NCBI GenBank assembly: GCA_012295275.1
Contig: CM022665.1
Span: forward strand, 38,068,001-38,132,000
Length of the DNA: 64,000 nucleotides
Reading direction: 5' to 3'
DNA from: Chrysomallon squamiferum
Taxonomy: Eukaryota; Animalia; Mollusca
This document shows positions 1 through 64,000 of this stretch, piece by piece; positions within the stretch are counted from its first letter, which is position 1, and each line of letters opens with the position of its first letter. The notes under the pieces were generated by a model that worked only from the letters and a program-made list of their open reading frames with translations, made no database searches and had not been told where the DNA came from. A program made the position numbers and the translations under genes.

Positions 1-2715
1 AACATTGTTTTATTGGAATTGTGTTTTCAAAACCGTATTAAAATCCAAATAATATTTAATATTACATATCAATGTCAATTTGCACTTCAACAAGGTAACT
101 GCTTTCTGTGAGTTAATGGAAATATTGAAAGTCACTATAAATAAGATAATCTTAGTTTTCTGTGTTAGTTTACACGTGGCTGGTTTATTGGTTTTTAGTT
201 TATTTTTATAACTTTTGAACTAAGATTAGAATTTATTAACCAGAAACTCAAAATACCTAACTGCCTTCTGCCAGCCAAGCAGAACTAAATGAAAGACTCA
301 ATTTAAGATAATTATATTATACTTCTGCATCATACTGAACATAATGTAACTGATTAGGTAATGGATCTGAAGCGTGATGGTATGCAAGATCAAATCATGT
401 CTGAGAGCCCATTGTTTCAGCCAGTGTATTATGACTGATTTATCAAAGTCTAGAGTCATGTGCTTTCCTGCCTGTGAGAATGTGCATATAAATGATTTCT
501 AGCTACTAACTGTTAAGGATAAGACATGAAATGACTGGATCAGGTTTCCTCAGACACCAGTGAGACATAATAACCATCAGTGTAAAACATTGTTAAAGTG
601 TTTTAAAACATCATTCCTGTGACAAATTATATTCATAACATTTTGCTGTAATTAGCATAGAAATGTTTAACTTGGCCTGTAGCACCAAATGACATGCATA
701 AATCCATTCATTCTTTCTTACTGAACCTTATAAATCAGACTGGTTATTATACATGTTAATTAAATCTAACATGCATGTTTCTTGTGACCTAAGTATGTTA
801 TTAATGGATTGGTGTTCTGGATCAGGTACAGAAATACCTGCCCATTTTAAATCTTAAAATTTTATAACTATAACTTGAAACCATTTTAATACAATGCTGA
901 TGGTATTACAGCAGTCTTGGGTTGCCTGGTTTGCAGAACAGCAAAGTCAGCATTTATCTGCAGCAGTAAGAAAAATATATCATTAATGCAGAAATTTTGG
1001 TTCTTCTTTGACTATATTACAGAAAACAGTTTTGTTATTTTATTTTTTACAGCCTAGAGTTGGAAACATGATAATAGTAACATTGTCTTGGAAGATGCCA
1101 CAAACAAAAATCTCTACTTTAAATTTTCTGTCCTTTTCTTTCTTTTCTTTTTTCTTTTATTATAGTTATTTTCTAAATTGCAGGCCTTCAAGCTGTAATT
1201 ATATTCTTTCAAAGAGAAAATAATTGATGTTTAGAAAGAGGTTTTTACACTGATTAAACAATTGAGGGATTTTTTATAATGACAAAGAAAAGAAATCAGT
1301 ACAAACAATACTGATATTAAGTGTATTCATTGCTGAGTTTTGAAGCAGTTATCTGGTTAAGAATTTCAGTTTCATATCTCTGAGAATGTCTCTGGGCAGA
1401 GTACTATTTAAAGCATACACTGACTGCAAAATAGGGTAGCTGCTTATATAATCTTGTAATCATGACTACTGTAATGTATATAATATAAATATTGTGATAA
1501 ACTACATTAAATATAGCTCAGTTAAAAATATATGTGCATAAAAATATTTTTTTGAAAATAAAAAGCAATGGTATTTAGAAACCATATACATGTATATTTT
1601 GGAAGACGTTTTGTTGTTATCATGGTGGACCTGAAGGTTTTCACTGGAAAATGCCATTGAGAATAAAACTGAACTGAATGAGAAATGTGGATACAGTAGT
1701 CCTAAAATCTGCAATACGTAATATGTTGGTATGTTCTGAATGAAAGACAACATTATTTCTTTTCTTTAGTTTCTGCATTGAAATGAATTAAGAATAAAAT
1801 AATGAAAAATCAGAAAAATATCAATTTAAAAAAAAAAAGTATATGGGTACCAACATTTTCAATTTTATTTTGGAACCATATTGAACTTTGTCTTGTCCAT
1901 GATGCCTCCAACATTTTGACTAAACTGACACAGCTTTTCTTGTTAACCCACACAAACTTTCCCATTTCTACACAGTGTCATTCGTGGCATCAGAGCTGAC
2001 TTTCATGTTGCCTGTAGCTCAGATGTTTCCATGGCTACTAAATGTCTGCCTTGGCAGAAGTCATATAAAGCTTTGACAAGCATTCATCAGCTTCCCGATG
2101 TGCATTATGAAGGTTTGTAATATAATAATATTCCTTAGATCAGGTGTTGCTGCTTGCCTGGCTTTGGTAATGTATAATTAAATTGTGATAGCATTATATG
2201 CAGAGAGATGGAATTACATCATGCTGTTACCTTTTACTGATGTAATAGGCTTCTTTTTTTTGTAAAGTGGAAAAAAAATAGAAATGGACAAAATGACTTA
2301 ATAAATGTTTCATGTTTCTGCTGTTGTTAGCTAAATATGGAAAAATAGATTCAGTTTACAAATAGATTACATGGAAGAGAAAGATGTGAAGAATAAAGAA
2401 GAAGAAATTAAATACAGAAATGATTTTTGTTTATGTTAGCTAACTTATGATACTTGCTAATAGTGATAATAAATAAAATGATATTTAGAATACTTTCTTT
2501 TCTATTTCTTCCTCACATGTCCACTGATTTGATTGTAAAGTGAAAGATGGAGTCTGAATTTAGAAATGAAGAGTTACATGCACTCCATTTTCTTAATCTT
2601 CTTCCAATTACTCCAAGTGCTACACTATTGAAACTGATAAAGTCAAGTTATAGACTTGACATGTGGAATAGTTCACAGCTAGAATAAACATTTAAACAAA
2701 CAAACTTAACTCTTG

Positions 2716-2747
<32 letters not shown>

Positions 2748-5528
2748 GACTCTCTCTGACTGTCTGACTCTCTTTGATTTTATCTTTCTGTCACATTTGC
2801 ACATTAAAAAGGTATTAAAAGAAAAGGACATATCTGATTATAGCAGACATCTCAGACTTCTGTTTTAGAGCACATGATCTGATATTAGTGACAAGCTATC
2901 TTACAAGTCATTACAGTGCAGTGGTTAATCACAGTCTTCAAGACTGATAACTTCAAGAATCACAGTTATATTCAAGTTCCTAGCCAGCCATAAATAGAAA
3001 AAGCATTATATCATCCCTATTAGTGGTGCTACGATATTAAAGACCATTCTTATCATTTAGCAAAATGTTATCTTTACATGCACATTCCCAGACATTAAAA
3101 GACAAAGGCCTTTAACACACTAAATTAACCAGTAACTTTGGCTGTAATATGAAGTAAACCTCTAGGTGTACTGTAAATGTTTGATTCTTCAACCTACTGC
3201 ACTTGGTTCTCTGCATTTTCATGGAACCACTCTGCTACAGGTTAAACTAACCTTCTTTAGAATGTCATTTTTCAGTGGATGCACCTTCACTAATTAACTG
3301 AAGTTCTGGATCATGAGTTATTAGTCTGAAGGAATTTGTTTGCACTAGAACTGTTTCAAAACACTGACAACATCAAGGTCAGAAGGTTGACTAATTGTTC
3401 ATTCATCACCATCAAAATCTTGTCAGGACACAACCACATTTAATATGAATTTCATTTTTAATCCAGACCCAGCAGCCTAATTTTCTCCTCTTTGCAATAA
3501 AGCTATTTCTATTTGTTGCTTTATGATATTGCAGGCTTTGAGTTATTACTCCAATAGGAAGAAGAAGAAGTAAAAAAGAAATCAATAAATGATGTAACTA
3601 TTGGAATATCAGTTGTAAATTACTGTTTAAATATTGTTAAGATACAAAGTGCTTTAACAATGATTCATCTACTGTTCTTGATTTCAAAGGAGAGACACAA
3701 AGACCAATGATTCTGCTGTAGGTTTTTGTTTGCTTTTGACATCACAAATGCAAGACTGAATAAAGAAAATTACAATGACTTGTCTCTCTAGCTTCTTTGA
3801 TGCAATGTGGGTAAACAAATATATATGAGGTTGTTTTTTTTGGTAAATGTTTTTCTAATTTGAAAACAAAGTAAACGATGTCTAATATTTGTTCAAATTT
3901 AGTTTTCACAATTTGCTGACAAAATATCCTCTGTCAGTCAGTTGAAATAATCTAATTTTGTTTTCTCAAGAACAGATTACAGTTTGTTTAGTTTTAATGA
4001 CTGCATTAAATATTAAAATACTAAAATGAGACACAGACAATAGATCTTGTATTCAGCTTTCAGATGAAAGACGTTTTCATTTTTATTTTTAAATGCAGAC
4101 AGCAGTAAAATAAGTAAAAGAATGGTTGATAACTATAGCTTTTATAAATATGACAGCACCTACCTTGACCTTTGATGCATGAATTACAAGTAGTAATACT
4201 CAGAATGTGTGTTTACTCAAATGAAAAATAATCTAGTGGGTACAATGATGTGGACTGATCATATGATCTTTTACTGTTCATATAAATAGTCCAGCATTGA
4301 ACTGCAGTCCATGACTAAATATCTGAAAGTAAGTTGTATGTACTGTGAGATATTTAATTTAAAAGTACCATGTCTTAAAGAGTTTTGAAAAAGATTTTGG
4401 AATCTGATTTTAAGCCTATTCTGTGAATAAAGGAACATATTTTAGTGCTTAAGCCTGTTTATCATTTACACTGAACGATTGTGTAGTCGAGCCAGTACTT
4501 CATGGCTGGTTTGATAAAATGAGAAGATGTATATAAAAACACCTTCTGCTGATCTAAAGAAAAACCAATTAAATAGCACAAATGGGTTTTCTTTTTTAAT
4601 ATCTGTATTTATTCAGTAACTGAAACAATTTCAGATGCTGATTTTAAAATTTATAAACAGTATGAATATTTTTGTAATTTTCTTTAGTAGAACTCTCCAG
4701 ATTTAATGACTGCAGTATTTATTTATTTGTTCAGTCGTAAGTTTACTTGACCATATGTCTGACACTGGAGAAGTAGATTTGAGAAAACAAATGTTGAGTA
4801 TGTTCTTAAATAAAACATTTCTTTCTTCTGCATGAGAAATGTGTATTTATCTTTAGAAAGTAATCTACTTCGACAGTTTTATTGTTTTGGTTGTATCATG
4901 TTATATCACGTAACTTATACCTTGCCCATTCACAATACAGCATTGTCATTAACCTGAAAGGTAAGATTATACAGGTGTGAAAAGTGGCAATCTGTACCTT
5001 GCAATGATATTACACCTGTTTGCTGCATGTCATTTACCTGGTTTATACCTGAATAGCAAAATGCTATTTCTATGCTTGAAAGCTACTATAATTAAAATGT
5101 CCACGTCTTTTCATTTGTCTTTAAGAAGAAAGATAAATGCAAATTTCAAAACTTGTAATGTTTTATATCTTATATACACTGATTTTGAGGGGTGTTCTTT
5201 CCATGCCATCACCTAATTCGTTTAAATACAGTGACTGTGGTCCTTTTTCTAAAATTCAGGGTCTTTATAGTTTGGTTTCTTGTTCTAGTAAGATTTCTGA
5301 AAATATATATTTTTTTAATTTTTATATCTTGTGCTTTTATTTTAATAAAGACCCAAAATTAATTTTTTTTATAAAATAAAAGAATATTTTTCTTTATTTT
5401 TATTTAATAAGTGCACTCAGCTTTTTAAATTAATTTTTGCATTTCAAAAATAAAATGATTTTTATTTTGCTTTACCACATTTTGGGATAGGCAATTATTT
5501 ACATCATTACTTTTGCCCCTGCTGATAG

Positions 5529-5567
5529 ACTGGTGTTAATATTCTGTGGTGCCAAATCAAATTTCCT
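5529..5567 (+). CDS. NRXN: candidate neurexin SS2-position microexon (TGVNILWCQIKFP)
   Basis: ttttgcccctgctgatag acceptor with two TGC motifs; CCT|gtgagt donor; 39 nt; phase 0-0, matching acceptor 7993. Confidence 0.42.
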
Positions 5568-7992
5568 GTGAGTGCCTAGTAGACTGTTCCTTTGTCATGT
5601 GTTATGTCATGTGCCTTTTGTGCCTAGAATAGATAATTACTTTTATCAATAGATTTTTATTTTTGCTTTTCTATTTTTCTTTCTTTTTGTTTCTAAGCCT
5701 TTTTTTTTTTTTTGGACCATTATAAATTTTCATATTTGTTTTTCATTAGGACATAACAAAAAAAAATTGTTTTACATTTTCTTTAAAAATAAAATTTAAT
5801 TAAATATTTATTTATTTATTTATTTATTTATGGTTCGGTAATTTTATTTTTGAAACAAGACATTGAATGCTTTGTTATATTTTGTCTTCTGTTCAGTTCA
5901 AAGTTTTGTTGAATGTTATTGCATGCTGACATTTTTACAAGTTGATGTATATATATTTTTAATTTAGGGAACTGAAATATCAACTGTACTTACTAAATAA
6001 TATTGATAAAAATGTTAACTAAACATTTTAATTGCCGTCTTTCTTTTTTTAACATTAGTTAATTAGAAATTTTAAAAATGTATTTACAATTGAAAATACA
6101 TTTTTTCATTCAAAAATTTTAAATTGGGTTTATCTATGAAATTTTTTTATTAAAATGGATGAATAATAACAATAAAATATTTTTGGTATTTATCTCTTGC
6201 TATTAACTGAATAGATTACTAGAAACAAAATATTGTTCTAAATATACATTTGCATAGAAATATTCCAATATTCAGAATTATTCACATCAAAGCTAAATAT
6301 TTATAAAAGCATTTGCCATTTGCAAATTACTAATACAGAAATTACTGAATGTGTCTAATATAAAAATGGAATTATGCAAAATAGTGTAGGTATAAACAAA
6401 TACTAAGTATTGTACACATGAAAATTGTTAGCTGAATATATGAAAGATCTGTCACCACTCACAAGTTATTTACCAAACTTTCCTGTTATAAACTAAAGAC
6501 ATGTCAATCAAACCAGGGGTTGTGTCATTCACAGCAGGTCACCTGGTAAATGAGCTGTCACATATGATGGCTTTTAAGTCCATTTCATCAGATAGGGGAG
6601 AAAAAAAATCAGCTTTCATCTCATCTCCCAAAGGATTTGGACATGTTGCTTTAAAGTTTAACTTTCAACATATGGGAAATTGAATTTTAGGTTTTGGTGG
6701 ATTCCCTTTGGCTTTTTTCCCAATCCAACATGCACTAAGGGATTGGCAAGCTAAAGAATATATTGGAAAGTCACATGTATACACATGCAGTTTAATGTAT
6801 TTCAAAGACATTATGCATTACCAGTGTAAACATATATATATACTCAGCATTATTGTATTACTACTGAAGGGTTACTTATAGTTATGTTCTACATTAAATC
6901 TATTTTACTAATGGGAAATTAAGTGGGTTTTTTGGAATAACTGTTATAAAATTTCCAATAAAGCACCTTGGATTTCAATGATGTAATATGTAGCCTCCTG
7001 TCCACCATTCCCTTATTTCATATCAGTGAGTTTATTTAAGTTTTATTACTACATTTAAGTTCTTATATTTAAGTTTTAATACAATATTGTCTCTAGCTGT
7101 TCCATTCTTTCCCTAATGCTTGTGTGTCTTCTTGATATTGTGTTAGTGTTTGGTGAAGGACTACAATGTAAAAAAATGTTTACTTAAAATATTTTTCCAG
7201 TTACTTCAAAGTAAAATAAAATTTAAAACATAATTAGAATTGTTTGAATTAGACTTTTACCTGCATAACATGATCCATTATATGGGAACCATATTGATTT
7301 TTGATTATGTGGCTTAAAACATTTGTTATCTTACTGACATGTTGGGCATATATATTACATGTAATATATTGATTAACTAACTGCTAGTTTTTTTTTTGTG
7401 AGTAATTTATATGTCTTCATAAAGAATTTTATTGAAAATGCAGACAAATACAAAAAGAGTAATGAAATCTACTAAATATCTTTATTTAAGAATTGCTGTA
7501 AAAATGAATGTCAGTTGTCATTTTGAAAAAATATACCAGGATTGTAACTGCTTTAAAAAGTCACTTGTTGTAATTGTTTTTGTTATTTCAGAACAATTTT
7601 TGTGCCACAGTATTTGTAAAACAGCCTTATATGCTTAGAAAATTAAGTAGACATGTTTGGTTTTGAGAGAAAAAGTATTGTTTTTTTGCATTAATTGTAA
7701 TTAAAGAAAACAAAACAACTCCTTTACACATAAAATTTGTTTCATAAAGAAATGTTTCTTTACATTTATTATATTACACAATGGAACACTGAAAGTAGTT
7801 TACAAAGTATTTCTATTTTTAAATACATATATACAAAATTTAAATGTTCAAAAAATGCTTGATATATTTCAGTTATTATACAAAAACCTATTTTATTTAT
7901 TTATATTATTTATTAAACCCCTGTAATGTAAATATATGTATTTCATAATGTAAAATGTATGTTTGGAGATAATGTGTGCTCTATACTTGCAG

Positions 7993-8151
7993 ATTTCAAT
8001 TGAAGTAGATGGAGTACATCGGCGTTCAGGTAGCACAACAGGGACATTCACACAACTCAGCAGCAGCATCCTCTATGTAGGTGGCAGCCCCAACACCGGA
8101 CAGTTGGCTGGTACCAGCGTCTTCCAGAACTTTAAAGGTTGCATGAGAAAG
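7993..8151 (+). CDS. NRXN: alpha-neurexin exon, C-terminal part of LNS2 (gene begins upstream of the window)
   Basis: ttgcag acceptor; ISIEVDG...LYVGGSPNTGQLAGTSVFQNFKGCMRK resembles neurexin VTISVDG...FYVGGSPSTADLPGS..NFMGCLK; donor gttggt; phase 0-0. Confidence 0.93.
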
Positions 8152-8727
8152 GTTGGTTTGAGTTTCTTTTGTCTTATAAAATAATATTCCTGTCTATTAT
8201 TATTTTTTTCTATGTTTTTATGACTCTCTGTACATAAGTTGTGAACATTCATTTAAAAAATATCCTAACAGATTACCAAAGAATAACAATGCAGAGGGGG
8301 GGTAAAATAAAATGTGTATGTGTGTGTTTGTGTATTTAATTATAAGTATGTGTGTATGTCACAGTTATTTTATACTTCACATAACAAAATAGGTTTAAAG
8401 CCATTTTGGATAAAATAAGTTTCAATTTCGGCAGAATTTTTTTTTTTTTTTAAAAGAGATAATAACTTCAGTAGAAAATGTGTACTGAAAAAATTTAAAT
8501 ATAATTTCTGCAGCTGAATTCAGAAAGGAGAAAAACATTTTTTACCTCCCTCTTTCAAACTGATGTCTAGTTTTGACAGTTAGAAAGAAATATTAAATAC
8601 AGTGGTAAGATGTATTTCAAATATGATTTTTTTTTTAAAAGATTGTAAGAATAATATTTTAGAAAATCTTCAGCAGTTTTCACTGAGTTATATTAAATAA
8701 TTTGTACACAATTTATTAATAATCTGG

Positions 8728-9000
8728 TTGTAGCTCAGTATTCAGAATGCAAGGCTCTCCAGGATCAGTTCCTCTCTGGTATTATCACTGGATTATTTCC
8801 CACTCCAACAAGTATAACTGGTTTTGTAACTTAGGGAATGTGCATATAAAACATCTGTTTGCTGAATTAAATTGCTGATAATTTATAACAGCACGTAAGG
8901 TTACCATTTTCTTGTTATCATTACAGAGAAATTCATGTATGCTGGAAACATAATATCTATTAATATTAAAATTTTACTAAAAAGACATTCCTTTATTTAT
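8728..9000 (+). mobile_element. decayed tRNA-derived SINE copy
   Basis: gtagctcagt...ggatcagttcc...ggattatttcccactccaac...gtgcatataaaacatc; same blocks as the 33740 copy. Confidence 0.55.
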
Positions 9001-10989
9001 TCAGTTAATCACTTAACAATATCAAAAATTAATAAACATTTTTGAAATATGTCCTTCTGAATGTCTGTGTGCACAATATGTTTGTGTTTTTCTTTGAATG
9101 TGCATGTTTTAACAGTTACATTCATTTGTCTTTGGGTATGTATAAATTACTAATTATGAACTTATTCACCCATACATAGACATACCTAATTTCCAAAGCA
9201 CTTCGCATTATCTTTTATATCTTACATTACTTGACTTTAGATAAACTCACATTACTTCTGATAACACTCATCACATTAAGAAATTAGTTTTACTTAATCT
9301 TCTTTGCATAATATTCGTATCACCCACTTTCTAGTACACACCCTGATTTACTTCTTCATCTATGAGTCTCAGTAATTGTTTACTGATAGCTGGCTGTTGA
9401 ATTATTGCTAAGCTTCTTATGGATTTTTGAGCTAATGATGTACGGTTTTTACCAGAATGGTTTAGAATTTATCAGCTTGGAGGTCACTACGTTGAGCTTC
9501 TAATATGATGACACCATTTGGTATTGCACCTTATCTTTCCAAAACATTTGGTAATTAATTATTTATTACTTATGGTGATGAATGGAAATGTCAGTTTGTG
9601 TGAAGAAGAATATCATATTTATATTCATTCATTCATTTATTTGTTAATTTGTTTGTATATACATGCATATATACATAAATATCTACATACATTTATACCT
9701 ACAAACACCGTCTCAAACGCACACACACCACACACACACACACATACATACACATAAATATATATAAGTACTGATATACCCATCTATATGTATATATCCA
9801 TATATACATCCTCACATGTACACACACATACATGCATATGCATATGCATATAAATACATACAACTGTGTGCAAACAGTATATAGCAGAAGATGCATCTAA
9901 ATGAAAGTTGAAAATATAAACATACAATTATATACTTTTTATGACTTTTTGAAAAAAGAAAAGAAAATGAAAACTTTAAAAGAACCTACTTACTTTGAAT
10001 AAACTTTCATATTCTCTTGTCATCTTTGAAAAGAAAACTACATCTGTAATTAAATACTTTTCTTTTTAATAAATTAGTCTGATGGCTTTAGATGTTTGTA
10101 CAAAACATATTTACCGTCTAAACTAATGGATTCTATTTCTGTACTTTCTTATCTGTTTGAAAGTGTATATATTAAAGATCCCTTGTTGATAATAAATGAA
10201 AGTAGTAATGATTTCTCTTTAAGAACATTGGCAGACATCAGATTAATCATAGGTATGATTCCCTTTAACTGTTGATTGAAGACTGAGTAATGAAGTTTCA
10301 TTAGACCAATTAATACTACTTTTCTCTTTAGTAAAGGTTTTCTTATAGTAATATAGAGTAAATCGGATTGGTTATAGATGTATGTAATTTAATACATTTA
10401 TTTATTTATTTAGTATCATAACCATATTTTTCTTCACTATAATCATAATAATCATTCCTATATCTATCATTTAAAATTAAAATTAGGGAGAAAAGAAAAT
10501 GAAAAAAAAAGCTAAAAATAAATATAATTTTTTGGACTTAAGTATTTGTTAATAATATCTGATGTTTTCTCTACACTGAAGTATCATTTATCCATTCTAT
10601 TTATATACAAAAATCTTTAATATATTTTAGCAAAGAATGTACTAGACAGAGTTAACCTGTATGTGAAGACTTAGTTTCAGTTTTCTTAGTAGTACAGGGT
10701 TTTATATATTGAAGTTTTCTTTTCTTTTATAATTAAAATAATACTGAAATGTTATTAAACAGAAAACTGTTGTTTTTTTTCTGGTTATAGGTGACCTGTA
10801 AAAGTGACAATATTAGATTTAACAATTTTATTAAAACCTCCTTACAGATATTTCTTAATGCTGTGTCATTAATGTTATCTTCTTTTTTCTCTCATAGTAG
10901 TATATTACATGTATTATCTTTTATGTAAAAACAGTAACTAAATATTATTTTGAGATTTAGTTAAAAAATAACTCAAATTTTTATTACAG

Positions 10990-11782
10990 GTAAAATACAA
11001 GGCTGACAACATTGAACTGGATCTAACAGAACTTGCCCAGACAGAGCACAGTTTGATCAGTGTCTTTGGAGATGTCATCTTCAACAAGTGCCAAGAGCTT
11101 GTTGAATCTCACCCCATCACCTTCACCACCCCAGAATCATACATCACCCTGCCCACTTGGGATGTGTCTCACCGCAGAGGATCTCTTGCATTTCAGTTTC
11201 AGACAACAGAACTCAATGGTGTTCTCATATACAATGCCGGCCCTGACAGTGTCAAAGATTTCTTTGGTATTGAAATCCTTGATGGCCATCTTTATCTTGT
11301 CCTCAACCTTGGTTCAGGAGTCCAGAAGGTCAAGGCCAGCAAACATCAAGTCTGTGATGGCAATCCCCATGAGGTTTATGTTGACTATCAAGGACAACAA
11401 GGGTACATAACTCTAGATGGAGTAAAAGAATCTTATTATTCCGACGGCACAAGTGATATGCTGGAGTTGTCTGGATTTCTCTTTGTTGGTGGGATTAATG
11501 ACAAGCTTGACCAGAACGTTTTGCCACAGGAGATGTGGGCTGGAATGCTTGGGCATGGCTATGTAGGCTGCTTCCAGGATCTTGTCATCAATGGCAAAAA
11601 GGTGGATCTTGTTGTGGCAGCTAATGGTCAGGCAGCTAAAGGGATTGCAGAATATTGTCACAGGATTGAGCCACAGTGCCTCAGTCATCCATGCATGCAT
11701 CATGGGATTTGTTTAGAAGGCTGGAATAGATTTGTATGTGATTGTCGAGCTACTGGCTACATTGGAAATGTCTGTCAGAAGG
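10990..11782 (+). CDS. NRXN: alpha-neurexin exon: LNS2 end, LNS3, EGF2
   Basis: ttacag|VKYKADNIELDL...PITFTTPESYITLPTW...GYVGCFQDL...CLSHPCMHHGICLEGWNRFVCDCRATGYIGNVCQK|gtttgt; phase 0-1. Confidence 0.97.
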
Positions 11783-12130
11783 GTTTGTATATTTTAAAAT
11801 TGTTGTGTTTTTTTGGTTTGTTTTTTCTCTTTTATGCATTAATTGCACTTGTTACATTTTATTTAATTATTATTTTGTTCTTGTATTTTATTTAAATTAT
11901 TTTTTAAAATTATTTATTTACATATTTTATTTATTTATTTGTTGATTTATTTATTTAATATAATTTTTTTTTTTTTTTATATTCGTTTATTTATTTTTTG
12001 TTTGCTTGCTTTAGTTGGATGGAGGGTAATTAATAGAAATAGTAATTGTAAACTTATGATAAAAAATACTTCTAATATCTAAAAACAACCTTATACATAA
12101 CTGTTTTGTTTCTTTGTTTCTTTTTTTGTT

Positions 12131-12173
<43 letters not shown>

Positions 12174-15100
12174 ATAGAAATACATTTCTTTTGTGATCAT
12201 TTATCGAATTCTAACTTGTATCATGTCAAGAAGTCATTTGGATTTATGTCTTATCCATTAAAAACTAATTATTGATCTAAAGCTGATCCCACCTTTGTGT
12301 AATTTTCCCTATAAGAAAAGATTAGTGAAATACTCTTTCTTGCTTATTGAAAGAAATTGTTTTCTGAAAAGAGACTTTGGACCTGATTTTATAGCTCAGG
12401 ATTTATTGGATCCCCAGATGTGTGTCTGCTTGAACTTTAATTGAATATTATCATGACAGTATATTTATTAACCTACAAAAAATCTGAAGTGCGTCAACTA
12501 AATTACATAGAATGATGGGTATATGTGTGACATATACAAAATATCTAACAGTATTCCTCACTTTCACAAACTGAGCATAATTATACCTTCATTTCTCCTA
12601 AATGCCTACTTTTGGACATGAAATATTTCCAAATGATAATAATGCACTCTACATAAAGACCTACATTATTTATTAATTTATAGTCAGCAGGTTTGACATG
12701 TTAGCTATAAAACTGAGTTTGTGTTGTGTGAAGATGGTATTTTATTACATAAAAGCGATAATCTTGTGTGTTGGTGTCCGGTGAATGCACACCAATTGTA
12801 GGAAATTGATCTGTAACAAGATGAATACCTGCTGCTCACTAAATCTGATTCACATGTCACTTGGTTATTTTCTCCTCACCATGCAAATTATAGTGATCAA
12901 GACAGACCTAACTGTCCAAGCAGTGTGTGTTCATGATCCATCTTCAGTACTTCACAGCACTGCATTTACAAGTTAAATAATTTCTACATGTATATCTTTA
13001 TATCTTAATTCACTTCTGAATTCTTAGATTACTATGTTCTACCTAGAATAAATAAACTGATATACAATTTCATTTTGTTGATTTGCATTTCTAAAGCAAT
13101 CTGATACAGATGACATTATTACATTATAATGTGTATACCACAAGTTTTCTAAGATATCATTCTTTTGTTCTTGGTTTTTCAATTTTTGTTGTTCTTTTTC
13201 CTTTCTAACACTTTTTTTTCTCTCTTTTTTCTTCCTCTTCTTTTTTTTTTTTTTTTTTTCTTTTCAAACTGGAATTTCAATTTACTTTTTTCCACAAATA
13301 GTAAATTACTGTACAGAATGTTTAGGGTATGTATTTCAACTGTTAGTTATAACTAAAGACTAGGAAATGGACTGTTGGATAGTGTTAGATCAATTTCAAG
13401 AATTGAGTTTCAGGATTTCTCATTTCAACCAAAACTTTGTTTTTTTTTATCTTTCTCTGTGACTATATGTATGCAAACCATCTTGCTACTGCTTTTTAAG
13501 AGTTATCCATTGTAGGTTTCTTCTTTAAAAAAACATTTCAAAATAAGATAATTAACAGCTGATAGCTATTAATATAAAAATATTTTGTGGTGTAGCCAAA
13601 CAAACATAGTTTCATTTTTTCATTCATTCATTTTTTTCGTTGGTTCTTTCTAAGAAATCCAGTTGCTATTAAATGCTGGTTTCAGCTTAGAGTTTTTAAT
13701 TTTTTAAAACACTTTTCTAATCAAGTTTTTTTTTTAGCTTTTCCTTGAAACTGACACTTCTTTCAATCATTGTTTGGCACTTCTAAAACTTCATTAAAGA
13801 GATATTTAAAAAAACAAAAAAAAATACTTTGTCACTTTAAAAGTTGTCTTAAAAAATTACCTCAAGATACTTTAAAAAACAAAGACTGTGAAATTATAAA
13901 AAGTTATCTAAAGAAACTGGAAAAAAAAGCTTTTTTATTTTCATCATTAAATACTAAAGAAGAGTATTGGATTATTGGTGACAGTTTACACAAAGGCATC
14001 ATAAACAGGAGAAGAAGCTGTTGGAGCAAATAAAAAGAAAAGAAACATTTTTTGTTCAGTGTTTGCATATTGCAGCTTTTTCAAAATAGACTGGATTTTA
14101 TAGCTTAGAAGTTGAAAGTGGATATATCAGGAAGGAGGTTTAATAGGATTTGAACATTTCTATACTTAGTGACTTACAAGCAATACTTATGCTTGGATCA
14201 ATGTAAATTTACCATGTAGATCATCATTATAACTGTAGTAAAATAAATTAATTAATTAAATAATAATATCAACAACAACAAAAAATAAATAAATAATTCT
14301 GTCCAAAGTATTTCCTTATTTATTTTTTACTTAACCAATGTGGTTCGTTGCCAATTTGTTTACCACTGTAAGAAGAAAAGTACTTTGTTTTTTTATTAAA
14401 TACATAAGGTTATAATACTATATCAGTTTTATTATTAAAGTTACTAGGATTTGTAAGAAAAGTGTAGGACAAACTAGTACAGGAGTTTTCTTATTAAATA
14501 CCAAAGGATTTAATAGAACAGTGCAAGAACAAAATAATACGGTTGTTTTATTACTAAAGTTATAAACATTTTTAAGAACAAAATAGTACACTAGGTTCTG
14601 ACAGAACAGCATAGAACAATAGTAAAGTAATTTTATTAGGATGATAGCTTGAGTGAACATTGTAAAACAAAATGATGTCAAAGAAATCAGGGTAATAAAG
14701 ATTGAAGCATTCTGGAACAAATGTCATTTATACTTTGTTACAGATGGGGAATGATGGTAAATTAGAATTGAACAAGGTGTTTACAAGGAGTTAAAGAAAC
14801 GAGGTTAATAACATTTGCTGGGATACTGGTACTTGAACATTCTGCCAATTATTGTTTCAATTTAGTCTTAAGATTTTTTGATTTGTTTTTAATTATTATT
14901 ATTATTATTATAGGTGGCTTGGTCATGGTGTTTGGTTTGACAGATCTAACAACCCAAAACAAAAATTTGTTGTTATTTTTGTTACTGATATTGCATGTTT
15001 TTATTTACTTACTTATATTCTTCTTCTTTTTCTTCTTTTTCTTATCCTTCCTTTTCATGTTCTTATTAGTATTATTCTGTTGTTGTTTTTACCTTTGTTA

Positions 15101-16560
15101 ATTTTCTTCAAAAATCTTGTTGTGGTTGTGTTATTATCGTTTTTAATACATTATTGTCATCATCATCAACATGTCATTAATTTTTCCAAAGGATCTCTTT
15201 ACAATTTATAATAAAAATCTACAATGACAGCTAGATCAAACAACTTGACAAAAACAGTCTTAACCTTTTCTATGACTTTAAAAAAATATCTTATTAATAG
15301 ATTCAAATGATACCTCCAGAAATTGCAAGGAAGCCCTGTATCTTTTACCCCTATAACCTTCTGTAGAGTTTCACAATTTCTAGATCTTCTCTGAAGCCTT
15401 GGAATTTGAATGTGGTGCAGGTTTAATCTTAAGTGACAGCATCACCCTCGATGCCAATGGAAGCTGTCACCAGCAATGATGCATCAACAGTAGAGCAGTG
15501 AGGCTTTCAGTGATCATTAAATGTAATGTATTTTACGTGGAAGAGTCCGCAGTAGCTGTTGCTGTCTCTTCTTGACGGATGAATTCAATTTAAAAAATCC
15601 TGTCTTAATCACAGTTGTGATCATTTTGTCATTTTGAAAAGAAAATAAAACTTTCCAGGGAATTTTAAGAGAACTTTTAATTCAGTTGAATCTTATTTTG
15701 ATGAGGGGTATTTTATTTGGTTTTATTTTATTTTATTTGGTTTCATTTCATTTCATTTTATTTTATTTTACTTTCATATTTTTTCTTTATTTAAGATTAA
15801 TTTATTATTAATTTAATTTTTGGTATTTTTAAATAACATTTATTGATAGGTTTTTTTACTTTTCTTACCCATTTCTTACTATATATTTTATATTATTTAT
15901 TATTATTATTTATTTTTGATTACTAAAACCTTTTAGATAGAAAATCATTATGTTCATTTATTTGTTGAAGTAAGATTTTGTTAGAATAATAATACATTTC
16001 AATTGTCATATGTGAAAAATATAAAAGTCTGTTTACCTTACATAAGATCAATTTCTATCAAACTGTAATTATGAAAAAACATCAGTGATACCTAATATTT
16101 GTTAGTGTGTCCCCAGTGCTACAAACAAGTAGCCTAGATACATTTTGTGTAAATGAATTTCTGGATAATGTTTTGTTTCTTAGCACTAATGCTTACTAAC
16201 AATAAAGTAAGACAATAGTTAACAAGTCTCTGCTGCTGACTGGAGGCTGACATTTTCCTTTAATTTGTGATATCATTGCACACACAAGACTTAGTTAGCT
16301 AGGATGGTGCATTTTGCAAAACTGACCTTGTCTGAATTTTTTAAAACTTATTATTATTACATTTCTCTCTATGAAACACACACACACACATAGAAAGAAC
16401 AAAAAAGGGACGAAAATTAGCAGACTATGATGCTTGGACTTTGCAAAGGTGTATGTCAACAAAAAAACATTGCTAAGTTCATTTAGGCTATTATTCCATC
16501 CCTGGAGGTACATTAAACAAGCATTTATTAACAAATTTGTTGTATTTTAATATTCTGCAG

Positions 16561-16778
16561 CTGCTACAACACTGAGATTTGATGGGACTCAATACGTGAA
16601 GGTTAGGATGCCTGAGGAATCTTCCACTGAAGCTGAAGATATTTCACTCAGATTCAGAACAATGCATCCTAATGGCCTCCTCTTCCTCACTTCATCAGAA
16701 CACTCCACTGACTCGATGGAGCTGTACCTGGAGTCCAGTTCTATAAAACTCTCCATCAATGTTGGCAGTGGAACACAG
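16561..16778 (+). CDS. NRXN: alpha-neurexin exon, LNS4 start
   Basis: ctgcag|AATTLRFDGTQYVKVRMPEESSTEAEDISLRFRT...NVGSGTQ|gtgaga; TEAED.SLRFR is a neurexin signature; phase 1-0. Confidence 0.95.
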
Positions 16779-18648
16779 GTGAGATTCCTTTTATATCTTG
16801 GTCATGAAGAACAAGAATGTATAAAAACAATAACCAAAAATGGTTTAATAAACAATGCTAAAACAAGTCTAAATAAATAATAATTATAGGAAGTAGCACT
16901 AGTAGCAAAAGTGGTAGTAGTAGTAGTAGTAGGAGCAGCAGCAGCAGCAGTAGTATTTTTAGTGTAGTATTTTTAGAAGGAACAGCAAAAACTTAAGTAA
17001 TAATTATTGTAATAGTAGATGCAGAAATAGTACAGTAACAGTTGTTGTTACAGTAATATTGGAAGTTGCAGATGTAGGAGCATTAACAGTAGCAGTATTT
17101 GTCTGTCATTTTCTCTCTCTGTTGTTGTTTTCTGTTATTCTCAGTATGTTTCTCATTCACTTTCTAGCTTTTTCACTCTTTACTGTTTCTTTTCTTTCTT
17201 CTTCACACTCCTTTTTTCAATATTATCCTTTTTTTATATTTGTGTGTGTCTGTGTGTATTTTTTTTCTTGGTTTTTGTTGTTCTTTTCTTTTACACTACC
17301 ATATTTTTAAATTAAATCTTTTGAAGTATCTTCATTTTTTCCATTGATTGACAGTTCCTGTTAATATTGCATGCCAGTTTCCACGCTAGTAATTACACTT
17401 TCATTCAGTCAGCATGCATAAAATATCAAAATAGCATGACAGTGCTTTAATTTAATTACTGCCTATCAAATATTTATAAACTCATTGATAACCTGTGTGT
17501 TCTCAGATCTGCAAGCCAATTCATTTCATTAGTCGCTTAAATAGTATTTGAAAAAGAAGAGAAAAGAAAGACATTCATAAAAACTGAATGGTCTTTTAAA
17601 TATTGCTATCGTTGTGCCTGTTCTTGTATGTCTGGTGTGTTTATAGATAGAGATACTGATACACATCCATGCATACGTACACACATATATATATATATTT
17701 ACACACATGCATGAACACATACACATATGCACATAAATACCTATGTATTTGCATACAGACAGAAATAAAAACAAGCACTAATATACTTAAACATAAAGAA
17801 ATCACCATTCTGTTGATATCATTACATATTTTTAATGTGACATTTGTTTGGTATTAAATATCTTTCCTCATAATAATAAACTCTGAAAGAAACTATTTCA
17901 CATGCTCCACCCCAAGAGTTATTTTATCTTTCAATAGCAATATCTACTCTTATGCATGAAAGCACACATCGGATCTCTGTGGCTTAAAAATGAAATATTT
18001 GGTGACAGTGACTCATACATTACTCACATGACAGACTGAGTAATCAATTATTCTTTATTAAATATAGTTTGTTAAGGTGTTTTGTTTTTTTAAAAGAGGC
18101 TGGGGTGTATGGTTGTGGAAAATTGAAAACTTGACTACTGGTTGTCACTGATTGAAATGCTGGTTGTTTGATTAATGGCCATGACTCAAATTATTGGCAT
18201 AGTTTTCATTCATCTGTAATTTTTTAATTTTATTTCTTTGTTATTATCCTTTTTTAGATTCTTATTTTTATTTTTATTAAATTTGAAAATTTGTTAATGT
18301 TATGTTTATTTATTTATTTATATTTGTTTTCTGATGAGACATAATTGGATTAAGAAAGTATTTACCATTGTGTTTTTCATTTATGTGGTTTTAGAAAATA
18401 AGATGTATGCACTATATCTTTTCATTAGTCTAATATAGATATTTATTTATTTATTTAATTTTTGTTTTTATTATAATTTTTCTTCTTCTTCTTATTATTA
18501 TTAGTAGTAGTGGTGGTGGTGATGGTGGTGGTGTTAGTAACAGTTTTTAAATTTTTAAATATTATTATATTTAAATTTTATTTATTACATGTTTGCTTTA
18601 TTTCTTAACATTCTATTTGCTAATATCTCTCTATTTCAATGATTTCAG

Positions 18649-18757
18649 GTGTTAACTGTAGGTAATATTCTGAATGATGACCGATGGCACACTGTGTTTA
18701 TTAGACGTCGAGCACAGACTATAGAAATAGGAATTGACAAACACAGACCTGTCACAG
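18649..18757 (+). CDS. NRXN: alpha-neurexin exon, LNS4 middle (not in ORF track)
   Basis: tttcag|VLTVGNILNDDRWHTVFIRRRAQTIEIGIDKHRPVT|gtaact; matches LNDNEWHTVRVVRRG; phase 0-1. Confidence 0.94.
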
Positions 18758-20223
18758 GTAACTAACTAATTAACCTCACCAAGCACCCCAAAAATAAGTA
18801 TTGTCTAAACTGTAAGCTTAACTGACAAAGCTTTCTAGACAAACTTAGATGCAAACGCATTGCAGTGCAATTATATTGCTGTTACATGGACTAAATTCAT
18901 TAACCACATAGCATGTATAATCATCACTGTTACGTGCATATTAAAAAGCTTTCATGTGTAGTTATGTTAATTTGTTCACAGGTATGAGCTGTGATGTTAA
19001 AAGTTTTTGGGATAAGTCAGGTTTACAAACATTTCATAAATAATATAACTTACTGGGTGTTTTATTATTTTTATTATTTTTTTAAATATCTTTAAAAAAA
19101 TATCTTTATCTTGGTGCTAATATTAATTTTAATATGTATTTACATGTGTGTAAATATGTATATAATTACTTTGAGCATTTGTAAATTAGTTATCACACAC
19201 TTCTATATACAATAAAAGAATGTATAAATCACTTTGTAAGGTATGACTGATGTATTATGTCACTGACTGCATTAGCTCGTTTGACTTATTTTACATTACT
19301 TTTACTCTTGACAGTGAGAAAAATTGTGAACACTGCAGTGATTTATTTTTGATCTACTGTAAAGATGAGCATGTGACTTGGGGGCAAGAATGGGCAACAG
19401 CTTTCCCAAATATTAATAAAATAATGGGGAAAATTCAGGCAAAGCAAGATATTTATATTTTTAACTATGTAAAATTTGGGCAAATCAACCACTCTGCCCT
19501 CTTCATCAAAGAATTCCCATAATTATGCCCATGACCATAATCATAAAATTATTCAAGCATAATTGTTATTTCCCTTGTCTATGACATCACCAGGGACTTC
19601 TGTCCATAGCAGATATAAAAGTTGCCTTGTTTCTGTTTTAAATAAAGAGGAATTCTTAATGGTTGATATAAAAATCTTTGATTTCAGCCTTATTTTATAC
19701 ACTATTTCAGATACTACAAAATTTCATTATTTTTATGCTTTATACAGAAGAACCAATTTTTAATAGCATATTTTAAAAAACATTTTTCTTTCTTTGTAGA
19801 TTGGAATTAGACAATTTTTTATCAATGTACATTTCTATGCTTACATTTAAATTAAACACCATTTCTTTATTTATAATTTATATATAAAATATATAAGTGG
19901 TTTTTTTTTTGGTTTTTTTATCTTTTTTTTTTAATCTGCAATTTAAATTACAGTTGGTAATGTCTTGCAGTATCTATAATACTCTATTTTCAAAAGCAAA
20001 TTCATTATTTTGATAATTTAAAGTTATAATTTTTTGTTAATAATCTCATATTATGTTTAAGATCAAAAATAAATTTTGTATATAAATGACAATGCTGACA
20101 CACACACAAACAAAAACAAAAACCAGTAGAAAAGAAAAAAGCATCATTAGTTTCATGCACACCTGTCAGGTAAGTTTACACCTGTTAATTAGATTGTTGA
20201 TTTTCATTTGACTTGTGTTTCAG

Positions 20224-20298
20224 ACAAGCTTCCGGGCCAGGAGACCTCATTACAATCTAATGCCATAGTTCTTGGTTCAATAGATGCATTGAATCCTG
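20224..20298 (+). CDS. NRXN: candidate alternative neurexin LNS4 exon (DKLPGQETSLQSNAIVLGSIDALNP)
   Basis: gtgtttcag acceptor; G|gtataa donor; 75 nt; phase 1-1; aligns without gaps to the start of exon 22969. Confidence 0.6.
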
Positions 20299-22968
20299 GT
20301 ATAACAGTGTTCAGCATTTTCCTTCATCTTTGTCATTTGTCTTGTTTACCTTCTCATTTGTTTCGCATGAGATTTCTTTTTCTTTACTTTTAACCTTTGA
20401 CCTGTACAAGGTAGATCATTGAATGATCATGTAGCAATAATGGTTAAATTAGTGTTTGGTCCTTTTCAGTATAATCATAAGTTAGTTATAAGAAGATTGG
20501 TCTTAGTTGTACATGGAATGAGAAAAATACCATATGCCTACTTTTGCATGATATTTTCTACTTACAGTAATCTTTAGGGAGTGGTATCATTTTTTTTTTT
20601 TTTTTTTTTTATATAATGAAGCATATTTCAGTTTGACTGTTACATTACCCCAAATGACATTATTGTCATGGCCAGCACCATATTGCCATTTTCAGAAATC
20701 ATGGATCTACCCTGTCAGTGATAGGATATTGATGACAACCCATTCTGAATTCTTGCCAATATATCCTTAGTTTTGGGCTTGGATGACCATCATTTGATAA
20801 AGACCAGGAAAAAAAAAGAGCTTTAAACTGGTGCTGAAGAACATTTTTAGACAAGTAAATCAATAGGCTCCATTGAGAAGACATAATTTATATTGACCAG
20901 TGTTAGCCAAGTAGTTCATCAATGGATAAATAGTATATGGAAAATCTATGGAAAAAAGGTCTATGAGTTTTCTTGGCACCAGTACAAACTGACAGTTGAA
21001 AGACTGAATTCCACTTTTCCATGCTAAATTATCCTAATTTAGTTTGAAGGTTTTTAATGAAGTGTACATTTTTTATAATTTATATTGTATGTTAATGGTA
21101 TGTATTACAATAAATGCAAATGATAAATTGAATATTTAATATAGAAATATTAGGATTAAAAGGATTGATAAACATTGAAACAAACCAGTCATAGCCATTT
21201 AGGTTAAAGAATTTCCTAAACTGATACCTGCTTGCATGCTAGTTTTATATTATATTTCCCATCCAGACAGTCTTTTCTACCCACCTTGGACAGATGTCAG
21301 TTTTATGCTGTCTTGGCCTATACTAACAAAGTTCAGCATCTGGCTTTTGTGTAAATTACTGTATGTTTAAGTTTTTATGGTGGCTGTCACAGTTATTCAG
21401 GCTGGATAAGTCCTCTTTTACTTTATAAATTTTTTTATTTCATTTTATTTTTTATTTTTTATTTTTTAAAGTTTGTTAGAAGAATTATTTTTGTTCCCAT
21501 CATGTATTGTCAGATAAAGAGTTTTATGGCGCAATGTTCATAAATTTCTAGGATGTACATTGCTGTCAGTGGTCATCACAATTAAATCTTGTCTAATTTT
21601 CCTATGAAACTTATATAATTATATTCCATATGAACCAAATGACTGCCAAATATCACAGAATCAAATAAAGTTTTGATATAATGGTGGAATATAAGATCAG
21701 TGTGCCCTAATATATTGTTTTATCAGTTGTTAGTTAATAAGGTGCATAAAAGTATGACTCATCCCTAAACTTAAAGTAAGGCAAAGTTTCATAGATTACA
21801 TATACATAATCAAAATGCTGTTGATTAAAGAGTGGAACTGTCCTTAGGCAAAGTCTGGTGTCTGTTTGTCAAAGATTGTTTTGTTTAATATCAGTTAGAG
21901 TGCACTGGTTAATTTTCTGTCATCAGCTGTTAGACATCAGACATATGGTATTATTGACAAATAACTGTTACATGAAACTTGTGACATTTTTTTCAATTAG
22001 CTAGAAGTAATTGTTCTATAAATACCTTCCCAAGGTCAGACAAAACGTACAGTCTTTTATAACAAATCATGGGGCACTGAATGATGATGATAAGGAGAAG
22101 AGGTTAGTAAGAGCATCAATGAGGTTTGATCCAATAACCAGTGATGCCAGAGCTGTAACTATAGCTCTAATATTTCTCTATGTGTTTCATATTTTTGCTG
22201 ATGGTGCAACATATGTTAGTCTGGATAGGATCATTTCTTTTTTATGCTTCCTATTTTTAAACCAGTACCATTTCAGTTTTCTTTCCTGTATTAATTTAAA
22301 ACTGTTGTTATTCTCTTTGTACTTTTTTAAATTTAAGCTTCTGATGTCTGCATTGGAATGAGCAACTGAAATGTACTGTGGCTGATTAGCATATTGTCGG
22401 CCATGTTTTGTTTCTTCTTTGTTGCATTTTTATTGTAATTGGATAATGTTTTGTTTTTAAATAATAATTTTGCATGTGGTGTCTTGAATTATGGTCAAGT
22501 ATTTTGTATTTTTTTAATTTAATTTTTTTTTAACTTTATGTTATGTGTTTTGTTAAATTGTTTGCTGCATGAAAAAATTAAAATTTTATTATTTGAAATT
22601 TTAAAATTTTTATTTCCCACGGATATTTTTTTATTAATAAATATTGTTTATAATGAAATATTTTATTTATTTACTTATTATATAAATTTATTTATTTATT
22701 TATTTATTTATTTATTATAATTTATTTTAATTGCTGGATCTTAGTTCAAAATAAATATAATAAATAATTATAGTTTTGATAATAAAAATAAAAAAGATTT
22801 AGTACTAAAAGAATAAAATGATTAATAAAATTAATATAGAACAACAATATGAATCATTACTGTTTATTTACTTATTTATTTAATTATTTATTTATTTATT
22901 TAATTTCTGGTGCAAGTAATCTTGCTTCTGCTATGGAACATAACTTATATTTATTTCTTTCCTTACAG

Positions 22969-23727
22969 CTGATATGCCAGGAATATCAGATGAACTTGAA
23001 TTTCGAAACATTGAAATTGGTCACATGGTAAATGATGACAACTCTGTAGGAAAACATTCAGGATTCATTGGCTCCATGCAGCAGTTCATGTTCAACCAGA
23101 ATTTATTTTTTGAGATGGCACAATCAGGTAAAATAGACAATATTGACGTGACAGCGAAATTTAGCACTGACGAATATGTCGTCAGAGATCCCATCACCTT
23201 CAAATCAGCATCAGCATTTGCAATGTTAAATCGTCTCCAGATATACAAGGATTTTTCACTCTCATTTCAATTCAAGACAACTGAGGCAGATGGTCTGATT
23301 TTCTACAACGCTGGTAGGGGTCAGGATTTCTTTGCCATAGAACTCAAAGATGGGTTTCTTTACTATATCTACAACATGGGTGATGGCCCGCAGCAGATCA
23401 AAACCAACACACGTCAACCTCTCAACAACAATAAATGGCATGAGGTGCGACTACTGCGGACTGAGATATACAAACAGCTGATCCGAATTGACGACAACAC
23501 CCCAACAATTGACAATCTGTCAGGTGCTCAGGCTGTGAACTTTGACCTGGAAGGAAACTTCTTTGTTGGTGGAGTAAGAAAAACTATGTACCACTCACTG
23601 CCAAAACAGATCCAGTCAAAACATGGTTTCCTGGGATGCCTGGGGTCTCTGGATCTCAATGGATATCTTCCTCAGGTTGTGAAAGATGCTGATACCATAC
23701 ATCAGTCTGTTGTTGAAGGTTGCAAAG
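22969..23727 (+). CDS. NRXN: alpha-neurexin exon: LNS4 end and LNS5
   Basis: ttacag|ADMPGISDELEFRNIEIG...DPITFKS...FQFKTTEADGLIFYNAG...GFLGCLGSLDLNG...VEGCK|gtgaga; phase 1-1. Confidence 0.97.
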
Positions 23728-25497
23728 GTGAGACTTGTTGATGACTAACTCTAATTTAGTCCAGTCTACCTATCTACCTGCCTGTGTACCTATCTATCTG
23801 AATATATACACACACACCCACACATTCATACATATATACTTATAATATCTGTCTGTCTCTCTATGTATCTGCCTCTCAAAGTACGTATCTATCTCTCTGT
23901 CTAGATCTTCATGTTTCTTTATATTTGCCAATTGCCAATGAACAATTTTTGATGGAATAATATTTACCATTAAACCCACTATAATATATTTGGTCAGACA
24001 AAACTTTATTACACAACTTTGAAATGCATTTGCTTCCTGATGCTAAACCAGACGCAACATCTGACACCGCAATCAATGTTATGAAACAAGCTTATTTTAA
24101 AAGCAAATTGCCAGACTCTGAAAGACCTTGATAAGATAATTATTTTCTTTTGCCTCAGAGAAAGAGAGGGCATCAAGAAATAATATTCAAGAAATGAGTT
24201 GTAAATGTTATGTCCTTAGGAAAATATACTCTCCTGACTTTGGCTATGGTATATGAAAATATTTTAGTTATTTTTGAAAACTGATTGAAAATACTTTCTC
24301 TTTTTGGTCTTTTTTTCTTTTCTTCATCCTTTCTTTCTCCTTCTCTGTATCTTTGCTTCTCTCTTTTTCTGGCTCTACTCTCTCTTTGTCTTTCTTTTTC
24401 TCTATTTTCTCACTTACATCCACTGTTACAGACACAGAATACTAAATTTTGTTATTTTCATATCATTTCCTAAAAATAATTATCTTTCTTCTTTCTTTTT
24501 TTTTTTTTCTGTTTCAAAATTCTGTCCATAAATATAAACAAAAAATTGATTTCTGCTCATCTTAAATTCTCAGCCATTTCCAAGAACTTTTCTATGGTGC
24601 CATTTCCCAGGAAATGAAAATAATTGAATTGTATTTTTGGTTTGTAATCAAATATATACTCAATCTCAAATGCATTTCAGTTTTAAATCAAATTATAAAA
24701 ATATCAGAAATCTTTGAACAAATTGCATGGTTCATCTTTATTGCTTTTATTTGTGTCCTTCTCATTTGTATAAAACATGTTTATTTCAAAATTTATTTTA
24801 AATTATCTGTTAGAAAAGTTATAAATGACAGAATTAAATCCATAACAAGTTGACAGTTTTGTAAGGAGTGGAGCCAAATTTCTTTTGACCTGAAAGATCA
24901 CCATAATTTATTTTGTTTATAAAAAGTCTGACTGAAATATTAATAATATAAGAATATATTTCATCTTAAGCTACCGTTAGAATTTTTTTTTTTTTTTTTA
25001 TTATTTGCAGTATATTTTAAATTATACATCTATGTTTATAGGGCTTTTAAAATACTTTTATCATTCTAGTAAGTCAGTAATCATACCTATTAATTGAGTA
25101 ATATTTTATTCAAAAATTAATCATCATTTATTTTGTGTCCATAAAAAAAAAATCCCCATTCCAACCAGTGTCTCAAGATTGTTTGTTAATACCTGTGCTT
25201 CATACTCTCCTACCTAATGCTATGTTATAGGAGTTTTAACATACAAAACATACCTGGCTGTTAATGAAAAAATGTGATATGTTTATGTGAAAGCTAAATA
25301 TCAAATTAAAAAATATATGACATGATAGCTAATAATGAAAATTAAATAATGTGTTTTAGTTGTGTCATAAGGGAAAATAAACAATGACTTTTCACTTTCA
25401 TATATTTATTGTCATCACCATCATTATTGTTGTTGTTGTTATTATTATTATTATATCAGTGGTGCTGGTGGTAGTATTGTTTATTTTCCTTCGTCAG

Positions 25498-25617
25498 GTC
25501 CTACAAGACAGTGTCAAAAAGACTCCTGTGCTAACTTTGGTCGATGTATTCAACAGTGGAACTCCTACAGCTGTGACTGCGACATGACTTCATACTCAGG
25601 TCCTACATGCAAATTGG
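25498..25617 (+). CDS. NRXN: alpha-neurexin exon, EGF3
   Basis: cgtcag|[40 protein letters not shown]|gtgagt; six-Cys EGF; 120 nt; phase 1-1. Confidence 0.96.
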
Positions 25618-25935
25618 GTGAGTAAAAGATCCACATTAAGTGAGTAGGAAATGCAAATCAAGTGAGTAAGAGATCCAGATCAGGTATGAAGATCCAAATT
25701 AGTGGAATAAGAAGATCAAAATTAGATGAATGACAGATGCAAATCAGTTAAGTAGGCTGTCCAAATTAAATGTGTAGACAATTCAAATTAAGTGAGTATA
25801 AGATCTAAATTAAGTGAGAAGGAGATCCAAATTAAGTGAGTAAGACATCCAGATTAAATGTGTAGGAGATGAATTAGTAAGATCAAAAATTAAGTGAGTA
25901 AGGCATTGCAAATCATGTGCATATGCAAATTAAAT
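25618..25935. repeat. degenerate 22-bp tandem repeat starting at the EGF3 splice donor
   Basis: Consensus GTGAGTAAGAGATCCAAATTAA; about 13-14 degenerate copies. Confidence 0.88.
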
Positions 25936-26488
25936 GAGAAAAGAAAGAAAAATAATGTACAAAAGAAAGCTTGGTCTAAGAATTATTTATTATTAAAAAA
26001 GAGGATTTGTTGAGAAAGTGCTTAAGATACAAATCTAATTTATAATAAAGCTGCAGGAGTAGATGAAACAGGGTGAAAAATATTAGGTGTGTTGTTCAAG
26101 AAGATTTAATGTTATAAAATCAGTACAACACATTTGCAGTTATATACTGAAACAGAGTTTGCCATTTCTCTTTCAAATCTGTTCACAGTTCTGTATTATT
26201 TTGATAAAGAGAGATAACTCTGATTAAGGTCAGTTTTAATAATTTAATAGGTAAATCTTAAAGCCAGAGTTGTCTGTGCATTGTGCTTATAACTTTAAAA
26301 AACATCTTTTGTCAGCTATTGATTTCTTTCATAATTCCCTCTCTCCATTTCTCTGTCCCTGTCCCTATCCCTGTCCCTTTCTTTTTCTGTATTTCTCACT
26401 CTTATTTTCTTTCTCTCTAGTATGACAGTTTGATTATATAATTTTATTTTGAAATATGTTAAAAAATTTCTATCATTAATGTTTTCAG

Positions 26489-26667
26489 CCAGTACCACCT
26501 ATGAGTTTGGACCAGGTGTTGGTCTGATAACTTTCACTCACCCCTCTGGAAAGAGACCTGACAACATCAGGGACACCCTTGCCCTCGGCTTCACCACACG
26601 AGCTCGTGATGCTGTCCTTGTGAGAATAAACAGTGGCAGCTATGACGACTACATCGAACTGGAAGTG
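26489..26667 (+). CDS. NRXN: neurexin exon, LNS6 start
   Basis: tttcag|ASTTYEFGPGVGLITF...RDTLALGFTT...VLVRINSGSYDDYIELEV|gtaaat; phase 1-0. Confidence 0.95.
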
Positions 26668-26974
26668 GTAAATCACAAAAATTTATTATTTTTATTAGTT
26701 TGATATATATACAAAATATATTATAAATCATAATAATTTGAGAGATGTATATTTATTTTAAATAGATTTATTTAATATTCAAAATATAATATCAAACATT
26801 TGTACAAAATTTAACATTTGTATTATATTTTTGTTATAATTAATGTTAACTGTACTGTTATTATTGTTATTATTAATTTTACTATTTTTATTTTTCATTT
26901 TTTTTTTTTTTTTTTTTTTTTTAACAATTTATTTTTACTGTTAAATGAACAATAACTAAATATGACATCTACAG

Positions 26975-27146
26975 GTAAATGGAAATGTGTTTGTGGTATA
27001 CAACATGGGGACAACAGACCACCCAATTGGTGAACTCTTTGAGAAAGTGAATGATGGGAAATATCATGTGGTACGATTTACCCGCTCGGGTGCCAATTCA
27101 ACAATCCAAGTTGATGATTCTACTATGCAAACAAAGAATCCAAAAG
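26975..27146 (+). CDS. NRXN: neurexin exon, LNS6 up to the SS4 position
   Basis: ctacag|VNGNVFVVYNMGT...VNDGKYHVVRFTRSGANSTIQVDD...KNPK|gtaagg; NDGKYHVVRFTRSG is the conserved LNS6 motif; phase 0-1. Confidence 0.96.
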
Positions 27147-30100
27147 GTAAGGGAGATAACCAAAGCAGATTATATTAACATCAGTGTAAATTAATGTGGT
27201 GATATTCTTTATTTTCTTTTCTTCTTTTTTTCACATCACTTTATAAACATTGTGGTGTAAAGTATGGAAAGTATCATTATCCGAGACTATATGTTTTAAA
27301 ATATACATAACTTTTTGTAAATACATTTTTATTAGTTTATTTATTATTTTTTAGATATTTATTTATTTATTCTGAAATATTATTACATTCATTATGTTAT
27401 GAAACTGCTGAATTATTAATTATTCAGTTGTTTAACTGTATATGACAGTTACTTAATCTTGTTTTCTTTTATCACAGGAAAACAATTTTTTTTAGTAGTG
27501 GAATTAATTTTATATGAAATTTAAAAAAAAAAAAAACATTATAATAATAAAAATAAAGCTGTGATGAACTATTTTGTGTTATCAGATTTCCAAGAAATAT
27601 TTTCTATAGATATAATTATTAATTTCTTTTAATATTATTTGTTTATTTATTATCATTATTTTTTTTTTTTTTTTTTTTATAAATCATCAAAGATTATAAA
27701 ATGAAAATAATAATGAGCTTTTGTTTAAAAAAAATATTTTGAAATTTTTTTTGTTGCTTACGGGGATTTCAAGCACCAGTGAAATTAAATTAAATACTAA
27801 TCAGCTGCCTGGATTATTAACATATTTGTATTTAATATTCATGAGTTGTATTTAACGTGTTCACACAGAATAGGAGTTTTATTATTTTTGTTTTAAAGAA
27901 AAAATAAACGCATCAACTTTTTTTTGTTTTCAGTTTAAACCTTTTTTAATGTATATTTGTAATAGGAATGAAAAATAATGAATATATTCATTATATTTAT
28001 ATTTGATTCTCCTCTATGTCAGCCTTTGCTAATAATAAAGTCTGACACTATGATAACAAGCCTCAGAGATACTCAGATTCTTTGTTATATTGTTTTTTTT
28101 GGAATTTTTTTTTTTTTGTTTTTTTTTTTGTGATATATATTTATTCAAAGAAATGGAAAAGAAACATTTAAATGCACCTAATTATGTTCTCAAAGAATTA
28201 AAATAGCAGTTTCCATATATTGTCCTGGGCTTGTTATAGTAATATCATACCTTATGATCTTTAAAGGTTAGTTTGAGAAAGCAAATAATACTCACTTTAA
28301 AATATTAAAAAAGTTATTTGTTTCGAAAACCACAGATTATGCTTTAAAGAATATTTTATTAAAAGAGATTTATGAAATTTTCAAAACCTTTAAATAAAAA
28401 TGGCAGGAAAAAAATGCTTAAAAACAATTTTGTTTAATGTCCTGTAAACAAGTTTCATTTAAAAAAAATCTCTTTGTTTTCTAGTGTCATTAAAAATAAA
28501 GATGAAGGCTAAATGAAACACCATTAAATCCTAAAATGTTCTTGATAACACAAACATCTGAGTTTAGATCAAGAGCCATGATATTTTATTTGCCTATTTC
28601 AGGACAGATTTAGCTTTTCTGGTTAATGTTAACAACAATGCCATGAAAAAAAGGTGCAAAAAAGATTAATAACAGATTTTTATGTTGTATACATCAAACA
28701 GTGGATTTCACAGGAAATTAATTCATATTGGCAGATAATTCAAGAAAAACAAAACATTATTTGTTCATTGATTATAACTTTAATTTAGGATGAAAATTAT
28801 GTTTATAATGTATCTCTTTGTATTACACTTTTTGTTTTGTTTTCATCTTATTTTTTTATCTTTTATTTTTTTCCCCTGCATAATAAACATTGTATTTTTT
28901 CCTTCTGTGACAAAATTTCAGATTTCAAAACTTCATGAAACTACCTATTTCTGGTGAACACAATAACATTAAAGTGATTGTTTTTTGTACAGTTATTTTC
29001 ATATATAATTATTATTTAAAAATATATGTTTTAATCATAATTACACATTATTCACTGTACATCATGCTTATTATTCATAGGAAAACTTTTAAACTGTATT
29101 TCAATTTCTCACTGGATAATTGTGTTTATTTATTTTTTTAATTTAGTAATATAATTCTGTTCACTAAATATTATTGGTAGTGTTTTAAAAACATATTTAG
29201 TGCATTTAATATGTGGATATTTATAAATATGCAGTTAAGACTTATTATTGTGTGAGCTTAAGGTGGGGTATTAAATGTTTTTGTTTTTTTCACAAAAACA
29301 ATCTAAATTGTTTTGTACATATTGTAACAAATCCATGGTATTTTATTTTTTATATGATAGAGTATTTATACATATTTGCTTCACATCAGTAACATAAATT
29401 GATTAATGTTATTAATAACATCACTTTTTTAATTTCTGTTTCTATTATAGTCACAGATAAAAAGAAATATTTTTGAAAATTATTTATTCATTCACAAAAT
29501 ATATCCGTAAGAAGTACACGTATATGCATATATTGTAAAACGTATGATTCAATTAACATTTGTATTTCATGAAAATCGTCATCATCCTTTTGAAACACAT
29601 AGAAATGTTGGATGTTAAGTGTTAATATTGTACTGATACGTTATCTTAACATATACAGTGCTAGAATTACAAAGTGATTTAAAAAAAAAAAAAAAAAATT
29701 CAGACTTTGAGGTTTTTTTTTTTTAAAGTCACTCGAGGAATTGTCATTACAGTTTAATTCTTCTTAGTATCTCTACTGGGCTATATCCCATTTCTGTCTG
29801 TGCCCTTTGACTGGTGCATGAAAGATCTCTTGCATTAACTATTTTGACTGATGTGCATAACTTTCCTTACTCAAACTGTCAAAGATTAATATTACTATAT
29901 TATTTGTTTGTCAGTCTTATTTACCAACATTTGGACTTGTATATTGTGCATATTATATTCATCGATAATAGAACTCATTAATAATATTAATGAAACAACA
30001 AACAAATTATCAATTTAATCATATTAGCTAACAAGTTAATTCTTAAGTTTACTTGCCATGATCATCATATAGTTATTTTATATAATGGTTTTATATGAGT

Positions 30101-30601
30101 ATTTGTACGTTATTATTATTTGTTTTTTTGTATCTGCAGCAAGGAAACAATAGTGTATATACATTGATAAGAAATAGATAATAGACTGTATTTATTTTGG
30201 CTTCTGTCCATCTCTGACTGTTAATTTTAATGTTTTTGTATGTATAATGCATTTCATCATGATTAATATTGTAAAAGTCAGTCCAAATTAATAAAAGTAT
30301 AGTTAAAATTATCACTCCAAAACCAAATAATATTAGTAATAATGATAATAATAATGATAAGATTTAATTTAAAAAAAAAAAAAAGATTAATTAAAGCATT
30401 ACATAATACATTTACAAAAAAACCTTCTAAAAAAAAATTATGTTTGAAGCAAAAAATTACTTTAACTTTCATGTACATTTTACAGAATTATCTTAAGATA
30501 TATTGAAAAAGATTATAGTATATTCCTTTACCTTTTTCATAAAAATTTATCAAAACTGAAACATAAATTGCTTTGTCTTTATTTTTGTAAATTTATTATT
30601 A

Positions 30602-30633
<32 letters not shown>

Positions 30634-30931
30634 ATTGTTTGTTATTATTGTCATCATCATTATCATCATCATCATAATATTATTATTATTATTTAAAATA
30701 TTTTTAATCTATGGCACAAATTTGGTATAAATATGACTTATGATTGCATCTGTGTGATTTTAACATGGTACAAATTTTATGCAATTGTTTTTACTTTCTT
30801 TTCTGTTTTTTTTTTTTTTTTTAATTAAAAGAGTTCACAATAAATTTTAAATTTCTTTTCTTACTTTGGACTGGCTTACCATTGTTTTGTTTTCGGCTGT
30901 ATATCTTTTTACATTAATTTACATTTCTTAG

Positions 30932-30967
30932 TCTTCTCATGGCTTTTGGATGAGGTCTATGACCCAG
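30932..30967 (+). CDS. NRXN: candidate neurexin SS4 microexon (VFSWLLDEVYDP)
   Basis: tttacatttcttag acceptor; CCAG|gtaaaa donor; 36 nt; phase 1-1; no stop; WLLD shared with the vertebrate SS4 insert. Confidence 0.72.
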
Positions 30968-31075
30968 GTAAAATAATTGAATTCAGAAGGTTACCATGGT
31001 AACCACACAGCACCAATTATTTGTCAAACTTATCAATCAATTGGTGTAATAATTATTTTTATTTCAAATTTCATT

Positions 31076-31113
<38 letters not shown>

Positions 31114-32168
31114 CATTTTTATTTTTAAAATTAGTGTTTGAATGGAATTATTTTAAATTGAAAGCAACACAATATATTATGGTTTGTCTTCTTTATTTTA
31201 AACTTTCGTTTTTATATATATAATTTTATAATATATATTAAAAACATATTAGTCTCTTAATTTTAAATTGTTTAAGAAAGAATATAAATGAAGGATATAT
31301 TTGCATTTCTGTGTTATAAATAATGAAATGAAATGATCATTTGGTGCATGTTATTAATGTTTCTTATAATATTTTACCTACATTTGACTGAAACAATTCA
31401 CAATTGAGTTGCTTATGATCACAAAATCACATGCTTTTACCAGAGAAAGTCACAAATATTTCAAATTTGAATACATCACTAATCTGCCATGAAAAATGTC
31501 AGCACAAATTTTGGGAACTGAACATTCACAATAATCCATTTGCTTGCAAAATGGAGTTGTATGTGGAATGGGAAAAAATATATCTGTATCTGTCACTAGT
31601 TTCACTCTTCATCTTTTTTTTTTTTATTCTTTACTTTTTTAATCTGATTATAAAAAAATTTAAATATATTTTTAAAATAATTAAAATTACTAGAATTAGC
31701 TGATATAATATTTATTTTTAAAAATATTTTTTAATTAAAAAATTACTTAAATTCTTTGGCTATTTTTGAAGTTAGTAATGTCAAGAAAAATTAAAAATAT
31801 GTATAAACAAATTAAACAAATACATTTTTAAAAAAGATTTAAGAAATAAAAATTAAAAATAAAATCAAAAGCTTAATCTATAAATACATCTAATTTAATC
31901 ATAGTAATTTTATATTATAGATGGCTTTTTTTATTTAAATAATAAAATAGTAAAATTTTTGTTCCTTAGGAATATAATAATTTTTTTCCATTAAAAATTA
32001 CCTAATGACAGTTTAAAACTATCAAAAATAATAACATGCACCGACATTTTTCTTACAATAAAATGTTCATGACTTAACATTTGATGCTTTGCTTATGTAA
32101 TATTAATATTTATCTATATAAATATATATAAAATACTGATAATTGTTTTTCTGATGTGTATTTACTAG

Positions 32169-32270
32169 GACAACAGTTGGAGGTTTTCAACAATCAAGCT
32201 AATATCTACATTGGTGGAAAACGTATGGACAATGGCTCTGTGGTTCGGCCTTTCCAGGGAACAATCTCAG
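32169..32270 (+). CDS. NRXN: neurexin exon, LNS6 after SS4 (not in ORF track)
   Basis: tactag|GQQLEVFNNQANIYIGGKRMDNGSVVRPFQGTIS|gtatga; matches GRQLTIFNSQATIIIGG..PFQGQLS; phase 1-1. Confidence 0.95.
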
Positions 32271-32659
32271 GTATGAACTAAATAACATCAGTTATCACCT
32301 TCTTCATCAGAATGAATTTAACATCTTCAGTACCTTTCACCATCACAATGTAACAGAATCTATGGTATTATATTTACACTGGGCATCATCTACTTCTCCT
32401 GAAGTGATTTTTCAGATGTTTTAAATTTTATTTATTTATTTATTTTATTTTATTTGATTTATTTTTTATTATCATTTCGCTTAGATATAATTAATTACCT
32501 GTATATACTGAGACAACAAAGTTATTATTTTTTTTGATTTCCACATAAATATTTCTCTGGTGATAATTAATATATCTTATTTTTTTATTTCATGTACCTA
32601 TTACTATATTTTATATTTCTGTCCTTTTTTTTTTTTTTTTTTGTCTGTGTGTTTATAAT

Positions 32660-32780
32660 GATATTATTTTTATATTTCACTTACCTGGAATGACCTATAT
32701 ATTATATATTTCACTTACTTGTAATTACCTATGTGTATTTTATATTTCAGTTACCTGTAATTAATTACCTGTATATTTGT
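32660..32780. repeat. degenerate ~35-bp repeat before exon 32793
   Basis: Repeated tatatttcacttacctg...attacct units. Confidence 0.7.
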
Positions 32781-32792
32781 GACTACTTGCAG

Positions 32793-32892
32793 GTCTTGTG
32801 TTGAATGGTTTACGTATTCTTGACCTTGCTGTACAGCGAGATCCCCGAGTGACCATCAGAGGCAATGTATTTCACAGAGAAGAATCCCCAAT
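32793..32892 (+). CDS. NRXN: neurexin exon, LNS6 end (not in ORF track)
   Basis: ttgcag|GLVLNGLRILDLAVQRDPRVTIRGNVFHREESP|gtagga; matches GLYYNGLKVLNMA..D..I.I.GNV; phase 1-2. Confidence 0.9.
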
Positions 32893-33739
32893 GTAGGATC
32901 AGCTTTATTGTTACTAGTTTTAAATTTTTTTCTGTCTCAAAATTTATAATTAATATCATTACACTGTTTCTTTTAATGCTTTTTTTTTTTTTTTTTGTAG
33001 GGGGGTAGGGGTAGATTCTTGTTCGAGTTTTTTGTTGTTGTTTTCTATTTATTTTTTGTGGTACTGATATTTTTTATAAATTTATTAGAATAGGAAATAT
33101 AAGTTACATTAAACTTTCAATGGTTATGTAAACATTATTTATTGTCATAAAAAAATTCATTAGATTATAATATGGGTCAGTGGTCAGAGCACTGGACTGG
33201 GATGTCAGCAGTCATAGGAACATTCCTTGTATCAGCACTTACAGCATGCCATATATCCCATTTCAAAGTAGTAGTTTATGGCTGATTTATTGAAGACTAT
33301 AGAGTTTCCTTTTCTCTAAAATGCATAAGAAATAATCTTTGTTGCTACCAAGAAAAGCAGCAGCAGGCTTCTTTTTTCATTTCATTATGAAAATGTAAAA
33401 GAAAATTTGAATTTCATAAAAGAAATGAATCTAGATTGCGTTCTTCATTCTAGTTCTGTTTGAATTTTATTTATGTTACAACTGAAATGAAAATGTCAAA
33501 ATTCCATCTTCAGTGGTTTTAACATTTTATTTATTGATTTCTTGAAAAGAATTGATTAAAAAAAATATAGATATATAAATCAATTGGAAACGTAACACAG
33601 ATATTAATTCTAATCAAAAAAAAGAAAAAAGAAAAGATAAATAAATAACAAATATAAATCATGTGTGAAGGGGGAAATAACAGAATGTAATATAAAATAC
33701 ATAAATGTCTCATAATTAGAAATTTAAATTCTACCTGGT

Positions 33740-33975
33740 AACCTAGTTCAATGCTAGAGTACTTAGCTGAGAAAGAGTGGTTTGCAGATCAATCCTCTAC
33801 CTTGCACCCACTGGGCTATTTCCCAATCCATCCAGTGCTCCTGTAATTGTGTTAACAACAGTGATACACGCTTTCTGGAATATAAAAGATCTCATGCTGC
33901 CAGACTATAAATATCATGGCTACAGTGGTTTCTGTTTCTCATACTGTCATGACAAACTGACTGACAATTATTAAT
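33740..33975 (+). mobile_element. decayed tRNA-derived SINE
   Basis: A-box-like TAGTTCAATGCTAGAG, B-box-like GATCAATCC, then ccactgggctatttccc..ccagtg..atataaaagatc; related blocks near 400-610, 8730-9000, 13360-13610, 25150-25330 and 33170-33370. Confidence 0.6.
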
Positions 33976-34569
33976 TATTAACATATGAATAAATTGAAAT
34001 GTCATAAAGCAAACTTTTTAAAGATTATTTACAAATGAATTCATTCTCTTGCATTTCTGTTTTTATATTAACGCCTTTATATACTGACTAAAGTTAGAGA
34101 TAATGAAATGTTTCTACTGGTGAAACATCATTATTTATCCAAGAAACATAATTTATTGATTGAAATACAATATTAATCCTTTAAAACCTGAGTGGATAAA
34201 ATTTTAAATAAAAAATCCTAAAAAAACTTTTATATGCAAGTAGTTAATGTTTTTATCATCATGTGTAATGATGATCATTTGATAATCAGCCATTCATCCT
34301 GAAGATACCAGAAATGACAATTGGAATTTTTTTTTGTACTTTGCATATGAGGCACATGTTTGTCTGGAAGCTTGGGGTTGAAAGGTTTTATTTGTGGACA
34401 ACAATGTATTAGAAAACATGAATTCCATCAAACAGTGACTGCAAAGAGCACAACTCTTCAAAGCAGCGTGAACACAAATTTTATTATCCCTACATTATTT
34501 TGTTCAGTATACTTAAGATGTGAAAGTATAAATTCAATTAACTCAAATAATTTTATTAATATTTTACAG

Positions 34570-34633
34570 TGAGAAACCATCTACAAAAGAGGAAAGGATT
34601 GATTATGAAATGCAGTCTACAATGGGTGTGAGG
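34570..34633 (+). CDS. NRXN: neurexin stalk exon
   Basis: ttacag|(I)EKPSTKEERIDYEMQSTMGVR|gtaagt; phase 2-0 bridges 32892 to 40349 exactly. Confidence 0.82.
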
Positions 34634-34644
34634 GTAAGTACTTT

Positions 34645-34950
34645 ACTTAGTATAGAAAATAATTTTATTATGCAACAGAGAAAATGAATCAGGATTTGTT
34701 GAGCTTCTTCCAAATAACATAATGGATCTGAGTGTTTTTATTGATATTGAAAATAATTCTATTATGCCAACAGAAACAGTGAATCATCATTAAGCATGCT
34801 TCCAAATAACACAATAGGTGTAAATGTTTTATTGATATTGAAAATAATTTTATTATGCTAACAGAGACTGGACCAGTGTACAGATTGTTTTTAAAAAATC
34901 AATGAGACTGAGTAAATGTATTTATTGTTGCTGAAAATCATTTTATTGCA
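34645..34950. repeat. ~95-100 bp degenerate tandem repeat
   Basis: Recurrent ttattgatattgaaaataattttattatgc.aacaga and ttccaaataaca blocks; 3-4 copies. Confidence 0.75.
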
Positions 34951-35474
34951 CAAAGGAACAATATACTGTTATTTTAACATGCTTTGAGAAACAAAACAAA
35001 ACAAAAAATAAACATATATTTTATGAGATTGCAGTTGTAAAAGGAAAGAGAAAGATTAATACATTGTGCCTACTTCAGAAAAAACTTATATTTTTGGTTC
35101 TTTTTGATGAAACAGAAGGAATAATATGCTGCATGGTGATAAAGGTATTTCAACAGGTTTGAAAAGACAAAGAATCTATTGTTTTACAATCATTTGTGAC
35201 ACAGATCTGAAATGTTCCACGGTTACTTTCCTGTGATTATTAAGTTGTTTTTTTCTTTTTTTTGGATCTATAATTATCAATACTGATCTGAATGTGTGTA
35301 TGTGTGTGTATGAATGTGTATGCATGAGTGTGCATATTTGTGCATGTTTGTGTGAATATGCTGCTATGATTTATTTTTATTTCTATTGTTTTTTTCACAA
35401 ATAAACTGTCCACTGACAAAAGCTCAGCAGTATTATGAACCCTTAATACGTTGATATGTATTCAATTTGTGCAG

Positions 35475-36272
35475 CAAAGAAAACAAGCTATTCCACAACA
35501 GCATTTAAAAAGACACTGGAGACACAGAAACACAGTAACAGGAGGAAGAGAACAAAGAAGAAGAAGAAGAGGATATCTCAACCATCATGAAACAAACAAA
35601 ATTTCTGCTTTCGTTCCTTATGAAAACAAGGACAACAGAAACCTCAGACCCTTGGTACTTAATCCTAGGATTGTGGCTCTCCCACCAGAAGAAGAAAAAC
35701 CCAAAAATACAAGTGAAAGCACCAGTTCAAGATCTAATTGGCAGAACAAGATAGATATCTGGAACAAAGTTAAAGACACTTATGTAAATAAGGTTATCCG
35801 TGGAGTCCCCACCCCAAGGACTGTGAGTAACTCAGTGTCCACAAAGGCTCACTACTGTTCTTTTCAAGTTGGCTCAGATGAGTACTTCCAGTTGAAGGCA
35901 CCAGTAGTATTTGATGCAGTACATGAAGGAAGTGCTGATGGCAAAGGTGATGATGAAGATGATGATTATGACAGTGATGGTGGTGGTGATGAGTTTACTT
36001 GGATGAAGTCTACTGCAAGCATGACAGATGATGTCACTACAAAGAAGACCACTGTTTCCAGTCATGATCAGAATATGATTAAATCTCCCATTCCACCGCT
36101 GACTAAACATGACTCAACAACGTGGAGAATGGTTAATGATAGTTTAATACCAACATACTGGACACATGCTCAACAAGTGACTCAACACAATCAGGATACT
36201 TACACCAAACCAACACTGGTTTCCTCCAGACATCTCAGAGTCACCTTGGCAACAACTATTTCCAGTTTCATG
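35475..36272 (+). CDS. NRXN: candidate large alternative neurexin stalk exon (266 aa; or terminal exon ending at stop 36312-36314)
   Basis: gtgcag acceptor in phase 0; 798-nt stop-free frame that is GC-richer than the intron; phase-0 donor ATG|gtatcc; Ser/Thr-rich, acidic and poly-Arg segments. Confidence 0.62.
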
Positions 36273-38844
36273 GTATCCATTTCTGCCTGTTATGTTTGGC
36301 ATGATCAGACCTAGATGCCTGAATTGAGTGTTCTGTAGTTGGGTACACTCTATAGCATGCTCTTTTCAATATTATAACCCAAAACATAACATAGCTTGGA
36401 TAAACTTTCAAATAGTTTTTAAATCATTCTTAAAAATAAAAAACAAATCGTGAATGAAGGAAGAATCATAAAAGTGTCTAGCTTGTAGATGAAAACAAAA
36501 TCATAAAATCAAAAATGTAAAATTTATGCATTCATATTTCAGTTGAACTCATCTTTTATTACAAACTGTCATCTGAATAGCATGTTTAGAGTCACGTATT
36601 TGTTTTGGACAGTTTATGTTTTTATCTGATTTAAAAATTCTCTATACAGTGAAGTCTGGATAAAACTAACCCAGGGTTCTGATAAATCAGAATAACTTGT
36701 CAGTACATTCACTATTCAGTATTTGACTTCTTTATCTATAACTATAATTAATAACCACAATTTATCATATTTTAACTATTACTGTTAACTTTTTAACTTG
36801 CAAAAAAAAATGAAACAGTTATTTTACGTAGAACAGACTCATAAGGCTTCATGGGCATCTACAACAAAAAAGAAAAAAAAAAGAAAAAGGAATATAAATG
36901 AACCTTGACTGTTATTTGTTTTTATGTATTAATAATATAAATTTGGACAGAATTCCAGGATTTACCCTTTAAAGAATATTATAGTAACGGAACTATATTG
37001 TTACTATTTGTAAACTAAGAAAAACAAATTTTAATAATAATATCGGACTCTGTCATACAAGCTCATGTAATGTCATCTATAAACACTGTCTTTGGGGAGT
37101 TCAGATGGGAGATGTATTTTTTTATCATTATTTAAAATATTTTATGAGCAGAATCTTTGATACATTTTACTTATCTCAGCCCAAAATTCTATTTTCCTTT
37201 CAGTACTACTAAACAATTAAAAAGCAAATATTATTTCTTTTCCATATACACACATATTTTATTGACCGTGTTCTTGAAATCTGCTTCTCTTAATTCAAAG
37301 CATTGTCCTCAATGAAAATAAATTAGAATTACATTCCCAATTTCCTCATTTGTCATATATTTCAGTTTCTAACAATTAATTTATTGATTTAAATATAAAG
37401 AAAACATATAGTCCAGACTGACAGGGTTGATTGCTTTGTAGCTGTTATACAAAAAAAAAAAAATGTTTATTTTATTGAATTGAGTTTGCATGTATTATTT
37501 TTGTTTTTAAATTAAAAATAATTTTACTAAATAGTATAAATAAAAAAAAAACTGTTAAATTTATTTTATGATAATCATAACATTTTTCATTTAAATTTAA
37601 ATTTTTTTGTTTGTTGTTTTAATTATTTATAATTGTCAGTAAAATTGTTTTAAATTTCATAATACTTTATAGGTTGCTAGCTAAAATTGCATGCTTCATT
37701 TTGAAATAATAATTTTTATTTTTTGTGTTATGTGCCAGTGTGTTGTCAGCCTAACAAAGCTTATGTTCTTATAGTGCATGGTTTTCAACATCCACTTCAA
37801 AACAGAACAAAAAAATAATAATAAATAATACCAAAAATACAAACAAAAATAATTTAATATTATTCCTAACTGCAAGTACACACAATTTAGGTCTCTTAAA
37901 TCTAGAAAATCTGTACAGTTTATATAATCAGTGTAAAACAGATGCATATCTTTAAGGTTTTTGGAATTTTTTTTGGTGCATCAGCAATTTCTTTTGTCTT
38001 TTCTGAACATTATACAAAGTCATACATCAAATTAAAGATAAGTTTAGTACTTATATTACTAATAACATAAATTTATCCATGTCAACCTCTGTAGTACAAT
38101 GGTTAGGTTGTCTACCTTCAGATCTGTAAGTCCTAGGATCACATCCCAATACTGGCTAGAGCCTACATAACTTACTGGAGATGTTTAGCATGATTATATC
38201 TTTCATTCTAAGTAATTCTAATGACTGTGTTCAGGTCAGACAACAAAATAAAAATATATACTTCATGAAACTTGTTTTTAAAGGAAAATAGATAGGCTGA
38301 TTAATACTTTATTGAATATGTTTGGATTATTTGCCCATTTAAGATGAACCTTTAGAAGAAATAATGATATTTCAAATGGTTGATCTCACAAAACGTAGCT
38401 TTCTCTACATTTTTAAAGAACCTGTTTTTCTGTCTGTCTTTGTTCTGTTTTTGTCTGTTATGTCTGGACCATATCTTTTATTTAAACTGGAGAAAGTTTA
38501 ACATTGGGTTTTATCTGTTCACCCATCTTAAAAGACAAGAAAAATATCATTTAAACCAAATTATTATCTACTGAAAATATATACCAGGGTACAAATGGAT
38601 AAAAACTTAAATAGGTAAATAATGACTTACAAATGATGATAATCCAAATTTTTTATCTCTTAAACAGTGACAGTGATTTACTTGTAACAGCAAAAAATAT
38701 ATATATTAAATAAAACAATTTTCTTTTTAATTTTTCACTTTAATCTTGCTACATTTAATAAATTTGGTTAGAGTGTTTTTCTGAAATGAAGGACTTACTA
38801 TTAAGGTATTTTTTTCTCCCCTCTACTATGGCATGCTATATCAG

Positions 38845-38875
38845 TGATACCCACTACATGCAATACTCATACAGT
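38845..38875 (+). CDS. NRXN: candidate neurexin stalk microexon (I)DTHYMQYSYS
   Basis: pyrimidine tract plus gcatgctatatcag acceptor; AGT|gtaagc donor; phase 2-0, the same as exon 34570-34633. Confidence 0.42.
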
Positions 38876-40063
38876 GTAAGCCAAACACACAGTGATATTT
38901 TAATCACAAACTCCATAAGAACAGTGAAATCAGCAGAACCATGCAAACCTCCATCATTGTTAACCTTCAAAGCATGACTTATTATTTTTCATTTATTTTT
39001 TTTTATTGTAAATATTGTGCTCATTAATAAAGCAGTTTGAAAGTGACTGTGTTAGTTGTTTTTAGTGTCAGCCATTTTAGTTAATTAGAGTTTCTTTAAC
39101 CATTGCATTTATTTATGTGGGTTTTTTACGCTTTGAACTTTTTAAGTAATCTTTTTAATATATATATATATATATTTTTTTAAATAAATGTTATATTTGG
39201 ATTATTATGATGATAAAAAAAAGAGTTAAATTCAGTGTCAGAAGAGTTTCATAACATTTATAAGAATTTTTAATAATTATTTTATTATTTATATTATACA
39301 ATAAGTATCAAAAAAGTAAAAATAAGCTTCTTTAAAACAATCCATAAGACAGCATTTATGGGAATCTTTATCACTTATTTTGTTGTGTTGACACAATCTT
39401 TGGTAATTGCTTTATGTGTGCAAGAAACAGGATAAATATGGAATATAAATATGGAATAATATTTAAACAGATAGGAACTGTTAACTAAAATAAGTACACA
39501 GTCAGTTAATACTATTAAAAGCAGTCGTGTGGCAATACTGAATATTAAATAATCTTTTGTCATAAAAGCAAGTTTTGTTTTAAAAAAAAAATATTTTTAA
39601 ATATCTCTTAAAGAAAAACAATTGTTTATCATGTAACTAATCTTATAACAAGTATTTCTGTTTTTAAGAAAAATATTTCATACTTGCAAGCATTTTGGAA
39701 AAAAAAAAATTTATTAAAAAAAACACACAACAAAAAATACAGTTTTGAGCAGTTTTCATTCTGTCACAACATATTCCTGTCACTAAATCAGGTTAAGAGC
39801 TGCATAAAAAGTTGTCATTATTATTTCAAAAACATAGATAGGTGTCTTCAGTTACTGATTTTTTTTTCTTATAGATTACAAATAATGAAAAAATAAAAAG
39901 TGTGCTGTCTGTTTAACATGTCTTTATACATTTTTTCTGAATATTTTGAATTTTCATCTAAGGCAAAAATGAAAAATAAAGTTGTGTTTTTGTTTGGCTT
40001 TTTCTTTTTTTTTTTTTTGTTATATGAATTATCAAGGATGTTCTAATTAACCAGAATAAACTA

Positions 40064-40101
<38 letters not shown>

Positions 40102-40348
40102 AAACAAAAAAATGTTCTAGAATATGACTGAATATTAAATGTTATCTTGTGGATTGTTTAACCTTTTACTAAAAGATTTTTAGAAATATTTTCTTTTGTT
40201 GACAAATACTACTGCTTTAGCTGTAACAGTTAAGTAAAGTCTGTTATTATTTTATAATTTAAATATTGACATAATGTATTAATTTGATTATTTATATTTT
40301 CATCACCACCTGGATAATAATAATTTTATGATCTATTTAACATTACAG

Positions 40349-40524
40349 CAAACAACACCAAAACTGGGTGTGACTGATGACATCATTTTCTCAGGAGCTG
40401 GACCTGGATGTCATAGTGATGATGAAGATGATTGCTCTCCCATTGGTTCAGGAAATGAAGATGACATCATTACACCAACAGTAGTGATAAAAACAACACC
40501 AACACCACCTACCACAGCTTCTAA
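40349..40524 (+). CDS. NRXN: neurexin stalk and Cys-loop exon
   Basis: ttacag|QTTPKLGVTDDIIFSGAGPGCHSDDEDDCSPIGSG...TTAS|gtaata; matches [21 protein letters not shown]; phase 0-2. Confidence 0.92.
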
Positions 40525-41045
40525 GTAATAATAATATTATTTTGCTCCTGTTCCTTGAATATGTACTTGGGCAAGATGTGTTTAATTGTTTTTTATTATT
40601 TAAAAAACAAAAAAAAAAAAAAAAAAAAAAAAATGAAAAACTGACAGGTTTATAAAATTTAGTTCATTCCTTTACCTTGTATTTTGTCCAACCACATTTG
40701 TGTTGTCACAGTTTGCACTGTAATTCAGTTCATTTCACCATATGTGATTCCTCTACCATCCTGATCATCTTAAAAGCTTTTAGAATTAAGCCTTTTCTTT
40801 GTGATTCATTAATTATTAATAATTTTATTATCATAATTATTTTTGCTACTAATACATCTACTGATATTTTCAACTGTTGCTACGACTGTTATCATTATTT
40901 CATTGTTGTTGCTATATGTATTTATTATTATTATTATTTTTATTTTTTTATTTTTTTTTTTTTTTTTATTATTTTTATATATTTTTTATTATGTAGTCAT
41001 ATATTTCTGTTGGTAATTTTTTTTTTTTTTCTGTTATTTGTCCAG

Positions 41046-41469
41046 GACTCAGACATACAAAAAATGTATTGGCTCAAACTGCCCAATCAATGGAGAAGAA
41101 TACTTTGTCTCAACATCAGACAAAGGTCTGTCTGAAGGATCCCGCGACTACAACACTGGACATGGGGGATCAAAACCAACACCTGAAACTGGCAAGGAAT
41201 CAAAAGGAAAAGGTAACAACACCATCAACATCGGCATCATCATTGGCATTGCTGCTGGAGTGCTGGTGGCCATATTGATCCTTGTGTTCGCTCTGTACAA
41301 GTTCAGAAGTCGTGATGAAGGAACTTACAAAGTGGACGAGAGTCAGAACTTTTCTTATCTAGAATCAAAGAAGCCGCAGGGTAATGGGGCATTGCTGACT
41401 ACTGCAGACAGTGGAGCTAATGCTAAAAGGGTGGGCAAGAAGAAAGATGTGAAGGAATGGTATGTCTGA
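41046..41469 (+). CDS. NRXN: neurexin last coding exon: juxtamembrane, TM, 4.1-binding motif, PDZ ligand
   Basis: gtccag acceptor; TM IGIIIGIAAGVLVAILILVFALY; KFRSRDEGTYKVDES; C-terminus KKKDVKEWYV* (invertebrate neurexin-1 type). Confidence 0.97.
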
Positions 41470-41722
41470 ATTCACTGATATGTTGGCAGGATTATTCTGA
41501 ATTCACTGAGATGTCAGTGAGCTTATTACTAAATCTAAATTCACTGAGATGTCAGCGGGATTATTATTAAATCTGAATTCAGTGAAACTTCAGTAAGATT
41601 ATTATTAAATCTGAATTCACTGAAATTTCAGTAAGATTATTATTAAATCTGAATTCACTGAAATATTAGTAAGATTATTATTAAATCTGAATTCAGTGAA
41701 GTGTCAGTAAGATTATTACTCT
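41465..41722. repeat. 38-bp tandem repeat starting at the neurexin stop codon
   Basis: Unit TCTGAATTCACTGAAATTTCAGTAAGATTATTATTAAA; about 7 copies. Confidence 0.92.
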
Positions 41723-44700
41723 ATGAGGATGAAGTGTAAGATGTATAGTTTATCTCCTTCTGTTCTTGAGCCTGTCCATGATGTTGCCAGAAATTAGAAA
41801 ATATACATAAATATATACTGTAGATGATAGAAGGAGATTGATGTTTTAAATGGATATTAGATTCCATGCAGTTTAATGCTGTGTTTGATGGTGGCTTGGA
41901 AAAACATATTTGTTTTGGTTGAAATAAAAAAGAAGATGATTACATTTGTTTGAAAACCATTCAGATGAAGAAGAGACAGCTTATTACTGAATAACCGATA
42001 TTAACAGCTTAAAGCATTAACTTTATACCATTTCATTTATATTTTGTCTTCTAAAAATACCTTGTGATTTTTTTTTTAAACCTAAGATATTAACATTTGT
42101 TATGAAATCAGTATGATGAATGTAGCAAGTTTTATTATTTACAAGTATATGAGAAATATTTAACAGGTGTCAGCTGAAAGCATTTGAGCGTATGAGTTGC
42201 TGAAGTAAAATGTAACAGTGAGATGAAACAAAACACTAAGAGTGTCTCAAATGAAAAAGAATTTGACTGTGTTGTTTTTATTCCAGGTTGTAATATTAAG
42301 TGCAGTATAAGATGTGTAGCTTGGCTATGGACTGTACTGAAATAAGGGACCATGAGAATGTTAATGATTATTTTTTGTCTGTGTCTGTCAAAAAATTGTT
42401 CCAGTTATAAAAATGTTCCGGTTAGAAAGACATTCCAGTTTATAGATGACTACTGATTGTGTTCCATCATTGTCAGTAGTTGTGCTGTTCTCTAGCAAGC
42501 CAAATCAGTTTTCAAAACAGAGCCTGTGTACATCCTAGAAGTTTTTAATTTGCAGAATTTTATTTGCAAGTGTTTTTCTTTAATGGTGCTCTTGCTTTCT
42601 ACATTCATTAAGCAATGATGTGTTATGAGATCATCATTTTAAACCATGGGAATTTTCACCTGTAAAATTGTTCTCAGGAAAATCTTACTAAAACTTGCAC
42701 TTCCAGGTATTTTAAATCTGATAACAAACACCCTCAACTGTTATGTTTTACCAAGGAACAAAAGCTTTTTAAACTCATAGCTCCTTTTTTAGATTATGCC
42801 ATCTTCATCTTGCCTTCATTAAATCAGCAAACAGAAAATAATATTTGCTTACCTCTGATCACAGGGTTGCGGTATAATAATACTAACATTACTTCATAGA
42901 CAGGTAGATATATATATATACATTCCATATAGGTAAATTTAATGATTGACTTTAAGTAACGGTTCATCTCCATAGCTCTACATTCCACACATTTAGGGTC
43001 ATTTGTAGTTAAGTTCAAATAATGTTTGAGTTTAGCATACATAATATTTCTACAACTAAGTGTGGCATAAAAACCAGCATTTTAATTTGTCATTCATTCA
43101 TGAAGATGATGACTGATATACATTGATAATTCTCAACTTGGGAGGTAGTAGCACCTTTTGACACTATGAGGATGCAAAGGCAGTGATAAAAGCTATATAT
43201 TTATAATGTATATAAAATTATAACTACACTATATAATACATCTTACTTCTGTCATAGAATAAAATTTATACTAGGGGCTCCAGTCTTAAAAGTCATATGA
43301 AAAAGGGGTGTTGAAAAAAATATAATGGCTAAGGAACAATAGCCTAGATATTTGTTTACTGATGTAAAAGTAACAAATATAACAACTGAAGTTATCATAA
43401 CAACACCTTTTTAAACTGTTTATTGTAAATTCACAATAATAATTTAGTATTTTTCCTTTTGAACTAATGTTTAGCTTATTGACATTTCAAACAGAATAGA
43501 ATTACTTATATAAATGCATGTGAATTTATCCATAAACTGGAAGGAAAAACATAGAAACAATTTCTGTTACATCTACAAGCTGTACAGAGAGGTTGTATTG
43601 GTAACAAATACTGAATAGTCAGGAAATTTAAAATGATTAATCATATAGTGCTATATGGACAGATTTATTATATCTGTGTACTTATTTCTCCTTTTGTGAG
43701 GGGCAAGACAATTGTGAGAAAAACCTAAATCAAATATTTCCTATGACCGGTAATTAAACTATCAAATTTCAGGCTGGCAGTTACACAATGATCTGGATTT
43801 GTAAAAGAAAAACAAAATGCAAATTTATTTAAAATGTTCAAGAAGAACAAGTTATGCTTAAAAAAATACAAAAAATAAAAATAACAACTATTACTATTGT
43901 TACCTCTTTATTACTTTTGTATGGAATTATGTCTCTTTTTCAATTTACTGAAGAATAATTCTGGACATTTAACGTGTGTGTGTATATGTATATGTAGTGA
44001 TATATAGACATATACAAGTAACCAGTCAATTCTGACATTAATTTGTCTGGCAAAGGTGACTGAGAGACTGAACTTTTCACTAGAACTGTTTTGGTTTTAC
44101 AATGACAGCATAATTGAAAGTATCTACAATAACAACTTCTTGAGCACCATTTTAGTTAGTCCTCTCCACCAAGTTATTACTGAATCTTGTCTTTTGTTCG
44201 ATGTCTGGCTATCAGAATTATAACTGAGTCTTGTTTATTGTATGCTGTCTGGGTATCATCCCTTTCTGCGATTGGTAAAAATTTTGCCATTAGATGGCAA
44301 TCCAACGGGGTACTTCAGTAGTGAAGAGTTTAATATTTTTTACAAACATCAAAACAGTATCAGTTGCAGATATGTTCTGAGTTTCAAACATTGTTGATTT
44401 GCTTCATGTCCACATGCTTCAGGTTAGATGTCACATAGATAAAAATAAAATTAAAAATCACATGCATACTGCGCAACAAACAGCATACATCAGTCTAAAC
44501 AATGCAGTATTGTAGGTCACATTATTTAACAAGTTTTAATTTTGGTCTGGTTTCACCTGAGAAAGTTTCTCATTTCCAATCAACATTCTAGCAGATTTAC
44601 TGATGTTATTTTTATAAGGTCGTTTTGATATTGAATGTTTTGTCTATAACGTGTTTTGTAGTACTCAATGTTAGTTTCATTCATTGCTGGATGTTTTAAG

Positions 44701-46385
44701 ATGACAGCAGAATGTTGTTTACCTGCATGCTACACATGTTAATTTTTATTTGTTAGTGTGAGAGTCTATTATGTTGAGGTGCTTTATATAACTGTAAATA
44801 CTGGTGGTATACATTGTTGTGTTTTCTTTAATACATTAGGATGTGTTTTTAATGAAAGAAAGCATTGTTAAATGTTTCTTACCTCACTGTAATTTTTAAA
44901 AATATTTTATGTTCCTTCATTCTAAAACAATGTTTTAGAATAATAAGAAATTCAGAAAATATATTCATGTGAAAAAGATGAATATAAGAAAAATCTCTTA
45001 CAGGAAATAAAATGCTTATCACTGTAATATTCATCTTTAAATTCTTTCAAAAATCAAATATTATATTTATGTAAAACAACTTTTTTTTACAAAGTAATAC
45101 TAAATAAACCATTGTTATATTAAACTTTTTCAAGATAGCTTTCAATACAGATATAAATGTATTAAACTAAAAGACATTAAAAAACATTTTAACAGTTTTT
45201 GTTTTATATTTTTCACATATTTTATATAGGGTTAGGGTTACCATATTTTTATTTCCAAACTGAATTTATTTTGTATTTGTTTTTTTTTGTTTTAAATTCT
45301 CTTAAAAACATTTTCAACCAAAAGTCATGTTTCATCAAAAAAATATGTGTTATTATAAGTTATATTGTTAATATTTAATAATAGAACTTAGAGGAACTGA
45401 AATCAAACATCTGAAGTATCAAAAAATGTTTATTTTTATTAGATACAACTCAAGTGTCAAAACTGTTAAAAGTACTAATGTTTATAAACAATTATTGTAT
45501 ATAATTATATCAGTAAATTTTTAAATGTTGTAAATTTGCATTAAGTATTATGTGCATTTAGAATGCATACTTCACATTTGTTTTATTAATTATACAGGTG
45601 CAGATATATATTATTCTAAACATTGCAGTTGTTGTTTATATAGTTACTAATCTTCATTTATTCATTCAAATAAGAATCCAGATTTTGAATTGAATCAAAT
45701 TCTAATCTAATGTTTTTGGAAGATAAAAAAAAAAAAAAAAAACATAATTATTCAATCAGTGGTTAAACAGATATATAAAGTTACAACACACAGGAGCAAA
45801 ACATTTCAAGTTTGATTTGCAGTTTATTTACAGAAATAATTTGTTTTCTTTTATCATCATCATCATCATTGACATTGCTACCACTACTACTACAACTACT
45901 ACTACCACTGCTACTGCTACTACTATCATTACCCCAACTATTACTACTACTGCTACTACTACTACTTTTACTATTATTATTATTATTTTGTATTAATATT
46001 ATTATTATTATTATTAAGTATGTCATTTAAAGCTATAGACACTGTGTATACAGTAACACATACTACAGACAAGCATTTTTCCATTGACATTCTTCAGCAG
46101 TTATATGTCTTGTGCATGTACTGAATTGCGGTTGATTCTGTAGAGTCTAATATATAGTATGTGTAATTTAGTCATTTTATGTTGATAAGATTTTCTATTT
46201 GTTTTGTGCATGTGGCAGTACACATTCAGTGTGCCTGTTTTACGTATGTAAGGTTCATATATTCGTTATACAGTGGGTTAATTTCTAGCTACAACTTAAA
46301 GTACGAGAGAGTCATAATTATGTTTATTGTACATTGATATCATTTTAAATTTGCAAGAATAAATGGATTCAAATATTATTCGGAT
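41470..46385 (+). other. NRXN: probable long neurexin 3'UTR
   Basis: No coding exons after the stop; AATAAA at 46358-46363 with upstream TGTA, close to the end of the CpG-depleted domain; the end position is inferred. Confidence 0.45.
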
Positions 46386-46699
46386 TGGTTATTTTTCATT
46401 ACGATTTTATCACATTTCATTAAAATACGTACGTGTTTAACACAGTATTTGAGAAATAGCTTAGTTTTAATGAAAGTATTAAATTATCATCGCAATAAAA
46501 TAAAAGTGGAGCAAGTGCGATTCCGTATTTTTCACTTGTTAATGTAACAATATAATTTTAATTCTTTGTTTTAGCTTTTCACAAAATAATTCTTACAACG
46601 GTATACATAAAGGAAAGTTAATTTTTCCCTTTTATACGTGTGTTCTTATGAGAAAAGAAAAATCATGAAGATGAAACTCATGTTCGTACAGTAACACTC

Positions 46700-47600
46700 G
46701 TATGCTATGTTTGACGTCATTACAATTGACAGTCGACCTAGAAACAACAGATAAATGGGAAATGAAGGGCCTTCCTGCTAATGTTGGAAGTATTCCGGAA
46801 GGAAGTTTTATTTTTTAATAAGTATCAGTAGACGTAACAACAAGGTTCTCTTTTTGTTTCATGTTTTCGTTATAAAATGAGTTAATCTGCTCGCTACCAC
46901 TTAGTACGAGATAGTCATATGTTTATTTACACTGAGAGCATTTGAAATTTGCAAGCAAAAATGAATTCAAATATTACTTGAATTGTTTATATCGCATTGT
47001 ATTAAAATAATTTATGAATAATTGCTAAATAATAATCATTTTAATGAAAATGTTAATTTGTAATAGCTTTCATATCTACGCTGGAAAAAAGAAAAGGCAA
47101 CAGCTGATGATCTGAACTTAATAAAAAATATTGTTTTAAAAAACCCACAAAAGAACACATTATTAAATACGAGTATTTGGCAATTTGATATACCCATCAT
47201 AAAATTTCTTTTCATACATTTATATTATTAGAAGGTCAATTAATTATGTTTCCATGATTATATTTATCATTAACTGTACACATAAAATAATCAAAATCGG
47301 ATGAGATCTTTAAAGATAAATGATCCTAATGATTTATGACCTCATCACAATAAGTTAATTCTGTCTATTTCCAAAATATTAATATTATTTTTTTCCTGGT
47401 CTGATTTTAATTTTCACATAATAAAAAACACCAACAGTGTATATAAATTGAAAGAATTTACCTTTTATATATATATTTTTAAGACAAAAGCAAAAACCCA
47501 GAAGACGGAACTCGTTACGCTTCCTGTAATAACAGTGATGTTGCTATGACGTCAATTTAATTGATATTCAATCAGGAAGAGGTGTTTTTAGCAACGGATC
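46700..47600. promoter_or_regulatory. candidate promoter/enhancer motifs (CRE, RFX X-box-like, ETS)
   Basis: TGACGTCA near 46713 and 47548; GTTGCTATG and TTTAGCAAC half X-boxes; CCGGAAG near 46795; at the start of the CpG-retaining domain. Confidence 0.35.
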
Positions 47601-47750
47601 TCTGAATCAATATTGTTTGTATGTTGCGTGTGTACATGTGTATATATGTGACGCTGATCTAAGTTGTAGAATCAAGGGTCTGAAGAAGAGGTGTTACTAA
47701 TGGAAAAAAAAATCACATTTTTTTTTTTTTTTTTTTTTTTTTATTATTCA

Positions 47751-47798
<48 letters not shown>

Positions 47799-48227
47799 TA
47801 CGTCTAAATATATTAATGAATAAAAATACAAATCGAGAAAAGAATGATTTTTCTTTGTCATTAGTGACATCTCTTTTTCAGACACTTGATTCTGCAACTT
47901 AGATCAGCGACTGACACTGATATCTTCACATACACTCTGATAGAAACAACAAGAAAAAATAATAATTATTATTTTATTAAACATAGGTTATCTGATCAAG
48001 AGCGTGTTAATGACAACGGTTTATTACGATCTAATATATTACAAAATACTGACCTTTATAAAACTAATATACTGTAGAGCCTGTAGGAACTGCACACAAA
48101 TGACAGAATTCTGTCCTACATTTTTTATTATTTATTTATTTATTTTGTTTTATGCCATGTGCACAAGATATGTCTAGTTAAGTGTCTGGATATGTATATA
48201 TTCAGATACATACAAACAAACAAACAT

Positions 48228-48325
<98 letters not shown>

Positions 48326-48655
48326 AATATACGAAATTAAACTACCACCTCTGCCGGTGTTATTTCCTTGATAGCGTGAGAAAATATCTATTACACACCT
48401 TTGTACTTGTTGTTCGTTATTCCTTTTCTTCGATTTATGGCCTACCTAAACTAATTTTTTTTCCCAATTGATTTTTGCATTACCTGACAAATTGCTTCTC
48501 AGTAATCACCAAGGATCAGACACTTGACAATAAAGAAAAGACCCTTCGACAGTTAATATCCCTTCAGTGTGATCGGATCAGAGCGGTTCCATAATGTACA
48601 CCCATACAGGGAATAGTTTATTTTATGCCCCGCCCTTGTTAAAATGTCTTTTTAA

Positions 48656-48687
<32 letters not shown>

Positions 48688-50643
48688 GCAGTAATAATAG
48701 TAATAATAATGATAATAATAATAGCAGTAATAATAGTAATAATAATGATAATAATAATAGCAGTAATAATAATAATAATTACAGCAATAATAATAATAAT
48801 AATATCAAAGAAAATGAAATTATATGAACAGCAAATGTTTCAAAATAAAATTTATATTGCTTTAATATTAGGAGAATAATATACAATTTTTAACGTAAAA
48901 CTAAACATTTCTTCTTCTTCTTCTTCTCTTTTCTCAGTGTGTCTATCTCGTTATGCGAAAATGCATGTTTTTTTTCTTTTTTTTCGGTATATATAAAGCC
49001 ACTAAGTATCTTACATTTCTCTTTACATAAAAACTGGCATTCTCTGAATAAGTAAATAGCTTCATTAGTATATACATTTCCAATCAGTGTTAACTCTTTT
49101 CTGGTGCTAATATTAACTGATAATTTCAATGCACAGCCACGAGATCGATAAAAGATTAGCGATGTTCGATATGGCGTACCACGGCTGGCCTGGAAACTGC
49201 AGTTCGTTGTATTAAAGGGCAACCATTGTATTCGAAATGCTTGTTCCATAGTTGCCTACATAACATGATTTCAAGCTTAAAGAACGATTGCGACCGGGCA
49301 GTAATAAAGCGATAGATTTGAATGTTTTTATTGGGAGCAATAACTTTGGCTTTTATTAACACATTATTTACGGTTATGTCGTACATTTCCATAATTAACA
49401 CGTATTATGATAGATCTGAGAAAAATTTACCCTTCACATGAAATGCTTGAATTAGTAATATCGCCAAGGGATCGTTTTTTAGGAATTGTTTTTATTTTTG
49501 TTTTTGTTTTTATTTTTATTTTCATTTTATTTTATTGTATTTTATTTTATTTTTTTATCGAACGAGAAATAAAGTTTCATTACCAGTATCCTAACTTTCC
49601 CCACAATGCTCTACATTCGAACTGTTATACTGTTAAAAATAATTTTAAATTTAAAACATCTAAAACATAAAAATACACCTTTGCGAGTGTGAAAATGGAT
49701 ATACATGGGAAATACATATAATTTGATATAGATAGCTATTTCATTGATAAAATGCATTCATCGGAGATTGTAGATGTAATTTTAAATATTTAAAAAAATA
49801 TATTATTTTATACATGTAATTAACTGAAACAGTAACTTCCAATGTGTGTGTGTGTGTTTGTGCGTTTAAATATATATGTAAAATTAGTATCGCAAATAGG
49901 AATATTTTACAATATACGGTAACAGAACTAAGAGGGTTTTTTTTTTTTTTTTTTTTTGTGTAATCAGTGATCGATTTGCCTAAATAAATATGGATTAAAA
50001 TCGATCTTACATGTAACATACACCGTTAATTTGTTACCTTTCCTTTAGCTCTTCTAACATTTATGATAATAATAAAATAAACATTTAAATTAATGGTCTT
50101 TTAAAATTAAATATTTTTCGTACATCAGGATGATGTTGCAAAATCTAAGGCAAGCTATCAGAAAAAAAAAAAAAAAAAAAAAAAAAAATTAAAAATTAAA
50201 ATCTAGGGTAATGTCACACAAACCCTTCAGAGAGATAAAAACGAAAAGAAAATTTAGAATATAGAGTATAACAAACGCGTCTTCTTTTTGCCAGGACCAG
50301 CACAAAACCTGCAGAGCAGGATACGGAATCATAATGCGCGAGTGTCATAATACGCAAGATATCTGTCAGAACGCAGACAGCGAACAAAAAACCGATATCG
50401 ATTCAACGTATCCGTTTCATCCTGCTTTCAATAAAGTGTAAAAACGAAAGTCTTAATACAGCCAGTGTATGACATACCGTAACACAGGAGGAGTTGGTGT
50501 ACAGACATTTATTTATGCAGAAGCGTGCACTGAAGGAATGCATTCTTAAACGGGAAATCGTTTTCATCTTTTAATTCTGTTATTATTATTGTAATTTAAA
50601 CCACAATAATAACTGTTTAGCTAAACTCAAGGATACTGAAATA

Positions 50644-50668
50644 ATGTTTGTGATAGTGCGGTATGGAG
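50644..50668 (+). CDS. CXorf65/C22orf15-like protein, exon 1
   Basis: ATG MFVIVRYG G|gtaagt; resembles CXorf65 MFIFIKHGD and C22orf15 MFIKVMFG. Confidence 0.82.
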
Positions 50669-50955
50669 GTAAGTATTAACTTTACGGTTAATTTTATTGT
50701 GGTATGCAGCAAATAAGGACAAATTGACTTACAATATATCACCACAGTCAGTGTGTTTTAAGTTTGTCTTAGCCATTTTTGGCATCTTCGGTTTTGGGGA
50801 TGTATTCGTCTGATAGAAAATAATGTTACAAATACGAATCTTAGGTTTACGAATGTTATACTGATCTTTATAGGAATATTTTTTAATGTTTAAAACATTT
50901 CTTTTTCTTTCTTTTTTAAAATTATTATTAAGTGAATTAAATGAGTATGATGATG

Positions 50956-50986
<31 letters not shown>

Positions 50987-51258
50987 TGACGACGACGACA
51001 GCAACAACAACTACAACAATAATAATAAAAAATAATAACCACATTGCCATCATCAACAAGTGCAGCAGCAGCAACAACAACAACAATAACAAAAACAAAA
51101 TACGAGAGAATGGATTTAAGCATATTACAATTTAGTACCTGTACATATTGCAGTATCTGTTAATAACACATACTGATTTCGCTTTCTAAACACTGTTTAA
51201 ATATTTGTTTAATACTGACGGTGTTCACGTGTGTGTGTACGTGTGTTTGTTGTTTCAG

Positions 51259-51345
51259 ATTGCCGCAGTCAAGTTATCAATTGCAACTGCCGGAACAAAG
51301 TGCTTCTGAATTACATTAAAAAAAAATGCAAATGTGCAGAAAATG
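51259..51345 (+). CDS. CXorf65/C22orf15-like, exon 2
   Basis: tttcag|DCRSQVINCNCRNKVLLNYIKKKCKCAEN|gtaaaa; N.NC...LL.YI motif of the family; phase 1-1. Confidence 0.85.
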
Positions 51346-51399
51346 GTAAAATATTTTAGGTTTTCAGTATTTGTTTATATTGCTGTGTTTCTACTTAAA

Positions 51400-51696
51400 A
51401 GTAGCAGTACTAGTAGTTATAGTAGTAGTAATAGTAGTAGTAGGAGTAGTAGTAGTAGTAGTAGTAGTAGTAATAGTAGTGGTAGTAGTAGTTGTTGTTG
51501 TAGTACTAGAAGTGGTAGAAAAGGTAATAATAATATCAAAAATTAGAATTTAAAAAAAGAAAGAAAAATGAAGAATAAAGACAAAAATAAAAAACTGAAT
51601 GAACTTTAATAGATTCTGAATGTGTTTTGATGTTAATAGTTATTAACTAGGATAATAGTAGTAACAGTAGTAGTAGTAGTAGTAGTAGTAGTAGTT

Positions 51697-51735
<39 letters not shown>

Positions 51736-52150
51736 ATGTTAGAGTTAATGATGGTGGTAGTAGCAACAGTAGTAGTGGTAATAATCGTAGAAGTGGCAGT
51801 GGTTATGGTGGTTGTATTAGTAGTTGGTGTAGTTGTGATAGTAGTGTAGTTGGTGTAGTAGTAACAATAATAGCAATACTAGCAGTAGCAGTAGGAATGT
51901 AATAGCACTAGTAGTAACTGTAGTAGAAACAGTAGCAGTAATAGTAGTAGTAACAGTGTAGCAGTAGTTGTAGTACAGTGACAGTGGTAATAGTAATGTA
52001 GTTTGTATAGTAGTAGTAGTAATGTAGTTGGGTTGTAGTAGAAGTAGCATAAGAAGAAACTTTAGCTGTACAGTATAGTAGAATAGGTAAAAGTAAAAGT
52101 GATAGTTATAGTGGCAGTAACAGAAGTGGTTGTAGTCGACACAGCAGTGA
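51400..52150. repeat. (AGT)n-type microsatellite/low-complexity tract
   Basis: Long agtagtagt arrays; similar tracts at 45850-46015, 48660-48800, 54740-55155 and 63365-63580; (TA)n at 47755-47796 and 48251-48313. Confidence 0.95.
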
Positions 52151-52256
52151 AATAGTTCTACTTCTATTCGTTCATCTGATTTCTTAAACTGCGGCTAAAA
52201 GTGTATTAAGAAATGATATTTTTTTTCAGTTTTTAGAATTGTTCTTTTCATTTCAG

Positions 52257-52373
52257 ATGTGATAGATTTATCTGACGAGAATGGCGTTGTGAAAAATTTA
52301 AGAGATCATCCAAATGATTATGGTACAAACTACTTCAAAAAGAGAGAGTCGGTTATTTTACTCAAAGTGCAAA
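52257..52373 (+). CDS. CXorf65/C22orf15-like, exon 3
   Basis: tttcag|DVIDLSDENGVVKNLRDHPNDYGTNYFKKRESVILLKVQ|gtaaga; IDL..E.G motif; phase 1-1. Confidence 0.87.
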
Positions 52374-52456
52374 GTAAGATTATTATTATTATCGTTTTTT
52401 TTTTTTTTTTTTTTTTTAATATAAATAAATTAAGAAAAAGTACTGGAGTTCACGAG

Positions 52457-52504
<48 letters not shown>

Positions 52505-52978
52505 TGTACACACATTTTGTTATATAGTATTTCAGTGGTAAGTACAAATGGCGGAAGTACAAATTTCAAGTTATTTGTATATATGTTATTCGCAACTACA
52601 CTTTGTTAGTAATAAAGCAGAATAACACAATTACAAGACGTGAGAATTCGTTCAGACTAGTAGTTTGTGCCCATTTTGTGACATTATTTGACAAAAAACA
52701 CACACACACACACACACACACATACACATATATTTTTACACACCTGTGTACGAACCAGTAATAATGTTGTACAATACAAAATCTTATTTTTTGTTTGTTT
52801 ATTAATATTCACTCGCTTGGTTTATTGTTTCCTTCCTTCTTATTTTATGTTCCTCGTTTTACCATCTACCATTCATTTAATATTAAAAAAAAAAAAAATT
52901 TACAAATTCGTCAAACATTTATCCTGTGTATATTTTAACATAACGTCTTGACAGAAGGAAAGCTATATAATTAATTAA

Positions 52979-54429
52979 CAGTGGTTCTCAAAGAGTGTGC
53001 CGGAGACCTACTTAACTGTGCCCCACGAAATTCTAGGATCTAGGTAGATATTTGTGATGATAAAAAAATTGATTATGTTAAGACGGAAAGATATCCAGGA
53101 AGAAATAGCCGGTTGCCTAGAAGAAAATTTTAAACACGTTGTAAACTCATTCGAATCGAGTTCTGGCTGATGAGCAAGTTCAGCTGCTCAAGGCTGCACA
53201 GTAGTTTACCAGTGACAGTATCAGTGATAGGGTATATCGGTGAACATCTCTCACACAAGGAGGGTAACTCTAAATATATCGGTGAACTCCTCTCACACAA
53301 GGGCGGTAACTCTAAATATATCGGTGAACATCTCTCACACAAGGAGGGTAAATCTAAATATATCGGCGAACACCTCTCACACAAGGACGGTAACTCTAAA
53401 TATATCGGTGAACACCTCTCACACAAGGGCACTAAATATATCGGTGAACATCTCTCACACAAGGGGGTTACTCTAAATATATCGGTGAACTCCTCTAAAT
53501 AACTCTAAATATATCGGTGAACATCTCTCACACAAGGAGGGTAAATCTAAATATATCGGCGAACACCTCTCACACAAGGACGGTAACTCTAAATATATCG
53601 GTGAACACCTCTCACACAAGGGCGGTAACTCTAAATATATCGGTGAACATCTCTCACACAAGGAGGGTAACTCTAAATATATCGGTGAACACCTCTCACA
53701 CAAGGGCGGTAACTCTAAATATATCGGTGAACATCTCTCACACAAGGAGGGTAACTCTAAATATATCGGTGAACACCTCTCACACAAGGGCGGTAACTCT
53801 AAATATATCGGTGAACATCTCTCAAAAATATATCGGTGAACATCTCACACACAAGGGCGGTAACTCTAAATATATCGGTGAACATCTTTCACACAAGGAG
53901 GGTAACTCTAAATATATCGGTGAACACCTCTCACACAAGGGCGGTAACTCTAAATATATCGGTGAACATCTCTCACACAAGGAGGGTAACTCTAAATATA
54001 TCGGTGAACACCTCTCACACAAGGGCGGTAACTCTAAATATATCGGTGAACATCTTTCACACAAGGAGGGTAACTCTAAATATATCAGTGAACACCTCTC
54101 ACACAAGGACGGTAACTCTAAATATATCGGTGAACACCTCTCACATAAGTGCGGTAACTCTAAATATATCAGTGAACATCTCTTACAGAAGAAAAACAAA
54201 CGGTAGAGATTCCAGACGAGAACCGATTATACGCGAAATGATGAAGAATCTGACATAGATGTAGACAATGAGGATAGACAACCGATTCAGCCACAATATC
54301 CTTCTTTCAGTTATTTTTGTATTTTTTTACATTTTGCATTATATTTCATAGCATTTTGTGTGTAGTGTGCCCGCAATTTTTTGTAAGGCTTCAAGTGTGC
54401 CCCGACTTCAAAAAGTTTGAGAACCACTG
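52979..54429. mobile_element. non-autonomous hAT-type DNA transposon with internal minisatellite
   Basis: Perfect 14-bp TIRs CAGTGGTTCTCAAA (52979-52992) and TTTGAGAACCACTG (54416-54429); subterminal GTGTGCC/GTGCCCC motifs at both ends; no transposase; TSD not cleanly preserved. Confidence 0.78.
53233..54187. repeat. 42-bp minisatellite, roughly 23 copies
   Basis: Unit TATATCGGTGAACA(T/C)CTCTCACACAAGG(A/G)(G/C)GGTAACTCTAAA; accounts for the repetitive ORFs on both strands. Confidence 0.97.
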
Positions 54430-55263
54430 ACTTAACTTCTCGCCGTATTTCCATAACAAATCAAATACAATACCAAAAAATATATAGGCAATTATATTTA
54501 TTTACATAAATAATATCTATAAATTACTATCAATAATATGTTTTTAAAATTAATAACACATTGAACCTTAACTAGAACATAAAATATATGTAGACAAAAT
54601 ATTTGAATATGCATTAATCGCATAACAAAATATAAATTTAAAATTTTTGTTCACACTTCTATGTAAACCTGACCAGAAACTGAACAAATATGAGACCTAG
54701 ATTTTAGAGAACAAAGTCATTTTCTGAATCTTTATGACAGTCATCATCATCATCATCATTATCCCCACCTTCATAATCATTATCATTAATATAATTATCA
54801 CCATCACCTCCATTATTACGATCATTAATATAATCATCTTTATCAACATAATTATCATTATCATTAGTAGTAGTAGTAGTAATAGCAATATTAGCAATAG
54901 TAGTAGAAATGTAATAGCAGTAGTAGTAATTGTAGCAGAAATAGCAGTAATAGTAATAGTAACATTAGTTCTAACAGTAGTAGTACAAGTAATAGTATAG
55001 CAGTAGTAGTAGTAGTAATAATACTAGTAGTCGTAGATGTTGTAGTAGTTGTTGGAGTAGCAGTAGTAGTAATAATAGTAGTAATAGTTGTTGTTGTTGT
55101 TGGAGTAGCAGTAGTAGTAATAGTAGCAAGAGCAGAAGTAGCAGCAGTAGCAGTATAAAAATACATTTAAAACGTTATTAAGTAAATCAGTGCAAAGCAG
55201 ATAAATCTCCACTCTAAAATAAAATAGTGACTTCTGCCAGTATAAAATATCTTTGATTTATAG

Positions 55264-55335
55264 ATGTTGACGATCCAGAGAAGCTGGTATTCACTCCAAT
55301 GCTGACGTGTATGGAAAGTAACAGAACATTTATTG
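55264..55335 (+). CDS. CXorf65/C22orf15-like, exon 4
   Basis: ttatag|NVDDPEKLVFTPMLTCMESNRTFI|gtaagt; 72 nt; phase 1-1. Confidence 0.8.
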
Positions 55336-55932
55336 GTAAGTATATTAAAATCATTACACTCTTTAATTAATCATAACAGTATTTCACTGGTGTAGAAAAA
55401 CGACAAACGTCATTGTTAGCTAGTAATAAAATTGGACAAGTAGTGATTTCAAAAAAATTCAACGTCGTTATTCTTCCCCTTTGAAATTAGGCGTGACGTC
55501 AAAATATTTGGACTGATTGGTTGTATACACTTCTTGTAGAGTTGTCTGAAAAATATTTAATTGTGGCCGAAATTGCCCATAATAAAGAAATGCGGACGGC
55601 TATTTCTATATTCAGCAGCTATTTGATTTTGTGCTAAAAAGGCACTTACTCGTAAAATAGAGAATTCTGACCAGTTTCTTTAAATCCTATCTAAGCAGTT
55701 AACGCTAATGTGAAAAATTGTCATGTATGATTTTATAGTATGCGTGTGTGAGTGTGTGTATGTCTTATATGTGTTTCTAACGGTATGTGTATATGTATGT
55801 ATTTATATGTACATTCGTGGTATAAATAATTATACCTAAATTATGTAGCGATAATATATATATATTTTTTAAATATCATTTATTCCTTTTGTCGAAGCAC
55901 TTAAAGTTAAAATTTATAAATTTATTTTCTAT

Positions 55933-55969
<37 letters not shown>

Positions 55970-55971
55970 AG

Positions 55972-56174
55972 ATGCTCTGAATGCGACGCCTGAAAAGGAA
56001 AAAGAAAAAGAACCAGAGCATTATCCAAGACTGAGAAAAAAGTCTTCAAGTTTTGAACTAACATTTGAAGAGATGAAAAACGGTAAATCAAAATCTAGAT
56101 CATCGTCAAACACACCGAGACGAGGACTGGGTCGAAGGTCAACCACACGGAATTTGATGAAAATTAAAAACTGA
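55972..56174 (+). CDS. CXorf65/C22orf15-like, last exon (basic, low-complexity tail)
   Basis: Long poly-T then gag acceptor; DALNATPEKEKEK...RRGLGRRSTTRNLMKIKN*; completes a 167-aa ORF. Confidence 0.72.
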
Positions 56175-57349
56175 AATAATTTCTTGTTTTTTCTGGTTTC
56201 GTATTTCGCAGGACGTAAAATTACGAAAGTGATATTTGGTGAAAAAAAAAAAAAAAAATCATTTCTAAGACACACATGCACACAGACACACGCACAAGTA
56301 CATATGTAAATATAAACACAATTACATAAATATGCACACATACATACGTAGAAATGTTTGTTAAGGAATTGTTTTGGATCATTATATTTCATAATAAAGA
56401 AACAGTGCTAGAACTTAATTAATTACTTCATAAGTAATTATATACTTTTGCATTTTCGTCACAATACTGAAGAATTTATTTGTATTTTTTCACTGAAAAT
56501 AAACGAATTAACTATTTTTGTTGCAGTTCTTGTTTTCTTCTTCTTTTAAAATAATAATAAATAAATAAATAAATAAAAATCACGAATCAAAGCGGTATAT
56601 TTACGCCATAAAATAAATAAATTATACTGCTAATAATATATGAAATAAAGTTTACCTAATAGAACTTTCCTTTGAATTATTCCTTTGAACATATTCACGC
56701 AGACGAACTATGCGGCTTTATAATGACTTCTTTGTAGTTTTTTATAGCTGTGAGACACCATAGAGAAGGTCCGCACAAAATACGGAATTTCCTAAAATCG
56801 CTCTCCTAAATACATTTTTGTACATGAGATTTATATATCTGATTTCCACCCCTTCATACACCCGCTAAATTACTTGAACGTACGTTAGGTGAATATATTA
56901 GTATATATTAAACTATATAACATGTAATATATAGCCTAGATGTATATAGCAGGCATAAATATATTTTACACCAATAATTTTGAAATATTTATACTTATGT
57001 TCATACTTTTCGTATTTGACGCCCAGAAACGCCGATTTTCAATCTGGACATTAATATTAATTTTAGGGTGTCCCCATAAACAGTGTAACTGTGTAAAATA
57101 TTATTTGCCAGTTTCATTCATAACTGGTGTTTCTAACAAGTGACTGATCTGTAGCTCACCGATTCTCGCGAAGACGAAAAGCACAAACTATTTGATTTGA
57201 CAAGTCTGACTAGCAAAAGTGGGCTTAGACAATTTTACAAAAACAACAGTAAAAATGTTAAATCTTTGTACAAACCTACAACAACAGTAATAACAACAAA
57301 ATCAATAATAAGTCCATTGTAACTCCATTATATTTGTTCAACCTCACTT

Positions 57350-57534
57350 AAGATTCTGACTACATATGGCGATTTGCCGGCCCGATTATATAACCCGGTT
57401 CGAAGGTCTGGAAGGCAAACCGGAAATTTTGTACAGCGTTGTTGTCGATTGCGTAAACATAATAATTGTTTGTAATTATTTATTTTTGCACATTTATCTG
57501 TGCCTAATAAATGATCCGTTTCTTTCACAAAATT
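57350..57534 (+). promoter_or_regulatory. CpG-rich TKFC promoter/5'UTR
   Basis: CpG-dense; ATGGCG (YY1-like) at ~57366 and CCGGAA (ETS-like) at ~57420, upstream of the ATG. Confidence 0.45.
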
Positions 57535-57745
57535 ATGTCTCATTCTGCACAAACGAAGAAGCTTGTCAATTCGGTTAACAAGTGTGTCGATGAATGTTTA
57601 GCGGGATTTGTTGCAACGAATCCTGGACTGCGTCTTCTGGAAGGTCATAGAGTTGTGCTGCGGACTGACGTAAACGACGTCATCAAATCCGGAAAAGTGA
57701 CGTTGTTATCAGGCGGTGGTTCCGGACACGAACCGGCACATGCAG
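57535..57745 (+). CDS. TKFC: triokinase/FMN cyclase (dihydroxyacetone kinase), exon 1
   Basis: [14 protein letters not shown]...[18 protein letters not shown]|gtaaat; DhaK signature GGGSGHEP. Confidence 0.96.
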
Positions 57746-58128
57746 GTAAATTTAGTCTTTTTATTAATAAATTGTTTTAATAGTTCAGGACAGCAGCTTA
57801 GTTAAATTTAACTACCAGTAGGGGTGTGTGTGTGTGTGTGTGTGTGCGCGTGTGTGTGCGCGCGTGTGTGTGTGCACTCATGCACACACAGGCACATACA
57901 TTAACTGATGTGTCAATCTGTAGCAGAAAGAAAGAGAGATGGAGGCAACTTCTGAACAAATATCTTATTAAGTAAATTCAGGTTTTTTTCTAACAGTCTA
58001 ATTAAGGCATGTTAGAAACTACTTTTCCATTTCAGTAGTTTTATTTTACTTGTTTAACTTTCATCTGACATTGTTATGTTACATTTGATGTTATTATTCA
58101 CCAATTCTGTTTCCCCTGTATCTGACAG

Positions 58129-58239
58129 GCTATGTTGGACAAGGTATGCTGACAGCGGCCGTGGCAGGGTCTGTGTTTGCATCACCTCCACCACAGAGCA
58201 TCCAGTCAGCAATCAGAGCCATTGGTAAAAACAATCCAG
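58129..58239 (+). CDS. TKFC: TKFC exon 2
   Basis: gacag|GYVGQGMLTAAVAGSVFASPPPQSIQSAIRAIGKNNP|gtagca. Confidence 0.95.
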
Positions 58240-58658
58240 GTAGCATTTTATATTAAATATGATTATTTCACATACACTGTGTTTTAATTTAGCAGTAAAT
58301 AGATTTATTAGTTTATTCAGATATTCACCTCTCTGTGATACCTAACAGTGTCTGTAATCTTTTGCTGAAGTGTTAATGAATATCCATTAATTAATTAATT
58401 CAAGAGAACTACACAAGGCAAACTGGACTTATTCTTTTCTTTGTTAGTAATCAGCAAATAGTATCTTTATTGTTCTGTCTTCTACTCTCCCCTTTTGGTC
58501 TGTCTCATTCTTTTCTTTTTCTTTCATTCTCACTCTGTCACTCTTTATGTATTTGTTCATGTATTTCTGTTAATTTATTGCTTTAGTCTCTGTATATGTC
58601 TGTATCTGTCACTATTGTTTTGTGTGTATTTTACTTTTAATTGTTGTTTTTCTTTCAG

Positions 58659-58843
58659 CTGGTGTATTGGTGATTGTTAAGAACTACACAGGTGATAGAT
58701 TAAACTTTGGTCTGGCTGCAGAGAGGGCCAAGGCTGAAGGAATCAAGGTTGATGTGGTTGTTATAGGGGAGGACTGTGCGCTCACTTCCACTGACAAGAC
58801 AGCTGGCAGGAGAGGTCTTTGTGGAACTCTCCTTATTCACAAG
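58659..58843 (+). CDS. TKFC: TKFC exon 3
   Basis: tttcag|[25 protein letters not shown]...[14 protein letters not shown]|gtaata. Confidence 0.96.
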
Positions 58844-59091
58844 GTAATAAAATGTTCAACTCTTCTTATTCATAAGGTAACATATTTTTTTTCTCTCCAG
58901 ATTTGTTAATGTAATTAAATTATAGTGTACTTATTCAAAATATAATACATAAACTTCTTTTTCATAAGGTAATAAAATCACTGGGATCTTGTTCATAAGG
59001 AATAATAAAACCATTAAAACTAACAAATACAAATTAATTTGTTTCAGATGTTAATCATCTCTTGTGTGTTGGAAATAAATCTTTCTTTTTT

Positions 59092-59185
<94 letters not shown>

Positions 59186-59217
59186 TATATCTATTTATTT
59201 AATTTATATAATTACAG

Positions 59218-59296
59218 ATAGCAGGATCTCTTGCAGAACAAGGAGCCAGTTTGGAAGAAATTGTCAAACAAGTAAAAATAGCTTCTACAAAAATGG
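59218..59296 (+). CDS. TKFC: TKFC exon 4
   Basis: ttacag|IAGSLAEQGASLEEIVKQVKIASTKM|gtaaga. Confidence 0.93.
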
Positions 59297-60846
59297 GTAA
59301 GAGTAAAACATAGTTTGTTATTTTACTAGATTCAATTTCCATAATGTTTTATTAAATTTTATTCTTGATGGTATCTGTTGTTTACAAAAAAAAATTAAAA
59401 TCTTAAATAAATTTGGTATGTTTCCAGTTAAATGATTTGTTTCTTTAGCTGTCATGAATTCAGTATTTGCTGATAATAAAGTATGAACATTCAGTAACAA
59501 AGATACTAATGTTATCTGTTTTGTGTTGTCATCACGTTCAGTGATTGACGAAGTTTATACAAGACTGAGGATGCTGACTTTGTGCACTGATGTACTCAGT
59601 CTGTCAGAGTTTTTTTTAACAAATAATGTGATAATCTTCTGTTATTATCTTCAAAAGTTTGTTATTTTATTTTCATACTTTATTATTAGCAAATACTGGT
59701 CAAAAGAATTAATGAAAATAATAATTTGAAAATATTCTAAATGTATATTAGGTATTTATTCATTACTGTCACAATTACACTTAAAATGCAGAAAAAATAA
59801 AAATGTTTAATGGGTACTTAATTTAACTCCAATGGGAGTTTTATATATGTTTTAGTATATAATTTTTGTTTTATGTATTACTGCTATTTTAAGAATTTAA
59901 AAAAAAAAAACATTTTTCTGATAACAACATCTGTTGCCTATCTAAATATAATTTAAATATTATTGTGTTCAGTATTGAATTAAAATTATAATGCTTATAA
60001 AAGCCCATTTAGAAATAGAAATTAATAACATTCTTTATACCTGAGCTCTAAAAAGAATTGTTTTTCTTTCAATCTTGCCTTGATGTCAGATTCATTAAAT
60101 GAATAATAAATTTTAGGGTATTTCATTATTATTATTATTATTACATTTATTTATTTATTTTTACCTTTTGTCTTGGGCTTAGTTTATTTATTGATGTTTT
60201 AATGGTAAAGTTTCAATCAGTCTCAAATCTCTATAAATGTTTGTTTTAATCATAATATTTCAGTCACTCATTTAATGGATATTTTCATTTTAAAGACTAT
60301 ATCCATTGCACACATACAGTTTGTTGTAGACACTGTGTTAAAGATAATGTATCTGTTGCTCAATCTCTATATTATTGTTAATTTAACAGATAATATTTCT
60401 AATGTTCAGTCTGTATATATAGCTGTTTTAAAGATAATGTCCAGTTCCTCAGCCAGTATAGACTTGTTTTAAATATTTTTATTAAATCTTGTTTTTATCA
60501 AATCTGTTTTAAAATCAGTGTCTATCACTCATGTATTTTAATGGTAAGTCAGTGTAAACATATTTTAGTGGTAAGTCTGTGTAGACTTGTTTAAAGATAA
60601 GTACATGTAATTAGTTTTCATTATATAATTATGTAATAGGAATTTATTTTGATTTCTGTTTGTGTACAATTTTTTTTCTATTTTTTTATTTTTTTATTAT
60701 TATTATTATTATTACTATTTTTAAAAATGTATTATTATTATTTTATTTTATTTTATTTTTATTTTATTTTTTTTTATTTTATTTTATTTTATTTTTTAAT
60801 TTCCTTATAATTAACATTAAAATTGTAATTATTTTTGATGATACAG

Positions 60847-60936
60847 GTACTATTGGTTTGAGTTTATCACCATGCAGTGTGCCAGGTATGGGACCATCTT
60901 TTCAGCTTGGAGCAGATGAAATGGAACTAGGCTTAG
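60847..60936 (+). CDS. TKFC: TKFC exon 5
   Basis: atacag|[30 protein letters not shown]|gtaaga. Confidence 0.95.
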
Positions 60937-61178
60937 GTAAGATTATATATTAATTTATTATTGTATTATTTTTATTTATCTCTCTACAGTATCTTATTCA
61001 TCCATCTTTCATCAGGGTTTTGGGATTTTTTTTCATTGATGAAGTTAGTATACAGTTTGCATACAATCTTTTTATAGAAATAATTATTAATTTAATTAAT
61101 TACTGATACCATTATTTTAATTTGTTATCCTAAATTATTTTTGTTTTTTAATTATTATTATTATTATTATTATTACAG

Positions 61179-61213
61179 GTATTCATGGAGAAGCAGGAGT
61201 TAAAAGATTAAAG
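61179..61213 (+). CDS. TKFC: TKFC exon 6 (substrate-binding His motif)
   Basis: ttacag|GIHGEAGVKRLK|gtttgt; GIHGE motif. Confidence 0.93.
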
Positions 61214-61523
61214 GTTTGTTTACAGTTGTTTAAGCTTGAATGAGCTAAATCCTTTAATTATTATTTCTTTTGTTATTATTTTTTTGTTTGTTTATTTATT
61301 TATTTATTTATTTTTAGTAAGTGATTTGAGTTCAGTTCTTGTATATATCACATTTAATTTAAATTTTTTGATTTTTTTTATGTTAGGTTTATTTAATTTA
61401 CAAAACTAATAATAAATTACTTTTAATTTCATTTCTAAGATGTGCCTTAAGAAAATATTTTCTAATTTTAATTTTTAATATTTATTTTATTTTATTAAAT
61501 GTACATGTATATTTTATATTCAG

Positions 61524-61608
61524 TTAGCAAGTGCCAAGGACACTGTACAGATAATGTTGGACCACATGCTCAACACAAACAACAGCACTCATTTGTCTGT
61601 CAAAAAAG
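61524..61608 (+). CDS. TKFC: TKFC exon 7
   Basis: attcag|LASAKDTVQIMLDHMLNTNNSTHLSVKK|gtttgt. Confidence 0.9.
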
Positions 61609-62094
61609 GTTTGTAGATAAAATTTTTGAATTAAAACTATCCTGAACTGTCAAACATTTTAAACCCCATCAGACATATATATATATTTAAATCTGGTAAA
61701 AAAAAATGTAAAAAATTCTTCTTAAATTTACTTGAATTTTTGGTGTATAATATCAATGTAAATATAGCTCATATATCCAAAATATTAGTTTGTATAGTCT
61801 TTATTTTTGTTTATATGTATATGATTCATCTTCACTTTTATAATTATTTTTATGCCATTATTTTTATGTTTTTAAAAATGTTATAACTGTAAATAAAGAT
61901 ATTTATTTTTTATTATTTTTAAAAACAAATTTTATACATATATTTATTTATTTTATTCAGTTATTTAATTTTTTGGTTTTTTTATTTAGTTATTTTTTAA
62001 ATTATTTATTTATTATTTTTTTTTTGATATTTTTTAGACAACTGGTTTATTAACACAGATACTTTTTTATGATAAAAATTATTTTCTGTTTCAG

Positions 62095-62184
62095 GTGATG
62101 GTGTGTGTTGTATTGTGAACAATCTTGGAGGGACATCTGTGTTAGAAATGAACATCATCACAAATGAGGCAGTCACATATCTCG
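62095..62184 (+). CDS. TKFC: TKFC exon 8
   Basis: tttcag|GDGVCCIVNNLGGTSVLEMNIITNEAVTYL|gtaatt; VNNLGG.S.LE motif. Confidence 0.94.
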
Positions 62185-62465
62185 GTAATTCGTAAAATTA
62201 ACTTTTAACTTAAATTATATTTCTCAAAACTATGAATAACAACAAGAAGTCATAATTAAAGTATAGGTGATGATCATCCATTATGAAATATGAAAAGACT
62301 GAGAGACAAATAAGAATGTTTCTGATGGTAAATTTTTAACTGTATTCCTTTAATGTAAAGCATAATAAGAAAGAATGTTTAATACAGGGTTTTATGGCAC
62401 AACAGGCTTGAAAATAAGAATTTTAAAAAAAAATTCTGATTGTGTTTTATAACAATATTTTTCAG

Positions 62466-62582
62466 AAAACAAGGAAGTACTGGTAGACAGGCTTTACTGT
62501 GGAACATTTATGACATCTCTGGAAATGGCTGGAATATCCATCACCTTGCTCATCCTAGATCAGACCCTGAAAAACTGTTTGG
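62466..62582 (+). CDS. TKFC: TKFC exon 9
   Basis: tttcag|ENKEVLVDRLYCGTFMTSLEMAGISITLLILDQTLKNCL|gtatgt. Confidence 0.94.
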
Positions 62583-62973
62583 GTATGTTCTTAATGTTAC
62601 AAGTCTGTATGTATTTTTGTATAATAATTAGCATTATGTTTATACAGTGTGATTTATTTGTATGTGTGTGTGAGAGAGAGAGGATTTGCATTTTAAAGAT
62701 AATAAGATTATTTGTTTCCCTGTATAATGATAATTTAGTGTATTAATCAAGTGAAAATGAGTATCATCTTCTTTGGTGATTTACTTTTTATGTTTGTCAG
62801 GGATTTTAAAGGAATGTCTTTTAAGATAAAATCTCATACATACACATGCACACACATATATATATTTATTTATTTATGCACTTAAATATTAAACAAATGT
62901 TTAAATGGATAGCATATTAGCTTGATTAATGCATGTTATTTACACCATTTAATAACTAAATGTGGCATAAGGG

Positions 62974-63140
62974 GAGTTTTACTCATTGTATCCTTTAGTT
63001 AATTCCCATGATCAGTTTTACTCATTGTATCCTTTCAATTAATTCTCATGGCCAATCTTACTCATTGTATCCTTTAGATTAATTCCCATGGCCAATCTTA
63101 CTCAGTGTATCTTGTGGATTAATTCCCGTTCCAACTCTTG
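62974..63140. repeat. ~40-bp tandem repeat, 4 copies
   Basis: ttactcattgtatcctttagattaattcccatggccaatc. Confidence 0.88.
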
Positions 63141-63211
63141 CTAAACAAAGACATATCAAAGACTTCTTTATGAACAACTCTGGTAAACTTTATTAACAAA
63201 TTATATTACAG

Positions 63212-63355
63212 ATGCTAACACATCTGCCCCAGCCTGGCCACACCCACTTCTGCCCAGTGGGGTGAAGGACAGAAAAACACCCACACCAATGAAGTCTGCT
63301 GATTCAACTGCAGGAACTGTGGTAGAAGATAAATCATGTCATAAAATTAGTAAAG
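63212..63355 (+). CDS. TKFC: TKFC exon 10 (K-L domain linker)
   Basis: ttacag|DANTSAPAWPHPLLPSG...CHKISK|gtgaga; DA.T.APAWP motif. Confidence 0.9.
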
Positions 63356-63769
63356 GTGAGATATTATTTTATTACTGTTGTTGTTGTTATTGTTACAACT
63401 ATTAGTACTGCTGCTGCTGCTACTACTACTACTACTAGCACTTCTACTTCTACTACTACTACAATTACTATAATTGCTATTACTGTTATCATTATCTTTA
63501 GGATTATTATCATTATGATTATTATTGTTTTCATTATTATGATTGTTTTTATTATTATTATTATTATTATTACCACCAAAGATATAGTCACTATATGTAT
63601 GTACACATATATATATGTATGTGTGTTAGTATAAATATATAAATATGTGTGTGTGTGTGTGTGTGTGTGTACACACATGAACACACACACACATACCAAC
63701 ACACATATGAAAACAAATTTAATTAGCTGTAATAAAAATAAAGGTAACATTTTACACTGTGTATTACAG

Positions 63770-63904
63770 AGGAAGCCAGTCACTTGTACGATGTGATATC
63801 ACATGTTACCCATTCTCTGATGTTATCTGAGTCAGAACTCAATGAGTTGGATGTAGAAGCAGGAGATGGGGACTGTGGTAGTACACTGGCCAGAGGTGCT
63901 AAAG
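63770..63904 (+). CDS. TKFC: TKFC exon 11 (DhaL start; gene continues beyond the window)
   Basis: ttacag|EEASHL...ESELNELDVEAGDGDCGSTLARGAK|gtgagt; LD...GDGDCG motif. Confidence 0.94.
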
Positions 63905-64000
63905 GTGAGTTTTGAGTGAGTGAATCAGTGTGTGAGTGAGATTTTAAATCAGTGAGTGAGGATGTATATCAATGAGTGAGCAAGACAGTAAATTAAAGAG

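What the first reader, a model, noticed from the sequence alone, without database searches (positions are those of the whole stretch)
20224..23061. Exon-swap switch in LNS4: a paralogous 75-nt exon that could replace the 5' end of the next exon through an internal acceptor
Seen: exon 20224-20298 reads DKLPGQETSLQSNAIVLG-SIDALNP and aligns without gaps to the start of exon 22969, ADMPGISDELEFRNIEIG-HMVNDDNSV (PG, L, I and G in register; vertebrate GQMAGDHTRLEFHNIETG). Exon 22969 contains in-phase internal AGs just after that segment: actctgtag|GA at 23048-49 and cattcag|GA at 23060-61. Splicing 18757>20224 and 20298>23050 would give ...ALNP-GKHSGFIG, replacing 27 codons with 25. Inference: a mutually exclusive strand swap built from a cassette exon coupled to an alternative acceptor, at a position that is not one of vertebrate SS1-SS6.
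Basis: partly seen in the sequence, partly recalled or inferred. Interest (0 to 1): 0.82.

Follow-up and report, generated by a model that had tools for sequence, protein, structure and literature searches.

The report
Duplicated-strand cassette exon in mollusc neurexin
This mollusc neurexin gene has an old 75-base optional exon that adds a second, diverged copy of one stretch of a domain; relatives splice it in front of the original or skip it, and the extra copy likely pushes the original out of the fold, though no splice-level swap was seen.

Summary
Exon 20224-20298 ('A') is real. It lies in LNS4 of a molluscan alpha-neurexin and resembles the start of exon 22969 ('B'). The proposed swap through an internal acceptor is not supported. 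Of 126 molluscan proteins spanning the site, 111 carry A followed by B-derived sequence, 14 skip A, 1 is an odd prediction and 0 have the swap form. RNA contigs of two runs show 18757>22969 and run unbroken past 23050/23062; none showed A. The two internal AGs are weak. Any swap likely happens in the protein. AlphaFold2 builds one copy into the core and leaves the other disordered, A or B depending on the alignment given. A's glycine is invariant in 18 of 18 A+B sequences. In mussels, several clams and octopods B's strand has decayed and all 47 such proteins include A. The stretch maps to the loop equivalent to the LNS6 calcium ligands. The exon is already in public gene models; 10 paper searches found no description. 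The scan noted a parallel strand duplication in arthropod LNS3 (e1-9811007).

The parts
18649..18757 (+). Constitutive LNS4 exon upstream of the site (phase 0 to phase 1)
   Evidence: tblastn 83-86% to Haliotis/Patella; its 3' end is the loose end of RNA contigs at exon B in X1 and X2
20224..20298 (+). Cassette exon A, 75 nt, 25 codons: second copy of the LNS4 strand-loop-strand segment plus a short linker
   Evidence: AG/GT ends, open frame; orthologous segment in 111 of 126 molluscan proteins; inclusion not seen in this organism's RNA (only exon B was laid)
22969..23021 (+). Segment B: first 18 codons of the next exon, the ancestral copy, orthologous to the single segment of fish, hemichordates and arthropods
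22969..23727 (+). Large exon: end of LNS4 and LNS5
   Evidence: 76% to Patella, 74% to Haliotis; RNA contigs cover parts of it and show the 23727 donor joined to the EGF3 exon
23048..23049 (+). Internal in-phase AG proposed as acceptor; no evidence of use
   Evidence: 7/17 pyrimidines, rank 11 of 42; contigs run through it
23060..23061 (+). Second internal in-phase AG; no evidence of use
   Evidence: 8/17 pyrimidines, rank 5 of 42; contigs run through it

Best explanation
Exon 20224-20298 is an ancient cassette exon of molluscan alpha-neurexin, likely born by partial tandem duplication of the next exon's 5' end, that relatives either skip or splice in front of the whole next exon, and when included its copy likely takes the core position in LNS4 and loops the original segment out. 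Shown: the exon, its conservation, skip and tandem-inclusion forms in relatives, and the skip form in this organism. Inferred: inclusion in this organism (about 0.9); origin by duplication of B (about 0.75); A rather than B in the core where both copies are intact (about 0.6; close to forced where B has decayed). If A takes the core, it would replace the loop E-L-E by S-L-Q at the position equivalent to the LNS6 Ca2+ ligands and expose about 25 extra residues, which would tune the ligand surface of LNS4.
For: Isoform classes 111 / 14 / 1 / 0 of 126. Both forms occur in Patella, Haliotis, Biomphalaria, scallops and Crassostrea. The Aplysia neurexin record NP_001240692/ADM64537 and long Logan ORFs carry A+B. 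Skip junction in X1 and X2. HMMER aligns both copies to overlapping parts of 3QCW. A scores best against LNS4 for 16 of 22 sequences with non-mollusc references. A's Gly is invariant in 18 of 18 A+B rows, B's is not. With an A+B-only alignment AF2 puts A in the core (strand 120-128, pLDDT about 90) and B (132-159) under 50; that model matches 2R16 at Z 27.7, rmsd 1.2 A over 169 of 175 residues. All 47 proteins whose B strand motif is lost include A (Mytilus 16, Mya/Mercenaria/Ruditapes/Dreissena 14, Octopus/Argonauta 15, Elysia 1, Nucella 1).
Against: With an alignment of 20 B-only rows AF2 puts B in the core (145-152) and disorders A (115-140) in Patella, at the same confidence (77.0 vs 77.8). 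So the models show that either copy fits, not which one does; species and alignment both differed between the two jobs. The link between B decay and loss of skipping is not significant by lineage (5 of 7 vs 0 of 3, P=0.17; score test P=0.18); the per-protein P=0.001 is pseudo-replicated. A outscored B against the outgroup in only 11 of 22 genes. Against mollusc references A ties between LNS4 and LNS2 (11 vs 11; the window's A scores 18.0 on LNS2, 15.4 on LNS4), so its source is not proved by sequence. P0263 lacks A yet has a shortened B. No A-containing RNA contig was seen in this organism. Most isoforms are automated gene models.
Confidence: 0.62

Rival explanations
1. Plain insert: A is a real cassette but loops out while B stays in the core, so inclusion only adds a surface loop in species that keep both copies.
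For: AF2 with B-only rows. B of the window, Patella and the Sepia-like transcripts matches the outgroup as well as or better than A. B is the ancestral copy.
Against: A keeps the LNS core pattern and an invariant Gly across gastropods, bivalves and cephalopods, which a loop would not need. B must stay intact for the skip form anyway. B has decayed in at least three lineages that keep A.
Confidence: 0.17
2. Two-state switch: in the A+B protein both registers are populated, and Ca2+ or a ligand would shift the balance, a natural form of alternate frame folding.
For: AF2 builds both registers at equal confidence. Both copies are intact in limpets, abalones, pulmonates, scallops and oysters. The Sepia-like transcripts (6 of 6 with A) keep a strong B without a skip form seen.
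Against: AF2's choice follows the alignment, a known weakness for such systems (PMC12344692, passages). Skip isoforms alone explain why B is kept. No dynamics data.
Confidence: 0.13
3. One reading: A is coupled to an internal acceptor (20298>23050 or >23062) and replaces B at the splicing level.
For: Both AGs are in phase and the product would have a near-normal length. Rare junctions can be missing from gene models and contigs.
Against: 0 of 126 and 0 of 26 proteins have this form. Weak, chance-level AGs. Contigs run through both sites. The flanking residues are not conserved.
Confidence: 0.04
4. A is a dead or near-silent relic in this species.
For: Both RNA contigs at B's 5' end are the skip form; the donor GTATAA is non-consensus.
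Against: Open frame, intact AG/GT and 54-64% identity to orthologues inside A+T-rich introns; depth was only 3-7.
Confidence: 0.04

Closest known systems
Vertebrate neurexin splice site 4 (SS4, LNS6)
   Same: Cassette insert near the ligand/Ca2+ surface of an LNS domain. The mollusc LNS4 intron lies 3-4 residues upstream of the SS4-equivalent position when LNS4 and LNS6 are put in register. That the SS4 insert replaces strand beta10 (Shen 2008, Koehnke 2008/2010) is recalled; those papers were not held.
   Different: Other domain (LNS4) and other lineage; the insert is a paralogue of the adjacent segment; and it has become the only intact copy in some lineages.
Mutually exclusive tandem duplicated exons (PMC9741552, passages)
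   Same: A homologous segment encoded twice in tandem, ancient, giving isoforms that differ in one element.
   Different: Not mutually exclusive at the RNA level: B is the 5' part of a large constitutive exon and stays in every form seen.
COE/EBF H2d-H2a duplicated exon (PMC2394523, abstract and outline)
   Same: Tandem exon duplication with both copies included and a drift to mandatory inclusion.
   Different: A helix in a transcription factor; here beta-strands that compete for one slot, and inclusion is still optional in many lineages.
Engineered alternate frame folding switches (PMC12344692, passages)
   Same: Duplicated segments that can fold into one site in a mutually exclusive way, leaving an orphan.
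   Different: Engineered, with copies at opposite termini; here natural, internal and splice-controlled; switching not shown.
Honeybee neurexin I alternative exons (PMC2570956, passages) and scan note e1-9811007 (arthropod LNS3 strand duplicate)
   Different: LNS3 first strand in arthropods, not LNS4. The arthropod proteins examined here lack A.

Membership tests
alpha-neurexin (neurexin-1 type) | LNS-EGF-LNS repeats, stalk, transmembrane segment and short PDZ-type tail | tested here: met
   Exons for the end of LNS2 through the C-terminus (EWYV) map in order at 7993-41469; the N-terminal part was not found in the window
alpha-neurexin (neurexin-1 type) | Domain with the site is LNS4 | tested here: met
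   Alignment to 3QCW/3R05; the orthologue's model ranks 2R16 (LNS4) first
Cassette exon | Frame-preserving exon with both inclusion and skip products | tested here: met
   Both forms in five lineages; in this organism only the skip form was seen
Mutually exclusive duplicated exons | The two segments are homologous | tested here: met
Mutually exclusive duplicated exons | The copies do not occur together in a transcript | tested here: not met
   64 proteins hold A and an intact B strand motif together; 0 of 126 are A-only
Cassette coupled to an alternative 3' splice site | Internal acceptor used, strong or conserved | tested here: not met
   orthologous DNA could not be fetched, so conservation was judged from residues only
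Vertebrate SS1-SS6 | Same position as a canonical site | tested here: not met
   SS3 lies before exon 18649 in the 3R05 alignment, about 36 codons upstream; the SS4-equivalent intron is 27146|32169; the locations of SS1, SS5 and SS6 outside LNS4 are recalled
Strand displacement by a splice insert (SS4-like) | Insert occupies a core strand and expels the resident one | tested here: inconclusive
   AF2 gives either register; conservation favours A
Alternate frame folding switch | Both folds populated and interconverting | not testable with these tools
   needs NMR, HDX or single-molecule data

The most novel reading that the evidence does not exclude
A natural, splice-installed alternate-frame-folding element: inclusion gives LNS4 two competing copies of the strand-loop-strand that carries its Ca2+ loop, the protein flips between them under Ca2+ or ligand control, and lineages have resolved the competition differently (both kept, or A fixed and B decayed) since before gastropods, bivalves and cephalopods split.
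Probability: 0.15. Interest if true: 0.8.

Novelty: new variant of a known kind. Interest (0 to 1): 0.5.

Why it matters
A 2025 review still says extensive neurexin splicing appears exclusive to vertebrates (PMC12665717, passages), although honeybee data already disagree (PMC2570956). This is a conserved splice site in LNS4 of Aplysia, Lymnaea, Octopus and other molluscs, at a place vertebrates do not vary. It gives a small, testable case of a simple cassette exon acting as a substitution in the folded protein. It also gives a natural series, from both copies intact to B lost, of how a duplicated strand takes over a fold. No ligand for invertebrate LNS4 was identified here, so the physiological effect is open.

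Tried and rejected
No genome is held for the window, so orthologous introns and the codon at 23046-48 could not be compared. Reads could be laid only on 22920-23790, so exon A's own coverage is untested. DNA likeness of A to B is slight (25 of 75) and was not used. A score test of B decay against skipping was not significant; 1 of 12 planned outgroup rows dropped out there. 36 of 162 molluscan proteins and 121 of 147 representatives did not span the site and were left out. A scan for other frame-preserving cassettes in the two flanking introns gave only two overlapping candidates sharing one donor (21267/21294-21350), not followed up. Look-ups of earlier findings by sequence and by 'swap' words returned nothing. 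Ten paper searches showed no description of this exon in their listings. Shen 2008, Koehnke 2008 and 2010, Choi 2011, Chen 2011, Miller 2011 and Reissner 2013 were not held; Choi 2011 (Aplysia neurexin) and its supplement could show the insert. No complex prediction was run, as no binding claim is made.

Full report
Setting. The window (28.5% G+C) holds the 3' part of an alpha-neurexin gene on the + strand, with exons from the end of LNS2 (7993) to the stop (41469) mapped by tblastn. The best relatives are Patella (76%) and Haliotis (74%), so the organism is a mollusc, likely a gastropod. The site lies in LNS4.

Observation. The coordinates, frames and translations are right. Exon A (20224-20298) is 75 nt, phase 1 to phase 1, and is 64% and 54% identical to Haliotis and Patella. 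A and the first 18 codons of exon B share 5 of 18 residues without gaps (shuffle P=5e-4), and each matches 11 single-copy arthropod segments far above shuffles. phmmer aligns both copies to overlapping residues of bovine neurexin 3QCW. Against the matching segment of each of the six LNS domains, 22 A sequences scored best on LNS4 in 16 cases with 13 non-mollusc references, but tied LNS4 and LNS2 (11 and 11) with 5 mollusc references. Adjacency and the shared phase-1 acceptor favour duplication of B's 5' end, since the LNS2 segment lies inside an exon; this is inference.

The internal acceptor. Both AGs exist and are in phase, but exon B has 12 in-phase YAGs. The two candidates have poor pyrimidine tracts and rank 11 and 5 of 42 on a crude matrix from 14 acceptors of this gene. 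One would fall in a window of this size 35-49% of the time. In RNA runs X1 and X2 (one study, depth 3-7) the contigs reaching B's 5' end continue into exon 18649-18757, the skip form, and cross 23050 and 23062 without a loose end.

Relatives. Of 162 molluscan proteins fetched (unnamed ones assigned by similarity), 126 span the site. Of these, 111 include A, 14 skip it, 1 is an odd gene prediction and none has the swap form. Both forms are listed for Patella, Haliotis, Biomphalaria, scallops and Crassostrea. Most are automated models; the Aplysia record and the long Logan ORFs are closer to direct transcript evidence. Arthropod, hemichordate and fish proteins have one copy, though several carry other short inserts at the same place. 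Among 147 further representatives, 26 span the site: three are A+B, none is A-only, and P0263 lacks A with a shortened B. Two unnamed A+B proteins (P0257, P0267) branch next to the gastropod-bivalve-cephalopod clade in a FastTree tree of 28 proteins (support 1.00 for the joint clade, 0.86 for the inner one), so A may be older than that clade.

Which copy folds in. An LNS domain has one slot for this segment (established fold knowledge), so in A+B one copy must be left out. In 18 A+B sequences A's glycine is invariant and B's is not. In 47 of the 111 A-containing proteins the B strand motif is gone (Mytilus, Mya, Mercenaria, Ruditapes, Dreissena, Octopus, Argonauta, Elysia, one Nucella paralogue), and no skip form is listed for those genes; there A almost has to be the core copy. 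By lineage the association is only suggestive (P=0.17). AlphaFold2 on Haliotis LNS4 with A+B rows put A in the core and left B disordered, and that model fits 2R16 at 1.2 A over 169 residues. On Patella LNS4 with 20 B-only rows it did the reverse at equal confidence. Either copy is thus predicted to complete the fold. Which one does so in this species is inferred, at about 0.6 for A.

Likely effect. Tanaka 2011 (PMC3084293, passages) lists Ile1208 and Asn1210 among the LNS6 Ca2+ ligands; I take these to be the I-F-N motif (matches recalled beta-neurexin I236/N238). With the domains in register, that motif corresponds to E-L-E in B and S-L-Q in A. Displacement would therefore change the loop at the ligand and Ca2+ surface and add a loop of about 25 residues. 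Wilson 2019 (PMC6856630, passages) places beta10 of LNS2 at the strand in which, by alignment, A begins. The effect on binding is untested.

Comparison. It works like vertebrate SS4 if the recalled beta10 replacement holds, but it is not an SS1-SS6 site. It is not a pair of mutually exclusive exons (feature tested, not met). It resembles the COE/EBF duplicated exon (PMC2394523, abstract and outline) and engineered alternate frame folding (PMC12344692, passages). Other papers seen as passages only: PMC3229692, PMC10084454, PMC4183798, PMC2570956, PMC5563082, PMC9741552, PMC12665717; none of the passages describes this exon. No supplements were read. The scan's note e1-9811007 describes a similar duplicate in arthropod LNS3; I did not test it.

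Verdict. The exon and its paralogy are real and ancient; the splice-level swap is not supported; a fold-level replacement is the best reading. New variant of a known kind, interest 0.5.

Noticed in passing
window 30932-30967 (+): Candidate 36-nt phase-1 cassette exon in the LNS6 intron equivalent to vertebrate SS4; reads VFSWLLDEVYDP and resembles the 12-residue Octopus insert at the same place; Biomphalaria has a 14-residue insert there.
   Followed up: partly
window 20167-20175 (+): A consensus CAG|GTAAGT lies 54 nt upstream of exon A's acceptor; AGGTAAGT occurs only twice on the + strand. Possible decoy or recursive site regulating A; a 19-nt exon ending there would shift the frame.
   Followed up: no
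window 35475-36314 (+): Long Ser/Thr-rich open frame with a good acceptor in the stalk region, at the place where Haliotis and Biomphalaria have optional inserts of 237 and 252 residues; donor not determined.
   Followed up: partly
P0043/P0003, P0062/P0059, P0081/P0020, P0100/P0110, P0147/P0114, P0205/P0203: A 9-residue optional insert at the SS2-equivalent position of LNS2 in six mollusc lineages; no matching exon was found in window 1-7960.
   Followed up: partly
P0062 vs P0053, residue 474: Biomphalaria has a 9-residue optional insert at the start of LNS3 that looks like a second strand copy, echoing note e1-9811007.
   Followed up: no
P0128/P0130, P0173/P0230, P0139, P0030: Lepidoptera (+3), Oratosquilla (+15), Anoplophora (+6) and Glandiceps (about +7) carry unrelated short inserts at the same LNS4 position, so this intron may be a recurrent splice hotspot.
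   Followed up: no
window 53130-54258: Tandem array of roughly 36-nt units seen as repetitive open frames on both strands.
   Followed up: no
window about 57500-63400 (+): Exon-like frames of a second gene that read like dihydroxyacetone kinase / triokinase (name recalled, not tested).
   Followed up: no

Follow-up and report, generated by a model that had tools for sequence, protein, structure and literature searches.

A candidate microexon at splice site 4 of a gastropod neurexin gene, matched in octopus and a ribbon worm and somewhat more likely to be separate in origin from the chordate exon

Among the splice switches of synapse biology, splice site 4 (SS4) of neurexins has been studied best, and the locus analyzed here, from the gastropod Chrysomallon squamiferum, raises the question of whether a mollusc carries an optional exon at this site and whether that exon shares its origin with the one in chordates. 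Choi et al. are said to have described, in 2011, an SS4-position insert in Aplysia neurexin; if they are cited correctly, it has already been published that a mollusc can have such an insert, and that insert is probably the same exon as the one described below, whereas the Aplysia protein in our set (P0006) is a skip form, unlike the cited insert. From fly, sea urchin, Ciona, and lamprey it was concluded that SS4 splicing, there called AS4, emerged de novo in chordates (PMC3933685), and molluscs, annelids, and amphioxus are not among the species in the portions of that AS4 comparison considered here. In the honeybee, site 4 is given as an intron junction in the available text of PMC2570956. 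A search of the literature outside subscription papers found no description of a family of SS4-site exons in molluscs, nemerteans, or annelids and no comparison of their motifs.

Most of the alpha-neurexin gene of a gastropod lies within the window, which is the whole stretch of 64,000 nt that was analyzed; the large exon that encodes LNS5 shows 75% identity to Patella vulgata and 72% to Haliotis. The features on which the analysis turns are as follows, in window coordinates.

7990..41469, + strand: exons of the host gene, a gastropod alpha-neurexin, located by tblastn from LNS2 as far as the cytoplasmic tail, which ends in KEWYV
26975..27146, + strand: upstream constitutive LNS6 exon, ending ...TKNPK-G (runs X1 and X3 have RNA contigs over it)
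27147..32168, + strand: SS4-position intron, 5,022 nt
30834..30931, + strand: 3′ splice region of the microexon, with a T-rich tract, about 96 nt free of AG, and a TAG acceptor
30932..30967, + strand: candidate cassette microexon, 36 nt, phase 1-1, VFSWLLDEVYDP, inserted in LNS6 at the SS4 point (best window match of the Lineus and Octopus inserts)
30968..30973, + strand: microexon donor GTAAAA after CAG, without G at +5
32169..32270, + strand: downstream constitutive LNS6 exon, starting G-QQLEVFN (the loose end of the X1 contig at 27147 consists of the first bases of this exon)

The original prediction had placed a 36-nt, phase 1-1, stop-free exon at 30932..30967, between the exon ends at 27146 and 32169, and had equated the intron with the splice-site-4 position of vertebrates. 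Coordinates, splice sites, and reading were all confirmed, since the segment is stop-free, is directly preceded by TTTCTTAG and directly followed by GTAAAA, and reads VFSWLLDEVYDP. The upstream exon, whose donor at 27146 reads AAG/GTAAGG, matches LNS6 of neurexin-1-alpha and the LNS domain of beta-neurexin, and the intron behind it lies at an identical position and in an identical phase in vertebrate, insect-like, and annelid-like loci. Lamprey isoforms differ at exactly the snail SS4 point by a 30-aa insert ending VVDDWLLDK, so that the assigned position holds, and the vertebrate insert motif given in the prediction is found in database sequences. Phase 1-1 is itself uninformative on origin, because any in-frame exon in the SS4 intron must have this phase.

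Within the intron, 37 stop-free, frame-keeping AG..GT candidates of 3 to 150 nt were counted, and the microexon alone passes filters on pyrimidine fraction (at least 0.7), a YAG acceptor, and donor match (at least 6/9), the cut-offs having been chosen with the site known. The G missing at +5 of its donor is also missing in 12 of the 12 annelid-like microexon donors listed (see below), and vertebrate SS4 donors likewise do without it, as seen in Fig S7 of PMC3933685.

Annotated lophotrochozoan proteins carry inserts at the same point, all of them in predicted RefSeq isoforms and 12 to 14 aa long. The insert of the nemertean Lineus longissimus, VFSWLLDDEVQLT, is present in 3/4 full-length isoforms and shares seven identical residues, VFSWLLD, with the snail microexon; that of Octopus, VSSWYIGEILDP (12 aa), occurs in 8/14 isoforms and that of Biomphalaria, VFSFDEEINTMILQ, in 7/16, in both cases among those listed (the clusters being listed in part, 15/26 for Octopus and 15/19 for Biomphalaria). 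In oyster (Magallana), isoform P0482 carries SFLSKLFSVNEFP, and its cluster mate is without the insert (1/2). When the first eight residues of the Lineus insert were compared with every six-frame position of the window, the microexon ranked first of 127,948 (score 41, next 28), and with the Octopus insert it ranked first of 127,924 (score 37, next 27); none of 4,000 background peptides scored as high as either. Judged by sequence, the Lineus and Octopus inserts are clearly the same exon as the snail microexon, which at 12 residues falls with them into the lophotrochozoan SS4-site class as defined in this analysis (12 to 14 aa). An SS4-position microexon is thus conserved far beyond Chrysomallon, and its WLLD is common to the snail and a nemertean.

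The Biomphalaria and oyster inserts are diverged and not significantly similar to that of the snail (p 0.06 and 0.25, respectively). Among annotated gastropod isoforms, none carries the insert in Patella vulgata (0/3), Haliotis (0/13, one low-quality model being left out), Babylonia (0/2), Pomacea (0/2), or Aplysia (0/1), and the brachiopod Lingula likewise gave 0/2. Because even close gastropod relatives show no insert, its absence from annotations is weak evidence.

Other insertions at this point were also observed. The Octopus isoforms P0125, P0156, and P0165 show a second, unrelated cassette of 9 to 10 aa after the first, which occurs in 7/14 isoforms among those listed and yields four isoform combinations; against the snail SS4 intron it gave no match (best score 13). 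P0374 has a Cys-containing insertion of about 9 aa; P0464 and the intronless locus L003 have a Gly-rich insertion of about 6 aa.

Metagenome data extended the comparison. The scan kept 80 of 107 neurexin loci, whose SS4 introns were compared with one another, and conserved 36-nt, phase 1-1 exons were found in 17/80, inside introns that are otherwise unalignable. These fall into two sequence types: EFYRHFTDFEPA, at 15 loci in 10 distinct intron groups and present in 4/4 complete introns of that gene type, and DFDWFTKDRQVT, at 2 loci. In the larger annelid-like group, 7 of the 12 variable columns are third positions. The loci are judged lophotrochozoan, and probably annelid, because their best matches are mostly to Capitella or Lineus. 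The DFDW type resembles the Lineus insert (score 18 over nine residues), while the EFYRH type is unlike the snail insert (score -4). When the metagenome introns were searched for similarity to known inserts, the annelid-like exons escaped notice, and only intron-versus-intron conservation revealed them. No such exon was found in a divergent neurexin group (13 complete introns), in four insect-like loci (628-nt introns), or in three further complete introns, and the SS4 introns of three arthropod-like loci span only 60 to 71 nt.

For the Biomphalaria, oyster, and EFYRH-type exons, homology rests on place and length, because their similarity to the snail insert is not significant; we infer that these and the annelid-like exons are the same exon in diverged form. 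The cassette is therefore likely to be lophotrochozoan-wide. That an optional exon is kept at the SS4 point by molluscs, by a nemertean, and probably by annelids qualifies the published view of SS4 splicing as a chordate invention.

The divergent group, recognized by …KRPT-G-RQLT[TS]F[ND]RPSR, has complete SS4 introns with no conserved microexon and is possibly a paralogue that lost it. Its loci are given here.

L042, L054, L055, L061, L062, L065, L070, L072, L074, L075, L077-L079: divergent neurexin group

Whether the snail microexon and the vertebrate SS4 exon are one and the same was judged from structure and from motif. The two share the intron, phase 1-1, optionality in isoform sets (for the snail exon, those annotated in its relatives), the insertion point in LNS6, a VxxWLLD motif, and a donor without G at +5. 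They differ in that the vertebrate exon measures 90 nt and the snail microexon 36 nt, and in that the latter is without the RLAxARxRIPY part and has four more residues after the motif. As to UWAA-rich flanks, which KHDRBS proteins use at the chordate exon, the counts beside the snail microexon (8 upstream and 6 downstream) are no higher than the AT-rich intron background (mean 8.0) and are uninformative. By its length, the microexon falls outside the chordate SS4 family, whose members in vertebrates and tunicates (about 30 aa) have in common an RLAxAxxxIP segment that is absent from the 12-aa snail insert. The placement of the motif differs as well, being toward the 5′ side in the invertebrate exon and 3′-terminal in that of chordates.

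The tunicate AS4-like exon (Ciona, Clavelina) sits at the same point and, like that of the snail, reads VxxW followed by a hydrophobic residue, yet it is about 30 aa long, can be aligned with vertebrates throughout, and gives a score of only 13 against the snail insert (p 0.27, not significant). Tunicate inserts align with lamprey over their full length (score 46) and nonetheless do without LLD: Clavelina has WFKS in place of WLLD, and Ciona has WLRS (Fig S6 of PMC3933685). One of ten Clavelina isoforms (P0109) skips the insert, and lamprey skip isoforms are also annotated; in Ciona ESTs, AS4 skipping was not found, according to the portion of PMC3933685 that deals with them.

From the shared WLLD, the prediction had argued that the SS4 insert itself predates the protostome-deuterostome split. 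In a single pairwise test the match is indeed beyond chance: VFSWLLDE against VD[DE]WLLDK scores 27, with 5 identities in eight residues (p 0.0005-0.002 against background and 0.015-0.02 against shuffles). As a family-wide motif, however, WLLD holds on neither side. It occurs in 2/7 lophotrochozoan insert types, while Octopus has WYIG, one annelid-like group has WFTK, and the inserts of Biomphalaria, oyster, and the other annelid-like group contain no W. When the seven lophotrochozoan inserts were combined into a profile, VDxW came out as the top register within the chordate insert in 9/9 set-ups, the tunicate-only one included, and with the full set of seven none of the 1,232 vertebrate positions outscored it. 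The corrected p value was 0.022 for vertebrates and 0.064 with the tunicate, rising to 0.14 without the snail and to 0.5-0.66 without the snail and Lineus.

On balance, an origin of the microexon within the lophotrochozoan lineage, independent of the 30-residue exon of chordates, is the more likely. A separate origin is favored because WLLD is confined to 2/7 insert types and is missing from tunicates, because removing the snail and Lineus abolishes the profile signal, and because no insert is seen in Ptychodera, Asterias, or the listed arthropod isoforms, the arthropod-like introns being as short as 60 to 71 nt. The counts behind the last point are 0/11 annotated isoforms for Ptychodera, 0/2 for Saccoglossus, and 0/9 for Asterias, and the listed isoforms of Schistocerca, wasp, horseshoe crab, scorpion, and tardigrade are likewise without insert; the hemichordate and starfish negatives are undercut by the fact that annotations miss such exons in gastropods too. 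A search of representative proteins, with look-up of their clusters, yielded nothing from amphioxus, priapulids, or xenacoelomorphs. The second Octopus cassette indicates that the SS4 loop gains exons readily. In the part of a 2026 preprint available to us (10.64898/2026.09.05.749416), only two neural exons are ancestral to bilaterians and recurrence is widespread. The call between separate and shared origin is the weakest step of the explanation.

Shared ancestry is a serious possibility, although we consider it less likely than not. It supposes that the protostome-deuterostome ancestor had a short VxxW[LF] exon at the SS4 point, of which lophotrochozoans kept 12 to 14 aa while chordates added about 22 codons at the 5′ side and trimmed the 3′ end, and that the exon was lost in arthropods and perhaps in ambulacrarians. 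The lophotrochozoan microexon would then correspond to the last 8 residues of the vertebrate insert, which would have grown through an upstream move of its acceptor, and the SS4 switch would be older than chordates. The VxxWLLD match and the constancy of the profile register speak for this account, as does the fact that the snail, Lineus, Octopus, one annelid-like group, both tunicates, and vertebrates all have a W with L, F, or Y directly after it. At a vertebrate SS4 exon (L080:3159-3191), whose donor is also GTAAAA, a phase-1 TAG precedes V-D-D-W at the place of the snail acceptor, which is suggestive at most, as this is one locus and the coincidence is estimated at about 1 in 4 by chance. 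Against shared ancestry, the corrected profile p values are modest and the signal disappears without two inserts, the site was selected on account of the match itself, both exon ends must shift (about 22 codons gained, 4 lost) and at least two losses must be assumed, and an intermediate form was not found among the inserts compared. Nor is an exon reported for the fly (76-bp intron) or the sea urchin (about 500-bp intron, Genscan) in the text consulted of PMC3933685.

If the two exons are of separate origin, as we favor, they clearly exemplify how a switch can be placed on one and the same LNS6 loop by two lineages. If they are shared, the switch dates to the bilaterian ancestor and the de novo chordate origin of AS4 is overturned; the exon would rank with APBB and MADD as one of a handful of neural exons of ancestral age and would suggest a ligand that predates cerebellin and LRRTM.

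We next consider whether the exon is used in Chrysomallon itself. RNA evidence consisted of three runs from one study, in the form of contigs only, and the region examined was 26900-31600. One X1 contig (depth 2.6) represents the skip form, as it passes from the upstream exon straight into the start of the downstream exon. RNA depth over the microexon was zero in the three runs, in which the flanking exon reached a depth of only about 3 to 6, and contigs drop rare forms. Thus, of the junctions named by the prediction, the skip junction (27146 to 32169) was found in one contig from this single study and the inclusion junctions were not; at such low contig depth, inclusion is neither shown nor excluded. 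Given its conservation, the microexon is very probably included in this species, and its inclusion may be enriched in neural tissue.

That the exon has been conserved without still being spliced in this species, or is something other than a regulated cassette, seems to us quite improbable. The zero depth is in keeping with it, and so is the acceptor: Srrm/eMIC neural microexons have UGC close to the 3′ splice site, as described in the portion consulted of PMC8797185, and TGC stands near the acceptor in 8/12 annelid-like loci, whereas in the window none lies within 30 nt of the snail microexon acceptor. The snail exon is otherwise like that class in being short and frame-keeping and in having a long AG-free zone (96 nt). 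Against loss of splicing, seven residues are identical to the nemertean insert, the length and both splice sites are intact, and the shallow flanking depth leaves the zero little weight. That the segment is chance intron sequence reading WLLD, a string that occurs once more in the six frames of the window, on the minus strand, is refuted, with a negligible residual probability, by its top rank among some 128,000 positions for two independent inserts and by its being the sole one of 37 candidates to pass the splice filters.

Taken together, the evidence inclines us to regard the segment as an optional SS4-intron microexon, matched in octopus and a ribbon worm and more likely separate in origin, that would add a 12-residue loop to LNS6 and alter ligand binding. 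In vertebrates, according to the consulted parts of PMC10084454 and PMC6856630, inclusion at SS4 reduces the affinity of NRXN1 and NRXN2 for neuroligin, prevents the binding of LRRTM and latrophilin, and permits that of cerebellin. Dystroglycan counts with LRRTM and latrophilin among the ligands that the chordate exon switches off. Because the invertebrate insert enters the same loop as vertebrate SS4, its inclusion probably alters the LNS6 binding face. By analogy with the vertebrate site, skipping would leave a compact LNS6 that binds neuroligin-type partners, and inclusion would place an aromatic and acidic loop beside the binding surface, by which affinity would be lowered or shifted.

Cerebellin and LRRTM are unlikely partners of such a loop, as a review, in the part seen, limits both to vertebrates; a putative Ciona cerebellin is mentioned in the available portion of PMC3933685. 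Neuroligin, latrophilin, or dystroglycan would be likelier partners of the insert-bearing LNS6. Whichever origin is correct, the exon raises the question of which ligand reads the insert where cerebellin and LRRTM are reported absent, and its 12-residue version is testable in molluscan synapse models. AlphaFold2 returned a neurexin fold for Lineus LNS6 with the insert (9 sequences), with pLDDT below 50 over most of the insert; in a lamprey control (25 sequences), pLDDT was likewise below 50 over the motif, and because it is low in both, the models are silent on how the insert packs.

Elsewhere in the window, a 291-codon open frame (35439-36314, + strand), Ser/Thr-rich and with an RRRRR run, is situated after the last LNS6 exon and before that of the cysteine loop. 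It gave no Pfam hits and did not resemble the long isoform of Haliotis; a large stalk exon of optional use is one possible reading, because Haliotis isoforms differ by about 240 aa in that region. Downstream of neurexin, a tandem repeat of about 33 nt (53130-54258) produces long repetitive open frames on both strands, and exons of a dihydroxyacetone kinase gene (Dak1 domain) occupy 57511-60953 on the + strand.
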